Under the pieces are notes generated by a model, which was not told the DNA's origin, did not search any database, and worked only from the letters and a program-made list of their open reading frames with translations. From the NCBI GenBank assembly GCA_050084515.1, contig CM114271.1, forward strand, positions 13,640,001-13,704,000: a DNA stretch of 64,000 nucleotides, in the 5' to 3' direction. This stretch comes from Blasia pusilla. Lineage: Eukaryota. How positions within the stretch are numbered: the first letter of the stretch is position 1; each line of letters begins with the position of its first letter. This document shows positions 1 through 64,000 of the stretch, piece by piece. The position numbers were made by a program, and so were the translations under genes.

Positions 1-466
1 TGGGGCTAGGACCAACTCAAGGAGTGTAAATGACAAAGGGTACAAGTAATAGCAAGTCACATATATATAGAGAAGTATCTTCCCTATTGGGAAAATTTCT
101 TCCTTGTGTTTTTAGTAATTAGTAAGTGACCTGACATCGATGTGCAAAGTCTGTTTTTAGGCACAAAGATTTGCAAAGTGGGATGGAGTCTTGATTGAAG
201 TGTTGCATGTGTGTAGCAAAGTATACGACTCTAGGCTTGCAACGGGCAAGCGTAGGGAAAACATACACACCAAACTTAGTGAGTGAGAGCAACGTGTGTG
301 GCGAGGGGGTGAAGGTCAGCAAAGTGGGTGTGAACAACTCTGGTTGGATCACCACAACTTCAGAAGGAAAGAATAGGTGGCATGCAGATTTTAGGGCGGA
401 GGTGTTGCGATGGCTTGACTTCTCCATTGTGAGTTTTCAGACCAACACTTTGGTGATTGGAATTCA

Positions 467-793
467 ATGTTGAGTGATATTGCTGCTAGATGGAAGTATG
501 TTGGAAACAATGGTAATGGAGTGGCTGTTCCATGTTCGGAGGAATATGCACAACGAATACTCAAGACAGAGAGATTTAGATTACGTCAGACACGGAAAGA
601 AGCTGGAGGAGGCAAGAAAGTGGCCCCACCACCTCATGTAGACCCCAACCAATGGGGGAGATTACTAACGCACTTCATGAGTGAGAGTGCGAAGACAAAG
701 AGTGAACAGATGTCCAAAGCACGGGTAGCGGTAACCAATCCAAACCCTGTAGGAAGAAAAGGGAATGCGCCAATTGCAGAGCGCCATGTATGA
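467..793 (+). pseudogene. Exon fragment resembling the CACTA accessory (Ptta/TnpA-like) protein
   Basis: PPHVDPNQWGRLLTHF...KSEQMSKAR...GRKG resembles plant En/Spm accessory proteins; lies upstream of the CACTA terminus. Confidence 0.4.
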
Positions 794-3278
794 ATAATAT
801 TGAAGGACCTGTCTTTAATTTCTATTACCATCATATATTTTTTGGCTTGGGCCAGTGTTTGATAGACTAAACTTGGTTGGTGTAACATGTCTTGTAGAGG
901 AAAGAGAAGGGGCAAACCCCTACTAAGGCGTAAGTGCATGAGGAGGCAAAGAACCAAAGGAGTCATGGTACAACTATGGTGTCCAAGGAAGTATTTGCAT
1001 CTGGTTGCTATAGAGTTGAGGTGACTCTAGTGTATTTATAGTACATACTTGTTAATATAGAGTGAGATCGAGGTCTTGTGTTTCAGGCTGCAGGATCATC
1101 TAAGCTGACAGAGATCTCTACCCAATTAATGTCCATGGAGGAGTTGTTGCCTGAGTCTATGACTTACATAATTGATCACATGGATGCATTCTCCAACAAA
1201 TTGGATGTGCTAGAGGCAATAATACATATTGCTATTGCTAATCAACAAGAGAACTTCACAGAGTTGATGGAATTGATTTCCATAAGCTTGGGCAGGGACC
1301 ATGATGACATAAGGGGTTCCAAGGAGAGATCTGAAAATCCAAGAGTTGTATCCTCTCCTCATGGAGTTAGTGATGCGCACCCTGCTCCTAATGGAGCATT
1401 AGCCTTTATGCCGTTGAGTGTATCCTCTCCTCACCCAATCACCGGACCACCTTCAAGGGAGAGTGCACCCTCTCTGAAGTTGGTCACTATTGTGCCTTCG
1501 CCTCTAGTTCTTCCATAGGTTGCCAAGGATGTTCATAGAGTAAGAGGACTAGATAAAGTTGTTGCATTGGCATTGCACCAACTGATCCAAAGAAAAAGGG
1601 AGGCACAAAAGAGGTTAATGCTATTGTGTTTGCGGTGACCCTTTGAGTTCAGGTATGTGAGTTCAGAGTGATGTTGTGCACTTTACTTTGAAGTTGTTGA
1701 AGAATCATAATGTATTTGAAAGGGTGGTTAAATTTTCTTGTTGATTGTGATTGTAGAGACCACATATGAGGCCTCGGCCATTGTAGACAAACGCCAGGGT
1801 AGGACATCACGAAGATGCAATTTGGAGGCCACGGTAGTTTCAGAAGAGAATGAGGACATTGCAAGGATGTTGGTGGTGGACCACTGGAGTTGGATCATTT
1901 GGATCTTCTGCAAAAGCCAACGGTGGTGAGAGAGGCTACCAAGCCGGTGTTGAAATAATATGTTGTGCCTCCATTACAGCAATTGATGTCACACGAGAAT
2001 CCCTCTATGGTTGTAGGTTACGGTAGCTTGCATCATGGTTGTTCTACTTTCCATGGACGTGATATTTCAAATGGGTATTCTGTTCTCCATTTGAGAGAGG
2101 TTTGCAAGAAGAAATATGTATTGCATTTCCAAATATGGTTGACGATCCACTGCAAATTTATGTTGGAGATGCCATTGAGAGTGTAGTGTTATGCCCATCT
2201 CATCTTGTTATGCCTTCTCAAAAGTCGGGGCACCTTCGCTTTGTATATAGTTTTTTTTAATGTGGCCATCCTAGTCTTATAAATTCTTAATTTTGAGCTA
2301 TTCAGAGAGGGGTCTTTTAGATGCTAAGATATTTAGAAGTGGATTTTTGTACTCACTAGTAGAGGAACCAACCCTTTGACATCCTTCATAAGTCTGGTCA
2401 TTTCAATGTACTTGTAACTTTTGTACTCAAAAGTAGAGGAACTTGATGTTTGTGTTTCAGTTTTGAGTGTGACAATTGAGATGTACTTGGATTTTCATGT
2501 CTCAATTTTGAGTATATGAGAGGGGGAGTTTGTACTCAAAAGTATATTTTTTGTTCTTTCATTGATGAGGGAAATTGAAATGGACTTCGGCCTGATTTTA
2601 ATGTAAGTCTCCATTTTTCATAGAAAGCATCATTCACTATTCACTAGGCCTTCTTTTGATGTAAGTAGATAGTCCATTTAAGGGTGAATGGATACACTTT
2701 GTAGCTTTGGATCTATGGCCACAATTAGATGTAAGAAGCATTTGCTACCTCTATCTTTCAATAGACAAGGATTTCAGACAGTAAAAATTGATCAGATGCT
2801 ACAATAAGAGTGGGTTGGTATATGAGTAATGTGCTTGTATGTTTTCATGCGATGCTGGTAGCATTAGGACTGTACTTAAAGCAGAATGACATCTCCATTG
2901 CATGGATGTAAGAGAAGCAGTGATAGGTGTAGGGAGGATAGATGTGAAGGTGTGATTTATATTTATGGATACAAAATGGACTTAAATGCCAATTTCATCT
3001 ACATATTTCTGTTAGCAATAAAGCAAGTTTGTCATACATAATAACTGTTATTTTATTTGCATATTGTTTGTTAGTGAATAGGATTGTAAATGACATGGAC
3101 AAGTCATTTTAATGATTTTGAGTCATTCTTTTGTGACGCATGAAGTCATTATTTGTTACTCTGAGTAGTCATTCAAAGTCTAGACATTAAGAGTGACTAG
3201 ATGTCTTGCTTGTTGTTGTCTTTGTGGATGGATCAAGACTAGCTAATCACTATGTTGGTAGGAGCCACATAGAACAAA

Positions 3279-3280
<2 letters not shown>

Positions 3281-3351
<71 letters not shown>
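3281..3351. repeat. (AG)n microsatellite
   Basis: Perfect AG dinucleotide run. Confidence 0.97.
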
Positions 3352-3357
<6 letters not shown>

Positions 3358-4298
3358 ACTATCTTCTATAGTTCTTGCATTCTCCTTAACAATTTGAGTC
3401 CCATAAACAATTTTACTCGTTAAGTACTTCCCACATAAGGGATGATTTTCCACATAAGGAGAGAGCAAAAATGAGATTGATTCTTTCCGCTCAATCTCCT
3501 AACGGACTATCTCCCTCTTGATGTTCCACTCAAAAACTCAAGTCTTGCACTTGTGACTCAAACGTTTTAGCTCTTCTCTTGTGCTCTTACTCAGCCGAAA
3601 CACTAAAGAAAGGGAATGTGGAAGAACTATTACGTAACTTCTTCCCAAAGCGTGCAAGCTTTAGGATTAGCTTGGTGGTATGCATAATCCCCAACCACCC
3701 TCTTGGCAAGTGTTTGAGCCTTGAGTCTTCCTTTTAGTTAAAGGTTATTCTATTCATTTGTCTTAGAGGATGTCTTAGAATAGTTTAATGCCATGTCAAG
3801 GTGCCATGTTTCCACGTAAGATAGGGTTATTTGTCATACCTTAGTATCTGCCACTCTAGTCATTTTTGTGATTATTCTACTCTATGACTATACTAGCTAG
3901 TCATCTACATCATGATATTAAAATAATATCATCAAACATAATAAATTGTAAATGTGTTTATATATATATATATATACTAACTAAACTAACACCCAACCTT
4001 ATTCTTTACATATTATTTAGATGCAACATTGTTATGATATTTTTTGATAAATCATTTAATTTATATGATTAGAAATACCTAGTCAACTACCTATGTATGA
4101 CTAGTAAATGACTTAGATTGGGTTGAGTAATACTTGAACTATATTCGACTTCATAAGTTTTTAGAATTGACACCACCATTCTAGTCATTAAATGAGTCAT
4201 AATTTATTGTAGTCATTCATTCTTAAGTCACAAAAACCACGTTTTTCTTCTAGTGCAACACATTATGTGGTGGTAGGAATGAAGTTTCTTCCTCATAA

Positions 4299-4490
4299 TT
4301 GGAGGTAGTTACAAAGGAGATTGCCAATGTGGAACTAACCTTGGAGCCTAAGCTTAGACCATCTATTATTGGGTTATGGCAAGCTGTCGTTGCTAGGCTA
4401 GAAGAGATACCAATTAGATCTATTATGGACTGCGCAATTATTGCATCTATTGTTGGACAATTGAGGTGGTTCTTTGTTTGGTTAGTCTAG
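4299..4490 (+). pseudogene. Remnant of the pre-protease region of the DNMT-gypsy family
   Basis: LTLEPKLRPSIIGLWQAVVARLEEIPIRSIMDCAI aligns by eye with LPLERMLGPSTSDSWQAAAARMAEMPTRPAIERAM of ORF 22575-23663. Confidence 0.6.
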
Positions 4491-5416
4491 GAGGTAACAT
4501 TTATTTTCCATAACGTGCCTTGTTGGACTCAAGAGTGCAACCCTAATTTTAGGGTAGGAAACTTTTATCCGGTTAGGCCTGGCTCAGGCTAAAATTGAGT
4601 GGTTCCGATCTTGGATTCAGACTTTATTAGGTAGGATTGGTACAACACAATCCATCACTTGATATAAATTAGGGATAGGGCTTTGACTAGAACATCCAAT
4701 ATATATATATATGGGTTTATCACGTACACCAGTCATGCACCTACTTCCTTGAACGTTAGTCTTGTGTATGGTGGAAGCTTGTGTCAAGAAAGTCACACTT
4801 TGATTATTGATCTATACTCAAACACACTCAAATTAGCCATCATTTGGATAAACTAGCCGTACATCTCCCAACATTTGGTCTTAAAGCTCAAAATATCTAG
4901 ACGAGGTCAAATACCAACCTAATCCCTCATTCCCCAACACAAGAAAGTCATTCCAAACTTGGGATAGAATTCCTTCATCGTCTAGGGACTTTAAACGATG
5001 ATAGCGCATATAGCAATCCCAATTGCCCAATAGACCTTAAATAAGTTTGTAACTATGACTCAATGACTAAATCACAAGTGAAGATCCAAGGTTGATGTTT
5101 GTAATAGGTCCACCTGGACTTTTTTTGGTATTTCATGCACATACATATCATTGCATAAAATACATCATTGTCACCAAATATAAAAACGAAAATATGAGAT
5201 ACCATATTCACACATGTCATTTGAAGATAGGAATGATCATGTACCTAAATATCTCCAATAAAATCAAGATCACTCCAATCTCTCACATAATCTCCATTTC
5301 TCATGTCAAACCAAACTCACTTTCATAATAAGAGGCTTGGATTATCCTTAAGACAAGAAGGATCATAGCTCCATTTTCTCATGATAAGAGGTTTGACAAA
5401 GACATAATGAGATCCA

Positions 5417-5419
<3 letters not shown>

Positions 5420-5465
<46 letters not shown>
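5420..5465. repeat. (CT)n microsatellite
   Basis: Perfect CT run. Confidence 0.95.
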
Positions 5466-5466
<1 letters not shown>

Positions 5467-5799
5467 AACTTGTGCTCAGTAGGTTACATCCTTGGCTCTT
5501 GACCTGCAATAAGGGATCCATCTCGTGCCTTTTGCTCATCCCCACAGCTTTAAAGGTAGGATTTAGGTTCCAGACTTCCTAGGAGATCCTCCCCCTTATA
5601 GATGATTCTTGAGATCCTCAATACGATTTACTAGTAGTCTGATAGGCCGAAACCACGAGATATGGTGATATTATCATATCTAATGGTGCCATCACATGAA
5701 GAGAATTGATTGACAACTATAGCCATGAAGGTAACACATCCATAGTGCTTGCCCTTATGAGAAGAGTGTCATGATAAAAATATTTTCCAAGGAAGGGGA

Positions 5800-6620
5800 G
5801 GTATTTTTACAAGGTTTGGTTGACGAACTTTGATGGAGTGTTGATACTTACTCGCAAACGGCTTAGAGTGAGGCCATTCCACCAAGTTGAGATGGGCAAA
5901 AAGAGCCTAAGGTAATGGAGAATGTTTTCTTGACACCTTGGACACCACATCATTTGTATCTCAATATTTGGAGGGATGTGTGGGAGTATTAAGTCTCCTT
6001 GTAGAAATGAATATAGGATTGATGGTCGTATTACAAGTAGGATTCCACATACAACAATCCTTGTATGTGGAGCAAGATGAGACCCTAAGGCAAGTCTCAC
6101 TTTGATATGTAGTTCACTTGAGGCTATGATTCCCATATTTCTTACCTCGTTTCTTACCAAAGATAACAATGAAGGATTACCAAAGTACATTCCTTGCCTT
6201 AGGATATCTCATTATTGTGGGGCATTAGATGTCCATTAGTTGGGTGGTATCCACTTGGTGATTACAAGTTGGCCCTATGAAGGTTAATTGATTGCTGAAT
6301 GAGGGAGTGTCTTCAGAGATCCCTGATATAGGTTATTTAGGTAGATGGTGTGGATCTTGCAATTTATGTAGAAGCATTTGTCTCATTCTATAATATTTAA
6401 TTACCATTTTGGACGACACTCAGGTACAAGTAGTGACGAGTGCGTACCAAATTCATGCATGAATTGGACCAGAAAGACTCTTTGATTGATGCAACAAGCG
6501 TGGGATTGCAAGCATATCGTCACGTAACTATAGTGAATGAGCTTGAAGCTAAGCCACATGAGATGTTAAGGAGGGCATATGCTAGAATGAAGTGATCCCC
6601 CTAGTTATTGGTGGACTCTA
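5800..6620 (+). pseudogene. Highly decayed gag-region remnant, probably the same gypsy family
   Basis: Patches HEMLRRAYARMK (~6555-6592) vs SESLREAYTRLR in gag, and tacaagttggccctatga vs tacaagttgggcgtacga (~21321). Boundaries approximate. Confidence 0.35.
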
Positions 6621-9443
6621 TTTGGGATCCATGTTGTTAATCCTAGATGATGCGACATAATGATCAACCTCTGTTGAGTGTGGTGAACATCGTAGGCATG
6701 CATGCCATCGGCAACACACCCAAATTGATGAGTTTTCGTGACTCTCATACTTATACAGAAGGTGATTCTAGCTTAATCTAGCATAATCATGCATAATAGT
6801 TAGTGAAACCCAATGTTGTTGAGCGAGTCTGTGAATGAGATTTCCTACATGAGTGATGGTATTATTATTATTTCTCAAGGCATCTCGACTTCAATTCTTT
6901 GGTCACACAATGGACCCGAATTGCATGAAATGGATTGTCAATGTGGAAGTGGCTAAGCAATGTCGGATGCAGTCGAGACACATTACATCTCTCAAACTAC
7001 TGAGTTCGTCGCTTAACGAGGCAACGGGCGAGGCCTATGGAGATTACGAGAGATTCTCATGGACCTCTTGGGATGTGATGCAAGTACACAAAGACTTGGC
7101 TACCTCTACAAGAGATGTAATGCGCGATCTTAATGATTGAGGAGTGCCACGAACGGAGACGAGAGTGGAGATTTGTAATTTGGATGCATGTGAATAGTTG
7201 AGTAGTGTTGGTGCTTTGAGGATTGTGCAATAGCAAACACACCCCATACTAAAGAGTCTTACCATAGTCATGATTGAGACTTGGGAGCCATAGATTGATC
7301 CCAAATCGTTACAAGGAGAGTGGCATCATGCCCATCAATTCTTGAGGAGTTATAAGAGTGTTTTTGCATTTTGTGAGCATGGATTTAGGGATTAAAAAAA
7401 TGGTTCACTTTTAATTCTCATCGCCTTGGACCAAATCCATGCTCACAAAATGCAAAAACACTCTTATAATTCCTCAAGAATTGATGTGCATGATGCCACT
7501 CTCCTTGTATCGATTTGGGATCAATCTATGGCTCCCAAGTCTCCACACTCTAAATTTCTTCAAAATACAATGGCATTAATATGCCATTGTATTTTGAAGA
7601 ATCGTTTAAAAAAAATGGTTCACTTTTAATTCTCATCGCCAAAGGTTTTGTTCCCTAAATCCTTGGAAAGGATCCAAGGATTGAAATCAAGTTGGTTAGT
7701 GATATATCAATCTTTCAACCGCTCCACACATTTAAATAGAGCTTGTTGGCATAGTAAGAGTGAGGACCCTAAAACTAAGACTTGAACAAATCACTTCCTC
7801 CCTCCTTAACCCCCTTTCTAACCAAAATTTGAAGTATTGGTCATTTTGATATGAATTAGGTCTGAATTTTTTTTGGATATAATTCCTTTCAACACTTGTG
7901 CAACTCTTCCATGCTTGCATTCACACATGTCCAACGCTACATCTTTTCGTGTTTGTTAGATTTAACTAGTGTGGAATTCATTTTTTCGCTTGAATACGGA
8001 ATACACATTCCCCAAAAAATAAAAAAAGAACCATGTATCCACCATGTGCGAATCCAAAAAGGGCCATAGAAGGCTAGCTTTCCCCTTCTTGAGGATCTAT
8101 TTGCACCTTAGGAAAGCATACACCAAATCACCCGCAGATCAAATGTTCTCAACGAAATATCTGATTAGTCTAAACTAAGACATTAAATTGACAATACAGA
8201 GAGTTAAAATTGTTTATTTAAAAAGTGTTTATCGTGCTTTCTCTGTTTTCTAGATAAGGGAAATGGAGGGAAGCGAAAGAGTGTCATATGTATTCAATTC
8301 AAGATTCAAGCCAAGCATCTTATTGGGGCATTGAGTAGGTTTTACCTGAAGAAGGCGACGGTAGAATAAATAAGTAATTTTAATTATTACTTTAACAGTG
8401 ATTCATAATCATGATGTCTCGCCGTACCTGAGGACACTCTAGGAAAGAATCCACGTAGCCGTCCTCTCCCGTAGGACATACCGGGGATGCTTTATTTCCA
8501 AAATAGAAGGCGGGGTCGCATAGGAGCCGTGTAGCTTCCACTTTGGGATCGCTTGCCTTGGAGCGTAAGAGGGGTAGCCACGTTCTCCCGATAGAGGAAC
8601 AGTCCGTGCGCGCTATCACTGTATTATACAAGGGAGGGACGAAGCGGCCGGAGCTGGCCGGAAGCGCCACGAGAGGTGAACAGTGAGTGAGGGGAGCCGA
8701 GACCCCATGACATTCTTTGACCGAGTCTGAGCCGCGAACTCGTTGGTGCTGAGTGCCTTCGAATTGCGTCGGATCTCATACCGACGTGTGATTTTTTCGT
8801 GGGATGCTCACGGACATCGACTGCTCATCAGGGTGTGTGTGTGTTTCTAGCGGTATTTTTTGCGTTTTGGTCAAGCTTTGGAGAATTGGGTTCGGTTGAC
8901 TTAGATGAGGAGTTGATTGATGGATGCATCCGTGAATCTTGCATCTGATTCTCGTTTCTTGTGTGAGGAGTGGCTGGGCATTGAGACGAATTGGATCCAT
9001 GTGTCGTATCGTGGACTTCGATTGTGGCATAAATAAGAGAGTTCGGTGGAGACACTACAGTGCTCTCTTCCAGTCAACTAGAAAGATGGCCACTGTGTCT
9101 TGAGTTTTTGGGATGTCCGTAGTTATCCTGGCTTGCTGGATTGCCCTCTCTGGACCTCAGTGTGATAACGTGTGCGAGTGGCATACTTAGTGAAGACACA
9201 CCTTAGCGCTCTGTCATGCGTGTCGCGGTCACCGACTCTTGGCGTCTTGTTATCACTCCTCTCAGCTTGCAAGATGCGTCTAATGTCGTCTCTGGATATT
9301 GCTGTTCGGATCTCGGCGCTCTTGATCTACTCGTAGCTTGTGCCTGCATTTTGGCCTTTCTTATATTTACTCGTTTGCAGTATGCCGCAGTTAGCAACTT
9401 CAAATCTGCTGGAAGAAAATCGGTGTGGAAAATTTTCCCTACA

Positions 9444-12400
9444 ATGCGAGGGCAGGTGATGTCGGGTGCATTGCGATCTGGACTTCGTATATGTAATCGA
9501 GTTGTTGCTGATGGGAGTAGGGAGCTGGCTTTTCTGAGATTGCGCCGCGGAGGAACGCTTTCAGCAGCTGTCGCTGTGTCCGCCTCATTCTCTTCTCCAC
9601 ATCTTACTTTTGCCGCCGCAAACGACTCTCTTGGAATGGGATCGAGGCATAAGTACAATACAGATTTTTCTTCCGTTTAATCATTTTGGCATCAAGCTTG
9701 AACATACCATTGTTAATGTATTTCTATTGTGTGTCGCGCTCTGCTTCAAGCGAGATTTGAAAGAAGAAAGTAGGAGTTCCAGGACATCCAAATCTAACGT
9801 CGGGGGAGTCGACCTGTTGGGATTGCTTCCAACCACCCCGCACACCACGTTGGTAGCGTTGATCTACTTAAGTCGTCAACGGACTCCCTCTTGTTGTTCT
9901 ATCCCATGGTGCGGGTAGAGGAAGCCAATTCCAGGTTATACAACCGAGATATCTTTTTCATATGTAGTTTGTTCGGATCTAGCGACACAGGGATGAGTGA
10001 GGGAGTGATTGGTCGCCGTAATGAAATTCTCTCTCAAGGAGAATTTTCTGAATATGGTGTACCTTGGTCAATCTTGCGTCTACATTGTCAAAGTTGGGGA
10101 ACTAGGTAGAACAGGTGACTGAGTATCGCTACCCAAAATCCACTTTACCGCGCGTGCTCTGAAAGTCTGAGCGAAAACTGAGGATATGAAAGGTCGAATG
10201 TTTCATAAACTTCGTTAGTTCCGCTCGCTAAAGCTGGTTGGAAAGAACTAAACATAGATTGTCCTGAGCACGACGGAGCCAGTAAGAAGGAATTTATTTG
10301 TCTTGGTGTGGGAGTGGTGGCGCTGTCGGCCGGTATCTTTGGGTTTCTTACGGAAAATTGGATGTTATTTAACTTTTATTCCCATCGACTTTGGTGTCTG
10401 GGTGGTAGCCGCACGTACATGAACCGATTGAAGGTTAGATATTCTACAATGTCAAAGCGCTCTGAATGCCAGATATTTGGATCTATAAACCCGAGATTGT
10501 TGTCATCAGCACCTACCTACTCTTGATTGTGAAGCCTGCGCTCTCTGTGAAGGGATGTTTTTTCATTCTTTTCTATACATTTCTCATTCTGATTTCGACT
10601 TTCTGTGATGGCAGGGTTGGTGCTTCGAGCGATGGAGATAGGAGAGCACCTTCCACCACCACTGTAGGGGCCTGGTATCATGTACCAGAGCTTTCTGTGC
10701 GGGATATTTACTTTGTTGTCCCGTTAGATTATTCTTCTCCGAACAGTGCATTTATCTCCATTTTTGTCCGTGAAGTGGTTGGAGGTAAGCTCATATGTAA
10801 CAAAGTTGGTATCTCCATTTCTTTCCGTGAAGTGCTGATGTTGTTCGGTGATGCTTCGCTTATGTCAGTCTCAGGTTCTAATTACTAGCGAATTTCTGCC
10901 AATAGATGCATGTTTCGAGCTGACAATGTTTTCTTGCAGCTGGAAAAGAAGATCAACAATTACCGTACTTGCTTTATCTCCAAGGAGGACCGGGCTTCGA
11001 GTGTGCAAGACCAGCAGATGCTGGTGGATGGATGAAAAAAGCCTGTGAAGAGTATCGTGTGGTCCTTCTTGACCAGGCAGGGTGGTTGAACCTATTCACT
11101 CATCCATCTAGGTCAGGGCCTTGAAGTTCAGAGTTTTCATAACGTTATTTGGCATGTAGAGATTAATTGCAATGATTGTATTTTCATTCTCCTCCCCATC
11201 TTTGGGTTTTATTTTGAAAAGCATGTTGCTGGTCTTGCTGGAACATGTGTAGTGAGGCAATGGTTTGTAATGGCAGCGTGGAACAGGCCTCTCAACACCT
11301 CTCACTTCATCGGCTTTGAGTCAGTTCGCATCTGCAAAGCAACAGGCCTCTTATTTGCAGCACTTTCGTGCAGATAATATTGTAAGAGATGCAGAATATG
11401 TAAGGAGTCGCTTGTTACCTCCGGGAGAACGCTGGACAGTCCTGGGCCAGGTTGACTCTCTTTTATGCCTGACTTATACTCACATCAGTATCTATAGTAT
11501 CGTGCCCTTTGGGCTCCAGGGTTGAGGCTTTAGCTGATGCCAGAGTGCCTTCTGCCGCTTTGATTGGAACTGGAATATTATTTTTCATAGGAAGTTGACA
11601 ATGTTATAGAAAAACTTTTAAGGGAAATGCAAAAAAGACCTTGCCAATCTATGCTTTGTGCAGTGCTATATTTCCCCTCTGAGCCTACAATTATGTAACT
11701 CGGTATCCACAACTGCCAATGAGACATTGTGAAGCTTGGATGTTGGTTGCACGATTTGGTAGGCGTCCTAAAGCTGTTATGCAACATGTTTGAAAGTACG
11801 AGGGCCTTCGGAGAAATAGAGAAAAATCTGACAATACTCTCAACTCCCTTTTGATCAGTGAATCAAATGATGCTTCGTCATCTTGTGGAAGTTTTTTCAA
11901 ATCTATCACTACTTTCCTGCCCCATCCATCCAGGGTATGTGGTCAGAAGCAGTGCCAGAAGGGTATGCATGCAGCTTGCTAATCATGCTCATGGAATGCT
12001 TGGGTCCTCTATTGGTTCTACCAGAAGAAAATTTATCCTGGAAACATGATGTTTTAGCAAGATATCCACTCCATCCTTCCACGTCCTGGCATTTGTGGTC
12101 ATGATGCTATGGCCAAAGTCATAGTAAAACTTGCTGGTTTTGAATATATTGTGCTGAATGTACGGTTTTGCACTTGGAATATGATTTATTTCATTTAGGT
12201 GCTCCATCAACAGGGAGGGCTTGCATCTTCGCGTTTGAACTAAAGATTTTTTTGTTATCTTAAACATTAAAACAGAGCAGAGAGAGAAGTGCTACATTTC
12301 TTATTTTCAAAGATCAAAGAAACTGGGTTGCTCCTTTGCTGATTAAACAAAGAGAGTGTGCTGTGGTGTTTTGGTACATTGGGCTTGAGATGGGCCTGTG

Positions 12401-15026
12401 GTTGATCTCTGGGGTTGTCTCCTGTCCTTTTTGTGTCCTGTTGCTGGTAAAATCAATTCCATCATTCGTAGTATTTGAACTCCTTGTTGTTGCTTAGGAG
12501 TTGTATGAATTACAGTTTGTCTTTGTATAAAAGTATCATCATCTATCTGCAGAAAGTTCTATACTTAAAGAGCCAAATTTAGAACAGGAATGGTGTCATT
12601 GCTTCATCAAATTGAATCAGCTCACAGGACATATATTGACTAGCAAGCTTCGGGTGTGTTGCCGTGAATTGCAGAGTTTTGGTGGCTTCTGTGCAGTGAC
12701 ATATCTGAGCATTGCACCAGGTGGTTTGCGGCACGTGTTGCTCACAGGAGGTCTTCCACCAGTTGATGAGGGTTGTACAGCAGATTTGGTCTACCGTCAA
12801 TGTTATGAGCGAGTAGCTTTGCAAAACGCTAAGTTTTACGCACGATTCCCGCAAGATGAAGAGGTGGTTCGCTCAATAGTCCTCCATTTGGCTAAGGAAG
12901 GAGGGGTGAGCCATAAGCCAGAACTGTCCCTTAAAGTGCTATATTTTAGTATCTTGATGGGGGGACTCAAATGTGTCAGTTTAGAATCATTGTACTGTTA
13001 TGAGTACTACAAATTGCTGTCTTGTTTAAGGATTTTGATATCTAAGTTGCAAATTGAGATTGCAAGTCCAAGGTACTTCGGACTAGATGTGTCAGTTGAA
13101 AGCCTTCTTAAACTCCTCTCATAGTGACATTATCTTTGAACACCTATCTGTCTTGGCAGGTACTAATGCCTTCTGGTAGCACACTCTCAGCTCGGGGTCT
13201 TCAGTTGCTGGGTCTATCTGGCTTGGGTTCTTCAGGTGGTTTTGAACGGTTACATTACATGTGAGTGGCAGACCTTTCGTAAATTTATAGTATCTGGGTC
13301 ACATTTTCCAACAGTGTAGAAATGGCAAATGACAGTCTTTCCTTGTTTACTTTGGTACTCAGTTTGGAGAGGGCATGGGATCCTGCCTTAGTACCCGATG
13401 CAAAGAGAACACTCAGTTACACATTCTTGCGAATGGTAAGAACTGCAATCTTTATTTGTTATTGATAGTAGATGTCTTCTGACTTACTCTTTTTAATAGT
13501 AGGTGCCAAACCTTGTTGCCATTGTTCCCAGAATGCCTGCTGTGCTAGTGGACTTTGGATTAGAGGACAGTATCTCAAATACAGTTGGCTGGCATGGTTT
13601 GGTTTGCACAAAATGTTGTATTGCATATTTCCTGTACACGGAATCACTCTGATTCCAAAATTGTTGATGTGAACAGGTTGAGAACTGGCTAGACTTCGAT
13701 ACAAACCCACTTTATGCTCTTTTGCACGAATCTATTTATTGCCAGGTACAAGCTAATATAGTAACCAAGGAAGTATCGAAGCCCCAGAGAAGATGACTTT
13801 AACTTGTCTGCTATAAAGAGCCCTCACTTTTTTCCGGGTTCTGTACCCATACAAACATGTTTTGAGGCTCTTCTGTACATTCGACAGTGGAAGATCAAGT
13901 CCTCTTATGTTAACAGTTAAATTCTTGTAAGTTTTGGAAGATTAATTAAGAAGTTCATCTACACAATTTAGCGTCAGAAAAACTGGGATAGCTTCTTTAC
14001 TCCTGCTTTCCTGTAATCATTTGTGTAGTTGCTTTGTTTTGGGTGGAGAGGGTAATCAACATTGTGAGGCAAGACACCGTATGACACATAATTAAGCTGA
14101 CCTGTTTAAGTTGATCAGAAATTCTCTAATTCGTCTTATTTACTTTGACTGAAGGGAGCAGCATCAAATTGGTCTGCACATCGAGTTAGAGAGGAGTTAG
14201 GAAATCAATTCGAAGCCGTTGTAGCTGCCTCCAACGGTCAACGTGTCCTCTTTACTGGAGAGGTATGTAGGGTGAGATTTCAGCTCAAGCGTATTATGCT
14301 TTGTTTGCTGGGGAGAGTTGCATGAAAGTGCCACTGTGTCAACATTGAAGGACCAAAGTCATTAGTCCAAAGTCTTTACAGTTGAACATCAACTGTAGAG
14401 CTTGGCATATTCTATTGTAGAGACAGAAATCAACGTGGGAGGATTGTTGAGAAGCTGTGTGGGCTACTAGAAAGTTAGATCTATTGCTGAGCTGCTTAAT
14501 CATGAGCTCGAATTCCCTGTGGACAATTTTGTGGAGTGGTCTATGTTTCCAGATGATTTTCCCTTGGATGTTTGATGAGCTGAAGGCCCTGCAGCCTTTT
14601 AAAGAGGCCGCACATATTTTGGCCGCAAAGGAGGACTGGCCACATATTTATGACAAAAATATTCTTCGGAATAACAAGGTAATTGTCTCGTTTTTGTGAT
14701 CTAGTTAGTTGTCGGCATTTCTGACCTCTTTTAAGCTCATGAGCATACTTTAGGATCTTGGTTTGGCAATCTTTCATAATTTGAAAATCAATGGCAGTGC
14801 CTACCAACTAAGAGCCTCCTTGTCTGCTCAGGTTCCTGTTGCGGCTGCAGTGTATTATGACGATATGTATGTCAGCTTCAAACTTTCAGAAGCTACGGCT
14901 TCGGAAATAGCTGGAATAAGGATGTGGGTCACGAATGAGTACATGCACTCTGGTATACGCGAAGATGGGCCCCGGATCTTGGACCACCTATTTGGTTTGT
15001 TGAAAGGAAAGATTCTCCTGCGTTGA
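9444..15026 (+). CDS. PIP: Proline iminopeptidase (peptidase S33, alpha/beta hydrolase). 11 exons: 9444-9646, 10615-10784, 10940-11076, 11277-11450, 12675-12905, 13160-13260, 13363-13435, 13677-13745, 14155-14262, 14553-14678, 14832-15026
   Basis: Spliced frame gives LYLQGGPGF, LLDQRGTG, FRADNIVRDAE, nucleophile motif LGQSFGG, LLTGGLPP, FTGEMIFPWMF, AAVYYDDMYV and TNEYMHSG. Splice phases are consistent. Exon 1 is Arg/Ser/Ala-rich like an organellar transit peptide; it is the least certain exon. Confidence 0.92.
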
Positions 15027-15568
15027 AATGGAAACCTTATGAGCTTCATTCCACTTGAAAAGGAGTGCACAGATGTAGAAAAGCAACTGATGCCCCCTGA
15101 ATTCAAATGACTGGATTACAAGAGCTGTTGACATTCAGACAGTTTTTGGTTCGCTAAATGATTCTATAGGTGTTTGACCTCTGTCCACAATTACATCACT
15201 CATGATAATGAGAAGAGAAAGTAGAAACTGAGGAAAGATGAATTCACCTCCATATATAGATCCAATAGGTTGAAAGAAGCTCGAGAACTTCGCAGGTTAG
15301 TCATGAGTTTTCAAGTTTCTTCTGTAATGGTTCAATCCAGCTTGTAGTGTAAAGGTTGCCAGATTTATTGAGGATAGCCCCAATTGTTGAGTTTCGTTGT
15401 GAGAAAACGTCTGGTGGTTAGGAGGTACCGAAGAAAGTCTCTTCAGGTCCCCAAGCCGGCATAATCAAGTTTGCCGAAAATGTTGACGCTTTAATGTCCA
15501 AACTGTAGCGTGGCATATGCTCAAATTTTGTACCATAGTACGGCATGCGCTGATGAATATATGATTCA

Positions 15569-15700
15569 CACTCTAATTACAACTAGTGTGTTGCCCGATG
15601 CAGGGGTGACCAAGTTTCTTTTAAGACAACCCACTCTAATTACAACTAGTGTGTTGCCCGATGCAGGGGTGACCAAGTTTCTTTTAAGACAACCCACTCT
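15569..15700. repeat. Perfect 63-bp tandem duplication
   Basis: cactctaattacaactagtgtgttgcccgatgcaggggtgaccaagtttcttttaagacaacc starts at both 15569 and 15632. Confidence 0.95.
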
Positions 15701-16848
15701 TCACTATGTGTGTGAATTCCCCTCTTCACTCTTTTCAAATATAAATTCTCCACTACTCCCGCTCCTTGTTAATTTCCCACTACTACTAAGTAAGATTGTC
15801 ATTATAACACCTATACCATTCCCTCCCAAAAAACATGTGACCATGGGATATAATATCCCCTCACAAATAAATTTGCCACCAAAATAATACAATATTACTA
15901 TTTTGTCTGATTTTGTCTTATTATGCATGTGATGTTGTTTTTAATAGTATATATCAGGTATGTGCCAACCTGGATGTAGGAAATCGAAAAGGACCTTCAG
16001 TTGGCCATGTATGCCACAATCATAGTCATTGTATACTTCTTGACGCAATGGAAACGAGATGGAGTACATCTGCCAATTACAACTTAGGCAGAAAGGATGA
16101 AAGTAAAAGAAGGAAAATATTTAATGTGGGTTTGTGGATGGAAAAGATCCGACGACGATCAGCGTGGCGCCCCCAAATGAGGGCCAAATAAAATTGCATA
16201 AAGATGCCATGGGAGTGTGAAGTGCCGTAGAAGATCTGTAATTGAAAAGTATGGTAAGGTATGTGAGTAGATGAAGTAACAAGAGTCCAAATCCGTTTGG
16301 GGCCACAATGAATGAATTCAAATTGGAGACAACGTACATGAGTTCAGGCCAGCATTGACCTTACATCCTTGGGTTAGCGCATGGTGGATCTAGCTTGGGT
16401 TATCAGGTTTGTATTTTATTTATCAAAAAAGTGGTTGTGGTCCCCATTTAAAGACTACCCACATTCCTGGTTTCCAATATCCCTATGTTACAATAGGAAG
16501 AGAGGGGTACTTCTACTCCCAAAGAAGTGAAGCCTTCGTATAGAAGAAGATGAGATTGAAAACAAATTTGTTCATATTTTTCAAGATTAGAGTGAATTAT
16601 GTACATGCATGGACTTGAGTTTTTGTAAGATTTGACTTATTTTAACATCCATACAATTTTTCAGGAACCTTGGCACTTTTTTATTGTTTAAAATCCCATG
16701 GTTAGAGAATACACAAAGTAGAGTTTAGAGACATTGTAACCATCATGAGATGTGGAGGAGCTTCGATAATAATAATATTAACATGAACTTAGGATCTTAT
16801 TTAGCTGTGATGTAAAGTGGAAAACATGGAAGACATATATGTACTTAT

Positions 16849-16878
16849 GCCAGTGCAGCGCATGGGCGCTCTCACTAG
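16849..16878 (+). mobile_element. Helitron-like 3' terminus
   Basis: Imperfect GC hairpin gccagtgcagcgcatgggc, then 7 nt, then CTAG followed by T, the usual Helitron 3' end pattern. 5' end not identified. Confidence 0.55.
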
Positions 16879-18519
16879 TAGTGATAGTTTGTGGTAACTA
16901 AACCAAGTTTAAGTCAGTTGTAGGTTAGTTCTCACTCCTTAACAAGGTGAGGCGGTTACCATACTTCATTTCATAATTATGAAAGGATATTATGGACCTT
17001 TTAGGATTTAACCACATTAATGAATGCACGAATTCTTGCTCCATGGTCCGTCTCCAAATATGGGAACCATCCCTTTATTGGATATTTCTAGCTTTTTATT
17101 GAATTTCTTTCATTGATCTACCCCTTAAGGAAATCGTTGCATTCATTCCTTTTATCATAATTTTCTTGATGCCATCCTTGTCAACTATACTAGTATGTAT
17201 TTGCATGTTTTCTTTGAAGTCTTTTGTCTCTTCTTCCCTCTATTATTCATTATGTCATGTATCCATAGCATCTATACTATTCTTGTCAACATGGCATTTA
17301 TAATAAGACAAAATAGTGACACACTTATTCTTTTGATTTTGAAGTGTCCCTCAATATTATGATTGGTCTAAAATTTGGGGGAGGGAAAGAGGTTGTGCTT
17401 GAACCTTTGAGGAGAGGGGAAGTGATCATAACAAATTATTTGAAACATCCCAAGAACTAAAGTAGTGGGGATTATTTTTATCGAGGAGTGGGGTGCTTTT
17501 TAAGGGAATTATTGGTTCTCTTTTAAAAAGGAGAATCCAATTTTTCTAAAGGCCACCAAATTATTTGAGATTAGGGAGAACAAGTGGGGTATTTCTTAAG
17601 GTATTAATTCATATTTTTTCATGAAATCAAGAGTAAGGGAAAGTTAATGGCTCCAGAATAGATATCTCTTGCCTTTACTCATATCTTACAATCACACATC
17701 TAATGGAACTTATTTATCTCTCAATCTACCTTCTCTCAAATTGGAAATTTCTCTAGAGGTATGCCATCATCACTTATTTAGATCTTGTGCCGTTTCTACC
17801 TCTAACGAAAGAAATCCAATTTATCCTTAAATTTCCACATAACTCGATAGAAAAGGACCAACTATCCAATAATCCAATGAGTTCTAGAGTTACGCTTACT
17901 AAAGTAACACAATTAGAGTGCCTCTCTTCTCTTAAAGACATAACATCTTGTCCAACCATCTAACCCATCGATAGTGGTATAACTTGACTATGTCAAAGTA
18001 GATGGTCTCTCTATTGGAATTTGACTTCTCCAACAAAATTGATTTCTTATATTCTATGGTTTGGCAAAGCTTTCTCTCTTCTTTACAAAAATTCTCTAAG
18101 TTAGCAAAAATATTCACTTTCTCTTTCTAAACCCTCTTTCCCAAGATCTTTTCTTTCTAATTGTGGCTTCACGATTTCTACTCCAAAATTTGAAACAATC
18201 ATTCAACTTTTAGAGCCCAAATTAGCTACTACATTGCCTTCATCTAAAAACTACTAATCTTGGTGAACAAGAAAATTGAGAATATGCCAAAAAAGAATGA
18301 GTGAGTCTCTCTCTCTCTCTCTCTCTCTCTTTGAATTTTGGGACAAGCACAAAGAGTGCTTGCCCCAAAATATAAACAAAACACCTACCACCTTATCTTA
18401 GATGATAACTTATGCACAAATAATTTCAAGTTACACAAGTTACTTTTTGATCTATCATTCTAAATTTTTTTGGATTAGATTACATGAGTTATCTTGAACT
18501 TGGGCATATATTGAAGTCC

Positions 18520-18715
18520 CCTTCAAGATGAACCCAATATCTTTTATAGTTAATAAATTCCATAGAAATCAAAGTGATCTCGGGTAGAGCCTTTGTGAAG
18601 ATATCGTCAAATTGTGAATGTGTAGATTTCAAAAAATTTCCAATAGACTAATGATTATTGATTGTACATTGGACATCATGATTTCGACCTTCTTAGATCA
18701 TCTTAGCATACGTGT
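18520..18715 (-). pseudogene. Ty1/copia RNase H C-terminal remnant
   Basis: Minus strand reads STHSQFDDIFTKALPE (cf. copia QxADIFTKAL), followed by a purine-rich tract TTGAAGGGG. Confidence 0.5.
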
Positions 18716-18974
18716 TGGAGAGAAATCCACTGAAAGAAGAAGGAGAAAGTGCACAAACACCACATATACTTACCTAGCCACTTGCAAGGATAAAGGCATG
18801 ATATCTAAATGATCCTTGAGCAAGGTTTTGAGTCAAGGGCAAGAAGCAAGGAAGTGGGGAAGGTTAGTGGAGTTGGGTGAGACGTCGTGAGACAAGCTAC
18901 AAAGCACAAGGATCGGCAAGAAAATCATGAGACACCAAATGATGGACATGGAAACACATGTTTATCAATAAGGC

Positions 18975-19491
18975 TGTCACGTCCTTTAGGATAGATCGGT
19001 GAGATATAGTAGAGCGTCTTCAAGAGTAGTGGAGGACAGGCCTAGGAGGTTGAGGATGACCTGCTGTGGCCCCGGGAAACCTGAGAGAGCAGGTTTCCCC
19101 TTCGTTTTGGCTCATTTGGAGCCATATTGAGGAACTTACTATTTTAGGTAAATACCATTTTGAGTATATGATCGACTTTGTATTTTTGGTAAGTGGCCCT
19201 TGACCTCCTACATCAGGTCAAGAGCCAAAGAGGTGACTTGGGAGAATAGTTTACCATGGAGAGAGCTTGGGAGAGGGGAGGGGTATATATCCCAAGGAGA
19301 GAGAGAGCTTGAGAGCTCATTCTCTCTTTGTTAAACCTCTTGGCATGAGGCGGCGGAGCTATGGTCCCTTGCCTTGTGAGTGTAACCCAAGCCTCTCATT
19401 AGGAGAGTGGGTTTGGTTTGACATGAGAGAGAGTGCACACCTTTGAGAGCTATGGTGTGAGATTGTGTAGAGAGAGATTGGATCTTACTTT
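18975..19491 (+). repeat. Terminal repeat A1 of copy 1
   Basis: Near-identical to 29732-30250 (about 8 substitutions and one 2-bp indel by eye). Contains TATATAT at ~19284. Not followed by B. Confidence 0.95.
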
Positions 19492-21386
19492 ACAAAGAGA
19501 TAATGAGAGAAAGAGAGAATGCGAGAATGAGAGAGTGAGAGAGCTTCATGGGGGAGCTCGCTGGTCACTCGCTGTTTTTGAAGGTTGGGGACCGTGTTCC
19601 CCGTTGAACGGCTCATGGGAGTGCTCATCGGAGCACGGGTTGCTTGGATTGTTTTTTGCATTTGTCGATTTTTCGTGTGGAAGAGTGGCGCCGGAAGCGC
19701 TGCCCAATTTCTGATAGGGATTGAGTATGGGAGCGGGTTGCCCCATGCCAGTGCTTTCAAGAGCACCATGTTGCTTTCTGATTTGCATTTTTATAGGTTT
19801 TACATTTTTGTTGGGAGCAATCAGCGCGGAAGCGGTGCCGAATGTTGGGTAGAAGAAAGAGACATTGGGCTTTACGACAGTCCTGGTTAGTTTTTACTGG
19901 AATGTTCGATTCCAAACATTTTTTAATACTAGCGTAGATCGTGAAGCTGTGCACGATGTGCAACAAAAAATTGCGCAATTTGGAGTTGCAAGCAAAAAGT
20001 TATGGTCAATCTTGCAAAACTGCCATTGCTAGGCGATTTTTAGGGTTAAATTATGCAAACCCTAAACCAGGCGCCACACCGGAGGCGGCCGTCGCCGTCA
20101 ACCTTCAACGGTCAACTTTCACCATCAACGGTCAACCATCACCAGCGACGGTCAACCGTCAACCGTCACCATTCGTCTGTCACCATCAACAGTCAACCGT
20201 CACCGTCAATGGTCCACCGTCCGTTGTCCACCCTTGGTTTCCATTGCCGCCGTTACGGAGTGGAGGGTCTTCCACAACGTTCGTTGATTCTCGGACTTGC
20301 GTCACGATCACATACTTTGTTTTGGCCGCCACTGTCATCAACCTGTGATGGCATATGACCTCATGTTATAGTGTTTGAGTTTTGATTTCCTGCTGCTATG
20401 TTGTGATTGGTAGCCGCTCAACGACGACCGAGTATCGTGCCATGACGTCCGTAGCCACAACTCGCCGCCGATTGCCGCGCCGTGCAGCTCGTGGCCGCAC
20501 CGCACCGTCTTGATCGCGGAGCCGCTCCAGCATTGTGGAGCAGAGTGTGGGTTTATTGTTGATTGAGGAGGGTATGCCGCTGAGTGCGGCATCCCATCAT
20601 CGAGGGCCATGCCGTTCGTAGCCGTTCCGTGCCGCCTGCAACGCCGCACCATTCCGCTGGAACTGCACCGTCTATCGAAGAGTTTTGAGCAACGTCAGTA
20701 CAGGAGGAGTATGACTTGCTGATTGGAGGAGTTGTCTCCACGTCCGAGTTGGGGTCGAGATTCGCAGTTGCTGATGGAGCGACATCGACATGTGTTCAGG
20801 TTACTCATTCTAGTCCTTTACCCTGCACGTGTGAAGGATTCTAGGATTTGGGTAGTTTATTTGGAGATATTGGATGTGTGGATGCTGAGAGCATAATTTA
20901 TGTATGTGATTTAGGGGACATAGACCTATGTGGGATGTCCGGAGTTGAGGGTAGGTTGTCGATGAGATGATAGCCTGGTCGATTTGCCGCACCATGCCGC
21001 TTATTGCCGCACGTTACATATCTCGGGGAGAGAGAGTGGAGATCGAGTGCCGCATGTTTGGGATGAGTGATTGAGGGATTACTCGCGAGGCAAGAGTGAT
21101 CGGGTGAGAAGGGCACGAGGGTCATCAAGGCGTCCGTTCGGGACTTTGAGAGGCGAGGTGGTGAACCCGAGAGTAGCTCTAGAGGTTTTACGCGGAGTGG
21201 CCTGAGGTTCCAAGGATCTTCACTTCAAGGACCACCTCGACCTCCTTCTGTGTCATCGTCATACGAGGGGGAGGGTGTAGAGGAATTTGTGAGCACATTG
21301 CCACACTTTGTGAGTGGTCCTACAAGTTGGGCGTACGAGATGGACGACCGGGGTAGAGGTTTTCAAGTGCAGTAGGTACGATTGAG

Positions 21387-22362
21387 TTGCACGATTTCAT
21401 AGCAGAGTTTAGGAGTTGGTGCGACTCCGAGCGGGCCAGGAACTCTAGAGAGTTTAACCCGTTTACAACATGGAACGGTATGTTTCAACATTTAGAGGGG
21501 GCACCCATGGACGATTACCATGAGTTTTCCCACAGATATGCCCAGGAGATTGAGGCATGGCGATTCTACTACGACCCATATTATGTGTCATGGACGGAGC
21601 CACTCCCAGATGAGGAGGAGGAGTCAGGACAGGCTACTTCCTCTTCCACTAGTGATGTTTTAGGAGGGGTCACTCGCATTGGAGCAGTTGCACCGTCTAG
21701 TCGAGTTCGTCTTAGGTTCAACCCCGTGGTTGAGTTCTTTGCTGAGTTGAGGGCGAGCTACCAAGGGGTATGGATGGAAAAGTTGCGGAGCATCCACAAC
21801 TTCCAGAGGTGCCCGAGTGAGAGTTTACGTGAGGCTTACACCCGCTTGCGCCGGTTGATCAACGTCACTCAGGGGTTGACAGAGGCTCAGACTATCCAAT
21901 CATGGTACGCGATGGTGGACCAGACCCTACGGCCACGGGTGCGGGAGGGGGTTCTTCTTATGAACACCTCCCCTACGTTGAGAGATGTTTTTAGGACCGC
22001 CGAGAACATTGAGCGCAACATGGCAGAGGAGAGTGTAGCCACCATGGGTTCTGGGCGAGAGCAGTCGCGATTGGCTGCACCACCTGTGCAGCAACGTGGA
22101 CTCCGAGATGGGTCAACTGTGGCATCACGAGCTCAGGGAGGATACCGGGAGCCCGTGGCACAGAGACCTGCGCCTTCATATGCGGCTCAACAGCAACCAC
22201 CTACTATTACTTGTTGGTCATGTGGGGGAGCCCATCATCAGCGCCACTGCACTTGTCAGGGTCATGGACGTATGCCTTAGCATGGAGGAGGAGATGGTGC
22301 TGCACCAGGAGGTTATCAGTGTGACTATTATCAGAGGTATGGTCATACACGCGCCAGGTGTT
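21387..22362 (+). pseudogene. gag with two zinc knuckles
   Basis: Retrotransposon gag-like FQRCPSESLREAYTRL; knuckle CWSCGGAHHQRHC; second knuckle CDYYQRYGHTRARC after a frameshift (intact as CDHCHRYGHTRDRC in copy 4). Confidence 0.85.
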
Positions 22363-22574
22363 TCAATTTACATCCTGAGCTACGTTCGGACCGAGGGCCA
22401 GAGAGGGCACTAGAGCGAGTAGCCGGTCCGGGTGGGCCTAGAGATTGTGCACCAGGTGGTCCCGTTGGGGGACGAGGAACTGGATTTGCCCGACAGGGTG
22501 GTGGAACTGCCCGTGGAGGAAGTAGAGTACCACCACCTAGACGCGCCGAGGGAGACGCCGGATGTGAGGCTAGG

Positions 22575-23663
22575 ATGGCTGCTGAGATACAGCAGCTACA
22601 GGAGCAGATTGTTGCTATGGCATTGAGGTTACCCGATGCCGGATCCGTGGCATCGACATCATATGGAGCAGCTAGAGATCTGGAGGATCTTGGTTGGATC
22701 TGCGGGGTTGCCAAGATGGAGGCCGCTGCAGTTGTGACGCGTGGAGCAGCCGCAGAGTTGGATCCACAGCGAGGGGAAGCCAGAAAACAGACTAGACTTC
22801 CTCAGTCTTTCACGTTGTCCGAAGTGATGAGGACCCCATCGATGAGTCCTCATCAAAGTTCCTTGGGAGTTGGTGATGTTGTTGGTGTGCAGGCACGGAG
22901 GGTGATGGGAGAAGTGAGTGCGAAGACTCCTATTGTTGATGCTCAGGAGGGGCATGTGTCGAGCATATTGTTGGGGGCGGCCACCGTTGTGTACCGCACT
23001 CCTTTATTTTCTGCTTCCGATGTTATGACGTTGGGGGGTACGCCCGCCGAGGCTTTTCGGTTGGCCGCGTCGCTATGTGAGCGGAGAGTTGGATTTCCTG
23101 CATCACGTTCAGAGGTAATTGCAGAGGAGGTGATGGACCTGCCCTTGGAGCGGATGCTCGGACCGTCCACGTCAGATTCATGGCAGGCTGCGGCTGCTAG
23201 AATGGCGGAGATGCCCACTAGACCCGCGATAGAGCGTGCCATGGCTTCTCCTGGTGTTGTGTTGCTGGATAACCGAGGAAAGGTCTTCCAGTTGGTGAGT
23301 CCTGGAGGTAGAGCTTTTAGTCCGCAGCGCGTCTTGTTGGATTCAGGAGCGCAACCCTTGATGTTGGGGAAAGCGTCATTCAGAGGATTGGGCTTGACGA
23401 GAGCCGATATGGAGCGTTTTCCATTCCGGATACAGACATCCTTGGGTGGAGCGAGTACCACACAGTATATCACCCGACAGGAGATTGTGGTGAGGATTTG
23501 CTCGGGACATCCTACTGATGAGTCTGTGGTGGGCGCCAAGGCGATAGTGACTGATGTAGAGTCCTACGACGTCTTGGTTGGTGGAGCAGTGTTATACCCG
23601 ATGGGGTTTTCCCTGGATTACTGGGAGGAGTCAGCGCCCCATGACCAGGATGGCGATCGGTGA
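22575..23663 (+). pseudogene. Retropepsin-type aspartic protease region
   Basis: RVLLDSGAQPLML active site and YDVLVG C-terminal motif. Confidence 0.85.
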
Positions 23664-24048
23664 TGGGCGCCTTAGCTCATTACCCATTCGATTCACAGGT
23701 GCAGTGATCGAGCAACGGCCAGGAGAGATGGCGACCTTAGCAGCATTTAGCAGTGCCATCACTTGGCCTAGTGATTTGATTGAGGAACATGTCCATGCAG
23801 AGGATACTCCCATTCTTGACATTTCTATGGAGAGGAGTGTTATGGTAGCCGCATCATTCCATGGAGGAGAGGTGCCGTTGTGGGGCTCGAATGAGGAGCC
23901 TCAACGATTGGCAGATGAGCACGTGGAAACTGCGTGGAGCGAGGCTTTTGCACCGGAGCGTGATGGGTGTGAGGAACCCGAGGTAGCAAGGAGTGCTATG
24001 ATGACACCCTTGGATATCACACCCATTGTGTGGAGTATCCCGGAGAAG

Positions 24049-24995
24049 GGTATTCGAGTATTAGATCTCTTTGGAGGGATTAGCACGGGGTTAGCTGCTG
24101 TTTTGCAGGCAGGAGTGCGAGTGCAGCAGTATCTATATGTGGAGAGTGATGATGTTGCGAGGCGTGTCTCACTACAACATGTGGCGCAGTTACGCCTACG
24201 TTTCCCGAATTATTGTTTGCGTCCGCGGCACAAGGATACCAAAGTTCCCTACCGAGGGATATTTCGTTGTTGGGGGCGCAGGACTTAGAGCGGGTAGGGA
24301 CCATTGATTTGGTCATTGTCGGTTGGCCATGTCAGGGCCAATCGAGTGCTGGACGAGGCAGCGGGTTGGTTGACACTCGGTCCAGGTTGTTTTGGGAGAT
24401 GTTGAGGGTCTTACGGCAGTTGCAGGAGCACCGGTCTTGTTCTCCAGCCTACATTTTGGAGAATGTGCTGATCTTAGGAGACTCCAGGTCACGGGTGGTG
24501 ACGAGTGCTCATCAGGTGGGTGCCTGGATCGGCCCAACAGTGTTCTTGGATGCGGCGAGTGTAGGTTCTAGAGCCCATCGCCCATGTCTATGGTGGACCA
24601 ACTTGGTGCCCCATGCGGTGTTATGAAGGGCGTATGCGAGAGTGGAGCGCCCCTCCCATTTGTTAGTGGATTTCATTCTGGATCTAGGTCGTCAATCACA
24701 AGCAGTGAGGCACGATGATCGACCATCGTTGACTGTGGTCAACAGGGTAGGCAGGCCGCGGGTTGCCATGCCCACGTTTGTGAGTTTTCCCGCTTCCTAT
24801 GCATACAAGGAGACCGGTCCTGGCTTGGTTTGGGATGACCAGGTTCAGCGGTTAGTGGAGCCCAACGCCGACAAGAGAGAGCGAGCGATGGGATTTCCCA
24901 TAGGAGTGACAGCAGTACCATCAGTGTCAGAGGCATCATGATGCCATGTCTTGGGTCAGGCGATGGACCTGAATTGCTTGACATGGATCCTCAGC
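24049..24995 (+). pseudogene. DNMT3-like C5 cytosine DNA methyltransferase domain within pol
   Basis: Motifs in canonical order: I IRVLDLFGGISTG, II YVE, III RDI, IV DLVIVGWPCQ, RSRLFWE, VI ILENV, VIII RAHRPCLWWTNL, IX ERAMGFP, X LGQAMD. One frameshift and in-frame stops. Confidence 0.92.
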
Positions 24996-25399
24996 TTGGG
25001 AGTGGCTGAGCAGCGTCGTATGAGATCGCGAAGATCACGGCCGGTTGCAAGCAGTGAGCCCCATGCCTACCGAGACGGTGGAGGCAGTGGCTGGGGGCGA
25101 GACCCGAGGAGATCGGGAGAGACACCCTTGGACTTCTTGGGATGTTTTGCAGCGTACGCAAGAAGATGATAGCCACAACATCGAGTGTGGTTTCGGGCAC
25201 TGCATGTGGAGGAGTTCAGAGTTTGCAGTTGGCTGCAGGAGAGCGGCCGAGTGTTGTTGTTCGAGACCGGGTTGCACCATAGCAACCACCGATACCCACA
25301 CCGGAGAGTCCTACCGTAGTCACGATGGAGACTTGGGAGCCACATATGGGCCCTAAGTTGAAAGGAGGAGAGCGGCGCCGAATACATCAGTTCCTCATG

Positions 25400-27400
25400 A
25401 GTTATAGGAGCTGCTTTGCGTTTAGCATGGAGGATTTGGGTACGCTGAAGGGATCGGGGATCCGCATTGAGTTGTCGAGTGATACGCCAATCTTCTGACG
25501 ACCCTACAGGTACAGTGATATGGAGAGGGCTCTGATTCAGAGTAGGAGCCAGGACTTGGTCAGAGCAGGACTAGTGGAGATGTCGCATGGGGAGTATGCA
25601 TCTGCCGCTCTCATGCCCGCCAAGAAGGATGTGCATGGCAACTGGACGGATAGGCAGATGTGTGGGGATTACCGACCTATCAATCGGCAGACGAAGTCCG
25701 ATAGGTATGCCATGCCCACCCATGAGGAGATCTTTGATGCGATTGGTCATGCAAAGGTCTTCAGTTCATTGGATTTGCGAGCCGGATACCATCAGCTGCC
25801 TATCAGATTGGAGGACAGGCAGAAGATGGCATTTTGGGGCATCGATCCTCACGGGAAGGATTGTTTGTACCAATGGCGGTTCTTACCATTTGGGTTAAAG
25901 AACGCCCCGGGTGAGTTTCACAGGGTCATGGATAGGATCTTGGCTGGTTTGGATTTTGCTAGGTGTTATATTGATGACATCGTAGTCTTTAGCGCCACGG
26001 TTGAGGAGCATGAGCGACATCTAGAGGAGGTGTTTTGACGATTGCAATTACATGGGCTGAAGCTACATCCAGGCAAGTGCAAGTTCCATTACGACCAGAT
26101 TGAGTACTTGGGTCATACGATATATATCCAGGGGGCCTTGGTGTTCAGCAAACGAAGGTAGAGGCTATCTGTCGCGACCCTCATGACCAAACAAGTGCCA
26201 AGCGGAACATCGGAATATTAGCGGGCTCACGCTAAGATGGTTTGCGCGTTGGAGTGTCTCAAAGAGGAGACAAGAGACGAGACGCGAACGAGGAGTCGCG
26301 TTTCAGTTGTTATGGTCGCGACTAAGAAACGTGGACCAAACGCGGAATGAGACTTGGAAGAAGTCGAGTCTAGGAAGTGGGTTGCCAAAGGGAAGATCCG
26401 GATTTGGAACGCCACTAGCGTTTGAGAGTTTCCGACTGTATTTATGGCCATAACTTTTAGCTCCAAGATGCGTTTGGAGAAAATAAGGGTGCGATGGAAA
26501 GCTTATGGAGAGCCGGTCCAAACGCACTAGAGATTGCTGCAAACGCATAAGCAGCGGCTGAGATACGACCCGAAAACGACTGTAAGTGGAGTCGGGTTGA
26601 GGGCCACAATGAAGGGCCCGACCCTCTTTTCCCAAAGGGGAGGGGTTATTGGAGAACCCCAGAAGTACTAGTAAGGGGGAAGGTCTCCGAGAGTGCTTGG
26701 AACCCAAACCCCACTTTGGGCGCCGCGGGGCGGCTCAAGGGCATGGAACGGAACGCGAGTTTGGGCGTTGGGTTGGAAAACCTGCACCAAGTCCATTGAG
26801 GTGATTTTAGACATCCCTCTTGGAATTCACACCGCGACTCAATTACTTGGGTCTCGGTTCAGAACTCACCCGAGGACCGTTGAACAGTTGGGATCGCTAG
26901 GTGCGCAAGGGCCGTTTCAGATCCCTGGACCAACCAGGAAGTCTGTTCCAAGTCTTGAAGGACTTGCCATGTTTTGGAAGCTAGGAACTAAGGAAGGTTG
27001 AGCTTGATGAGACGCCGAGTTGAGGACTCGGTGGGTTGGAACGCCGGTTGGCCCAAACCCAACTAACGGAGTGCGTGTTTGGGTGCAGATCGGCGATGAG
27101 TTCGTGACCTATTGAACGCACGCTTCCGCAACACTAAAGATTAACGTTCAAGGAGAGTAGGGGCGCGACACTATCTCACGCATTCCACGCCCTACAGATG
27201 TGAGCCATGTTCGCGCATTCATGGGATTGGCGAACTTCTATCGGTGATACGTGAAGGGATTCAGTTCAATTGTGAAGCCATTGGCCTTGTTGACGAAGGT
27301 GAATCACGAGTGGCACTAGGGGGATGAGGAGGAGCGAGCATTTCAGTTGCTCAAGGACAGGTTGACTTCTGCGCCCATCTTGAGGAGACTGATCAGGGGG
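25400..27400 (+). pseudogene. Gypsy-type reverse transcriptase, interrupted by a solo LTR
   Basis: MCGDYRPIN, SSLDLRAGYHQL, LPFGLKNAP, YIDDI. KVEAI/SRIPRP rejoins when 26170-27170 and one TSD copy are removed. Confidence 0.93.
26170..27170. mobile_element. 1001-bp solo LTR of an unrelated retrotransposon inserted in RT
   Basis: TGTCGCG...CGCGACA termini; 5-bp TSD CTATC (26165-26169, 27171-27175). Confidence 0.88.
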
Positions 27401-27412
27401 TGTCCTTTCTAG

Positions 27413-27886
27413 TTGCACACAGATTGGAGCATGTTGGGGCTTGGAGCCGTGCTCACCCACCATGATGATGAGGGTAGAGAGTTCGTGGTGGCTTATGCTA
27501 GCCGCTCGAACAACGCTGCAGAGGCAAAGTACAACTCGTATGAGGGTGAGTGCTTGGCTGTGGTATGGGTTGTCGCGCATTTCAGGTGTTACTTTTTCGG
27601 CAACCCCTTTACCATCATCACTGATCATCAACCACTGAAGTGGTTGATGGAGTCCAACAAGCTTACAGGGAAGCTTGCGAGATGGGCTCTGTTGTTGCAG
27701 GAGTATGATTTTCAGGTGGTACATAGACCTGGGACGCTCAACCAAGATGCAGATGGGTTGAGTCGTAACCCATGCCCGAGTCAGCGAGATGCGACTGGAG
27801 CTCGATGGCATGGAGAGAGTGATGAGGAGTTGGTGCCAAGATGGCACGCGTCAGCCTATTTAGGCATGTTGGCTATGGAGAGCTAG
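27413..27886 (+). pseudogene. Gypsy RNase H
   Basis: LHTDWSMLGLGAVL, VAYASR, YEGECLAVVW, TDHQPL, LARWALLLQEYDF, NQDADGLSR. Confidence 0.93.
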
Positions 27887-28149
27887 AGTGTGGAGACTTC
27901 GATGGCGAGGTCTAGTGGAGAGTCCTTGGATCCCGAGGCCAGTGAGGAGACGACAAGTGGTAGAGATATTCATGATGATGGAGTAGTCTTGGAGTACCTT
28001 CGTACTCGCAACGTTGCGAGCACCGTGGATGCTAGAGAGCAGGATCGGATCCTATATCGGGCCTGACGGTTCCGTTGGGAGGGGTACATATTTTGAGGGT
28101 TTGGGAGGATGGCAAAGTACACGTAGTGCCGCATCCTTCGTAGAGAGCA

Positions 28150-29215
28150 CGACTAGTGCAACATGCCTAGGAGGAGTTGGGTCACTTTGGGGTGAAGCGG
28201 AAGTACAGCTTGCTCCAGATTCAATATTGGTGGCGAGGCATGCAGACTGACGTTCAGCAGTTTGTTGCCAGGTGCATGGTGTGTGATCGGGTCCGAGCAT
28301 CGTTCAATGCTCCGACTCTACAGTTGCATCCATTACCGATCATGGGCTTAGGGTATAGATGGAGTTTGGATTTTGCAGGACCTTTGTCTTTGACGGTGCG
28401 TCACAATCGTTATGTGTTGGTGATGGTCGAGCACTTCTCGAAGTGGATCGAGTTGGTTGCATTGCCTGACAAAGCGAGTGAGGGAGTAGCTTATGCCTTC
28501 CTTGACAGAGGGCTAAGTCATTATGGCACACCGGATGAGGTGTTGACAGACCAGGGTACCGAGTTTAGCGGTGAGTTCCAGGCCTTGTGTGATCACGCTC
28601 TGATCGACCACCGCACGACATCGCGAGATCATCCCGAGGCGGATGGATTAGCAGAGAGAGTTGTGCAGACGGTGAAGAGGGGTTTAAGCAAGTTTGGCTT
28701 GCAGAGAGGGCACCTAGGAGATTGGGACCTCCAGTTGCAATGGTTGGAGATGGGATACAGATTCAGCAGGCAGGTAGGCAGGCATCCTTAGCGTCTTTTT
28801 CACCGTACTTGCTACTTTATGGCCGAGAGCTAGATTTACCTGCGGCCATTTGTCAAGATGCTGGTGAGTTGCTAGACCTTAATGACCCAGATGTATGGGT
28901 GCGAGCATGTTCTCAGAGGGCTGAGTTGTTTCGGAGAGCGATGCCCATGGCGTTCGATAACTTGGCGATTGCGCAGCATCGAGATACGTTGAGGTATGCG
29001 ACTATTCGGGATGGTGGTTATCGACCAACTATCCGGAGGTTTCATCAGGGAGATTATGTCTACTTGCAGTAGACGGCACTGACGACGTTGGATGTGACTG
29101 CAAGGCGCACTATCTTGAGAGTGCGTGACGTTTTGCCATCCGGTGTTCTCTCGCTGGAGGGACGCGATGGTATGGTATGGAAGGACCATGTGTGTAATTG
29201 TGCACCATATCACCT
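28150..29215 (+). pseudogene. DDE integrase
   Basis: GHFG...CMVC zinc-binding region; core WSLDFAGP, LTDQGTEF, GLAERVVQT. Confidence 0.93.
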
Positions 29216-29273
29216 TCCTAACATTGATAGTACAGTGGATTCGAGCTTAGCAGTAGGTCCTGCAGGCTTGTAT

Positions 29274-29414
29274 TGTATGTTGTGTGGTTCTGCCCGTTGT
29301 GCGGCCACGATGCTAGTCTGTGATGGTTGTTCGAGAGGTTGGCATATGGCATGTCTGACGCCACCTCTCACTAGGGTTTCTCGAGGACAATGGATGTGTC
29401 TCAGATGTACATAG
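29274..29414 (+). pseudogene. PHD finger at the C-terminus of integrase/pol
   Basis: CMLC...LVCDGC...WHMACL.PPL...GQWMCLRC is a C4HC3 pattern, followed by a stop. Confidence 0.9.
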
Positions 29415-29601
29415 AGGAGATACTAGGTAGGTTTCGATCCCGACCTTTTTCTCTGACATGGATGACAGGAAGGCGACTAACGATGGGGCCACATGAGCAC
29501 CCAGCCTTCTTGCTCTTAGCGTCTGAGAGATGTATGCCATGGTAGGTAGGGATAGATGGCTATCTAGAGTTAGAGGGACCTAACCACCAGCTATGGGGGT
29601 G

Positions 29602-29729
29602 ATTGGAGATATTTTGGTACTTCGTGTCTCGTTGTTTGGATGGCATGAGTTAGCATGGGATCGTGCGTGTTTGTGTGAGTGTTCAGTGATAGCGATGTAT
29701 GTTGTGTAGCGATATGTATGCGCACGACA
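29602..29729 (+). repeat. Repeat B1 of copy 1
   Basis: 128 bp, attggagat...cgcacgaca; matches 30251-30378. Confidence 0.95.
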
Positions 29730-29731
29730 GC

Positions 29732-30250
29732 TGTCACGTCCTTTAGGATAGATCGGTGAGATATAGTAGAGCGTCTTCAAGAGTAGTGGAGGACATGCCT
29801 AGGAGGTTGAGGATGACCTGCTGTGGCCCCGAGAAACCTGAGAGAGCAATTTTCCCCTTCGTTTTGGCTCATTTGGAGCCATATTGAGGAACTTACTATT
29901 TTAGGTAAATACCATTTTGAGTATATGATCGACTTTGTATTTTTGGTAAGTGGCCCTTGACCTCCTACATCAGGTCAAGAGCCAAAGAGGTGACTTGGGA
30001 GAATAGGTTACCATGGAGAGAGCTTGGGAGAGGGGAGGGGTATATATCCCAAGGAGAGAGAGAGAGCTTGAGAGCTCATTCTCTCTTTGTTAAACCTCTT
30101 GACATGAGGCGGCGGAGCTATGGTCCCTTGCCTTGTGAGTGTAACCTAAGCCTCTCATTAGGAGAGTGGGTTTGGTTTGACATGAGAGAGAGTGGACACC
30201 TTTGAGAGCTATGGTGTGAGATTGTGTAGAGAGAGATTGGATCTTACTTT
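29732..30250 (+). repeat. Repeat A2 of copy 1
   Basis: Copy of 18975-19491, separated from B1 by a 2-bp GC linker. Confidence 0.95.
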
Positions 30251-30378
30251 ATTGGAGATATTTTGGTACTTCGTGTCTCGTTGTTTGGATGCCATGAGTT
30301 AGCATGGGATCATGCGTGTTTGTGTGTGTGTTCGCTGATAGCAATGTATGTTGTGTAGCAATGTGTATGCGCACGACA
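30251..30378 (+). repeat. Terminal repeat B2 of copy 1
   Basis: Copy of B1; ends CA, followed by TSD AGGC. Confidence 0.95.
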
Positions 30379-33300
30379 AGGCGCAAAGGAATTGGGATGA
30401 GATTCCACAGGAGTTTGGGGAAGTATAGATTGGAAACATTTGCCATGAGACTCTCCATAGTCATCTTGGTGGTTAACTATCCAAACGCGGTTTCTTGAGA
30501 TGTGAACCAAGTTTGGGTTAAGAACCACAACCAAGGGCCCGCGGTGGATGTGGAGAAAAGTAGGGTTCTACGATAAAACTCCCAAAATACCTATAGGGAG
30601 GGACCAAGGTTGCACGCGGACAAATGTCCGTCCCAAGGACGAACATGTCCATGCGGGCTCGGGTGCAGGCTCCATGAGCCTGTGTTGCCTGCGACCCGCA
30701 CCCGCACCCGGGCCCGTGCACACCAAGCATTCCACCCTTGCCCGGCCAGTGTGCATCACGCTCGGCGTTTGTTTTTCGGTAAGGCTCGCGTCGCGGACAA
30801 GTTGGGCCCATGTCGCGTCCTTTGATTTGTTGCTTCTGACCCTAGCCCACATTCGGGTTCTATGGCCCACGTAAAGCCTGCGCACGGGCTTCGTGGCTCG
30901 CGACGCCTACCCTCCGGCGCGCAAGCCCGCCCCGCCCTCCCCGGCCTGCATGCGGGCTCGTGAGCCCGCCTTGCCTCCCCTCCTTCCCCCCGGCCCGTTG
31001 TAGCCCGCGCGGGCCTTGCCAAATTGTGGGGCGCCATGTGGCACCGCTATTCGTAGCCCGCCGACAATTGCCCCCACCATAGCCCGCCGTCAACGGCCCA
31101 ATCGTTGGCGCCCGCATTGAGCCCGCGTCTCGCGAATCCCACGGGGATATGTGGCGGCCTGGGAGTGGCTAGGGGCAAGTTCAAACTTGGCCCCGCCCCA
31201 TCCCCTTCCCCACCTTCCCCTTTTCTCCCTTTTGGGTAAAACCCATAAGAGAAGGGCCCACAAGAGGCTCCAAAATGTACATATGGAGGGGGGATTAAGG
31301 ACTTAATTACCTAATTATCACTAATTTCCCCTATTTATCTAGTTTTTTGGTGTTATTTTGGATTAGGCTCCAAATTTTTATGGTGCCTTGATAGCTAAGG
31401 GCTTTCAAGGTTACTAGGAATTTTGGAGAAATCCCTTGGGTGCCTTTTGGGGGTACTTGGATTTTATTTAGGACCAACTTGGATATTTGCGCTCCTTGTT
31501 ACATCCTAAAGAAATTCCAATTGACTCCACATTAGGTGAGTGCTTGTGAGTACGGATTTTTTATTTTCTAAACTTGTTTGGCCATTTTGAGATTTCCGAT
31601 TCATAGACCCCACTGTTTTGATTTTGATTTTGATTTGTTTCATTGGTTCTCCTTAGTACATCGGGGATATGGAGGTGATCAAGGAACCTTATCTAAACAC
31701 ACCCATATCTACCTTTTCCCTTTGAGTGCCCAACCCTAAACTTAGACCGACGTTCCATCATTCACGCCCGCGTACATTCTGAGCCATTTTTTTAGCATCT
31801 CGCGTCATTATCTTTTCGGTATTTTCTTATCTCAACTCGTACATTTCTTTCCCTTGTATTTTTAAAAGATTTTTTTATCTTCTTCATCCGAGGAAAATAT
31901 CTAGTGGGGCTGGGTCATCAAGAGCGGAAGAGAACCGAAACAAGTCCAACGTTGGTGCCTAGAGGCAAAGAGAAAATTTGAGAAATGATTTCAACATGGC
32001 CGTAAGAGAGGCATGGTTAGACTAGTTTTTCCAGCTTTCTTTAGATAAGAGACAATCCTCCATTTTGAGGGGTATGGATGGTTTCCATGACTACACCTTG
32101 GAATTGTAGAGATTTTCCAATAGAGTGGCAAAGGCATTTGACTGGGAAGTGGATGCCGCGGAGGCTGATAGGTTAACTAAATTGTGTGACCAACAAGGTG
32201 CTAACCTGGAGAGAGCGTATGTCAATCTCAAGACATATAAGGATGAGAAGTAGAATGCTGCAAAGTTGGCTAGAAAGATTCTATGTAGAGTTAAGAAGTG
32301 CTCAACGTCTTTTTAAGGGACGTAGTACTTCTCTAAGGTTGACATTGACCATTCCATGTGCAATAACATTGATTTCGGATAAGAATGTAGTAGTAGGACA
32401 TGACTCGAGAAATATCATGGAGATTGGTTTACACGGAATTGTGTACTGTTGTAAAATAAACGGAACCCATGGCTTTAGGGAAGAAATATACAATTGCATG
32501 AAGGTGTAAAAGGAATCATCTCTATCAGGATCTAGGAAATCGATGATGCGCGAGGAGTTATTTGCAAGTATTTTACATCGCGATGTTGTCCGCATGGTGG
32601 GAAGGTTGATCGGGGATCCACTGCGTACCATTTTCCCATATTGGAATGATGGACACCTCTTAATCCAAGCACACAAGTGCAAGATCTTTTGAATTGGATG
32701 AAGGCAATCGTAGTAAGTGAAGGAGGGGCTCTCACGCCAAACAATTGGCCCAAATGCATGATCTACTTCAACCCAGTTGCTGCAGAAGGTTACTACGTGA
32801 CAGACATATATAAATCTTGTTATTGGCATCCAAATTGTCTTCATAAGGCCATGCTACTATCTCTCAAGTGTCAAACTTGTTGACAAGCTTGGTCAGGAAG
32901 ACTCTATCACCTTTTTGACATATCTTTCCGCGCTTCTGCTGGCAGTGCATCACCCACATATTGGACGTAAACCGAAGAGCAAGAAAATTTCACTTTCAGT
33001 TTGGGACATCGTAGCCCCCGATCGAACTATAACCCCGAAGTGAACATGACGGGGTGGTTCAAGCATTAATCCCTTGTTAGCAGAGGATTGATTGGGCAAT
33101 GCGAGCGTGGCTGGTCCGCTTCATTGACATGTACGATCGAGGAGAGCTCATCCATGAAATAGCCATTGATCTCCAAAATCAAGAGGCGGAAAACTTCTTC
33201 TTTGCTCAGAGGTTGAATCCACAAGAACTTTGAGACGCCCTCAATACAACTCGACAACTTGTGCTAAACCATCATCAAAATCCATGGGTGGATGACCTTG

Positions 33301-34379
33301 TTTTGAGGAGACTCGAATTGATCTTGCCACCTTTCTTATGACAAGATATTCCTCAAAGGATTGAAGGCGGATATCCTCAAACATACTATTACCCTCGTCG
33401 AATGTAGGAGGAACTCCTTGGATTCTTTGAGAGGGAGTGGGAGATGTTTTCAACACAGCCAACACAAGAAATAAATGATCGTGAAGCCCATGTTGAGTTG
33501 GAAAGGACTATTCCTCGTGGAGGTGGGACGCGCGTGACTAGAGCTAGGGGAAGAGGAGGAAGAGTTGGTGAGACGTCTCGACGGTCTTACATATCTCTGA
33601 TGATGAATCAGATTAGATAGAATGAGTTCATATTTATATCTTTGTAATGTACATAAGTATTAGGTTCCTCTCAATCCAGATGTTTTGTGAGGTACTCCTC
33701 ATTTTTTGTAAATATATTTTAAAAAAAATTCAAAATATTCCACTGAGGAGACTTGTGAATATGAGCCGGTCATAAATGTTGTCCATGAAGTGAGTTCATA
33801 AAATGGATAAATTTTTTCTCTTGGGTTATAAGTCCTTGGATAAGGTGTAGGGTACGATAATTGAAAGGTTTGTTTGATATAAATTTAAATATTTTATTTA
33901 TTACTAACTCTTCAAAATTTACTAACTCATCAAAATTAGTGATTTTATTTTATTTATTGAAAGATGAGGATTGGAAAAGGGATGAATTTGTTTTCCAAAA
34001 TTAATGAAGGAAAATATATGTTTGAATCTAATTGTAAAGGAAAATAATGTATGAATTTTTTTTAGTGACCAATATTGCATGGGGTAGAATTTGAAAGGGA
34101 TTTACATGGGATAGAAATTTTTTTAATACTATAATAGGTGAATATAAATATTACCAAAAAAAGAGAAAAAAAGATAAAGAAATTATTTGTGCCTTCATTC
34201 ATATGTAATGGAAAGGGAAATTGAATTTTAATGGAGAAGGAAAAGATTTGGTTCGAATTTTATGGAAGGGTGAATTTACTTACGAGACTAGGATATTATT
34301 TACATTTGAATTCATGACAATAATTACTTACAAGAGTGAAATATAATAACTCTTCTAAGATTTTACAGGATAGTGCAGA

Positions 34380-35310
34380 TGGTCCCCAAGTTACATCTAT
34401 CACTCTTGCAAAGTCTCAACCTAGATGAAGTTATGACCACAACTTAAAAAATGACCTTTTGGACCCCAAGAACTAAACCTTGAATGAAAAAAAGGTCTTT
34501 AATTTTTGATCTTGTCAAAAATTTCCATCTTGAGTTGAAATTTGGCTCACATGGTCTCCAAAATGTATGTAACACTCTTGCCAAATGGAGTTGGGACCAC
34601 AAGCTAAAAAATTGGCTAGTCCTTTTAGGACCCTAACCATGAGATCTTTTATCAAAATAAAGTTTTGTCATTTTTCATCTTCTCCAACTTTCCCATCTTG
34701 AGCTGAAATTTGGCCCACATGGACCCCAAGGTGCATGATCCACTTTTGCCAAGTTTTAAGCAAAATCGAGTTGGAACCACAAGCTCCAAAATTGGAAAGT
34801 CCTTTTTCAACCCGAACCATTAGACCTTCCATCAAAATGAAGTTTTTTCATTTTTGATCTTGTCTAAATTTCCCATATTCGGCTGAAATTTGGCCCACAT
34901 GGTCCCCAAGGTGCACGTTCCCCTCTTGCCAAGTTTCAAGAAAAATGGAGATGGGACCACAAGCTCACAAATTGGCAAGTCCTTTTAGGACCCGAACTAT
35001 CAGACCTTCTATCAAAATAACTTTTTTCTATTTTTCATCTTGTCCAACTTTCCCATCTTGAGCTAAAATTTGGCCCATATGGTCCCTAAGGTGCATGTTC
35101 CACTCTTGCCAAGTTTCAAGAAAAATGAATTTGGGACCACAAGCTCAAAAATTGGAAAGTCCTTTTCGGACCTGGATCATCAGACCTTCTATTAAAATAA
35201 AGTTTTTTTTATTTTACATCTTTTCCAAATTTCCCATCTTGACCTGAAATTTGGCCCACATGATCCCCAAGGTGCATGTTCCACTCTTGCCAAGTTTCAA
35301 GTTAAATGGA
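34380..35310. repeat. ~180-bp tandem array, ~5 units
   Basis: (g/a)aaatttggc(c/t)ca(c/t)at recurs at ~34536, 34705, 34886, 35064 and 35246. Confidence 0.9.
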
Positions 35311-35329
35311 GTAGGGACTCTCTATACAC

Positions 35330-37400
35330 ATCTAGCATCATCGATGCCGTCATACCGACCACATCTCCCAACACATACTTGTCCGTGGATCCATCTCACC
35401 TATCTCCACCTAGAGATATCAATTTATTTGATATCATCGTGCAACATTACAACTACGTGCCGTGATGATCCTTCTGAAGAGATCTAACACTCTTGCACCC
35501 TCCTCTAGACCCTACCACACAAAAGGTGTGGTATCTGAAGATATCAAGTCTCTCGTCCAAAAGCACAATTTTCATCTGGCTTTGTTTGCTCCAAGACACA
35601 AGAATAGCTCCACGCTTGCCTCATGAGCTTGTCTGCACTCCTTTGCAACTCAACGTTTATACCCAACAACGGTAAAGAGGTCTTCCCACCATGGGAAGAC
35701 ACCCACCCTGGCATGTCTCTCTGTGGGACTATATGCTACTAGGATGTCCTCTGTAGGGTTCTTATATCCCACAACTCTCTTGCCACCTACTCACTACATG
35801 TGAATGCTGCCTACGTGGTCACAGTATGGTCATGTAGTCGACCATCACTACGCCCTGCAAACTGCACCGGTAGATGACTCACCCTTCCATTACCTGATCT
35901 CCATCCTCGCCGATAAGAAACAGTATCCTTCCAAAAATCAAGGATGAAACTAAGGGTACAACATTGTACTCCCTACCAACACATCATACGGCTCTACTGG
36001 TGTTGTAATGGTTTGAGTGCGCACCATTGCACAATCCGACTCATGCTTTGGTTGGAGTCTAACAACTTACTCTTGTCGAGTCATGTATTGTGTGGGTGAC
36101 ATGCCCCCAATAGAGATCTTTATGTGAAAGGGATAAGGTTCAATGTCCCCTTTTTGTAATCCCAATGCCAAACATGCCACCTTCCCTAACATCAAGGGCC
36201 ACGCTCCCGAATCAAGCAGGACGCATTGCAAGAAATATACTATACCTATTGGACTAACTAAGTGAAACACTCTAGCTCACTTATCCAACAACACCACTCA
36301 TGGTGTCACCATGCCTCGCTCTATGGCTGGTCAAGCTGGCATATCCACCAACTTTGCCACAGTAGCTTGCCATGACTGAGTGGGGGATGTACCGAGCTCA
36401 TGCTCAAAGGTTGCATGGAAATGGACAAGTCAAGACATGTGCACAGACATGCCACTCAATTACCTGCGTCCCGCACAGACATGTCTATCCTAGGGATGGA
36501 CATAAGTCCGCGGACATGGACTTTGTTCGTGTGCAAGCCGAACATGCTCCGAGTGTAGGTCCACCACCTCCTCACCAACCTCCTCAGAACAAGAGGAAAT
36601 CACCTCTCCACGCTCACACATTGTGGCAGCCAACCGGAACACCTCTGCTAGTCCAACCCCCATCGTCGCCAATTCCATGACGGAAAAAAATAGAGCTTGG
36701 CTCACTCTAGTGGCCACCTCCAGCAATGTGGTCAACTCTAGCTCTACCCGAGCCAACATTGGAGATGTCTCTCTAACTGCTTGTGACGTGGCCACACCTA
36801 CCTCACATGTGGGTACTACTAGTGATCTAGGCACCATCGATGGTATATGTAATGCCTCCCACAACGTAAACGACCGATGAACCCTGTCTTGTCACCCATC
36901 AATTCCCTCCTAGAGGTCAATCTCAACCCCAACCCTTGGTGGCTTGGTCACTCTCATAGCACCCCGAGTCACCACCGTAGCATGCTCAACCAGATCCACA
37001 TTGCACATAAGCCTCAGACCTACATAATCTCCCCCGTATCCTGATATGATGGGGAGGATGGAGCCACACTAGCTACTCTTGTCTTTGTGAATGTCACCGG
37101 CCGCATCATCGTCATGGTAGCAATCCTCTGTTCCAAGTGATTGATGCGAGTGAGGAGCATTGCATCGGATGCACGTCCTCCATCTCCTCTAACTGGGGGT
37201 GGAACCCTACCACCACGGTCATCAACTCCTTGATCTCCACCAACTCTCTTGCCCCCAAGATCTTGGCCTAGCTCTTGGCGAAGATCAAAACACCTATCCC
37301 TAGTGTGACCATATCGGTGACAATGGTCACACTACGACTGTGGTGGGGCCATCCTAGGTGAGCAATCCCTCTGCCTGTGGGGCCCACCATTGAGTATTAT
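35330..37400 (-). mobile_element. Fragment of DNMT-gypsy family (copy 4): gag knuckle, protease, start of DNMT
   Basis: CDHCHRYGHTRDRC (~37290-37331), CVLLDSGAWPLMLG (ORF 36067-36270), DTTPFVW*GLEEGARVLDLFRRII (~35465-35535). Confidence 0.85.
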
Positions 37401-38590
37401 CAATATTTTTTCCAAATGTCCAATTGGCAATTTCCGGTCCTTGCTGGGCAACATAATGAGATCCCACCAAAATAGCCATCCACTGGTAACTTGCGTGCAC
37501 AAGTTACTGGAAGACCGTTGACTTGGTCAACGGATCACCTAAGTGACTAAGACCAAAATAAAGACCAAAATCGCTTAGAAATGATGTTCTTGACGCAACA
37601 TACATGTCGCCAACCTCATCCGACATCTTAGGACAAAGTTATACCCAAACAACCCGATGATCATGACGCTCATTGTCGTTGACGTGGTAGAACTCTACAT
37701 GTCGGCTAACTAAGATGTGACACACATTTGAGCTAAGTAATTGTTCAGGATGCACCTAGAGGAATAACCAACCCGCATTGGTTTGGATGGAGAATGGTTG
37801 AGGTTTAGTGATCAAATCTTCATAGGCAGACCATACGCACCTTGGAAGACTTGGAACCGATTACCATCAGGCGACTTCACCAACTCACCTATGGAACATG
37901 TGACGGGTTAAATCTTTTGCTTGCAAATCTCAAGGTGAGGGTTTCTTCGTAGGCTAGCAAAAGGAAGTAGAGGTTGAACTCTACAACTTTGATCTCCAAA
38001 CTCAAGTTAACTGTCTTTAGCTTTGTATGATTATATTTTGGAATAACAAACTAGAAAGTGACATTTGAAAAAATATTCCTAATACTCAGTTCTCTTTTAT
38101 GCATTGTCTTACTCTTTGTGTGCATGAAAATATGTTTGGTGGAGGGAGTAACGCGGACAAGTAACTTTAAAATTGCCTCCAAAACTATCCCTAAATGCTC
38201 CGCTTAATCGGATCACTGGAAGACTCCCAACAATGGGTCTCTAACTCCCGGGTTTCTTGGAATGCTTCAAGAGCCAGGTTAGGTTTGCCCGACTAGGTCT
38301 ACGTGCAAAAAAATGTTTTGTTACAAATCTACGTGGAGAATCAAAGAGTGCTCCGAAAATTCTCACAAATCTATGTGTTTTGTAATGTTCGTTTTATTGT
38401 GGGGAAAACCTTCATAGAGAAAACAAACGATTTCGGTGCAGATGGCGGTGGTGCGAGTTCCACACGGGATCTATAGTCAATGATTGGAGAGGTTGACAAT
38501 AAACGTGGAAGATTTGCAAGACACCGGTCTATCCAGACATTGGAAATTCCATGCGAACTGAATTCATCTTTACAGCAATACATGACCACC

Positions 38591-40228
38591 TTACGGGTGC
38601 ACGGCGAAAGAAGGGACAATGACTCTCCAGTCTCTGTAGTTGTAAAAGCTCATAGGCATGTGCGAGTCGGAAAGCCAAGTGCAAGAATTTGACGAAAAGT
38701 CGAAAACCAACAAAGTCCTGTTTGGGTGGTCGTTGGAACCTTCTTGCTGCCATACATACATAATCTCTCCTCTGCCGGCGCACCTGAAGTTGTAAGATTG
38801 ATGCAGTGGCGGCGGGTTGCCGCTTAAGCTGTTCAGCAGAAGTGGTGGCATCTCCTTCGCTTCCAAAACTAGTATCTCCTCTTCATTGAGCGAATCGGCA
38901 GAGTCTGTAATGTCTACAATCTCCAAAAACTCTATGGTCTGCGGATGGAGGATATTGAGGATCCGGCTCCATCCTTTCAGCACCAGAATGCTGCCCCTGT
39001 GTGCCACCAGTTGAAGATAATGGAGACCAGACGGGAACGTATATTCTGATGGGAGCTCGATTTGACTCCATTGCTCTTTCTCCACATTGAATTTCAGCAG
39101 CTGGCTCGCTCGATTTTGATCCACAGCTGCGCCTAAGCAGTACATGTTCCCATTGCTGCACGTGATCGCTTGGTCGTAAAATTCCACCCCCGGCGGCACC
39201 CTGGCCACCTTCTTCCATAATCCCGTCAAGGAGTTGTACACGAGCGTCGTCCGATTGCAACCCTTGTAAATTCCTGCGACCACAAGCTTGTAGCCATTTT
39301 TTCTGCTGCTGCTGCTGCTACCAGCGACGATGACGCTCAATCCAACTACAATCTCCCTCCCTTGGCAGATGGAGAGCCACGTGCTTTTGGCCGGAGGCGG
39401 TGGCATACGAGACTCTTGATCTTCGGCACAAGGAATTTGCAGCCGTCTCCAAGTTTTGGTCATCGGATTGCACACGATGAATTCTCCGAAGGATGCTTTA
39501 GTTGCATCCACTCTCTCGAAACAGAGCAGGCCACCGCCGGAGGCAACCAGCCACAGGGAGGCGCCATCCAGCGGAAGGAAGAGCAGAGGCATCTTTTCCC
39601 ACCTGTTCTGGCTCGAGCTATACACTGTGAGGGTTCCGCGGTCCCAGTTGAGGAGCACGCTCCGTGAAGCGTAATCTGATCGGTGAAGATAACACGACGA
39701 TGATGGAGAAAGGATGAGGTTGTTCCACTGCTTGCACACGCGACGAAATTGAATCAGACTCGAGAACGGAAGCTTTGCCAAAACACGTTTGAGAAGGTCG
39801 TCCGGAAGCATCTCCCACAAACTGGGACTGAGATCATCGCCGAATTCGCTTTCAGATGAGTCCAACGATTCGCGCCGTTCTTGTTCTTCTTCGCCATTTC
39901 CATCATCGTCAAACTCCCTCAGTTCGCCATCGTCCTTACTCTTAGATCCACAATAGAAGTTCATTGCGTGCTCTAAGATGAGTCCTTGTACATCGGTACT
40001 GCGGCAATCTCCTGAATGCATTAGATTGCACTCATTTTCTAGATCTTCCTTGGCTTCACTACTAATAACCTTGCGACTGCGTTGAGTCTTTCGCGGATTC
40101 CTTTCTCCACAGAGAGTTGGACTCATTAACGATTGTAGGCCATATCTGATCTCTTTGTTTCCAGCATACGTCGGATGAAGGTGCCCACGCTGTTGTGAAT
40201 TCCCTTCCGCACTACAGCAGGTTCCCAT
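38591..40228 (-). CDS. Intronless F-box protein with a C-terminal kelch/FBA-like beta-propeller region
   Basis: Open 545-aa frame from ATG at 40228. F-box LWEMLPDDLLKRVLAKLPFSSLIQFRRVCKQWN; downstream LVASGGGLLCF, VCNPMTKTWRRL, YKLVVAG, VYNSLTGLW typical of plant F-box/kelch-like proteins. Confidence 0.9.
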   Translation of the reverse strand: MGTCCSAEGNSQQRGHLHPTYAGNKEIRYGLQSLMSPTLCGERNPRKTQRSRKVISSEAKEDLENECNLMHSGDCRSTDVQGLILEHAMNFYCGSKSKDDGELREFDDDGNGEEEQERRESLDSSESEFGDDLSPSLWEMLPDDLLKRVLAKLPFSSLIQFRRVCKQWNNLILSPSSSCYLHRSDYASRSVLLNWDRGTLTVYSSSQNRWEKMPLLFLPLDGASLWLVASGGGLLCFERVDATKASFGEFIVCNPMTKTWRRLQIPCAEDQESRMPPPPAKSTWLSICQGREIVVGLSVIVAGSSSSSRKNGYKLVVAGIYKGCNRTTLVYNSLTGLWKKVARVPPGVEFYDQAITCSNGNMYCLGAAVDQNRASQLLKFNVEKEQWSQIELPSEYTFPSGLHYLQLVAHRGSILVLKGWSRILNILHPQTIEFLEIVDITDSADSLNEEEILVLEAKEMPPLLLNSLSGNPPPLHQSYNFRCAGRGEIMYVWQQEGSNDHPNRTLLVFDFSSNSCTWLSDSHMPMSFYNYRDWRVIVPSFAVHP

Positions 40229-41684
40229 CAATTGCCCTCTCCCGCTAACAAATCGAGATGGAGATGGAGAAGGAATCGGCGGGCGAAAGGCGCTCCTCTG
40301 ATCCTCTCACTGAAAGCGAGGAAAAGTCCAGCCGGATCTAAGATATTGAAGATGCCATACGAAGATCGACATAACCTCTGAACTACCAGAAGAAATCGAA
40401 GCTAGACGTGGACATTCCAGTCATAGATGAAATCCAACTGGATCGCAGAATCCCGATTTACATCATGGTTGACTTCTAATGTCAATTTGCTGTGTGCCTC
40501 GTGATGGGAAGAACGTCCACCTTCCTAGGAAATGGGGGCAGAAGCAAGTGACCGTCAGCTTTCGACGAGCTTTACAACCACATGCTTCTTGAATAGGAAT
40601 AATGTCTCGAGGGGCAAGACAGGCATGGTTGCGTAAACCCATGATTAGGCTGACCAGTTACTAGTCAAGCACTGTAAATTGATGGGGCAAGCAAGGGCCC
40701 AACATCAAGGTTAGTAGGGAGGCGACTGGGTCAAGTTCTGGAAATTGATGTCACCTGCTGCATCAACATCCAGGAGACGAGTAAAACTTACCTGTCACAG
40801 TTATATTCGGACATTCAACATCTGTCAACACGAAGAGCAGATGTCGCAATGTGCGGCACTTCCGCATGACATTGTTGGAAAATGCCGATGAATCAGGCTA
40901 CTGTATTAAGATTACTGTTAGCTGTAAGGATGGTCGCTCCATCTGCCGCAGTGCCCGGATGAATTCTAGATATCAGAGCCCTGATTCTTGGCTACGTCGT
41001 GCTCAGAAAATCTTGGCGGTCACCTTCTTCTCACATATCTTCGGACCGGTGTTTCAAATTCTTACACGGAAGATCATGAATCTGTAGTCCTATTCTCGTT
41101 CACAGCCTTGGCACACCTTGCTTCTACCTTGGGATTGAGATGGGCAAAGTTCTCCCTACGACTTTGTTTAGGCTTCTAAACACAGGCGTATAGGCGAGGT
41201 ATGTTATTGGCTGTTTAGGAGAGGATTTTGAAGGGGCACTCTCTTCGTCTGATTGTTCCCAACAACAACAATAATAATTTCCAAACACAACACGGTAACA
41301 TTTTCCTCTATTTTGAGAATTAACTCACTGTAGTCTTCTTTCGTGCGCATTACTTTTCCCTTTATTCTTGCAATTCAAATAATACTTCTAAGGCAAATCC
41401 GTGCAATATCCTATATACTAAATGAAAAGCTTACATAAAAAAGAAAAGGAAATTAAGTTATTATCATTAATTTAAATAATACCAGAAAAAAAGAGATTGC
41501 AAGTTCAAACCATCTAGGGAATCTTCCTCTCTTTCTAGGGAAAGGATCTTGGTCCAGAGACATTACAAGTTCATCTCATAATCTCTCCATATTTTCACAT
41601 CTACTCCATAAATTGAGGACAAGAAGTCTCCGACCCTCGCTTGCCATTGTAGATGGATATTGAGTCTGAAGCGGATGTGGTGGC

Positions 41685-43560
41685 TCTCGTGCCAGTAGAC
41701 ATCAATGCAAACAGACATCGGCTTTCATGCACACAAGTCTAACATCTATCTAACTATGAATCCTAACACATCTACATATGAACGACTGGACAACCCAACA
41801 ATAAAATGCCACGTTGATCAAATGTGCAATCAACTATGCCTAGTCCAAGAATCCACTCAATGATACACAGTCTGCAATGAACTCTCAATATGTGTGATTT
41901 CCGATCAAACCTATTTCATTCTTCAAAAGAGAATCTAGGCTCAATACATGCAAGTTACATTGTATCATGGATCCCAACATGGGTTTGATCTAAGGAAGAT
42001 GAACTTTGAATGAACTTCATTCGAGGTACACCCCCCTTGGGCACCTCCCCGGGTGACTTGCACACACAGGTAATCTCCTCCTAGCAGGTCACCAACGACC
42101 TAGAGAACACAAGGTACTAACTCCCTAACAACTACATACAAGGTCCTTTCATAAGGTCAACTAATACTCAACTCAAAACTAAAACTCAAACCCTGTAGGC
42201 CCAAGTGGTTCCACACAAAGGATAACATGGTGAACCTCCCCAAGATTGCTACTTCTCATAAAGGGAAGCATGACCTATGGTTGTAGATCACCTCCTAAGA
42301 GCATGTCACATATTACCTCTTAAAATGGGGAAGTACAAGACCCATCTAATATAAGGCCTCAATACTATTTCTCCTTACATCTCATCTACCATAATAGTTG
42401 TCATGTAAGTTGACATCGTTGCCAACATAGATGCGTTGTCATGCACACAAGTCTAAGATCCATCTAATTATGAATCTAACACATTTACACATGAACGACT
42501 AGAAAACCCAAATCATCCCTCTAGCTGGTGGTTAGGTCTAAGTATAAATATTATGCACCTTTCTGTGCTAAGATCAAGAGGTTGGGTGCTATGTTGCCCT
42601 ATCATTAGTCACCTTCTTGCAATCCATAACATCAAGAGTCATCTTGTAATCTACTTATAATATCTATGTACATTTGGGGCAAAATCAACGTCACTAAGGA
42701 ATCAAATGAAGAAGCGGTGTCGAACAAAAATATATGCCATACTTGAGAACACCCATCATAGACTAGCATCGTGGCTACTCCGTTAGAAGACCCATACAAC
42801 ATACATCTCAAACTTGTAGGAACAAGTGCCAAACTCAGATCAATAATCCCATCCACATTCAGAAGATGATATGGTGCATAGTTATGTACATAATCTCTGT
42901 AAAGGGGGACCATCACAAGCTTCTAAAAAAAAGTACAGTTTCCTAAAAGTAAAAACTCTTGTCGTAGTACTTGCAGAATAGTGCATCCTATTGTCACGTC
43001 CTATGTTGTTGATGCCATTTGCGTAAGTAGACATAATCAACATGATGGAATAGTCGTATCCCTTATTGATACCTCAGAGTATTGCGATGCCAAGCGATAG
43101 CGAGGTTCTTAAATGCCATAAGCATGGTACTCCAAAAGATCTCAGTCGGTTGAGAATATGCTTGCATCCAAAAGTCTGGGTCATCAAGTTCAAGTACTTA
43201 GACCACATCTATACTAGCTCTCTCCCATAGAGCAGGAAATACGATGAAAATAATGCCAACCATGCTTGTCGATTGGAGCAATAACCCATTGCACCAACCA
43301 TAAAAATTATAGGTCCCAATCTCTTAAGTGTCCTCTTTGCAGCCGATACTTGCGTAATGCTCTTCTCACTATTTGCAAAACTCTCTCTGCCAAACCATCT
43401 ACCTCCAAATGATCTCGAGAAGTTGACCGATGACCAATCACCACCTGATGCCACAAGGCATGAAAATCACCCCTAAACTCAGCACCCTAGCTTATCAACA
43501 CCTCCGCTGATGCGCCAAAATGAGTAAGCTCTCAATCAATAAATGCATAAGCGGCTCCAA
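41685..43560 (-). mobile_element. 3' fragment of DNMT-gypsy family (copy 3): integrase end, PHD remnant, B-A-B repeats
   Basis: B copies at ~41685-41800 and ~42399-42512, with A between them; PHD remnant CMLYGSSNGVATMLVYDGCSQVWH; integrase remnant FSSYFLLYGREL. Confidence 0.85.
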
Positions 43561-44467
43561 ACAATGCTACTCCAAAAACCACCTATGTCATATTACTATG
43601 AATCCTTCAACATCTAAGTCAAAACCATCAATCTAGGCTTCACACCATACAAGGGGGCCGATCAGATTAATGGTGCTCAGAGAAGTCGATGCTGAGAATC
43701 CAACAGTCATGGCTATGTGGTATGCCTAGAGGTTGGTTTCAATATTTTTGTGACTTGGTGTTGGTGTTGTGTATCATGATTGGAGCGAGATGCGTGATGT
43801 GCATTGAGAGTTTGCAAAAGAGTGCTAGAGGTGGAGACACATGCATCCACGTCGAGGAGTAGTCCACTTCCGTTGACTGGAGGTTGGACGTGTTGTTGGA
43901 CATGATGTTCAAGGAGATTGTCGCACCACATGGAAAAATTAATGTTGATCATGCATTAGAGGGATGGCATGCATGCTCTAGCACTTCACTAACATGTATA
44001 CTCTATATCATATGCGTGCGAGACCCTATTAAACCACCCCTACTTTTTTTCCCGCTAATATTAAAGCCCCTTCTTACATTTGTAGCATTGTATTAAAGGC
44101 CCTATCTTAGAAGTGGCCTTTGTATATTCTAGACCCTCACTTGAAAAAAAACTTATGTAAAAAAAATTTTTTGCGTGCAAGCAAGATTACGAATAACATA
44201 ATCCAATTTAATCTGATTGCATTCATAACATGAGCACATGTATGAAAATTGAAGGGGGCTGGTATTCTGGCAAGAGAGAGGAAGAGAGGAGAGGAAGAGA
44301 GGAGAGTCTCTCTTAAAAAAAAAGCACAAAAGGGAAAAAACACTGAAACTCTCTTCAAAAAATATGAAGATTATGGATAATAAGTGAGTAATTTATTTGA
44401 AGAGAGGAAACTTAGTGCAACCCGTCGAAATCCGACGAGTTGCAATCTTTTGGTTTGTTGGTTTTTT

Positions 44468-44585
44468 TTTTTGGGGTAAAGGAAAAAATTTCATTTTTTG
44501 GGTTTTTTTAACGTTTGCAACCCTTCGGACTTCGACAAACGTTAAAAAACCCCCAAAAATGAAAATTTTTCCTTAACAAAAAAAA
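44468..44585. repeat. Imperfect ~40-50-bp inverted repeat (hairpin)
   Basis: aaggaaaaaatttcattttttgggtttttttaacgtttg pairs with caaacgttaaaaaacccccaaaaatgaaaatttttcctt. Confidence 0.75.
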
Positions 44586-44880
44586 TTTGCGTTCTGACGG
44601 GTTGAAAAGGTAAAAAAATTAGAATTTATATATTTTTTTCACCACCAAATTTTTTTGGAAAAAATTTGCCTTTTCAACTTGTCAAACTTTCCTCTCTCCA
44701 ACATGTCGGAAACTCTCTTCAAACCAAAAGAGCCCTAGGGGTTGCCAATATCTTCCTCTCTCCTCTCTTCCTCTCCTCTTACCGCTCCTCAAAATTGAAT
44801 CACAATAGAAGAAGTCTCTTCAAATAATGAACGAGGGTGGACATAATATCCTCAAGGTATGGTTCTCCTCTAAGAATTTA

Positions 44881-45110
44881 TCAAGGGCTTTTCTCATTCT
44901 CATCTAAAGTCCATGTCCTGACCAGACCCACGCTTGTAACTCGCATGGTCACCAAGCTCACTACCATCTTAATATCAATCCATCTAGTATCTACCTTATT
45001 ATATTTAAACTTGTTCTTGCTATGGCCTACTGGCTTATACCAATTACACATGACTTGGCATATAGATTGGCCACTTTCATTCAAAGGGATAGGTCTTCAT
45101 GTCTAGATCA
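44881..45110 (-). pseudogene. Fragment homologous to the protein of the 59308-61600 transposon
   Basis: SICQVMCNWYKPVGH...VDTRWIDIKMVVS vs SICRIMCNWYKSFGH...IDVQWIDIEMVIS. Confidence 0.75.
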
Positions 45111-45153
45111 AGCAAACTCGGTACAATATTTCCTCCTAATATTTTGAACCCTT

Positions 45154-48100
45154 TGTCGTGCGAATACACATCGCTGCTAACATACATCAATTGTCATGCA
45201 TACACATGTCTGAGATCCATCTAGCTATGAATCATAACATCTCTACACATGAACGACTAGACAACCCGAATATAAAGTTGAATATGCACTGTAAACTCTA
45301 ATGAAATCTACAATTAACCATGCTTCATCCAAACAGCCATATTCGTGAATCAGATACTACACACTGTTGTTACAGCAAGAGAAAGTATACACAAGGACTC
45401 CCAAAATATGTGATCCTCCTTATTGATCGCTCCAAACCCACTCTTCAAGAGAGAATCCAGGCTCAATACATGCAAGCTGCATCGTATCACGGATCCCAAC
45501 ATGGGTCTCCAATCCTAAGCAAATGAGCTCGAAATGAGATTCATCATAGGTATACCCCCCTAGGCACCTCCATGGGTGATCTGTACATACACGTCACGTC
45601 CCTCCTAGCAAGTCACAACCAACCTGTAGTACATAAAGTACTAACTCTCTAACAACTACACATGTGGTCCCCTCATGAGACCAACTACCAACTAACCCAC
45701 GACCCTATAGGTCTAAGTGGAGTCATACATGGCTGGGAAGGTCAACCTCTCCAAGGTTACCACTCCTAAGAGCACGTCACATATGATCTCTCAAAATAGG
45801 GAAGTACAAGACCCCTTTAAGGCCTTGATACTATCTCGCCCTACACCTCATCTACTATGACAGTTGTCATGCGAATACAGATCGCTACCAACATACATCG
45901 GCTATCATGCACACACATATCTAAGATCCATCTAGCTATGAATCCTAACATCTCTACACATGAATGATTAGAAAGCCCCAATCTCTCCCTAGCTTGTGGT
46001 TAGGTCCCTCTATCTCCACATAGCCTACAAAACAAGTCTAAATGCTATGCATCTTTTCGGTGCTAAGATCATGAGGTCGGGTGTTATGTTGCCCCATCGC
46101 TAGTCACCTTTGAGCAATCCATAACATCAAGAGTCATCTTGTAATCTACCTATCACCTATGTACATAAGGGATAAAGCCAACGTCCCTGAGGAACCAAGT
46201 TAAGAGGCGGCGTCAAACACGACATATGCCATACTCAAGAACAACCATCACAGACTAGCATTGTGGCTGCGCCTCTGGTGGATCCACACAACATGCATCT
46301 CAAGCCTGCAAGAATAAGTGCCAAGCTTGGATCTTTCCAAACGGTACCATCATGACCCTATAAAACTAGGACTCCTGAAGGTAAAATCTCTCGCACTCGC
46401 AGAATAGTGCATCCCGCTGTCACATCCAATGTGGTTGGTGTTGTCTGCTATAGGTAGATATAATTGCCAAGATGGAATCTCCAAAATCCTTTTCAATAGC
46501 CTCCTCCACGCGTAGTCGCATACTTCAGAGTATCGCAATGCTAAGCGATAGCCAAGTTTTCAAACGCCATAGGCATGACTTTCCAAAAGAGCTCAACCCG
46601 TTGAGAACACGCTCGCACCCATACGTCTAGATCGTCGAGGTCAAGTACCTCAACCACATCTCGTCGAATTGACAACGATCACTCTGCTCTCTCCCATAGA
46701 CCAAGGAATACGGTGAAAATGATGCCAAGGACGCCTCCCGACTGAAGCTGTAACCCATCGCCAACCACAGCAAGTGTAGGTCTCAATCTCCTAAGTGTCC
46801 TCTCTGCAATCCATACTTGCACAATCCTCTCTTCATCGTTTGCACAACTCTCTCTGCCAAACCATCTGCCTCTGCATGATCTTGAGAAGTTGTACAATGA
46901 TCTATCAGTGCGTGATCGCACAAGGCCTGAAAGTCACACCTAAACTCAGTACCCTGGTCTGTCAATACCTTTGCTGGTGCACCGAAATGAATAAGCACTC
47001 GATCAAGAAATGCATAATCCGATCCCTCACTTGACCTATCCAAAAATGCTATGAACTCAATCCACTTGGAGAAGTGCTCCACCATAACCAACACGTACCG
47101 ACTATGGCGTCTTGTCAATGGTAAAGGCCCCGCAAAGTCTAAACTCCAACTATACCCTAATCCCTTGATTGGTAAAGGATGCAAGTGTGGTTTCAAAGCA
47201 TTGAATGATGCCCCTACCTATCACATGTACATACAATGCATCTGGCTATAAATTGCTAAACATCAGTCTCCATACCATGCCACCAATATTGAATCCGAAT
47301 CAAGCTCTACGTACGCTTGACTCCAAAATGCCCTAACTCCTTGTGAGCATGTCTCACAACTTGTGCTCGTTGCAAAGCATGCAGCACCATCGGCACTTGT
47401 CCATCCTCCCAAACTCGAAGCACATGCCTCCCCTCCCACCTGAACGTCCTAACTCGATGAAGAACTTGATCCCGCTCTCTAGCGCCCACCGTGCTCGCTA
47501 AGACACATGTGCGTAGGTACTCCAAGACCATCTCATCGTCGTGGATGTCTCCAGTCCCTATTAACTCCTCACTAGCATATGGATCTAAGGACTCACCATC
47601 CAACCTCCCTCCTGGAGTGGATGCCTCCTGTTGACTTGACATAGCCAACATACACAAATAGGCAAATGCATGCCAACCCGACACCATCTCCTCATCACTC
47701 TCACCATGCCACCTCGCTCGAGTCGCATCGCTTTGGCTCGTGCATGGGTTATGACTCAACCCATCCGCATCTTGGTTCAGATGTCCTAGGAAATGGACAA
47801 CATGAAAATTGTACTCTTGCAACAAGAGTGACCATCTCGCAAGCTTATGTGTAAGCTTGTCAGACTCCATCAACCATCTGAGTGGCTGATGATCAGTGAT
47901 GAGCGTGAAAGAGTTCCCGAACAAATAACATCTGAAATGGGCCAATGCCCACACTACAACTAAGCACTCCCCCTCATAGGAACTTTACTTTGCCTTCGCA
48001 GCATTGTTTGAGCGGCTCGCATATGCCACTAAGAACTCCTTCAACTCATCATCTCTCTAAGTGAGCATCGCTCCTAACCCCAACATACTCCAGTCCGTAT

Positions 48101-49950
48101 GTAACTGGAACGGACAACCACACATAGGTCTCCTCAAAATGGGCGAGGACATTAGTATGTCCTTGAGCTCCTGAAATGCTTGCTCATGATCATCTCCCCA
48201 AAACCACTCTTGGTCCAACCTAGTCAGCAAAGTCAGTGCCTTTGCAATCGCACTAAAGCCCTTCACGTACCGTCAGTAGTAGTTTGCCAATGCCATGAAA
48301 GCTCGAACTTGACTCACATCTAAAGGGTGGGGAATGCGCGCTATGGCCTCCACCTTTGTATGCTGAACTCCAATACCCCTTGGATAAATGGTGTGTCCAA
48401 GATACTCAATCTGGTCATGGAAGAACCTGCACTTGCCTGGATGTAACTTCATCCCATGTAACTGGAATTGTTGAAACACCTCCTCTAGATGTCTCTCATG
48501 CGCCTCAACCGTGGCACTAAAGATGATAATGTCATCAATGTAACATCTTGCATAATCCCAACCAGCCAAAATTCTATCGTTAACTCCCTGAAAACCCGCA
48601 GAGGCGTTCTTCAACCCAAATGGTAAGAACCGCCACTGGTACAAACAATGCTTCCCGAAAGGATGTATTCCCCAAAATATTGTCTTCTCCTTGTTCTCCA
48701 CCCGGATGGGCAACTAATAATAGCCAATATGGAGATCCAAACAATTGAAGATCCTTACATGCCCCACTACATCAAAGATCTCCTTAGGAGTAGGCAAAGT
48801 ATAGCGATCAGCCTTCGTATGGCGATTGATAGGACAGTAATCCCCACACATCCGCCTATTGGTCCAGTGGCCATGCATGTCCTTCTTTGCCGGCATAACT
48901 ATGGCAGATGCATACTCTCCAAGAAATCTCTCCACGAGTCTAGTGGTAGCTAAGTCTTGACTCCTACTCTGAATCAAGGCTCGCTCCATGTAAGAATACC
49001 TGTCCTAGTAGACACTACAATGCAAAGTGGACGTAATGTCACAAACGCCTCTCGCATCCGTCTGTGCTCAGCTAATGCAACCCAAGACTGGACATTCAAG
49101 TAAGACAGTTGAGGGCCATAGCCTCACCGAATATCTATTTGCGGGATGCCTCTACCATCATAGGCCCCGCCGTCGTACCTATAGAGAACCCCATAGCTTG
49201 CTCTCGCTTGTCCCATGTCATGCCCGGTCCTCCTTGATGAAAAACATGAGATGACGGAAAACTCACCAACTAGGCAATGTTGCCCTCTGGTGGCCACTTC
49301 CAACGGTGGTACATCATCACGAGTAACAAGTTGCGAATGCCGCTTTGGATCCAAGATCACATCCATTGTAAGTAGTGATGGTCTTTGGACTCCATCATAA
49401 GCTTGCCTCAGCAACTCGGATGGTAAAAGGTTTGTCCACCACAATCGTGGACAGTGTGCGCGCGATCCAACAGTACTCGCTGCATCCAAAATCACCACGG
49501 GTCCTATCCATGACCACACATGATGTACACTCGCCATCACTCGGGCTCGAGTGTCACCTAATAATGGGATGTTCTCCAAAATATAGGTTGGAGAACATCG
49601 CTGGGTAGTCTGCAAGTGTCGGAGAACTTGCAACATCTCCCAAAACTGCGTCGACCTCGGGTCCTCCAAACCAAGCCCCTGACCCGCCAAAGAATGATCT
49701 TGACATGGCCATCTTGCCACCACCAAGTGTATCGGACAAACCCTATCCAGATCTGGCGCCCCCAACAGTGAAATGTCGGCCAACAATACATGATGATATC
49801 CCCTGAATGTAGACATTGGCAACAACTGAGGATACAGTTGGACTAGTCTCAACACATGATGTACTAAGACTCTACCTGCAGTCTCATCTCTCTCAACATT
49901 CAAGTACAACTGCAGTCGTATTTCGGCCTACAACACTACAGCCAACGCTG
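45154..49950 (-). mobile_element. 5'-truncated DNMT-gypsy element (copy 2): DNMT-RT-RH-INT-PHD-B-A-B
   Basis: Terminus TGTCGTGCG at 45154 is the reverse complement of the copy-1 end CGCACGACA. DNMT WPCQ/ENI/WWTNL in ORF 49124-49909; RT YIDDI in 48273-48713; RH 47307-48266; INT 46783-47196; PHD ~46160-46300. Confidence 0.92.
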
Positions 49951-50665
49951 TAGGTTTGAACCTCTTTAGGGTGGCTCATTTGTGCGGGCCCAACTTTAGG
50001 AAAAAAGGTAATAAATAAAAGATGGGATTATAAAAGCAAAGCAGTGGGGTTGGTGGTTTAATGGAAGAAAAGAAAAAGTAGTTTTGGTTGGTGGCTAGGA
50101 TAGTTGGGATAGTTTGGAAAATATGAAGTGAGTAAAGGAGGATATTTTGGAAGAGATAACTCGAGGGGGGCACTCTTTGTATACCTCTTACATCACCTAC
50201 GACGTTTTGGGGTCGGAAACCCCTAACTTATAAGTGAAATTTTTTTTCCTCCCCCTTACTTACTTTAAAACCGCAATTTTTTTAAAATTATAACCCCTAT
50301 ATTCTGTTAAGTAAATTTGTGTCCTTGATTTGTTTAGGGGCTTGAAAGTAAAGATAAGTACCTCTTCGCGCGGTGGTCTTGTATTGTTGCACTTGATAAT
50401 AGGCTATCAAAAGCTTTCAGCAATACCCAAGCCACTGCCAAACATAGTAATGATATGTAAGGCGGAATTACCTGCATGTTTCCATTGAATCAATATTTAG
50501 TGCAACTTCCACTTTCCCCATTACTTTGACACCTATGACGGAGAGAAATTGAACCTCTGTATTGGCAGGATGCTCATATGGCCACGCCGTCATCCCCCTA
50601 ATCTATCCCCTCCTAAAACTAGCCTATCATAAACTCACAAAATGACTTCACACATAACATGCACA

Positions 50666-51204
50666 TCACTTGGCAAAAGACGACACGCTGCGGATGTAAT
50701 CATTAATCACTCGTAAATCACTGTTATCCAATTCATATATCCTGGATATAAGACTTGGCTTCATGGACATGCCACCTCCAATCCAATGAAAATGGTGACC
50801 ACAAGCACCATCACAAAATATAACATCACCACCCTCATCACAAGAAACGCAGCATGGGGGATCCATCCCGTGATGCTCAGCATATGAGTACTGATCTAAT
50901 AGGGGAACATTCGCCATTGTGTATGTGTGTACGAAATTCTTACCCACGGCAGAGAACAGTCACCAACGATGACTCTCTATGATGCATGAAAAGGTCCAGC
51001 AATCCACTAGTTGTCAAATCCAATGGCCTCCAATAGGGCAGTCACTTCCCTATGGTCTCCTTCAATACACCCTGCACAAATAGAATGCCAGCATGTGCAA
51101 TCAGATTTATACTGACAAGTTTTGGAAACACCAAAACTTTTGAACACATTCACTAGCCTATATGCACAAACCCGGTTTAGTAACACACCATAATTGTTCA
51201 CCAC
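50666..51204 (-). pseudogene. Disrupted Cys-rich ORF with partial PHD-like finger inside the DNA transposon
   Basis: CVSCDEGGDVIFCDGACGHHFH matches the N-terminal half of a PHD finger; upstream CTCWHSICAGC. Confidence 0.55.
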
Positions 51205-52069
51205 ATTCAGAGCCTACTTGATCACATAAGGCAATACTTAATGATTACACTCTCTCCTGAAACTAAGGCTGGAAGCTCGGTTGCTGTTGGTGGGAGGGTT
51301 GAACTGAGGAGTTGAAGCTAGACAACGTTGTTTTGAAAAAAATTCATAGAAGAATGGTCTGGGGACAAGACCAACATGCCCAAGACGCTTGAACTGTCAT
51401 AGATACCATTACCAAAGTAGTGGAAAAATGATCGCAACATAGCAGCACGGAGGTGCTGATCCCTCTCTATTCACTGTATAGATGGGAGGGTGACAGGCTT
51501 CCTGGTTGACACTTGGAAGCTCCAGGGTCCATGGTTGTAGGCTACGACAGACACTACTTACTAAGTACATTCTCTTGGTCTCTTGCAAAAATTCTGACCA
51601 CACAAAGCAAAAACATATGTTGATATTGCTAAGTTGGATACAACAGAATTGTTTATGTAATTCAGTAGCCTAAATTCAATGGCCAAAGAACATATGCTCA
51701 TCTACACTAGAACTGTTAAAAAAATCACAACACACTGAGAAAATGTATATGTTGATATTGGTAAGCCTGGTAACATGAGAATTTTTCAACACTTTCAGTA
51801 GCCTAGATTAATTGCCCAAAGCTCCTATACTCATTACTAATGTTTACTAGAGATCCAAATCAGATAAAGTAGATGGAACCAAGTTCATTAAAGCCTCTCT
51901 CTATCTACACTCTTCCTAGCCTCTTCTACACAAAATTCACAAGAGACAGAGCTGGAACAGATGCTACTACTATTAAGTTGGTAAGACCAGAAGTGTTCTC
52001 CACATTCACTAGCTTCCATTGGTGGCCCAAAACTATTGAAATGATAACTAATGCAAGGCTATGACAAAC

Positions 52070-53600
52070 CGTGTCTCTAATGAGTAGAGACTTTCTTTCT
52101 TTGGGTCTCTTACACAAAATTCAAAATACACAGACTAGAGGGAAGTTTCAATCTACATCTACTGAGATTCCTCAGAGGAATCCCAAAGAGCCTTACTATT
52201 ACATTTGTAACCAGAAATATCATATCTCAAGCAAATGTCCTGATAGAAAAATTCTCAAGATATTTCTTGAGTATTGCAAAACTCAATAAAAAGATACCCC
52301 ATTTTTGTTAGTCAATACTTCACCCATCACTCAAGCATTAACATGCTCCATATCTGAGGAACTACAACCAGATGAACCACTCTATCTGTTCATGATACAA
52401 AAATCCTGTACAGCTACTTTCCCAGATCTTTCCAAACTTTGAATCCTTGATTATGGTTCAAATTCTCATGTTTGTTGTCAAAGAGAATTGTTCTCTGATT
52501 TCCTTCCTAACTCTCTCATGCTCATTTCAAGTAAAGAAAATGGCAAAATGTATGCTACAATTACTGGTTATAGTTTAGGCAGAGGTTTTACCAAGCAAGG
52601 CATGTATCTACTTGAATGTCAATCTTCTACTCCTCCAACAATTTTGCTAACCAGAAGTTCATCTAATCTCTAGCACAATTCTATGGGACACCTCAACAAT
52701 TTGCATTTACTGCAACTACATCAACAAAAGATGGTTTGGTCAAAGTGACGATGATTGCGTCTGGTATGCTTGAGTATATCTGCCTAACCCAATTACTACT
52801 TTGTATTCCCCTGTGTGTTTAAAGTATTTTCAATTAAATAGGTTCAAGATGTATCTCTCATTACTTCTGATTAACAAATCTCTTGTTCTCACTACCATAC
52901 ATGTACGGGTTTCAATGTAAACACTCACTGAAGGGCTTGACTGGAGAGAACTCTGAAGAATTGCAATGATTCATAATACAGTGCATCCTACGTGTTATCA
53001 GATTGGATCCCCAAGTGTAACATCACCTTCATGTACGTTTGAAAGTTCTCTAAGTTTAGGCATATCTTCCATAGTTTGATTACAAGAAGTGCTTCTACAG
53101 TTGGATAAGTAAAAATCAATGCTACATCCTTCACAAGAACACATATGTCTCTTCTACATTCCAGAAGTTCAAAATCATGGTTGAAAGAGAAACTCGTCTC
53201 CACTGTGCTATTCTCAGAACATATGGAGTTGGTGAATACACAACCTTTTCTTATACCAGAAGTTCTTCAAAGTTTTGGTATTCTTCATCAACGCACAGGA
53301 AGAGATTCTTCTATGCAGAATGGAACTGCAGAAAGACTCAACCGCACACTGAACCATAAGGCAAGATGTATTTGCTCTCATTCCAGCTAAGAGAAGAAGA
53401 AAGTTGGATTCTACGGATGAAGAATGTATATTCCTTGGTTATCAAATTCGTACTAGATGTTATAAACTTTTCAATTCCAATACAAAACGTGTTTTTCTCA
53501 GCAAAAATGTTGTCTTCAATGAAGACACTCCTTTCTCCTTCTCTGATGTTTTTCATTCTACATATTATCCATTTTTTGATTCTTTTCCAATAGAAGACTC
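52070..53600 (+). pseudogene. Ty1/copia gag-pol remnant nested in the DNA transposon
   Basis: Knuckle-like YICNQKYHISSKCP, protease-like ILDYGSNSHVC, integrase QNGTAERLNR and ECIFLGY..., in copia order. Confidence 0.75.
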
Positions 53601-54434
53601 TACACCAATAACTATCCTGCTTTTCTTATGGTTCAAGGGGACTGCCCCTGTCCCGAACTTGAACTTGAGCCGGGTTCCCAAGCAAGGGGACTGTTGAAAA
53701 GTCTTCCACTACTTGGTCTCCTGTACAAAATTCAAAGCACACTGAGGAAGAGCAGATGCGGACACAAGTAGTTCAGCTCGTCACTTGCCAGTTACAGCAA
53801 CACATTTACAAAGTTAAAAACTTATCCCACTACTTGGTCTCCTCCACAAAATACACAACACAAATCAAGAAAGGATTCTGATATTGCTAAGCTACTCACT
53901 TGCCATAATTGTTCCACACATTTAGTCCTCTTCATCCATTGCCCAGATCTGTTGCACTCCTAAATAATGTCTATTGGAGATCCCAATAAGCTACAAAGTC
54001 TCTATCTCTGGCTGAAAACTCCTCCCACTACTTGGTCTCATGTACAAAATTCACAACACACAAAGGAAGAGTAGATGCGGACACAATAAGTTCAGTTGGT
54101 CACTTGCCACAATAGTTCAACCCATTCAGTCATCTTGATTCATTGCCTCAATATGTTGCACTGGTAAGTAATGTTTATTGGAGATACCAGTCAGTTGAAG
54201 TAGATGGTATGATGAAGAGTTATAGCAAATCAACATCACCCACCCAACCAGTACCCTGCTCTGATCTTGAAACAGAGACATAGTGAAGCTTCTCTAGTAG
54301 AACATGTCTACTCCTTGACTGTTAACGAATATGCAAGTGAAGTTCATCACTTGGCCTTTTCATTGTTCTCACAGAACAATGAAAAGAACTATGTTTATAC
54401 ACACACAATATAAACACACAAAAGTGTGTTTGTA

Positions 54435-54515
54435 CACACACTCAGTAGTGTGTGTAGAAACACACTCAGTAGTATGTGTAGAAATACACTCAGTAGTGTG
54501 TGTAGAAACACACTC
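54435..54515. repeat. 24-bp minisatellite, ~3.5 units
   Basis: cacactcagtagtgtgtgtagaaa repeated head to tail. Confidence 0.9.
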
Positions 54516-54600
54516 CGCATGAGACAGTCTAATACATGCTGAAGATGGACTATCATGTGCATCTGAGTTTGAAGAAGCCCCGCCCACTTCATTTGAACCA

Positions 54601-54603
<3 letters not shown>

Positions 54604-54669
<66 letters not shown>
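54604..54669. repeat. (TC)n microsatellite
   Basis: Perfect TC run. Confidence 0.97.
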
Positions 54670-54673
<4 letters not shown>

Positions 54674-56859
54674 GACGCTAAAAAACAGCAAGCTCTCACG
54701 AGAGATGTGAGAACTGCCACAGACAAGAATGAGGATTTATTTTAGGGATCGGACGATAAAGGCTATGTTGAGGAGTCGGAGAGCCTCGAGGATGAATCAC
54801 TACACTGCAAAGCAGTCTCTCTTGTTTTCCAAAAACTCCAAAAAATTGTAGTTTACGTGCATCCTATGCAGGTCAATTCTTTTTTGAGACTACTCATCAC
54901 CTCATCTGCAGATACAAATGTCGAAGCAGCTCGAGTTCTCCGTACAAATTGCCTCAACAATTCATCTTGCATTCTTTGACAATGTGCTCATTCATGTCCG
55001 TAACTCTATGCCGTTGTTCTAAGGTCCAGCATGGAGGAAAGATCGCTTCTAAAATGCAAACCGCATCTGCAGAAAGAACGGAGTCCCTAAATGACAACCT
55101 TGTCTTGGTCATTGATATTGTAGACGAAGGTGATATTTCACAGGTTTATATCCATGGCATCTACACTGAGTGTGAAGGAGATGGAGCACTACCTACCATC
55201 TATGTTGACACCTCTTTTTAAAATAACGGAGGGATCTACCTCAAAAGTGGTTCTTGGTAAGGTCCTCTGCTCTCTTATTTCCCAAGCTTTAGTGAAGGTG
55301 TGCAGCAGATGTCAAGCGCGCGGAGTGTGAGTCTCATATTGGTGTTGCAGCGGTTGAATTAACCATGAGTGGGCCCAATTCTCGCAGAGGATCTGAAGAG
55401 TGTGGGAGACAAAGCTTTGAATCGCTTGAGAGAAGCGGTAGGAGCGGTGAAGTTTGTCAACACGTACAACTCCGTAAGAGAGAGGTTGAAAGAGAAGAGA
55501 GACAAGCTAAATCTGCACAGAAAATAAGTGTCCTGGTAGATTCCGAGTGCAACGCCAAGAGGAAGATCAAATTGGCGGTGAAATGACAAGCTCAAAAGAA
55601 ACGGAAAATCATTCAAGGGAAGAGGCTGATGGGACTGTAATTTCGACCTGGTAGGGAGCGGATGAAATTGAGAGGGCGGGGCTGATCCTGTTGATGCAAA
55701 GGTAGCAAGCGCGGATTGCTGCAAACTCTCTCTAAGCTCAAAGACAGCAAGCAAGCTCACTCAAAGTCGATCCTAATAGTAGTAAGCAAGATCCTGCGCT
55801 CTCAAGTTGAACCTCTCTCTCTCTCTCTCTCACGTCTTGTTGGGCCCTCTTCAAACCAAAAGTGTGCAGCAGATCAAAGTTTATCAGCTCTACGATCTTG
55901 AAAGGTGAAAGTTGAGGTCGATTCACGATTCACTCTCCATCTGAGTGTGTGAGAGAGAGGAAAACGGAAGCACTCACCGTGATCAAAGGTACATGAGCAG
56001 CAAAAACGGTAAATACAAGTAACCAGCGAAGACGGTAAAGATGAGCAGCTCTGAGCTCTTTTGTTTCACGTTTGGAGGGGGATCAGCAGTCTTTGGAAGA
56101 GATCATCTCCTGCGAGGGAGAGCAAGAGAGGGGCGGGTGAAGCTTGAAATAAGCAACGACTAGGGAGAGAGCAGCAAAGTGGGGGCGGAGGGAGACGAGG
56201 GTTTAGGCGAGGGGGATTAGTAGTTTTCGAATCAAAACGTCTTCCGACTAAGGCAAGAGCAAGAGAGGGGCGGGTGAAGCTTGTTAGCAACGGCGAGGGA
56301 GACGAGAGAGCAGCAAAGCAAGAGGGAGACAAGGATTTAGGCCACGGGGGTGGCCATTTTCGAATTGAAACCTCTTCCAATTTTCCGACCAGGCCAATCA
56401 TGTGCGATATTTCTGGGGCAAAGTGATACACTTCAATAAAAACGTTTCAGATTTCTAGGGCAAGGAGTGAAGTCTTCGTGATCAGTCTCATTTTGAAAGT
56501 TTCAGGTCGATCATAGTGTCGTGCTGGCTCTCTCTATCCCTATGGTGAGTGACTTCGTAGGATTTCGTGAAAAGAGTTGAGGTGGGAAATATGGGTTTAG
56601 GGTTTAGGGAGACGAGGGTTTAGGCAAGGAGGGGCGTGTTGTGAAAATGATTAAAAATAAAACATACCACTCTCCAAAAAAGGTAAGTGCCCAAAGTCAC
56701 ATACCTTGCCAATTCAAATTCAACCTAAGTTACGACGAGGATCGTCCTATTTTTTCGAACTGAAAAATTAATGCTAGCCTAAAAAAAACTTTTCCAAAAG
56801 AAGCAATCCAAGCATACGAACATAGAGACTTCAAATCATGAACCCTAAAAATCATCTCC

Positions 56860-57905
56860 CTTTTTTCTTTGACTATGGAAGCGATAATGGCAGATCTAAA
56901 CCATTGAAGTTTGCAACCCATTTAATTCAAAAACATCTTCCAAGTTTCAACACCATCCAATGGTTGGAACAAAATATACCTCATGAAAATGAAACAAACC
57001 CTTGAAACATTCTTACTCGGAGCCATCCTCTTACGTCTTGATCCCTCGTTTTCTTCCCTCCCCCTCAACCAGGGTTCCAAATATCATGAAAATTTTCCCG
57101 AAGAGGCACTCCAAGCCCAGAAACACAAGGAAAAAATCAAAACTTCAAACGACCATCCGCACATGAAAATAAAAATCTTAAACCCTAAAAATGGTTTCTT
57201 AATTTTTATTTGAGTATAGAAGCCAATAGAGCAGATCTGAACCGTTGAAGTTTGCAAGAGATTTAATTCAAAGGCATGTGCCACGTTTCAACACCATCCA
57301 ATGGTTAGGACAAAAGATATCTCAATGTGAATATGAAAATGAAACAAACACTTGAAACATTCCTACTCGAAGCCATCCTCTTCTATCTTGACACCTTGTT
57401 TTCTTTCCTCCCCTCAACCAAGGTTCCAAAAATCATGAAAATTTTCCCAAAAAGGAAATCCAAGCCCAAGAACACAAGGGAAAATCAAAACTTAAAATGA
57501 CCAACCACACATGAAAATAAAAATCATAAACCCTAAAAATGGTCTCTTAAGTTTTATTTGAGTATAGAAGCCAAGAGAGCATATCTGAATCGTTAAAGTT
57601 TGCAAGAGATTGAATTTAAAAGCATATGGAAAGTTTCGACACCATCAAATGGTTGGAACAAAAGATACTTCAATGTGAATATAAAAATTAAACAAACACT
57701 TGAAACATTCCTACTCTAAGCCATCCTCTTTCGTCTTGACCCCTCGTTTTCTTCCTTCCTCCTCAACCAGGGTTCCAAAAATCATAATTTTTTCCCTTAA
57801 AGGCACTCTAAGCCCAGGAACACAAGAGAAAAATCAAAACTTCAAATGACCACCCACACATGAAAATAAAAATCGTAAATCCTAAATTTGGTCTCCTATT
57901 TTTTT
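56860..57905. repeat. ~345-bp tandem array, 3 units, subterminal in the DNA transposon
   Basis: caccatc(c/a)aatggtt recurs at 56951, 57292 and 57640. Confidence 0.9.
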
Positions 57906-59727
57906 ATGTGCCCCTTACTTCGTTGAACATCTTCCATGTACAAACGAATAATTAATAATGCCCTATTATTATTATAAGTTTTTCCCTATATTAAAAATAC
58001 CCTTAAGTTCTTCCACAAAACTTTATAAGTCTTCCCTGAAATCAAATTAAAAAACCTTATACTTTGTCGTACGTGATGGGTCTCTTCCATGGAAGTGAGA
58101 CCCCCTAGAGAGATGAGAGGTAATCTACTTATGTCAAAATGTGATTGGCTAAGCCTTGAGAAGAAGCCATATGGCATAAGATAAGATTAGGCATATCTCG
58201 TACTCTTGTGGATCCCTTGTGAATATATAAAGAGGAGGGATCTTCAAGGGTTCATGACCTTTTACTTCACATCTTGAGTTTCTTGTTTCACTCTTGATTG
58301 CTTGCTCTTCCAATGAGAGTGGATTATCCCTCTTGGGAGAGTAACTTGACCATGGTCTATTCTTTGAGAGGATTCTAGAGTATGGTATGCGTGGAGATGA
58401 GAGACTTGTCTCCTTATGAGAGTTTAGTAATACTAGAAATAGTGGATGGTTTGGTTTGTTATTTTTTCAATGAGAGTGGATTATCCCTCTTGGAAGAGCA
58501 ACTCTGCCAAAACCCATTCTAGAGGAGAGTAGAGGATGTCCGTCAAGTATGGATAGGGATGGAGCACAAATTGTGCCCGATTTTCTTTTCTTTCACCCGT
58601 ACCACGTGAAGATTCTCTTTGTAGATAGGCACCTGTTCACTCGCTCTCTAGTTTATCACTTTGGGGAGGCGTTCATGAACCAAGTCATGCAACCTCCAAC
58701 TCCGGTGATTCTTCCTATAATCACGTACGGAAGGAGATGGGATTATACTTTGTATATCCTTATATAGTAATCCATGGACGCCAATAGGCCTGCTCGAGTA
58801 GGATTTAGCACTAATTGTGCTATATAACTTACCCTTAAGAAGGTGCTTTTATAAAGACCTTGCATATCCACTCAAAACTTTTAGAACTTCAACTCTATCC
58901 ATGAAAGTTTTTTGTTCCTCCAACGTAAGAACATAGTCTACCCGAGGTTTCAACTTTATCCCTATCTTCGATGGATGGGGTTGTAGCCATAGATGGGTCT
59001 TTATGCCCCTAATTTGTAAGTCTTTCCCAACACTCACGGAATCCTTGTTTTTTAGAGCAAATAGAGTCTTCAGTAGATTGTCTGCTATATTTTTTTCACA
59101 ATGCATAAGATCTAGTGTGTGTCGAATAAGAAGATTCTGAAAAATTCCCTCAACAAGCAACCAATATGAGAGATATCTAGAAACTAAGGGGAATTCTACA
59201 AGGATTTGATAATCTTTTTAGAAGCTCAAATCCTAACCAAGGGATCTTCTCAAATTAGCAATGAATACCTTCCAATAAGGTAAGTTGTATAGGATGCTTC
59301 TCCTAACCTCGGGGGGGTCACTATATGGAGGGCTCTACATCACCTACGACGTTTTAGGGTCTAGACCCCCTAACTTATAAGTGAAAAAATATTTTTTTCT
59401 CACCCTTATGTATTTTAAAGGAATCATTTTTCATTTTTTGTACCCCTAAAATTCTTTAAACAAAGCAATCACTTGAAATAAATAAGACCTTGAAAGAAAA
59501 GAAAAGCACCAAGTTAAGTTAACATCCAATATGTTATCCTTACACTATGACAGAGGGGAATTGAACCCCTAATTGAGCAAGAGGCTCAATCAGCAAATCT
59601 GTCATCCCCCTAGCCTACTCCCTCCCATTATCCTACTCACAATTCAAGAGTGTCAAGTACACTCTAAGCACACTCCATAAAAATATTTAATTTAACATAT
59701 CTCAAACATAAAAAAAACTCACCAAGA

Positions 59728-60450
59728 TCAACTCACACTTTGAATATATGTAGTCAAAGCATGTAAGTCAACTGAATCAAGTATGTATATTCTATCTTGT
59801 ACCCCTAATTTCATTTTCAAATTCACATTAGAGATCACCATTTCAATATCAATCCATTGCACATCTATTGCATCATAATTGAACAAGGTTTTGGTGTTAC
59901 CATGGCCGAAAGACTTGTACCAATTACACATAATACGGCAAATGCTTCCCTTTTGTCCAAGAGGAGATACAGGCATGTTTAACAAGTCCAAGGCCGTACG
60001 ACGTCTTGACCAATATGAACCATTCTTTTCAATCATAAACACAATACGCCCCAACCAATACTCTTTTTTTGCAACTCCGGCCTCCACTGCAAGTTGTGTC
60101 TCTTTTCCCTTCCTTTTCTTCAACTTTGTTGATCTTGTGGAAGGGCCAACATTTGCTGTAGATTCAAACAAAACTGCAATATCACTCCCAACATCAACCA
60201 AACAAGTTGGGCAATTAGGATCACGTTCCTTTCCCTTACCAGTAGTGTAATAAGTCTTTTGGGCTATTCGAGTTAGTCTATCCTTTGACATGAAAGGATT
60301 GCAAGACAATTGACTTACAAGGGTGGATTTATAGATAATCTTGCCCTCATAAGTTACAGTAGGCACTATTGCATGGGGAATTGCCACATTAGTCAGTTCT
60401 GCTTGAACAGATGCAAACACATGCCTTACTTCATGTCCTAATACCTCCAT
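59728..60450 (-). CDS. 240-aa open frame of unknown function, probably the C-terminal part of the transposon's own protein
   Basis: Uninterrupted ORF inside the TIR element; motif IYKSTLVSQL...SKDRLTR; NLS-like KLKKRK; homologous fragment at 44881-45110. Confidence 0.5.
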   Translation of the reverse strand: MEVLGHEVRHVFASVQAELTNVAIPHAIVPTVTYEGKIIYKSTLVSQLSCNPFMSKDRLTRIAQKTYYTTGKGKERDPNCPTCLVDVGSDIAVLFESTANVGPSTRSTKLKKRKGKETQLAVEAGVAKKEYWLGRIVFMIEKNGSYWSRRRTALDLLNMPVSPLGQKGSICRIMCNWYKSFGHGNTKTLFNYDAIDVQWIDIEMVISNVNLKMKLGVQDRIYILDSVDLHALTTYIQSVS

Positions 60451-60698
60451 TTCAATGGATTTCGGATCAATGTCAATATCAATTTTGACTCCAAATTGTC
60501 ACCGGCTTGAACAAACTCATCAAGTATGAATGCGGCAGTGGCATAAAATCGGATAAACTGAAACCTATGGACACCGTCCATTAGATTGGCATAGAGATGA
60601 TGAAAAATCATTCGACAAGGAAAGCGGGCCAGATCAACCCAGTAGGGACTTATCCAGAACAGATAACCTCAATCCTGCTTGAAGAAATCAGGCATATG

Positions 60699-60818
60699 CA
60701 ACTGAGGAGCTCGGAAGATGGTCTATCCAATGAAGAAGTTGAGCGTCGTCTTGAGATATTTTGACGCAACAAATTGGAAGAGAAGAAGGAGAAAAAAGTC
60801 CTGAAGTTTCTTGGATTC
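60699..60818 (+). pseudogene. Captured fragment of a plasma-membrane H+-ATPase (P3A, AHA-type) N-terminal region
   Basis: Translates [39 protein letters not shown], matching the plant AHA motif QLKC..EGLS..E...RL.[20 protein letters not shown]. Confidence 0.85.
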
Positions 60819-63800
60819 ACCACCCTCCGGCCGACCCAAAAAAAAATCCACTCACCTTCCAATCGACGCCCTCTCGCCTTACGAACAACCTTACAAAATG
60901 AGGCTCCCCTTCTTCCCTTCTCTCCTTACAAAATCAAGCATCTCTGATCTAGAGCCATAACGCTTACCATCTTCTGCCCTCAACTACGCTGTGCAATCAG
61001 ATACGAAGGAAAGGAAAGCGCTCAAGAGAATAGAGGCACGATAAGAAAGCAAGAAAAAAAGGAGCATACCAACTGCCGGGCCACTCCTGATCACTTTCTC
61101 CTACTACGCAACTCGAGTCTCGAGTCTCTTCCGATCACGCTCTCCTGCTGCACCACCACTCCCGAGCAACAGAACCCAAACTCTGCTCGGAAGGGATTCA
61201 AGTGGCGGCTCAATTTGCCGCTCAAAGCTTGTCTCCGAAGGCCAAAACCCTAGACCCAACAAACCCAACTCAAATTGAGAGGGAAACTTGAAAGTAAGGA
61301 CTCCCTTCTTCCCTCTAAAGCTTTTCCATAAAATTGATTTTTTTAGCTAGGGAAGCTAATTTTTGTAAAAAATAATTTAATATATGTAGATGTAACATGT
61401 ATAAACCCTATCTTATCTTAACATTTTCCATGGAAGGAAGACTAATAAAAATACCCTATTGTTCTTATAAGAATTTGATGGAATAAATTATCCCCTATTG
61501 TTCTTCCAAAAACTTAATAAGTCTTCCGAGGGACGAAATTAAAAAACCCCTAACTTTTTCGCACGTGATGGGGCGTTTGTGTGGAAGTGAGACCCCCGAG
61601 CTCCTAACCACTCCATATTGCTTCTACGGATCAATTGGTGGTTGCTCTCCTCTCCTCCTTCTAGCCTTTGGTAGCATGTCGTATGTCCTCTTGGCCTCTG
61701 CCCATCTCAATATATCCGCACTTGAGACCCGACTCGGTGCTTCTCTATTTTCAGCCCTCCAATTGAAGTGATGAGTAATATTGGTTTGACGATAAGGATG
61801 ATCCCTATGTGAGTATCGTCTATGACCTTGGAAAGTAGGCTTGTGTAACACCTTTGAATAGTATGAATCTACCTGAGGTCCACAAACTTCACAAGCCATT
61901 TTCCCCTTGGTTACTTGACCCGATACTATACCAAGTCCATGATAATCGTTTATTTGTCCATAGCAACATAGCCCGCAACTTGAACATCTTAGATTGACTT
62001 GGTGAACTATTGTCATAAATATAAATGCCACTCCACAAAATATGCAATTCTTCCACTAGAGGGGCAAGATATATATATACATCTAAATTTAAACCACTAA
62101 CAAATGCTTCCCTAGAATAATCAAGGCAAGTTGCACAAAGAAGTTTTTGGTGCAGAGCCGTCGTGGCAAGTTATAATTCACAAGCACCATAGGCCAGGTT
62201 GACCAAACTGAATTCTTATCACAGAAAGGATTCACCCTGTCCAAGGCCAGACCAAAACGACAATTGCGAGCCTCTTGGCTAAACTCAGGCCAAGTTTGAT
62301 CAATATGAGGCCATTGTTTTGAATCCCCTATGTGACGAACTAGACCATCAGAGCTCTTTTTTTTATGTCCAAGTCATAAGTTCAGCTATGTTTCTACAAC
62401 TATACATTCGCTTCAGTCTTGGTATAATAGGAAAATGTCGTAGAACCTTCACCAGTAGCTTGCTCTTTCCTACATCTTTGAACCTACTAGATCCGCATTG
62501 CTACAAGTCCTTATCTTCCCCCCGAAAGAGCATACATCCTTTAGGACAGACATGTATTTGTATGTACTTTAGACCAAGTTTTGTCACAAGGTTCTTTGCC
62601 ACATACTGATTCTTTGGGGCTATATTTTGCTCGGGTAGGATTTGACAGGTCAACAATCTCAAAAGCTCATCAACTGTTACGTTGGGAATACTATGCACTC
62701 CACAAATGTTTAAAAATAGCATCGTGAAAGCAATTTTACTAGACTTGCAACCAGGATACAATGGTTTACAAGAAGCTTCTAAAAGTTCCTTTTTTGCTGC
62801 CCAAGCATCTAATCCACCCTTGCCATGTTCTTGATCAACCCCAGTTTCATCCTCTTTCTCATATTCCATTGGATCCCGTTGATCAAAATTGTGAAAAGCT
62901 TCACTTATCATCCTTCCCACATCCATATCTTGGTCTACATCAAGAATTGTGGGCTCTTCTACAATTCTTGGACCTTGTGTACATTGATTGGTGGCAGATT
63001 CTAGATTCCCACTAGAGTTCAAATCCTCGGCCCTCTTCCACTCATCATCAGATGAGTCATAATCTACATGGTTTCTTCATATTCTCAAAGGAGGATGCCT
63101 TGGAATTTAATTAAATGTTTCTCTACCACAGTAAGTAGTATAAATCTAATGCCTTTGCATTTTGGCAAGGACATCGGATTTTTTTAATTCCTAGATTTTT
63201 GGCTGATTCTTTCTCCCTTCGCCAAATCTTCTTGTTATGAGTGGCAACCCGTTCTCAATCACTGACAAATCTCCTATTGCAAGGGGCGTCTACATGCGTC
63301 ATTTTGATGGTCTAAGAAACTAGAAACATAAAAAAATTGGGTGCTCCAACTATAGCTATTTTACTTAGATTCCATAGGCTTCCTTCAATTTAACCTCAAA
63401 TTTCGAAACTAAAAAGCACTTCCAAACAATTAGAATGGGGAAATCTATTGCTTTATATGTTCATCCAGTTTTAGGTAGCAAAATGATTGGGATAGATGAA
63501 GTGCATGTTAAATAGTCTTCTATATAAGTTCACCTACCATACATATTGGCAAGTGGTTACTTAGTAGGCTATTATAATGTCTAGAAAACTTCGTAGAAAA
63601 CATGAATATTTTTTAAGAAGACATGGGACTTACAGAATCTTTGACCTTGAACTTTGTGAGAAGAAGTGAAGATCTCACTGTAAATTTTGTGAAACAAGTA
63701 TGGTGGTTTTTTGGAGCTCTTCTCCACAAACTCAAGCTTGGTTGCTTCGGGCTATCAATTTTTGAGGTTCGATCTTGACAAATTTCAGGTCCTTGCGCTC

Positions 63801-64000
63801 CTCATTCAAAGTTAACTCACTCCAATAGGCGCTGGATGAACAACCTGAATTCCAAAAATTCAATAGTTGTTAACAAGGAGAGTCCCATCATGATAAGGCT
63901 CTGATTTGATAAGTAAGTTAATAGCTAATTTTTTGAAATTATGGATGCATAATTAGCCAATGCTAGCTATTTGTAAAAGGAGATAATTTTGCTGGTCTCT

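What the first reader, a model, noticed from the sequence alone, without database searches (positions are those of the whole stretch)
18975..30378. DDE-integrase gypsy retrotransposon with split direct repeats (A...B-gc-A-B) instead of two LTRs
Seen: the 5' end carries only repeat A (18975-19491). The 3' end is B1 (29602-29729), GC, A2 (29732-30250), B2 (30251-30378). Outer ends are TG...CA with a 4-bp TSD AGGC, so this is one insertion. Established: A...B-A-B split repeats are characteristic of tyrosine-recombinase retroelements (PAT/Ngaro types), whereas gypsy elements with a DDE integrase normally have two full LTRs. Here pol has gypsy RT-RH-DDE integrase and I see no tyrosine recombinase. 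Inference: a distinct retrotransposon architecture that probably integrates from a circular intermediate. I cannot tell whether it has already been described.
Basis: partly seen in the sequence, partly recalled or inferred. Interest (0 to 1): 0.92.

Follow-up and report, generated by a model that had tools for sequence, protein, structure and literature searches.

The report
Gypsy retrotransposon with permuted, split repeats
This is a real Ty3/gypsy-type retrotransposon that carries a DNA methyltransferase and is flanked by split repeats (A...B-A-B) instead of two LTRs, a layout already noted once in a green alga and here found family-wide in a bryophyte-like genome.

Summary
A1 (18975-19492), B1 (29602-29729), a 2-nt spacer, A2 and B2 are present, with TG...CA ends and a 4-bp target duplication. 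It is a family trait. Two other copies in the window share the B-NN-A-B end. In related metagenome contigs, 0 of 20 5' ends carry B, 5 show the full 3' B-NN-A-B, and 6 of 8 complete elements have perfect 4-bp duplications.

The element encodes gag, protease, a DNMT3-like methyltransferase, RT, RNase H, a DD35E integrase and a PHD finger. No tyrosine recombinase was found.

This layout is already in print for KnitGypsy-Dnmt3 of Klebsormidium nitens (PMC5890265, Fig. 4c legend), so this is a new member, not a new kind.

Reverse transcription should therefore make LTRs of the form B-NN-A, and A2|B2 is an exact U5|U3 "circle junction". The integrase ends lie at an internal CA-NN-TG site. The best model is that the cDNA ends are joined and integrase opens the internal site. 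This is inferred, not shown.

The parts
18971..18974 (.). left copy of the 4-bp target site duplication (AGGC)
   Evidence: 4-bp duplications recur in relatives
18975..19492 (+). repeat A1, the only repeat at the 5' end; starts with TG. Inferred to be the 3' part of U3 plus R and U5
19284..19290 (+). TATA-like box inside A1
   Evidence: TATA at A position 310
19316..19330 (+). segment 32 nt downstream of the TATA box that is complementary to the sequence just after A1; inferred RNA 5' end acting as self-primer
   Evidence: family sequence after A loose ends
19492..19521 (+). inferred self-primer binding site abutting A1. In this copy it is split by a small duplication (19492-19500 and 19510-19521)
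21357..23663 (+). gag-protease reading frame with one in-frame stop; CCHC knuckle at 22212-22229, protease DSG motif at 23334-23354
   Evidence: relatives
24061..24941 (+). DNMT3-like C5 cytosine methyltransferase domain, broken by a frameshift between motif I and motif IV and by in-frame stops
25661..26123 (+). reverse transcriptase (RVT_1; YIDD at 25967-25984)
26170..27174 (+). nested insertion of about 1 kb with TG...CA ends and a 5-bp duplication (CTATC), absent from copy Y; read as a solo LTR of another element
27326..27707 (+). RNase H (RT_RNaseH)
28138..28659 (+). integrase: H2C2 zinc domain and rve core with an intact D, D-35-E triad (28363-28380, 28543-28566, 28645-28659)
29274..29409 (+). 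PHD finger at the C-terminal end of pol
29575..29601 (+). conserved polypurine-tract region abutting B1
29602..29729 (+). repeat B1 (ends with CA); inferred 5' part of U3
29730..29731 (+). 2-nt spacer (GC) between B1 and A2, the centre of the CA-NN-TG site
29732..30250 (+). repeat A2
30251..30378 (+). repeat B2, ending with CA at the right end of the insertion. The A2|B2 join equals an exact U5|U3 abutment
30379..30382 (.). right copy of the 4-bp target site duplication (AGGC)
45153..49951 (-). related copy Y (5' part missing) with its own B1 (45864-45982), 2-nt spacer AC, A2 and B2 (45153-45271)
41687..43558 (-). related copy X (3' part only) with B1, spacer AC, A2 and B2

Best explanation
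This is a degenerate copy of a very abundant Ty3/gypsy-type retrotransposon family. It encodes gag, protease, a DNMT3-like methyltransferase, RT, RNase H, a DDE integrase and a PHD finger. Its integrated form is a circular permutation of a normal LTR element.

Shown here:
- The family inserts with TG...CA ends at the start of A and the end of B.
- It makes 4-bp target duplications.
- It has A alone at the 5' end and B-NN-A-B at the 3' end.

Inferred mechanism:
- Transcription starts about 30 nt after a TATA box inside A1.
- The first 10-17 nt of the RNA fold back onto the complementary site that abuts A1 and prime minus-strand synthesis, as in Tf1.
- Plus-strand synthesis starts at the conserved polypurine tract that abuts B1.
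- Ordinary reverse transcription therefore yields a linear cDNA whose LTRs are B-NN-A.
- The two natural cDNA ends (U5 end and U3 start) are joined. This gives the exact A2|B2 junction seen in genomic copies.
- Integrase cuts at the internal CA-NN-TG site of the upstream LTR and inserts the opened molecule.

The attachment site thus lies inside U3, and a 2-LTR-circle-like form is a productive intermediate. The order of joining and cutting, and why only one of the two identical sites is used, are open.
For: Repeats, termini and duplication.

Domains. No tyrosine recombinase was found on either strand at E<=0.01. The best solved relatives are Ty3 RT (E 1.5e-28), Ty3 integrase (E 1.8e-15) and DNMT3A (E 1e-6). 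The DD35E triad is intact.

Family level, within the window: copies X and Y share the same I|B1-NN-A2-B2 register at about 65-70% identity.

Family level, source organism: laid contigs and reads show A followed by a consensus internal sequence (35 X1 records, 41 X22 reads). They show A-to-B joints (9 X22 and 11 X23 reads, and X1 contigs). They show heterogeneous loose ends exactly at 29729 and 29732.

Family level, metagenome loci (80 fetched): 20 have A followed by the primer-site block and none has B there. Eight of 20 PPT-B ends continue into NN-A, and 5 of those go on into B2. Perfect 4-bp duplications flank 6 of 8 complete elements, one more matches 3 of 4, and one is uncertain. The spacer is always 2 nt in 8 of 8 junctions matched: GC, AC, AC, GC, AT, AT, AT, AC.

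Polypurine tract: the region abutting B1 is conserved between the window family and the loci.

Self-primer: the sequence after A is complementary to a segment of A that starts 26-33 nt after the TATA box. It is 15-16 nt in the window family. It is 10-17 nt in 10 of 19 elements tested, where control windows reach at most 9. The two families differ in sequence but keep the pairing. The folded L060 RNA pairs its first 17 nt with the 17 nt after A (z -3.2).

A2|B2 junction: it equals the last base before the primer site joined to the first base after the tract in the window copy and in 4 of 5 loci. L046 has 19 extra nt.

Precedents in print: self-priming in the Tf1/Sushi and Tcn1 groups (PMC6317226, passages). 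Integrase cleavage of palindromic 2-LTR circle junctions (PMC1905944 and PMC1180852, listing and abstract starts only).
Against: - No extrachromosomal DNA was seen. The circle or end-joining step and the cut at the internal site are inferred from anatomy alone.
- A circle has two identical CA-NN-TG sites. Cutting the other one would give A-B-NN-A-I-B, which was seen at none of 20 5' ends. I have no tested reason for this selectivity.
- Eleven of 20 PPT-B ends in metagenome contigs run straight from B into flank (an A-I-B form), and these have duplications too. They may be assembly collapses or B1xB2 deletions. L035 and L054 share flanks at about 99% identity but differ in form, and their interiors are only 91% alike. 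They could also be a direct integration product that the model does not require.
- RNA reads do cross A2 into B2, so the junction could in principle be templated.
- B1 and B2 differ more (6.3%) than A1 and A2 (1.9%), although the model makes both pairs identical at insertion.
- RNA depth shows no clear step at the predicted start site, and no pile-up of read starts was reported.
- In this copy the primer site is disrupted, and the minimum-energy fold pairs the 5' end elsewhere.
Confidence: 0.6

Rival explanations
1. DIRS/Ngaro-like end restoration without a double-stranded circle. The transcript runs from inside A1 to inside B2, and the internal B1-NN-A2 stretch serves as the template that restores both ends on the cDNA, like the internal complementary region of DIRS-1. 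The restored linear cDNA, ending at the start of A and the end of B, is then inserted directly by integrase.
For: The repeat layout is that of PAT/Ngaro elements. RNA reads cross the A2-to-B2 junction (9 and 11 reads). The DIRS-1 internal region was shown to be essential, and its cDNA is mostly linear and single-stranded (PMC7192593, abstract and passages). B1/B2 divergence is higher than A1/A2, which fits partly separate inheritance of B2.
Against: A conserved polypurine tract abuts B1 and a self-primer site abuts A1. These predict ordinary LTR-type reverse transcription with ends at the start of B and the end of A. Nothing primer-like sits at the NN site to define ends there. The RT is Ty3-like, not DIRS-like. 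A-to-B reads are about 4-5 times fewer than A-to-internal reads in X22 (9 versus 41), although the two counts are not measured alike.
Confidence: 0.2
2. Integrase acts first on the linear cDNA at the internal site near its left end and inserts the two resulting halves into the target. Host end-joining then closes the two natural cDNA ends, with no free circle. This gives the same product as the main model, in a different order.
For: It gives the same anatomy as the main model. A|B junction variants with 0-7 extra letters exist among contigs (table 5c), and one locus has a 19-nt insert, as end-joining would give.
Against: Most junctions seen are exact (the window copy and 4 of 5 loci), which fits clean ligation of blunt ends better than break repair. 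It has the same unexplained choice between the two sites.
Confidence: 0.1
3. A one-off rearrangement, nested insertion or assembly artefact of an ordinary element with two full A+B LTRs.
For: The 3' A2+B2 block looks like a normal 647-bp LTR with TG...CA ends. The region holds nested elements.
Against: The same layout occurs in copies X and Y and in independent contigs L067, L070, L046, L010 and L054. None of 20 related 5' ends has B. A-to-internal is a consensus junction in two DNA runs and two RNA runs. A1/A2 and B1/B2 carry their own point differences.
Confidence: 0.03

Closest known systems
KnitGypsy-Dnmt3 of Klebsormidium nitens (de Mendoza et al. 2018, PMC5890265)
   Same: A Gypsy-type pol with a Dnmt3-like domain inside it, and repeats arranged as in a DIRS element. 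The Fig. 4c legend says so in words.
   Different: The host lineage differs: the closest proteins here are from liverworts and Sphagnum at 51-67% identity. The only far relative with a full polyprotein (P0020, 34-39% identity, origin not named) has the order RT-RNase H-DNMT-integrase-PHD, against protease-DNMT-RT-RNase H-integrase-PHD here. I could not see the K. nitens sequence, the figure or the supplements, so homology of the repeats is untested. The paper gives no replication model.
PAT-like and Ngaro elements (DIRS order, tyrosine-recombinase retrotransposons)
   Same: Split direct repeats A1 ... B1-A2-B2, with an internal B|A junction that equals the joined outer ends.
   Different: Here there is a DDE integrase and no tyrosine recombinase, 4-bp target duplications, TG...CA termini and a Ty3-like RT.
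Tf1/Sushi group and plant Tcn1 clade of Ty3/gypsy elements
   Same: A predicted self-primed start of reverse transcription, with the primer site abutting U5 and complementary to the RNA 5' end (PMC6317226 passages). The Tcn1 clade also occurs in non-seed plants.
   Different: Those elements have two ordinary LTRs and a chromodomain. This family has split repeats, a PHD finger and a DNMT domain. RT phylogeny was not done.
Retroviral 2-LTR circles and integrase cleavage of their palindromic junction
   Same: A U5|U3 junction and a CA-spacer-TG palindrome that integrase can cut (PMC1905944 and PMC1180852, listing and abstract starts).
   Different: In retroviruses the palindrome is the joined LTR ends, and the circle is mostly a by-product. 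Here the CA-NN-TG site lies inside U3 and has a 2-nt spacer, and the U5|U3 junction is kept in every integrated copy.

Membership tests
Ty3/gypsy (Metaviridae) LTR retrotransposons | pol order protease-RT-RNase H-integrase, with Ty3-like RT | tested here: met
   Pfam map; best solved match is Ty3 RT, E 1.5e-28. A DNMT domain is inserted between protease and RT.
Ty3/gypsy (Metaviridae) LTR retrotransposons | DDE integrase with H2C2 zinc domain | tested here: met
   Integrase_H2C2 and rve; D, D-35-E present; Ty3 integrase E 1.8e-15
Ty3/gypsy (Metaviridae) LTR retrotransposons | two complete identical LTRs flanking the internal region | tested here: not met
   The 5' end has A only, in the window and in 20 of 20 related 5' ends
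Ty3/gypsy (Metaviridae) LTR retrotransposons | TG...CA termini and a 4-5 bp target site duplication | tested here: met
   Window AGGC; perfect 4-bp duplications in 6 of 8 complete related elements
DIRS order (DIRS1, PAT-like, Ngaro) | tyrosine recombinase gene | tested here: not met
   Six-frame Pfam scan of 19600-29591 found no Phage_integrase at E<=0.01 on either strand. Only this one degenerate copy was scanned.
DIRS order (DIRS1, PAT-like, Ngaro) | split direct repeats A1...B1-A2-B2 or inverted repeats with an internal complementary region | tested here: met
DIRS order (DIRS1, PAT-like, Ngaro) | insertion without a target site duplication (recalled, not from a call) | tested here: not met
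   4-bp duplications
Gypsy-DNMT3 retrotransposons (KnitGypsy-Dnmt3) | Dnmt3-like C5 methyltransferase domain inside a Gypsy pol | tested here: met
   PF00145; best solved match DNMT3A, E 1e-6; motifs I, IV, VI present but the frame is broken
Gypsy-DNMT3 retrotransposons (KnitGypsy-Dnmt3) | DIRS-like arrangement of repeats | tested here: met
   paper legend
Gypsy-DNMT3 retrotransposons (KnitGypsy-Dnmt3) | common descent with the K. nitens elements (RT/DNMT phylogeny, same domain order) | tested here: inconclusive
   No K. nitens sequence was to hand. P0020-type relatives are 34-39% identical with another domain order.
Tf1/Sushi-Tcn1 group | self-priming primer site complementary to the RNA 5' end | tested here: inconclusive
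   Complementarity of 10-17 nt at the expected places in 10 of 19 elements, with controls at most 9; fold. The RNA 5' end was not mapped.
Tf1/Sushi-Tcn1 group | chromodomain at the integrase C-terminus; RT clade membership | tested here: not met
   No chromodomain hit; a PHD finger is there instead. RT phylogeny was not done.

The most novel reading that the evidence does not exclude
This is a lineage of DDE-integrase retrotransposons, spread from charophytes to bryophytes, whose attachment site lies inside U3. Its replication requires joining of the cDNA ends (a 2-LTR-circle-like form) before or during integration. Every provirus would then carry a fossil U5|U3 circle junction. That would be a natural, productive version of the circle-junction integration route that in retroviruses is regarded as at most a side path.
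Probability: 0.45. Interest if true: 0.85.

Novelty: new member of a known kind. Interest (0 to 1): 0.6.

Why it matters
Split direct repeats are used as a marker of tyrosine-recombinase retroelements. This family shows the same layout combined with a DDE integrase and target duplications, so repeat layout alone can misclassify elements.

The anatomy places the integrase site inside the LTR made by reverse transcription, and it keeps a U5|U3 junction in every copy. If the inferred route is right, circular or end-joined cDNA is a productive intermediate for an integrase-bearing element. That bears on how DIRS-like and LTR-type life cycles are related.

The family is highly abundant and is transcribed in its host. 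It has relatives in Marchantia polymorpha proteins, a laboratory model in which extrachromosomal DNA and integrase activity can be tested. The pol-encoded DNMT3-like and PHD domains also make it a case of a transposon carrying chromatin tools.

Tried and rejected
- The whole genome of the window is not held, so a census of copies in the source genome was not possible. Laid public runs and metagenome loci were used instead.
- The look-up of sequencing runs listed no holder on record as RNA among the indexed rows. The RNA evidence comes only from the two raw-read runs that I laid.
- Several runs labelled air metagenome or other organisms held small shares.
- RNA depth and read starts gave no usable transcription start or poly(A) site.
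- ARAGORN found no tRNA gene in the window, so a tRNA-type primer site could not be tested against host tRNAs. The sequence after A does not begin with TGG.
- I considered that the 2-nt spacer derives from the flank, because in the window both are GC. I rejected this because in L009 and L067 the spacer does not match the flank.
- Repeats first taken for B1/B2 in L062 and L040 are not family B. L062's pair belongs to another nested element with a TGGTATCAGAGC-type site. They were dropped.
- L018 and L024 (minus-strand PPT-B next to a plus-strand primer-site block) were left out of the counts as unresolved nests.
- L006 has a 5' A without a primer-site hit and was left out of the 20.
- Short contigs of the distant lineage (L071, L072, L075) show no repeats, so the layout could not be tested there.
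- The protein atlas call (31) only confirmed a generic eukaryotic integrase.
- Literature: plus passages read, found no description of this layout in bryophytes and no replication model for it.
- The supplements of PMC5890265 were not available and may hold repeat or duplication details for the K. nitens elements.

Full report
**Observation.** One search finds A at 18973-19492 and 29730-30251, and B at 29602-29729 and 30251-30378. Taken as one alignment, A1 and A2 differ by 8 mismatches and one 2-nt gap in 520 columns. B1 and B2 differ at 8 of 128 positions. Searches show the junctions:
- flank AGGC, then TGTCACG, at the left end;
- CGACA, then AGGC, at the right end;
- B1, the two bases GC, then A2 in between.

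The bases around that spacer form an 8-bp palindrome. The element is thus one insertion with TG...CA ends and a 4-bp duplication. A 5-bp reading is formally possible, but relatives show 4 bp.

**Coding content.** A six-frame Pfam scan of the interior, with stops read as X, gives this order on the + strand:
- a gag-like frame with a CCHC knuckle (22212-22229);
- a protease DSG motif (23334-23354);
- a C5 DNA methyltransferase domain (motifs I, IV and VI at 24061-24467);
- RVT_1 (25661-26123);
- RT_RNaseH (27326-27707);
- Integrase_H2C2 and rve, with an intact D, D-35-E triad (28138-28659);
- a PHD finger (29274-29409).

No Phage_integrase hit appears on either strand at E<=0.01. The best solved relatives are Ty3 RT (E 1.5e-28), Ty3 integrase (E 1.8e-15) and DNMT3A (E 1e-6).

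This copy is degenerate. It has in-frame stops and frameshifts, and a nested insertion of about 1 kb at 26170-27174. That insertion has TG...CA ends and a 5-bp duplication, and it is absent from copy Y.

**Is the layout a property of the family?** Three lines say yes.
- *Other copies in the window.* The window holds two other, diverged copies on the minus strand: Y at 45153-49951 and X at 41687-43558. Each has internal region, B1, a 2-nt spacer (AC), A2 and B2 in the same register.
- *Public runs of the source organism.* I laid two DNA-contig runs and two RNA raw-read runs of the coded organism A on 29400-30262. The family is extremely abundant, with 83,100 contig pieces laid from X1. A is followed by one consensus internal sequence (35 X1 records, 41 X22 reads). 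A-to-B joints exist (X1 contigs, 9 X22 reads, 11 X23 reads). Loose ends exactly at 29729 and 29732 are heterogeneous (agreement about 0.5), as expected for many insertion sites. RNA reads cover internal region, B1, NN and A2 continuously on the sense strand at depth 60-280. Most are only 90-95% like this copy, so the family is transcribed, not necessarily this copy.
- *Metagenome contigs.* A DNMT-based scan returned 80 loci, and I annotated them with A, B, tract and primer-site probes. Twenty loci have a 5' A followed by the primer-site block. These are 17 distinct ends, because three pairs share flanks. None has B before or after that A. Twenty loci have tract-B. In 8 of these, B continues into NN-A. 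Of those 8, 5 go on into B2 (L010, L046, L054, L067, L070), one is cut by the locus end, and two have a partial A.

L067, L070 and L046 are complete A-I-B-NN-A-B elements. Perfect 4-bp duplications flank 6 of 8 complete related elements. One more matches 3 of 4, and one is uncertain because the start of A1 is missing.

**Results that complicate the picture.** Eleven of the 20 tract-B ends run from B straight into flank, giving an A-I-B form that also has duplications. These contigs are metagenome assemblies. L035 (A-I-B) and L054 (B-A-B) share flanks at about 99% identity, while their interiors are only 91% alike. At least some contigs are therefore chimeric, or have collapsed across the B repeat. 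A deletion between B1 and B2 would give the same form. I cannot exclude that A-I-B is also a primary product. All three 3' ends in the window itself are B-NN-A-B.

**Where reverse transcription should start and stop.**
- *Polypurine tract.* The stretch just upstream of B1 is strongly conserved between the window family and the metagenome family and ends in a G-run. It is a polypurine tract abutting the first base of B.
- *Primer site.* The sequence just after A1 does not look like a tRNA site. It is complementary to a segment inside A that begins 26-33 nt after a TATA box, which is at the expected RNA start. In the window family the complementarity is 15-16 nt, comparing the sequence after A with 19316-19330. 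In this copy the site is split by a small duplication, leaving 9 and 12 nt. In the other family it is 10-17 nt in 10 of 19 elements tested, and the best control windows reach 9.
- *Covariation and fold.* The two families use different sequences but keep the pairing. The predicted L060 leader pairs its first 17 nt with the 17 nt after A (z -3.2; 0 of 200 shuffles as stable). For the window copy only the centroid structure shows the pairing, not the minimum-energy structure.

This is the arrangement described for self-primed Tf1/Sushi elements and predicted for the Tcn1 clade of mosses (PMC6317226, passages).

**Consequence.** If the tract and the self-primer site work as in other LTR elements, reverse transcription makes a linear cDNA whose LTRs are B-NN-A, not A+B. 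The genomic A2|B2 junction then equals the last base of U5 joined to the first base of U3. It is exact in the window copy and in 4 of 5 loci. L046 has 19 extra nt. Among contigs of the source organism, variants with 0-7 extra letters also occur (table 5c).

The integrated element is thus a circular permutation of the cDNA, opened at the CA-NN-TG site inside the upstream LTR. The spacer is always 2 nt in 8 of 8 junctions matched (GC, AC or AT), so its length is constrained but its sequence is not.

The simplest route is that the cDNA ends are joined, as in 2-LTR circles, and integrase then cuts the internal palindrome-like site and inserts the molecule with a 4-bp stagger. Retroviral integrases can cut palindromic 2-LTR junctions (PMC1905944 and PMC1180852; I saw only the listing and abstract starts).

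The joining, the cut and their order are all inferred. The model does not explain why the equivalent site in the downstream LTR is not used: the alternative product A-B-NN-A-I-B was seen at none of 20 5' ends. One untested possibility is that this form collapses quickly to A-I-B by recombination between its two close A copies.

**Rivals.** A DIRS-like scheme, in which B1-NN-A2 is a template that restores the ends of a cDNA copied from an A1-to-B2 transcript, remains possible at about 0.2. RNA reads do cross A2 into B2, and B1/B2 differ more than A1/A2. However, it leaves the positions of the tract and primer site unexplained. A one-off rearrangement or assembly artefact is excluded by the family-level data.

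**Comparison with what is known.** The layout combined with gypsy domains and a Dnmt3-like domain is in print. De Mendoza et al. 2018 write in the legend of Fig. [quoted passage not shown] Later papers mention streptophyte Gypsy-DNMT3 only in passing.

My searches and passages read found no account of this family in bryophytes, of its target duplications, or of how it replicates. The supplements of the 2018 paper were not available.

The closest proteins to the window's DNMT and gag regions are from the liverworts Calypogeia fissa and Marchantia polymorpha and from Sphagnum, at 37-67% identity. No named protein is close enough to name the source species. Those relatives share the order gag-protease-DNMT-RT. 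A more distant polyprotein, P0020, has RT-RNase H-DNMT-integrase-PHD. The bryophyte family may therefore be a separate branch or a separate capture.

**Verdict.** The architecture is real, uses a DDE integrase and probably involves joined cDNA ends, but it is not new as a kind. I file it as a new member of a known kind, with interest 0.6. The interest rests on the inferred permuted-provirus mechanism, which is testable in a model liverwort.

Noticed in passing
window 26170-27174: A nested insertion of about 1 kb inside the RT-RNase H linker of this copy, with TG...CA ends resembling those of the host element and a 5-bp duplication (CTATC). Probably a solo LTR or solo A+B of another family.
   Followed up: partly
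window 4264-7545: A nest of related fragments. It includes a piece made of the 3' part of A plus B (5133-5506, minus strand), inserted between two stretches that match the RNase H region of another family member.
   Followed up: partly
window 34376-35333, 56862-57904, 15569-15694, 54414-54509: Tandem repeat arrays with periods of about 180 bp, 348 bp, 63 bp and 24 bp. Not studied.
   Followed up: no
L035 and L054 (also L050/L051, L062/L063, L035/L074): Pairs of metagenome contigs share the same flanks. L035 and L054 differ in having A-I-B versus B-A-B at that site, with flanks about 99% and interiors 91% alike. This points to chimeric or collapsed assembly of the repeat.
   Followed up: partly
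L062 12184-13359: A 200-bp direct repeat pair whose copies start with a TGGTATCAGAGC-type primer site. It is a different LTR element nested downstream of the DNMT match.
   Followed up: no
P0020; L071, L072, L075: A distant lineage (30-40% DNMT identity) with long open polyproteins of 1350-1999 aa. In P0020 the domain order is RT-RNase H-DNMT-integrase-PHD. The contigs are too short to show repeats.
   Followed up: partly
window 29643-29714 versus 30292-30363: B1 and B2 differ at 8 of 128 positions. Three are CG to CA changes in B2. At four positions B1 departs from the majority letter of the family seen.
   Followed up: partly

Follow-up and report, generated by a model that had tools for sequence, protein, structure and literature searches.

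A DNMT3-like methyltransferase domain ahead of the reverse transcriptase in a probable Ty3/gypsy-type retroelement family of bryophytes

The window, by which we mean the whole 64,000-nucleotide stretch of DNA analysed here, contains three DNMT-bearing retroelement copies (a, b and c). Copy a is an 11.4-kb Ty3/gypsy-type retroelement at 18975–30378, and we put the probability that it is a decayed Ty3/gypsy-type retrotransposon of a bryophyte-like host, with the identity and anatomy described here, at about 0.8. This copy is no longer functional: frameshifts and in-frame stops disrupt it, and a 1-kb insertion interrupts its reverse transcriptase (RT). Apart from that insertion, its features lie on the plus strand. 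Terminal repeat A1 (18975–19492), which starts TGTCAC, forms the left end and is followed by a leader (19493–21356) that has no protein match and to which sense RNA reads from sibling copies map. The gag region with its zinc knuckle (21357–22280) closes at an in-frame stop that is absent from relatives. The protease (PR) region (22281–23663) has no Pfam match; it carries an active-site DSG at 23340–23348 and the sequence VLLDSGAQPLMLGK, which is common to Marchantia, Calypogeia and Sphagnum proteins. In a tblastn search, residues 13–739 of protein P0005, a Marchantia gene model with an intact DNMT domain at about residues 880–1206, cover 21357–23642 with 44.5% identity.

The protease region is followed by a broken DNMT3-like C5 cytosine methyltransferase domain (24049–25013), identified by Pfam PF00145, by sequence alignment A1 and by sequence and fold matches to the PDB. 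All six motifs quoted in the original prediction were located: LDLFGG (motif I, 24061–24078) in frame 1 and, in frame 0, GWPCQ (24321–24335), ENV (motif VI, 24459–24467), RAHRPCLWWTN (24570–24602), ERAMGFP (24879–24899) and LGQAM (24951–24965). The catalytic motifs I (FxGxG), IV (PC), VI (ENV) and VIII (RxR) of C5 methyltransferases are thus present, with the second arginine of motif VIII replaced by cysteine (RPC). Since the order is I, IV, VI, VIII, IX and X, the domain is not circularly permuted, unlike DRM. Its frame is broken by a frameshift near 24201–24210 and by in-frame TGA codons at 24624–24626 and 24939–24941, both of which align with arginine in all five intact relatives (alignment A1).

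Pfam detects DNA_methylase (PF00145) in the piece 24153–24623 (E 2.8e-11, 43.9 bits, cut-off 22), and the remaining three pieces of the domain, each taken alone, have no Pfam match. The frame-corrected peptide, which the original prediction had proposed as a check, is also significant: P0001, the read-through of the copy a domain, matches PF00145 with an E value of 1.3e-10. A search with P0001 found 21 longer proteins, the top one at 8e-115 and 66% identity. Judged from sequence, the match far exceeds chance.

In sequence comparisons with the PDB, the domain matches DNMT3A with 3e-11 and DNMT3B/3C with approximately 1e-9; enzymes outside the DNMT3 group all score 1.8e-4 or worse (HaeIII 1.8e-4, DNMT2 0.015, DRM2 0.15). 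Tobacco DRM matches with 6.9e-4, and query residues 1–126 align only to its C-terminal, permuted part (230–349). An AF2 model of the domain has a pLDDT of 96.2, and in a Foldseek search every row listed among the best 50 PDB chains is DNMT3A, 3B or 3C (best E 5.9e-19, TM 0.72/0.82), with the fold match spanning approximately 320 columns. The nearest solved relatives by both sequence and fold are therefore DNMT3A/3B/3C, which are closer than DNMT1, DNMT2, DRM or bacterial enzymes, in agreement with the earlier assignment to DNMT3 rather than DRM. With the catalytic domains of host DNMT3A/3B/3C it has in common the collinear motifs I–X and a short target-recognition region; it differs from them in its low identity (∼20–22%), in approximately 40 extra residues (327 versus ∼285) and in a motif X that reads GQAMD. 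No PWWP or ADD domain was found beside it by Pfam, and the surrounding matches are to retroelement domains only, so it does not qualify as a host DNMT3 orthologue.

An in-frame TAG followed by CAA CCA (25280–25282), a candidate read-through stop, separates gag-PR-DNMT from RT, RNase H (RH) and integrase (INT). A stop followed by CAA CCC is found in 22 metagenome loci (14 TAG, 8 TAA). The consensus for read-through stops is CAR-YYA, from which the CAA CCC of these loci differs. Of 15 loci examined, 7 have this stop in one frame with DNMT and RT alike; in the other 8 the frames are shifted, which we read as decay. ORF1 models from Marchantia, Calypogeia and metagenomes finish approximately 70 residues past the DNMT domain. 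The family has two reading frames, one for gag-protease-DNMT and a second for RT-RNase H-DDE integrase-PHD. The domain had been predicted to lie in pol, between protease and RT. It does lie between the DSG motif and RT, but since it belongs to the gag-PR-DNMT frame upstream of the conserved stop, it is outside the RT-INT pol proper.

The first part of RT (25283–26164; Pfam RVT_1 7.2e-20, tblastn with P0008) contains an in-frame stop at 25496–25498. The end of RT and RNase H occupy 27171–27886, with RT_RNaseH (3e-34) and RT_RNaseH_2 (6.6e-20) both on 27413–27886. A frameshifted DDE integrase with H2C2 zinc-binding region and rve core follows at 28126–29072 (rve 3e-14, Integrase_H2C2 1.7e-12, tblastn with P0021), and its C-terminus carries a PHD finger (29274–29408; Pfam PHD 6.5e-10). 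The Ty3/gypsy order PR-RT-RNase H-INT with a DDE integrase is therefore found in copy a, by the order of Pfam matches and by tblastn. No Phage_integrase match, which would mark a tyrosine recombinase, was found by Pfam among the copy a ORFs scanned, where rve and Integrase_H2C2 are found instead. Likewise, Pfam finds no chromodomain at the integrase C-terminus of copy a, its place being occupied by the PHD finger. The solved PHD fingers nearest to it are those of CHD4, KAT6A, KDM5A/B, DPF3, PHF21A and AIRE; PHD fingers of this kind bind the histone H3 tail unmethylated at K4.

RT is interrupted by a private insertion (26165–27175), a 1,001-bp TG...CA element at 26170–27170 with 12-nt terminal inverted repeats and CTATC flanking it on both sides. 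Copy b lacks the insertion, and RNA reads from sibling copies jump across 26165–27170 (32, 43 and 37 reads in three runs). The insertion may be a DNA transposon or a solo LTR, as its TG...CA ends and CTATC flanks suit both.

The repeats of copy a are laid out as A...B-A-B, with A only at the left end and B-A-B at the right. Internal repeat B1 (29603–29729), which ends in GCGCACGACA, is separated by a GC dinucleotide from internal repeat A2 (29732–30251), and terminal repeat B2 (30252–30378), with the terminus ...CGACA, forms the right end. A1 and A2 are 98.1% identical across 522 nt, and B1 and B2 are 93.75% identical across 128 nt. Copy b and metagenome locus L037 share this layout, and the CA-NN-TG junction between B1 and A2 is common to all three. 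The B2 end CGCACGACA is also kept in copy b and L037. Copies a and b and L037 thus lack the two equal long terminal repeats of Ty3/gypsy elements; copy a shows the split direct repeats A1...B1-A2-B2 by which DIRS/PAT/Ngaro elements are described (PMC4157794). We considered a standard LTR composed of B and A, with a truncated 5′ LTR, and rejected it because B is absent upstream of A1 in both copy a and L037 and because the ...CGACA terminus of B2 is conserved in three copies. A putative 4-bp target-site duplication, AGGC, lies directly before the TG at 18975 (18971–18974) and directly after the CA at 30378 (30379–30382). It is tentative since it is only 4 bp long and the GC with which it ends likewise stands before A2. 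TG...CA termini with AGGC on both sides were seen in one copy; the left end of L037 lacks the first 10 nt of A.

Copy b (45153–49951, minus strand) was delineated by tblastn, self-blastn, ORFs and junctions. It consists of a DNMT domain (49951–49078) that is cut off within its N-terminus, RT-RH-INT-PHD and the repeats B1-A2-B2. Copy c (5923–7371, plus strand) is an old AT-rich DNMT remnant matched in tblastn by P0005, P0008 and P0019 with 28–47% identity, and its ORF 6853–7140 aligns to the motif X region. The original prediction had also counted on a PIP gene for naming the host; no aquaporin signature to match it was found in the window, with the proviso that short exons could escape the search. 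A six-frame search of the window for NPA[VRLI][ST] gave a single match, which is not an aquaporin, and Pfam found no aquaporin in 35 ORFs outside the elements (from 96 of at least 75 residues) or in three ORFs inside the 1-kb insertion. The same scan gave only a Copia-type SH3_retrovirus, a Transposase_21 and a weak Atrophin-1 match below cut-off.

Named proteins of the family come from Marchantia polymorpha, M. paleacea, Riccia, Calypogeia and three Sphagnum species. All 22 loci of at least 9 kb that were examined, drawn from 56 metagenome loci, show parts of the order gag-PR-DNMT-RT-RH-INT and none contradicts it; the same order occurs in single-ORF proteins of several species. A search with the DNMT family gave 406 clusters at E ≤ 1e-30, the top 150 representatives of which are all of element type, and 18 of 20 long representatives have retroelement domains. 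Among 243 domain-bearing proteins, DNMT stands after RT or before INT in 154, before RT in 13 and alone in 76. The catalytic residues are conserved family-wide: the motif IV cysteine in 232 of 233 sequences, the motif VI glutamate in 236 of 238 and asparagine in 228 of 239, and the two motif VIII arginines in 231 of 237 and 233 of 235. The DNMT is a constant and conserved part of this family. The family is in turn part of a green-lineage clade of retroelements with DNMTs, and that clade is very large. Neither finding named beforehand as fatal to the prediction, a missing Pfam match or a domain that groups with a host gene and is confined to sporadic copies without purifying selection, was encountered.

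We built the DNMT tree with FastTree; it is unrooted (midpoint only), contains no Klebsormidium, host DNMT3, DRM or DNMT1 sequences and is silent on the ultimate donor. The domains of copies a and b fall into a 10-row bryophyte clade (support 99), nested in a 33-row clade (99) that holds all seven rows with DNMT before RT and none with RT before DNMT. Similarity to gag or protease upstream of DNMT is found in 20 of the 31 database members of this larger clade. On this evidence the PR-DNMT-RT order is that of one clade within the much larger algal group with the order RT-RH-DNMT-INT-PHD. None of the 64 homologue matches is a protein named Klebsormidium.

Between diverged copies, pN/pS is about 0.25–0.5. 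Copies a and b differ with pN 0.26 and pS 0.78, and copy a gives pN/pS of 0.25–0.45 with nine loci; we report these as pN/pS instead of Jukes–Cantor dN/dS because synonymous sites are saturated. Pairs of loci at dS 0.15–0.30 have dN/dS of 0.30–0.53. The dN/dS of 0.5–0.94 for closely related copies reflects neutral decay. Most copies are dead, and only one of 33 full-length DNMT matches in the loci (L004) is free of both stops and frameshifts. RNA was available from three stranded runs of one study, with 3750, 3737 and 4000 reads mapped. The great majority of first mates map to the minus strand along the whole element, with a depth of 12–49 over 23918–25075, which shows coding-strand transcription of sibling copies. 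Since 86% of the reads are only 90–95% like copy a and all come from one study, they indicate expression at the level of the family and not of copy a itself.

Chromoviruses are Ty3/gypsy elements with a chromodomain on the integrase. The present elements resemble them in bearing a chromatin-reader module at the integrase C-terminus, which is a PHD finger here and a chromodomain there. Chromoviruses are also mentioned in a recent preprint (10.64898/2026.05.21.726589). Algal RT-RH-DNMT-INT-PHD polyproteins, such as "pol [Scenedesmus sp. PABB004]" (P0066/P0193) and many metagenome proteins, have the same DNMT subfamily (224–373 bits to the profile), a Gypsy-type RT-RH-INT and a C-terminal PHD finger. 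Unlike in the present family, where it lies between protease and RT, their DNMT lies between RNase H and integrase. Some of them (P0084, P0128) also contain a G-patch.

The window elements add new members from land plants to a kind of element that was first described in 2018. De Mendoza et al. (2018, PMC5890265) describe KnitGypsy-Dnmt3 of the streptophyte Klebsormidium nitens as a non-rearranged Dnmt3-type domain in a Gypsy-domain polyprotein, with conserved key catalytic residues, evidence of purifying selection and A-coding-B-A-B repeats "the same as that of a DIRS retrotransposon". Compared by this published description only, the present family is alike in its Dnmt3-type domain, Gypsy domains and A-coding-B-A-B repeats and unlike in its hosts, which are of land-plant type (liverwort and Sphagnum relatives). 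The retrieved text on KnitGypsy-Dnmt3 makes no mention of an ORF1 position before a conserved stop or of a PHD finger, and it names bryophytes only for host Dnmt3. The same paper reports a Dnmt3-type domain, A-coding-B-A-B repeats and CG methylation in yeast for SymbioDIRS-Dnmt3 of Symbiodinium. That element has a tyrosine recombinase, unlike the present ones with their DDE integrase with H2C2 and putative target-site duplication.

These features suggest how an intact element might work. ORF2 would be reached through read-through of the conserved TAG/TAA-CAA-CCN stop, in which case Gag-PR-DNMT, and with it the methyltransferase, would be produced at levels like those of Gag, and the protease would free the enzyme. 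The internal B-NN-A junction could serve as a template regenerating both ends in reverse transcription, as proposed for DIRS/PAT elements, and the linear product would then be inserted by the DDE integrase. The integrase bears a PHD finger similar to readers of the unmodified H3 tail, and this finger may steer integration. The target of the methyltransferase would be either newly made DNA of the element itself or the DNA where it has just inserted, so that new copies might arrive already resembling host-silenced chromatin. That its substrate is the element's own cDNA or fresh insertion we consider possible, at something short of even odds. More tentative still is a fuller reading: a still-transcribed liverwort and peat-moss lineage that would unite Gypsy enzymes, DIRS-like repeats with TG...CA ends and a duplication, an integrase PHD finger and a DNMT in the Gag-protease frame before a leaky TAG-CAA-CCN stop, the DNMT being produced, like Gag, in excess of RT and integrase and acting as a stoichiometric particle component that methylates the cDNA before integration. 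Copy a itself is incapable of every one of these steps.

The enzyme might instead act in trans on host chromatin, near insertions or genome-wide, and either dampen insertion harm or be merely tolerated. This is rather unlikely in our estimate, and it would fit an enzyme freed from Gag-PR-DNMT and tethered to neither RT nor integrase; consequences for chromatin at insertion sites and for the host methylome are considered by de Mendoza et al. (PMC5890265). Copies decay from CpG to TpG, with both TGA codons of copy a at arginine positions and many arginines changed to C, H, W or stops in the loci, but host methylation of any transposon predicts such decay equally. Moreover, CpG o/e of the copy a interior (0.80) is above that of its flanks (0.45–0.57), with copy c at 0.49; the present observations do not separate action in cis from action in trans. 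A role other than DNA methylation is improbable, whether the domain would methylate RNA or tRNA, as DNMT2 does, or bind nucleic acid in the particle. Its place in the Gag-side ORF would be fitting for a component of the particle, and RNA methylation was raised for SymbioLINE-Dnmt, a protein that did not methylate DNA in yeast (PMC5890265). However, the match to DNMT2 is far weaker than that to DNMT3 (0.015 versus 3e-11), the fold match to DNMT3 extends over approximately 320 columns, and the full catalytic set is conserved, including the Arg-x-Arg of motif VIII and a DNMT3-like C-terminal half.

The origin of the domain can also be read in other ways. Bryophyte elements might have captured a host DNMT3 independently of the Klebsormidium and algal elements, the likeness being convergent. 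DNMTs have been taken up repeatedly in eukaryotes (PMC5890265; 10.64898/2026.05.21.726589), and 154 of the 167 family proteins whose order could be typed have their DNMT elsewhere than between PR and RT. We nevertheless regard separate capture as having a small chance: the bryophyte domain is 39–40% identical to that of RT-RH-DNMT-INT-PHD elements, compared with about 20–22% to DNMT3A/B, both architectures have the idiosyncratic motifs GSRAHRxRxxWTN, EPNAxERExAMG and LGQAMD as well as a PHD finger after the integrase, B-A-B repeats are also reported for KnitGypsy-Dnmt3 (PMC5890265), and the PR-DNMT rows form one clade among others in the unrooted tree. That a host DNMT3 gene fragment merely lies inside, or is disrupted by, a retrotransposon is suggested by nothing except the broken frames of copy a. 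This chance neighbourhood is refuted by the same order in the two further window copies, in long metagenome loci and in single-ORF proteins of several species, and no PWWP or ADD adjoins the domain; its probability is close to nil.

Plants silence transposons mainly through cytosine methylation, and a transposon family with a de novo methyltransferase of its own therefore reverses the usual arms-race picture. If the tentative hybrid-lineage reading is true, this would be the first land-plant transposon to write the mark that silences transposons. In full-text literature searches we found no report of a DNMT-carrying retrotransposon from land plants, and the streptophyte example of such an element had so far rested on one charophyte alga. 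Marchantia polymorpha is a transformable model with methylome resources; since the family is present there, the role, substrate and sequence context of a retroelement-borne DNMT, and whether it brings benefit or restraint, would be directly testable. The family also calls for caution in annotation: retroelement ORFs account for many bryophyte gene models named "DNA (cytosine-5)-methyltransferase" and for at least one such model from a bacterial MAG.

Copy a, the broken Ty3/gypsy-type element at 18975–30378, carries plus-strand open reading frame pieces across 21357–29414 (stop-to-stop list, standard code). In Pfam scans these pieces match DNA_methylase (PF00145) at 24153–24623 (E = 2.8e-11, 43.9 bits against a cut-off of 22), RVT_1 at 25499–26038 (E = 7.2e-20), RT_RNaseH at 27413–27886 (E = 3e-34), Integrase_H2C2 and rve at 28171–28791 (E = 1.7e-12 and 3e-14) and PHD at 29073–29414 (E = 6.5e-10), all on the plus strand. 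Scanned singly, the pieces for gag and protease have no Pfam match, nor have three of the four pieces of the DNMT3-like methyltransferase domain (DNMT). The significant PF00145 match supports the methyltransferase of the original prediction, and all six of its motifs are found in the non-permuted order I, IV, VI, VIII, IX, X.

The DNMT of copy a is interrupted by a frameshift near 24201–24210 and by in-frame TGA codons at 24624–24626 and 24939–24941. Both TGA codons are Arg in all five intact relatives in alignment A1, which also shows Cys at the second Arg of motif VIII in copy a; these are the type of change that CpG deamination yields. Further plus-strand lesions are in-frame stops at the gag/protease boundary (22278–22280) and in the reverse transcriptase (RT) region (25496–25498), and frameshifts near 23642–23659, within 25013–25283, and between RNase H (RH), integrase (INT) and PHD. 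RT is also split by a 1-kb insertion, and copy a is dead. Flanked on either side by CTATC, the insertion (26165–27175; 1,001 bp) has TG...CA termini and terminal inverted repeats of 12 nt (TGTCGCGACCCT / AGGGGCGCGACA). It is either a TIR element or solo-LTR-like, and at its ends it is similar to the element that hosts it.

To assign the type of methyltransferase, we searched PDB sequences with the DNMT part of P0005, an intact Marchantia relative. The best agreement is with DNMT3A (E = 3e-11) and DNMT3B and DNMT3C (about 1e-9), followed by HaeIII (1.8e-4), the tRNA methyltransferase DNMT2 (2.8e-4 to 0.015), tobacco DRM (6.9e-4) and Arabidopsis DRM2 (0.15). The N-terminal 126 residues of the query align to the C-terminal part of tobacco DRM, the pattern expected because DRM is permuted. 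An AlphaFold2 model of the domain (32-row alignment) has a mean pLDDT of 96.2 and a pTM of 0.93, and in a Foldseek search of the PDB all chains listed among the best 50 are DNMT3A, 3B or 3C (best match E = 5.9e-19, with TM-scores of 0.72 for the query and 0.82 for the target; identities 20–23%). Sequence and fold thus both favor DNMT3 over DRM, as had been proposed. Pfam scans of window ORFs and family proteins find no PWWP or ADD domain beside the DNMT. From these matches and this absence, the element DNMT is predicted to act like the catalytic domain of DNMT3, yet it is not a host DNMT3 gene.

Using proteins of relatives as tblastn queries, we located three DNMT-bearing copies in the window. 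The DNMT of copy a spans 24046–25013 (plus strand). Copy b (45153–49951, minus strand) consists of DNMT (49951–49078), RT-RH-INT-PHD to about 46175 and terminal repeats that reach 45153; it is truncated within the DNMT N-terminus, and the sequence upstream is AT-rich and unrelated. RT-INT of copy b has 74–78% nucleotide identity to copy a, and its DNMT region gives no blastn match to that copy. Copy c is an old AT-rich DNMT remnant at 5923–7371 (plus strand, 28–47% identity to relatives). A gag-protease fragment (35595–37388) and a fragment with integrase and 3' repeats (41694–43558), both on the minus strand, belong to the same family, and the window from 35 to 50 kb is a nest of such elements.

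A database search returns 21 longer proteins matching the DNMT of copy a, from Calypogeia fissa (66% identity), Marchantia polymorpha (16 gene models), two Sphagnum species and metagenomes. P0005 is an unbroken gag-PR-DNMT protein of 1278 aa (PR, protease), and P0008 has the order PR-DNMT-RT-RH. A search for proteins of similar length adds Marchantia paleacea, Riccia sorocarpa and Sphagnum tenellum; among its named matches listed (120 of 197), there are none from vascular plants or hornworts. This search also finds P0272, which is labeled 'MAG TPA: DNA cytosine methyltransferase [Candidatus Obscuribacterales bacterium]'; it shares 49% identity with the DNMT of the bryophyte element across 99% of the query length and is probably eukaryotic retroelement DNA misbinned into a bacterial MAG. 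A single scan of metagenome contigs yields 56 loci (43–85% identity), and all 22 examined loci of at least 9 kb show, in parts, the order gag-PR-DNMT-RT-RH-INT-PHD, with none contradicting it. The domain is a part of the element itself.

Searching 1.84 billion representatives with the family profile gives 11,429 proteins with E ≤ 1e-3, of which 1,995 reach 1e-10 and 406 reach 1e-30; each of the best 150 scores at least 224 bits and covers nearly the whole domain. Pfam finds retroelement domains in 18 of 20 long representatives, and the other two are DNMT alone. In 17 of the 20 the order is RNase H, DNMT, integrase, with a PHD after the integrase in 16 of these 17, and only P0060 (CCHC-DNMT-RT-RH-INT) has the window-type order. 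Among the top representatives, the only named cluster is 'pol [Scenedesmus sp. PABB004]'. Among 243 stored domain-bearing proteins, the DNMT follows RT or precedes INT in 154, precedes RT in 13 and stands alone in 76. Some algal-type members (P0084, P0128, P0242) have a G-patch between DNMT and integrase.

We built a FastTree phylogeny of 207 DNMT domains; rows covering less than 270 positions of the profile were excluded, and of the 19 bryophyte gene models 7 were kept. Copies a and b fall inside a 10-row bryophyte clade (support 99), enclosed by a 33-row clade (support 99) that takes in all seven DNMT-before-RT rows, with the 148 rows of other order lying outside it. In 20 of the 31 database members of the larger clade, gag/protease similarity lies directly upstream of the DNMT. 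The tree, midpoint-rooted only and without a host-DNMT outgroup, shows a single origin of the PR-DNMT-RT arrangement among element-borne domains; the ultimate source of the domain is outside its reach.

Across 242 family domains the catalytic residues are almost invariant (conserved/covered: motif IV Cys 232/233, motif VI Glu 236/238 and Asn 228/239, motif VIII first Arg 231/237 and second Arg 233/235, motif I third Gly 203/204). In motif IV, Glu replaces Pro before the catalytic Cys (EC, not PC) in 84 of 232 domains. Between diverged copies the DNMT is constrained, with pN/pS of 0.25–0.45 for copy a against nine metagenome loci and dN/dS of 0.30–0.53 for pairs of metagenome loci with dS of 0.15–0.30, and between very close pairs it is relaxed (0.5–0.94, a single pair 0.23). 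The DNMTs of copies a and b differ with a pN of 0.26 and a pS of 0.78 (saturated; 236 codons), versus a pS of 0.53–0.63 in RT, RH and INT, where dN/dS is 0.18, 0.10 and 0.09. Such rates are those of a typical transposon family, with a constrained active lineage and neutral decay after insertion. Of 33 full-length DNMT matches in metagenome loci, only L004 has neither a stop nor a frameshift, which weighs against too rosy a reading.

In copy a, CAA CCA follows a TAG at 25280–25282, and the frame of RT starts directly after that stop. A pattern search finds the junction GC(A/G)-stop-CAA-CCC-ATGG in 22 of 56 metagenome loci (14 TAG, 8 TAA). DNMT, a single stop and RT share a reading frame in 7 of 15 loci examined, and the remaining 8 have shifted frames. 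ORF1-type proteins from Marchantia, Calypogeia and metagenomes end about 70 residues past the DNMT. UAG-CAR-YYA is the tobamovirus-type read-through context; the window TAG-CAA-CCA fits it, and the CCC of the metagenome loci fits less well. From the conserved stop, the ORF1 ends and the context, we read the coding plan as gag-PR-DNMT / leaky stop / RT-RH-INT-PHD with putative read-through, by which the methyltransferase would be produced in Gag-like amounts.

We mapped three stranded RNA-seq runs of one study onto 18900–30450 at ≥90% likeness (3750, 3737 and 4000 reads). First mates are nearly all minus strand in every bin, and the RNA is therefore the element coding strand; depth in the DNMT bins (23918–25075) is 12–49. 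About 86% of the reads are only 90–95% like copy a and therefore derive from sibling copies. Sibling reads jump over 26165–27170 (32, 43 and 37 reads per run) and at 24626 carry G where the stop has A (33/33, 27/31 and 58/58). The family, including the DNMT region, is transcribed; copy a itself need not be.

Self-comparison reveals split direct repeats on the plus strand of copy a: A1 (18973/18975–19492), B1 (29603–29729), A2 (29730/29732–30251) and B2 (30252–30378). Identity is 98.1% between A1 and A2 (522 nt, 10 differences) and 93.75% between B1 and B2 (128 nt, 8 differences), so that the B pair has diverged more; several B differences, as read from the alignment, are CG in B1 and CA in B2. 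There is no B-like sequence upstream of A1 in copy a. Copy b (B1 45982–45864, B2 45271–45153, minus strand) has the same B-A-B layout, as does metagenome locus L037 (A1 5982–6309, B1 14379–14492, A2 14503–14829, B2 14829–14944), whose left end lacks the first 10 nt. The outer ends of copy a are TGTCAC...CGACA, adjoined by AGGC on both sides. The internal B/A junction (...CGACA-GC-TGTCAC in copy a; ...ACA-AC-TGTCAT in copy b and L037) looks like a right and a left end joined with two bases to spare, and may be a template for rebuilding both ends in reverse transcription. The leader between A1 and gag (19493–21356) is unusually long, about 1.9 kb; it contains proline/serine-rich, repetitive ORFs at 19938–20358, and some RNA reads have small skips there (e.g., 20077 to 20162).

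Split direct repeats are a layout described for PAT and Ngaro elements (PMC4157794), and SymbioDIRS-Dnmt3 is given as 'A-coding region-B-A-B' by de Mendoza et al. (PMC5890265). The window element shares split repeats with both; unlike tyrosine-recombinase elements with such repeats, it has a DDE integrase. KnitGypsy-Dnmt3 has the same A-coding-B-A-B layout according to the Fig. 4c legend (PMC5890265), matching the window element. The Gypsy-DNMT3 kind has been known from Klebsormidium since 2018 (PMC5890265), and later texts write 'streptophytes (Gypsy-DNMT3)' (preprint 10.64898/2026.05.21.726589; PMC12344493). The full-text literature searched, which covers few subscription journals and no supplements, gives no account of DNMT3-bearing Gypsy elements from any land plant, liverworts and mosses included. 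We file the bryophyte elements as further members of this kind; the ORF1 position, stop context, PHD finger and integrase-type ends may or may not apply to the published alga.

The closest solved relatives of the PHD finger among 60 listed are CHD4, KAT6A/B, KDM5A/B, DPF3, PHF21A, AIRE and UHRF1, with no ING-, BPTF- or TAF3-type reader among them. Most of these relatives' PHD fingers recognize the H3 tail when K4 is unmethylated. By analogy with the chromodomains of chromoviruses, the PHD may guide integration to chromatin without H3K4 methylation.

As to the putative substrate, our leading reading, at a probability of roughly 0.4, is that the DNMT, once released, methylates the double-stranded cDNA of its own element or the new insertion, a role that de Mendoza et al. 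propose for DIRS-type elements (PMC5890265). Action in trans on host chromatin is a less probable alternative. For copy a, CpG observed/expected is 0.80 in the interior and 0.30 in repeats A1 and A2; copies b and c have 0.62 and 0.49, and the flanks 0.45–0.57. These values fit progressive decay of methylated DNA, whichever enzyme methylates. An RNA or structural role is improbable for a domain with this catalytic conservation, DNMT2 being among the weaker PDB matches. We also give little credence to independent capture of the DNMT by the bryophyte elements: the window-type order, rare in the wider family, speaks for it, and the tree, which gathers that order in one clade among the others, speaks against it. 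That the DNMT stands beside the element by chance neighborhood is hardly conceivable: copy a alone, with its broken frames, might suggest it, and the long metagenome loci all show parts of the same order.

The window is rich in transposons; it also holds a Copia-type polymerase SH3-like domain at 53353–53694 (plus strand, E = 3.6e-17) and a CACTA-type Transposase_21 fragment at 61627–62055 (minus strand, E = 3.9e-14). Self-comparison further shows tandem or near-tandem repeats at 34376–35318 and 56833–57904, with periods of about 170–350 nt.

Follow-up and report, generated by a model that had tools for sequence, protein, structure and literature searches.

The window, the whole 64-kb stretch of DNA that was analysed, contains an 11.4-kb Ty3/gypsy LTR retrotransposon at 18973-30378. 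It belongs to the DNMT3-carrying lineage of these elements (Gypsy-DNMT3, first described as KnitGypsy-Dnmt3). This element, copy 1, lies on the + strand together with all of its features described below, and its domains follow the order gag-protease-DNMT3-like-RT-RNaseH-integrase-PHD. A self-comparison of the window locates direct repeat A at 18973-19492 on the 5' side and at 29730-30251 on the 3' side (98% identity over 522 bp). Direct repeat B is found at 29602-29729 and again at 30251-30378 (94% identity over 128 bp), where the second copy forms the end of the element. The two repeat pairs give the layout A-coding-B-A-B. The ends of the element (18973 and 30378) show no target-site duplication, and there is no B repeat 5' of the upstream A repeat.

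The gag region, with two CCHC knuckles, and the aspartic protease, with a DSG motif, were recognized by eye in the read-through translation of 21357-23663. This frame aligns with residues 13-739 of the Marchantia protein P0091 at 45% identity, and the C-terminal part of P0091 is a DNMT. Pfam had no match in the gag/protease frame or in the three frames of the leader (19493-21356). The DNMT3-like cytosine-5 methyltransferase domain spans 24033-25022, is interrupted by several stops and matches PF00145 with E = 2.8e-11 (24153-24626). The reverse transcriptase (RT) at 25319-26155 was located by RVT_1 (E = 7.2e-20, 25499-26038) and by tblastn with P0013 and P0043, and the RNase H region at 27167-28081 by RT_RNaseH (E = 3e-34, 27413-27886) and tblastn. 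The integrase at 28090-28779 has an H2C2 zinc domain and a DDE core (Integrase_H2C2, 1.7e-12; rve, 3e-14; 28171-28791). In an AlphaFold2 (AF2) model its C-terminal region (28776-29273) forms a long helix followed by a five-strand β-barrel, and the PHD finger comes next. The closest matches of the proteins of the element are from the liverworts Marchantia, Calypogeia and Riccia.

The RT and RNase H regions of copy 1 are separated by a 1001-bp insertion at 26170-27170 that begins with TG, ends with CA and has 7-bp inverted ends. The pentamer CTATC flanks it on both sides (26165-26169 and 27171-27175), and copy 2 is contiguous across this point. The insertion is probably a solo LTR of another element that entered pol between RT and RNase H.

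Copy 1 is a dead, inactive relic. Mapping of intact relatives onto it reveals frame changes near 28080 and 28776, and in-frame stops occur in gag (22278-22280), at several places in the DNMT and at 29070-29072. The last of these, a TAG, cuts off the final 113 codons from the integrase C-terminal region and occupies the position of the second Q in a YLQQ motif conserved among intact relatives. A programmed stop or readthrough at this codon was considered because three database proteins end at the equivalent codon. The intact relatives have Gln here, however, and the stop in copy 2 precedes this position by one codon. The TAG is probably a CAG-to-TAG mutation, perhaps inherited within a subfamily.

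The family is represented in the 64-kb window by at least three copies, with more fragments at 5923-7083 (+) and 35580-37388 (-). Copy 2 spans approximately 45858-49951 (-) and retains matches to RT, RNase H, rve and DNMT, and copy 3 is a fragment at approximately 42567-43558 (-). The earlier note on this DNA, made from the sequence alone, had reported finger remnants in both, and tblastn recovers them where they had been placed. In the remnant of copy 2 (46160-46297, -), Tyr replaces the sixth Cys and a single stop interrupts the finger. In copy 3 (42731-42805, -), Cys2 and Cys3 are changed to Tyr and the first half alone aligns. Approximately 1 kb could be aligned across the three copies for a count of private changes, which are mostly G>A and C>T (31/60 in copy 2, 70/117 in copy 3). 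This excess in copies 2 and 3 is the pattern that cytosine deamination would give. The clustering of three copies within 64 kb fits targeting to heterochromatin and survival in gene-poor DNA equally well. The window also holds a Copia-type SH3 fragment, CACTA transposase fragments and one intact F-box/Kelch frame.

The PHD finger at the end of the integrase

The finger is encoded by 29274-29408, the last 45 residues of pol before a final Thr and the stop codon TAG at 29412-29414. It forms residues 68-112 of a 113-residue frame (29073-29414) that is free of stops until this TAG closes it. The window copy has the full set of eight zinc ligands, with the spacing C-x2-C-x11-C-x2-C-x4-H-x2-C-x14-C-x2-C. 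The earlier note had read a complete C4HC3 finger at the end of pol and had proposed a Pfam search as a check. That search returns PF00628 (PHD) over profile positions 1-47 of 47 with E = 6.5e-10 and 39.3 bits, above the curated cut-off of 24, and the coordinates given for the finger prove exact to the base. PHD_2 is a weaker second match. These were the only two Pfam matches to the finger; RING-type families, including RING-CH/RINGv, gave none at E <= 0.01, and no Chromo domain was detected in the window integrase tail at E <= 0.01. The finger directly follows the β-barrel that succeeds the integrase core, which bears out the proposal that it takes the place of a chromodomain.

The AF2 model was built for the 212-residue tail from a 28-sequence alignment (mean pLDDT 77.9, pTM 0.37). 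A helix (residues 38-78) is followed by the five-strand barrel (strands 94-144) and then by the finger. The Foldseek top ten for this model contain the Tudor-plus-PHD proteins PHF1 and UHRF1 and two cytoplasmic-lattice chains, aligned over 128-165 columns. The rmsd of 11-16 Å between the barrel-plus-PHD unit and the Tudor-PHD proteins means that this match shows the presence of both domains in that order and nothing more. Ligand pattern, profile match and predicted structure together identify the finger as a true PHD fold.

Relatives were collected with two queries. The first, 28776-29411 with the TAG entered as X, covers the integrase C-terminal region and the finger. A search with it in which longer proteins only were considered gave 83 matches, 76 with PF00628. 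The best of them come from Marchantia polymorpha (76% and 72% identity) and Calypogeia fissa, and Klebsormidium nitens, Pleodorina and Haematococcus were also matched. The same query against 1.84 billion cluster representatives (50% identity) gave 4234 matches at E <= 0.001, 874 at <= 1e-10 and 255 at <= 1e-30. The alignment runs to at least query residue 208, and thus through the finger, in 143 of the 150 matches listed.

The second query, 28171-28791, comprises the integrase zinc domain and core alone and is blind to the PHD. The earlier note had named absence of the finger from most intact family members as the result that would speak against its reading. The outcome was the opposite: PF00628 is present in 88 of 120 relatives among the matches listed, and of the 32 without it, 28 have fewer than 205 residues beyond the integrase core. 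The finger starts at a median of 160 residues beyond the core, and these 28 proteins are uninformative because they are too short to hold a complete one. The remaining four are P0259, which ends in a divergent Cys/His-rich tail, P0306, which has a sub-threshold PHD-like match, P0073 and P0330. Two Closterium proteins seem to be truly without the finger.

Conservation was examined in 183 integrase-to-PHD segments, which were chosen for a match reaching the query end and describe the finger where it is present, not its frequency. Each of the eight zinc ligands is 98.9-100% conserved in this set. The Asp after Cys3, the Gly-Trp before the His and the Trp before Cys7 are conserved as well. The sequence comparisons indicate that the integrase of this lineage has the finger as a stable component under selection and that it is kept across a large family in green algae and bryophytes.

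The methyltransferase and its pairing with the finger

The window DNMT retains the PCQ and ENV motifs. Its nearest solved structures are DNMT3A (6e-7), then DNMT3B and DNMT3C, with M.HhaI at 7e-4, and by these closest solved structures the enzyme is classed as DNMT3-like. Of 23 matches, 12, including proteins of Marchantia and Calypogeia, have 57-68% identity to it with at least 91% of the query aligned. Marchantia has many annotated gene models of the family.

The earlier note had paired the finger with a DNA-methylation writer in this one element, and the pairing recurs family-wide. DNMTs were detected in the relatives by local phmmer with the window's own DNMT as query (stops as X), in a sample of 221 proteins that match the integrase C-terminus/PHD region. 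A DNMT is present in 39 of the 42 relatives that have more than 1000 residues upstream of this match and in all 25 that have more than 1300; these counts, like the 183-segment set, rest partly on a PHD-containing query. The notion that the PHD is common and the DNMT rare, which precomputed Pfam annotation would give (PF00145 in 2 of 83), was dropped because local phmmer finds many more.

Two architectures carry the pair. Type A, the type of the window element and of P0043, P0257 and P0232, has the DNMT before RT, and the finger is the end of the protein. Type B, the larger group of relatives, has the DNMT between RNase H and the integrase (58 proteins, in which a median of 350 residues separates the end of the DNMT from the integrase C-terminal region), and its named members are chlorophytes. 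Beyond the type B finger there is usually a tail of more than 200 residues, which had no Pfam domain in the examples scanned.

A FastTree phylogeny of the 183 segments was rooted at the midpoint, without the broken copy of the window. A clade of 52 rows, whose local support of 90 falls short of the 95 mark, includes the nearest relatives of the window element and three Klebsormidium proteins. It contains 5 of the 5 rows labelled A and 0 of the 66 labelled B, a distribution in this integrase-to-PHD tree that suggests a single change of DNMT position.

The state of the catalytic motifs was compared between groups. PC and ENV are intact in 14 of 15 bryophyte-type DNMTs. Among proteins that have both the PHD region and a DNMT, which are mostly type B (n = 60), PC is found in 17 and ENV in 15, and many of the 60 read E-C and E-N-T/A at these motifs. 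In the clade of the window, reader and writer need not be one protein because RT and RNase H lie between them.

Predicted ligand and role of the finger

The best solved sequence relatives of the finger (phmmer against the PDB) are CHD4 PHD2 (4.9e-12) and Drosophila Lid/KDM5 PHD1 (5.4e-12). KAT6A, PHF12, KDM5A/B PHD1, DPF3, DPF2, PHF21A/BHC80 and ATXR5 come next, and AIRE, BAZ2A/B, ORC1b and UHRF1 are also in the list. All of the best 60 PDB sequence matches are PHD-containing chromatin proteins. In the tight finger-only Foldseek matches that rank below the top ten, DPF3b and DPF2 superimpose at 0.5-0.6 Å rmsd over 47-48 columns, and BAZ2A/B, an ATXR5-H3 complex (target TM-score 0.83), BHC80 and MOZ are also retrieved. 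The range for the model on DPF3b, DPF2, BAZ2A and BHC80 is 0.5-1.5 Å over 46-48 columns. The fingers of CHD4, KDM5, DPF3, MOZ, BHC80, ATXR5, AIRE, BAZ2 and UHRF1 are the best matches both by sequence (E = 5e-12 to 1e-6) and by structure. ING, BPTF, TAF3 and PYGO are absent from the 60 PDB sequence matches listed and from the best 50 structural matches.

The titles of PDB entries 4q6f, 3t6r and 3zvy name complexes with the unmodified H3 tail. We take the remaining matched PHD entries to be readers of the unmodified H3 tail as well. On these entry titles and assignments, the nearest solved PHDs are readers of the unmodified H3 N-terminal tail. The finger and the CHD4/KDM5-type PHDs have in common an M/L-L-L-C-D sequence before Cys4, an aromatic residue before the His and a P-x-G-x-W loop. 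Fingers of this kind have their H3 groove framed by the P-x-G-x-W loop and by the Asp that follows Cys3, both of which are conserved here. One difference lies in the setting: CHD4/KDM5-type PHDs sit in host chromatin proteins, whereas this finger sits in a retrotransposon integrase.

ING-, BPTF- and TAF3-type fingers are H3K4me3 readers with an aromatic cage. These cage readers have a Trp two residues before the zinc-binding His. The window finger has its Trp one residue before this His, like the aromatic residue of CHD4 and KDM5, and shows neither the Trp position nor the ING/BPTF/TAF3 kinship of the cage class. The nearest solved relatives, the lack of cage-type matches and the Trp position together point to a reader of H3 that is unmethylated at K4 (K4me0). 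Readers of K4me0 use acidic residues in the Cys2-Cys3 loop. This loop is acidic in the rest of the family (mean 2.41 acidic vs 0.75 basic residues, n = 127) and net basic in the clade of the window (mean 0.87 acidic vs 1.94 basic, n = 47). The predicted ligand is less sure for the window's clade and may differ there because of the basic loop.

We consider it somewhat better than an even chance that the finger is a conserved integrase module for tethering to H3 tails without K4 methylation. The earlier note had suggested a histone-guided choice of target, possibly coupled to the DNMT of the element, and this suggestion is partly supported. In the proposed mechanism, the finger would bind the N-terminal tail of histone H3 lacking K4 methylation after reverse transcription, and would thereby anchor the integration complex on nucleosomes distant from active promoters. 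A K4-unmethylated target is the chromatin state that DNMT3-type enzymes prefer, and could offer a compatible setting for the methyltransferase of the element. That enzyme might then act on the cDNA, the new copy or the surroundings, the first two of which were suggested by de Mendoza et al. 2018 (PMC5890265). In the clade of the window, where the DNMT lies before RT, reader and writer would probably be separate cleavage products.

A wider reading concerns the whole clade, which comprises at least 255 protein clusters (50% identity) from chlorophyte algae, Klebsormidium, mosses and liverworts. This old green-lineage clade may carry a two-part epigenetic kit, such that its elements choose H3K4-unmethylated chromatin and methylate themselves there. 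The kit would consist of an unmodified-H3-tail reader on the integrase and a DNMT3-like writer, convergent with animal ADD-DNMT3, and the writer would have moved once (RNaseH-DNMT-integrase vs protease-DNMT-RT) while the reader stayed fixed. This joint claim is tentative and has clearly poorer odds than the tethering role.

The finger might instead serve the methyltransferase, guiding or releasing it at unmethylated H3K4 in the manner of an ADD domain, with the target site chosen by other means. The ADD domain of animal DNMT3 reads unmodified H3, the same mark that the nearest solved PHDs would predict here, and PHD and DNMT travel together family-wide. In type B the DNMT stands directly before the integrase and DNMT-integrase-PHD could be one mature protein, which keeps such a guiding function alive. 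Against it, RT and RNase H intervene between DNMT and integrase in the window's clade, every architecture seen joins the finger to the integrase, and no DNMT was detected in 3 of the 42 PHD-bearing relatives with more than 1000 residues upstream. On balance we regard a methyltransferase guide as unlikely. About equally improbable is a finger with a non-histone partner, acting as an adaptor to a host factor, in nuclear import or stability, or as a ubiquitin ligase module of the RING type. Some PHD fingers do bind non-histone partners and the C4HC3 ligand pattern is common to PHD and RING-CH domains. The basic Cys2-Cys3 loop of the window's clade is also unlike that of typical K4me0 readers. However, PHD and PHD_2 are the sole Pfam matches, and RING families are absent at E <= 0.01. 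The 60 PDB matches listed are all PHD chromatin proteins, several of them H3-tail complexes by title, and the Asp and P-x-G-x-W residues of the H3 groove are conserved.

A finger that reads H3K4me3 and steers integration to active promoters has a small chance of being correct, below that of either alternative just described. Its Trp stands one residue before the His and not two as in cage readers, and no ING, BPTF, TAF3 or PYGO finger occurs among the 60 sequence matches listed or the best 50 structural matches. Precedent exists, in that some members of the PHD class read H3K4me3 (Sanchez and Zhou 2011, as cited in PMC6673714) and Grau-Bove et al. report, in a preprint, cnidarian retrotransposons with PYGO-like PHDs recognizing H3K4me. 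The copy in the window is degenerate and has an in-frame stop ahead of its last 113 codons, as might be expected if the finger had arisen by chance or had been captured as a host exon by this copy alone. This origin is refuted because 88 of the 120 PHD-blind relatives listed have the finger in this position and because relatives read through a Gln codon where the window copy has its stop. The two further copies in the window also retain remnants of the finger, and the residual probability is negligible.

Chromoviruses are the standard example of retrotransposons whose landing sites are chosen by reading histone marks. The Gypsy-DNMT3 lineage has a different reader at the chromodomain position and carries a de novo-type DNA methyltransferase of its own. 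Should the finger recognize H3 without K4 methylation, the lineage would be a natural test of whether transposons both seek and help to write silent chromatin, and such a role would explain a reader-writer linkage that persisted over hundreds of millions of years of green-plant evolution. Marchantia would be a tractable host for the family. The window itself is ordinary, a decayed copy in a transposon-rich stretch; the notable part is the conserved reader-plus-writer pair in a large green-lineage clade.

Comparison with known systems

Neither a Gypsy lineage with a DNMT nor transposons with PHD fingers are new (PMC5890265, PMC6673714, PMC8557442, PMC9940879). De Mendoza et al. 2018 (PMC5890265) published Gypsy-DNMT3 for Klebsormidium nitens as KnitGypsy-Dnmt3 and assayed the DNMT of Symbiodinium elements for de novo activity, and a 2026 preprint (bioRxiv 10.64898/2026.05.21.726589) calls Gypsy-DNMT3 a streptophyte lineage. 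The A-coding-B-A-B arrangement is the DIRS layout, and KnitGypsy-Dnmt3 has the same one according to the legend of Fig. 4 (PMC5890265). The window element and KnitGypsy-Dnmt3 are alike in a Ty3/gypsy pol with an internal DNMT3-like domain and in their A-coding-B-A-B repeats. The host of the latter is Klebsormidium, whereas the best matches of the window element are in liverworts. Integrase-PHD proteins of K. nitens share a clade with the nearest relatives of the window element, a likeness of the integrase-PHD segment alone. The term PHD occurs 0 times in the text and legends of PMC5890265, and the one text supplement is without PHD, PF00628 and KnitGypsy. A literature search of full texts, figures and PDF supplements aside, found no PHD described on a DNMT3-lineage integrase and no report of the Gypsy-DNMT3 lineage in liverworts or mosses. 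An earlier description of a PHD on this lineage is possible.

In chromoviruses, which are Ty3/gypsy elements, the integrase ends in a chromodomain (Gao et al. 2008, as cited in PMC6673714). Their chromodomain tethers integration to H3K9-methylated chromatin, with MAGGY as the example (Gao et al. 2008, as cited in PMC6673714 and in the Grau-Bove preprint). Chromoviruses and the window element both have a chromatin reader appended after the integrase C-terminal barrel, presumably for tethering integration. The reader is a chromodomain in the former and a PHD, without a Chromo match, in the latter; one relative, P0301, has both.

We take the Chlamydomonas element Gypsy-7a_cRei to be the REM1 of Perez-Alegre et al. 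2005. Gypsy-7a_cRei is a 15.4-kb Gypsy element drawn with a PHD according to the legend of Fig. 6 in PMC9940879, and as far as this legend allows a comparison it has, like the window element, a PHD as an accessory domain of a Gypsy pol, there in a green alga. PHD fingers are described as widespread in retrotransposons (PMC6673714, PMC8557442 and the Grau-Bove et al. preprint). PMC8557442 describes the PHD as a common accessory domain of Chlamydomonas transposable elements. CR1, Chlamys PLEs and Rehavkus are other PHD-bearing transposons.

The combination of reader and writer also has a counterpart. EpiLTRs, as described in bioRxiv 10.64898/2026.05.21.726589, are LTR elements with a chromodomain, DAM and DNMT. 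They resemble the window element in joining a reader domain and a DNA methyltransferase within one LTR retrotransposon. By the same account, the reader of EpiLTRs is a chromodomain and their DNMT is sister to DNMT4, whereas the window element has a PHD and a DNMT nearest to DNMT3.

Premature termination of the integrase

The integrase frame of copy 1, the decayed Ty3/gypsy element on the forward strand, is interrupted at 29070-29072, where an in-frame TAG replaces the second glutamine of the conserved Y-L-Q-Q motif. Three related database proteins (P0077, P0079 and P0250), one of which is from Calypogeia, terminate at exactly this codon. The shared stop could reflect a CAG-to-TAG change that recurs, or it could mark the spread of a subfamily with a truncated integrase that lacks the barrel and the PHD finger.

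Insertion and decay in the element copies

Copy 1 carries a 1001-bp insertion at 26170-27170, between the reverse transcriptase and RNase H, that is absent from copy 2, a minus-strand relative. The insertion starts with TG and ends with CA, has inverted termini of 7 bp and is flanked on both sides by the 5-bp repeat CTATC. It is probably a solo LTR from a different retrotransposon. The outer ends of the A-coding-B-A-B direct-repeat layout of copy 1, at 18973 and 30378, show no visible target-site duplication, and the 5' A repeat (18973) is not preceded by a B repeat.

The private changes of copies 2 and 3, the latter also a minus-strand relative, were counted over minus-strand positions 45980-47030 and 42567-43558, respectively. 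G>A and C>T together make up 31 of the 60 changes in copy 2 and 70 of the 117 in copy 3, and the GC content falls from ~52% in copy 1 to ~41-47% in copies 2 and 3. This excess and the drop in GC content are as expected from cytosine deamination of methylated repeats.

Surrounding sequence

An intact F-box and Kelch-repeat frame of 571 codons on the minus strand (38594-40306) is the sole apparent host gene amid transposon remains. These remains include more pieces of the copy 1 family, one from the DNMT and one from gag/protease, as well as a fragment of Copia type (SH3_retrovirus) and others of CACTA type (Transposase_21), located at 5923-7083 (+), 35580-37388 (-), 53353-53694 (+) and 61627-62373 (-). 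A weak PHD-like Cys/His stretch, which matches PHD-1st_NSD under the cut-off (E 1.7e-4), is positioned upstream of the copy 2 DNMT at 50669-50959 on the minus strand.

Relatives with other domain arrangements

The integrase relative P0301 has a PHD finger at residues 569-615 plus a chromodomain at residues 768-824 that scores slightly under the Pfam cut-off. Relatives with the RNaseH-DNMT-integrase architecture (e.g. P0066, P0057, P0064 and P0031) continue after the PHD finger into a tail of 200-480 residues without a Pfam domain, and their DNMT often has E-C rather than P-C in motif IV and E-N-T/A rather than E-N-V in motif VI.

Follow-up and report, generated by a model that had tools for sequence, protein, structure and literature searches.

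The terminal sequences of a gypsy-type retrotransposon with a Dnmt3-like methyltransferase from Blasia pusilla are kept abutted at an internal junction of split direct repeats

In the 64,000-nucleotide stretch of Blasia pusilla DNA analysed here (contig CM114271.1 of assembly GCA_050084515.1, positions 13,640,001 to 13,704,000, hereafter the window, to whose first letter all coordinates refer), a repeat search and BLAST within the window delineated a plus-strand element (element 1, 18970-30382) that reads target-site duplication-A1-internal region-B1-GC-A2-B2-target-site duplication. The left arm, repeat A1 (18975-19492), begins with TGTCACG and is preceded by the left target-site duplication AAGGC (18970-18974; flank ...ATAAGGC, then TGTCACG), of which AGGC is the unambiguous part. 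The right arm, repeat B2 (30251-30378), ends with ...CGCACGACA and is followed by the right target-site duplication AGGC (30379-30382; flank ...CGACA, then AGGCGC), which amounts to 5 bp (AAGGC) when the terminal A at 30378 is counted. Between the two arms lie B1 (29602-29729), an internal copy of the right arm, and A2 (29732-30251), all on the plus strand. The tips of element 1 are TGTC...GACA (TG..CA) with a target duplication of 4-5 bp, as read from this one element, and the duplication brackets the entire A1...B2 unit rather than parts of it. The homology of A1 with A2 ends, and that of B1 with B2 starts, at the same base (30251). Instead of a complete and identical LTR pair with a primer site beside the 5' LTR and a purine tract beside the 3' LTR, element 1 has a left repeat consisting of A only.

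The copies of A are 98% identical (10 differences in 520 columns) and those of B 94% (8 differences in 128), such that B1 and B2 diverge approximately threefold more than A1 and A2 (Fisher p = 0.014). Three of the eight B1/B2 differences are CpG to CpA changes in B2. This excess is unexpected if the copies were identical at insertion, unless B mutates faster; B is rich in CpG, and its faster decay is a possible cause.

The internal region comprises a non-coding leader (19493-21356), delimited by the alignment of residue 13 of a homologue at 21357, and a decayed gag-pol region (21357-29414) with many stops and frameshifts that is collinear with Marchantia and Sphagnum proteins, the collinearity with bryophyte homologues extending from 21357 onward. 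The leader contains tandem repeats with a period of ~20 nt at 20075-20216. A Pfam scan of 55 plus-frame ORFs of at least 45 aa and of 12 minus-strand ORFs of at least 100 aa yielded, all on the plus strand, a weak gag signal (21357-22277), a Dnmt3-like C5 DNA methyltransferase (PF00145, 24153-24626), RT (25499-26038), gypsy-type RNase H (27413-27886), a zinc-binding and DDE integrase (H2C2 and rve, 28171-28791) and, after the integrase, a PHD finger (29073-29414). The pol order RT-RNase H-integrase is of the Ty3/gypsy type and recurs in element 2, a diverged relative described below. Searches of the PDB returned DNMT3A/3B as the best solved relatives of the methyltransferase piece, and matched the integrase piece best to 7q5b, a structure of Ty3 Gag-Pol (E 1.8e-15), with PFV integrase next. 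Alignment to 7q5b revealed D, D and E at 35-residue spacing in the motifs SLDF, TDQG and GLAE, which we take to be the catalytic residues of the integrase. We had considered the stretch VMVEHFSK as an altered catalytic aspartate and rejected this assignment, as the 7q5b alignment places the stretch outside the catalytic site and leaves D, D and E intact. Element 2 and one Sphagnum protein have retained this integrase stretch as well.

A protein search with the methyltransferase piece retrieved 37 proteins at E<=1e-5 with 48-76% identity. The named matches among them are all bryophyte (Marchantia polymorpha, Calypogeia fissa and Sphagnum, with 48-70% identity), and none of the 37 is a Klebsormidium sequence. 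One homologue (P0007) carries RT, RNase H and DNMT, and another (P0037) DNMT-like sequence together with rve. No tyrosine recombinase (Pfam Phage_integrase, E<=1) was found among the 55 plus-frame and 12 minus-strand ORFs, a search that would miss a very diverged or destroyed gene. The DDE integrase (Pfam and PDB) and the target duplication (flank reading) of element 1 are in line with the original prediction for this DNA, in which an integrase opens an internal junction of abutted element ends.

This junction was read directly at 29720-29741 as GCGCACGACA GC TGTCACGTCC, where the end of B, the right-tip sequence, meets the start of A, the left-tip sequence, across two bases (29730-29731). At its centre is the perfect 10-bp palindrome GACAGCTGTC (GACA-GC-TGTC, 29726-29735, assigned to neither strand), which abuts the right tip (CA) and the left tip (TG) and both halves of which are the sequences that end the whole element beside the target-site duplication. 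Abutted right and left ends with this palindrome had been noted before, and direct reading, the repeat search and BLAST all place the B1/A2 boundary there. GC also precedes A1 (18973-18974); there the two bases close the target duplication, and the match is a coincidence with odds of 1 in 16.

We rejected the palindrome as a statistical oddity in its own right, since 80 perfect 10-bp palindromes were observed in the 64-kb window versus ~62 expected and the palindrome alone does not exceed chance. The sequence GACANNTGTC was found three times in the window (29726, 45859 and 30619); the occurrence at 45859 is the same junction in the second element, and that at 30619, in the flank, is probably due to chance. 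What exceeds chance is not the palindrome itself but the position of the junction, which coincides to the base with the boundary between B1 and A2. We identify the palindrome as the B1-A2 junction of split direct repeats in a Ty3/gypsy-type retrotransposon with a Dnmt3-like methyltransferase and a PHD finger.

Two other 3' ends of the family lie on the minus strand of the window. That of element 2 (45154-46010; body running to ~49951) is composed of a purine-rich tract (46010-45983), B1 (45982-45865), the spacer AC (45864-45863; junction GACA-AC-TGTC), A2 (45862-45272) and B2 (45271-45154). Element 3 is represented by no more than its final ~1.9 kb (to 43558); its 3' end lies at 41685-42545, with B1 (42513-42399) preceded by a purine-rich tract, the spacer AC (42398-42397; junction GACA-AC-TATT, with the TG half decayed), A2 from 42396 and B2 at about 41799-41685. 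The order purine tract-B1-2 bp-A2-B2 is found in 3/3 3' ends of the family within the window, with B1-to-B2 spacings of 649, 711 and 714 bp in the three elements. The original prediction called for a check of whether spacer and palindrome are conserved, and named a spacer that varies at random as an outcome that would speak against it. No such random variation was observed: the spacer is 2 bp long in 3/3 copies and reads GC, AC and AC. The integration tips (...CA and TG...) are shown by these sequences to be kept abutted internally at 2 bp and to have been inherited in this form across diverged family members, and the junction is very probably a family-wide feature of the split direct repeats.

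On the minus strand at 5132-5720 there is a more diverged fragment in which A leads directly into B and which is solo-like or a 3' piece; upstream of its A there is no convincing B1 alignment, and we left it out of the count as a fourth junction. Searches of the window by BLASTN, TBLASTX and TBLASTN with bryophyte homologues revealed four further partial relatives, but no second boundary between A1 and leader, the leader having matched GA microsatellites only. All family copies in the window are decayed. Within an element the B copies are 94, 86 and 79% identical, whereas between elements identity is 57-78% and shows no grouping by position. Because B similarity is highest within an element and does not follow position, B1 and B2 are copied afresh from one template in each cycle and are not an old, drifting duplication.

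Candidate priming sites adjoin the repeats at both ends of the internal region. Alignment of the three elements revealed a conserved purine-rich tract (29573-29601, plus strand), a candidate polypurine tract, which ends with ...GCTATGGGGGTG and abuts B1: GACCTAACCAC(C/A)AGCTA followed by a G/A run is kept in 3/3 elements, each time ending at the first base of B1, whereas the bases preceding A2 are not purine-rich. As this candidate polypurine tract adjoins B1, the plus strand, and hence the LTR, would begin with B.

A complementarity scan identified a candidate self-priming primer-binding site (19493-19522, plus strand) that abuts the end of A1. Within A1, a TATA-like box (19284-19290, plus strand, with TATATA at 19284) is followed 32 nt downstream by a candidate RNA 5' end and self-primer, CTCATTCTCTCTTTG (19316-19330, plus strand), of which 19493-19507 is the reverse complement at 14 of 15 positions. 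This 14/15 match is unique among 2000 downstream offsets (occurring at offset 0 only) and was reached by 0/1000 dinucleotide-preserving shuffles of A1; it comes from one copy and from GA/CT-rich sequence, with the transcription start guessed from the TATA box. The target 15-mer lies within a block that is conserved in the diverged fragment at 5132-5720, and a second, overlapping GA-rich primer-like copy is present at about 19507-19522. Folding of the putative 5' region of the RNA gave greater stability than that of shuffles (z = -3.3) without favouring the primer pairing in particular: in the MFE structure the partner of the 5' end is a different GA tract, and in the centroid structure it is the second copy at ~19507-19522. 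A TGGCGCC... motif near 19683 was rejected as a tRNA-type primer site, as it lies ~190 nt past the end of A1 and its use would not yield the 3' end that is seen; the window contains no tRNA genes for comparison with the primer site. That A1 is followed by the primer site with no B between them is drawn from one 5' end, that of element 1, and from the published cartoon of a Klebsormidium element.

On the basis that a purine tract abuts B1 and a primer-like site abuts A1, the LTR generated by reverse transcription would be B-NN-A and not A-B, a structure proposed in the original prediction that gained support from these two candidate sites. Transcription would start in A1, ~30 nt past the TATA box, minus-strand DNA would be primed at the self-complementary site adjoining the end of A1, and plus-strand DNA at the purine-rich tract adjoining B1. 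The linear cDNA, (B-NN-A)-internal-(B-NN-A), would have no terminal TG..CA tips, and each LTR would instead hold the two tips, abutted, in its interior. The integrated form A...B-NN-A-B would be a permutation of two B-NN-A LTRs arranged head to tail, as in a two-LTR circle or a concatemer, which might form via host end-joining or template switching. The A2/B2 joint would then be the LTR-LTR joint, in which the base immediately preceding the primer site is linked to the one immediately following the purine tract. The A2/B2 joint in the sequence of element 1 agrees with this predicted LTR-LTR joint.

Integrase would open one B-NN-A junction of the joined form by nicking 3' of CA on each strand, i.e. 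after 29729 on the top strand and opposite 29732 on the bottom strand, 2 bp apart. With this nick spacing both ends would carry a recessed CA-3'OH and a 2-nt 5' overhang, so that the constant 2-bp spacing would yield standard processed ends, the ordinary 3'-processed substrate; integrase has been described to cut 3' of CA, leaving a 2-base 5' overhang (PMC1636480). Since the nick spacing sets the ends, the length of the spacer would be fixed while its sequence would be free to vary. The processed ends would then be inserted with a 4-5 bp target duplication, and both this duplication and the presence of a D,D35E enzyme are as expected for DDE strand transfer. If this is true, the element carries its own attachment site inside: cutting of one junction would give A...B-NN-A-B, whereas cutting of both would set free an A-B unit able to insert separately, together with an A-internal-B unit.

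The rare split-repeat layout thus suggests that integrase cuts the internal junction instead of using free DNA ends, and we assign a probability of approximately 0.5 to the reading that it does so in a tandem-LTR intermediate. We advance more tentatively, with the odds somewhat against it, the full version in which the internal abutted-ends junction is the obligatory substrate of a DDE integrase, the LTR is B-NN-A and head-to-tail LTRs are true intermediates. Counting against a circle route, linear DNA is the accepted integration precursor of retroviruses.

Junctions of joined ends are known as substrates of related enzymes. The integrases of PFV and HIV-1 are reported to cleave palindromic 2-LTR junctions in vitro, as the original prediction had maintained for some retroviral integrases, and cutting of the 2-LTR junction of PFV has been proposed to feed integration (PMC1180852, PMC1905944). 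Both the retroviral 2-LTR circle and element 1 have a palindromic CA...TG joint of the two tips, which in the reports on PFV and HIV-1 is cleavable by a retroviral-type integrase. However, the retroviral joint forms only after reverse transcription, outside the provirus, whereas that of element 1 is inside the integrated element and its RNA and has 2 bp between CA and TG, compared to 4 bp in the retroviral joint. Circles of the IS3 and IS30 families of bacterial DNA elements, in which abutted ends 2-3 bp apart are the active junction for a DDE enzyme, provide an analogy only: each excision supplies them with a new spacer taken from the donor flank, whereas the spacer of the element 1 family is inherited through RNA.

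For the priming step, self-priming has been predicted for Tcn1-clade gypsy elements of mosses and club-mosses (Neumann et al., PMC6317226). As in Tf1/sushi and Tcn1-clade elements, the candidate primer-binding site of element 1 would pair with the putative start of its own transcript and not with a tRNA. Self-priming of element 1 differs in being a sequence prediction from one copy, and element 1 has a PHD finger rather than a chromodomain after the integrase.

The architecture itself has precedents, and it is here that the original prediction fell short: its structural premise (layout, spacer and candidate priming sites) is supported, but it did not recognise the known 'split direct repeat' arrangement of PAT, Ngaro and VIPER nor the precedent of KnitGypsy-Dnmt3 (PMC4157794, PMC6681497, PMC5890265). 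PAT-like, Ngaro and VIPER elements of the order DIRS are described as having split direct repeats of the form A1 ... B1-A2-B2 and a tyrosine recombinase (PMC4157794, PMC6681497, PMC7192593). They share with element 1 the order A1-internal-B1-A2-B2 and an internal copy of the joined termini. By contrast, their tyrosine recombinase is thought to insert them as circles by site-specific recombination, whereas element 1 has a DDE integrase and a gypsy-type RT/RNase H; likewise, the DIRS order inserts without a staggered-cut target duplication, whereas element 1 is flanked by a duplication of 4-5 bp.

KnitGypsy-Dnmt3 of Klebsormidium nitens (de Mendoza et al. 2018) is, according to the legend of Fig. 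4c, a gypsy element with Dnmt3 and DIRS-like repeats, and the legend of Fig. 1e defines the DIRS structure as 'A-coding region-B-A-B' (PMC5890265). Compared via these figure legends, KnitGypsy-Dnmt3 and element 1 both combine a Dnmt3-like C5 methyltransferase in a gypsy pol with A-coding-B-A-B repeats, and the hybrid of split repeats and gypsy domains is already in print, in a figure legend only (PMC5890265). Unlike in the account of KnitGypsy-Dnmt3, element 1 has a PHD finger after the integrase and its named protein relatives are bryophyte. The main-text account of KnitGypsy-Dnmt3 (PMC5890265), to which this comparison was confined, is silent on mechanism and priming sites, on a target duplication and on the sequence and spacer of the junction. 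A literature search on split repeats with a DDE integrase returned only PMC5890265, and one on bryophyte Dnmt-gypsy elements returned nothing specific.

These precedents raise an alternative that we consider rather unlikely, namely that ends are restored without a circle, as in DIRS: B1-NN-A2 would serve only as an internal template, from which linear cDNA would acquire those portions of A1 and B2 that the transcript lacks, as with the internal complementary region of DIRS-1, and integrase would act on linear TG..CA ends. The repeat order is indeed that of PAT, Ngaro and VIPER (PMC4157794, PMC6681497), the internal junction copy of DIRS-1 is reported to be essential and its cDNA to be mostly linear and single-stranded (PMC7192593), and the B copies are homogenised within elements. 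On the other hand, with plus-strand priming before B1 the left end of the linear product would still start with B-NN, and cutting of the junction would therefore be needed under this scheme too. Moreover, every priming scheme that we could devise for placing B behind A at the right end required either an A-B template or an end-to-end joint, and the primer-like site that follows A1 suggests strong-stop synthesis as in gypsy elements.

It is less probable still that element 1 is an ordinary LTR element with the LTR A-B, in which B1 is a fossil duplication of 3' untranslated sequence and the 5' LTR lost its B by deletion. A single 5' end is known, B1 and B2 are less alike than A1 and A2, and contiguous A-B units exist, all of which would fit such a history. 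However, the point at which A1 and A2 cease to be homologous is also the first base of B (30251), a coincidence that a deletion at random in a normal 5' LTR would produce about once in 650 times and that speaks against such a loss. The primer-like site lies exactly at the end of A1, the purine tract is conserved before B1 and absent before A2, and B1 and B2 evolve in concert in each element and not by position. The published relative, too, is drawn as A-coding-B-A-B (PMC5890265, figure legend).

We hold it to be very improbable that a tyrosine recombinase encoded elsewhere moves these elements in trans and that the DDE integrase has no part in the junction. The other known carriers of split direct repeats are tyrosine-recombinase elements (as described in PMC4157794), but the direct duplication of 4-5 bp and the TG..CA tips are marks of DDE integration. 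In addition, the ORFs of element 1 yielded no Phage_integrase domain (Pfam, E<=1), D,D35E is kept even in the decayed element 1, and the integrase stretch is kept in element 2 and in the Sphagnum protein. Finally, although 10-bp palindromes are common (80 in the window), a chance palindrome, an assembly artefact or an LTR inserted beside another LTR has a negligible share of the probability, as we take it to be refuted by a layout and a 2-bp spacing common to three elements that differ by 20-40% in their repeats and as the target duplication encloses the whole A1...B2 unit, while the divergence of the three copies and the dissimilarity of their flanks make an origin by segmental duplication of a single locus unlikely.

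In the textbook view, retroviral-type integrases use free linear cDNA ends, and circles are dead ends. An element with a retroviral-type integrase that keeps its tips joined internally across diverged members is hard to explain unless the internal junction is cut. Beyond the figure-legend precedent, the junction sequence, the constant 2-bp spacing, the target duplication and the candidate priming sites are new. If the full version is true, in which the internal junction is the obligatory substrate, these elements would have converged on a DDE-based DIRS strategy and would be a living counterpart of the abandoned retroviral model in which circles are precursors. Marchantia is easy to work with in the laboratory, and the relatives in Marchantia make the use of circle-type junctions by a DDE integrase in vivo directly testable. 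The presence of a Dnmt3-like methyltransferase and a PHD finger in the same elements may also bear on how transposons handle host chromatin. Element 1 is a gypsy-Dnmt3 element with split direct repeats and bryophyte relatives, and the anatomy of its junction makes a specific mechanism testable.

The gypsy pol of element 1, a decayed Ty3/gypsy-type retrotransposon, carries a Dnmt3-like C5 DNA methyltransferase domain (24153-24626) upstream of RT and, after the integrase, a PHD finger (29073-29414) at the position where chromoviruses instead have a chromodomain. The named protein relatives are from Marchantia, Calypogeia and Sphagnum, and a literature search revealed no description of bryophyte gypsy elements combining a Dnmt3-like domain with a PHD finger. 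Within the integrase, the stretch LVMVEHFSKWIE is identical in element 1 (28171-28791), in its diverged relative element 2 (46801-47178, minus strand) and in P0037, a Sphagnum fallax protein with DNMT-like sequence and an rve domain. This stretch is the counterpart of VVVDRFSK of Ty3 and does not form the catalytic site.

Comparison of the split direct repeats of element 1 revealed that B1 (29602-29729) and B2 (30251-30378) differ by 6.3% versus 1.9% for A1 and A2 (Fisher p = 0.014), with CpG to CpA changes in B2 making up three of the eight B1/B2 differences. The CpG-rich B may decay faster, or some cycles may have proceeded without copying of B2 from B1. The palindrome of the B1/A2 junction, GACANNTGTC, occurs a third time (reading GACAAATGTC) in the sequence flanking element 1 on the right, at 30619-30628; this copy coincides with no repeat boundary and is probably due to chance.

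Several tandem repeats were also observed. The non-coding 1.8-kb leader of element 1 harbors repeats with a period of ~20 nt and many CCGTCAAC-like units (20075-20216). Elsewhere lie a perfect 63 bp tandem duplication (15569-15694, copies 100% identical), a ~348 bp tandem repeat in three copies that are 75-86% alike (56862-57904), and short tandem repeats of 24-nt ACACTCAGTAGTGTGTGTAGAAAC-like units with 200-320 bp direct repeats nearby (54414-54509 and 53696-54194). A ~180 bp satellite of at least five copies, 64-86% alike, occupies 34376-35333.

At least four additional decayed relatives of element 1 reside within the 64 kb window, at 4237-7431, 35580-37388, 41685-43558 and 45154-49951. The ~180 bp satellite truncates the relative at 35580-37388 on its 3' side. 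Three of these at least four relatives share the minus-strand orientation, and one is broken up by an A-B fragment along with an RNase H piece (4744-5720). The element family is clustered, or has inserted into itself, within the window.
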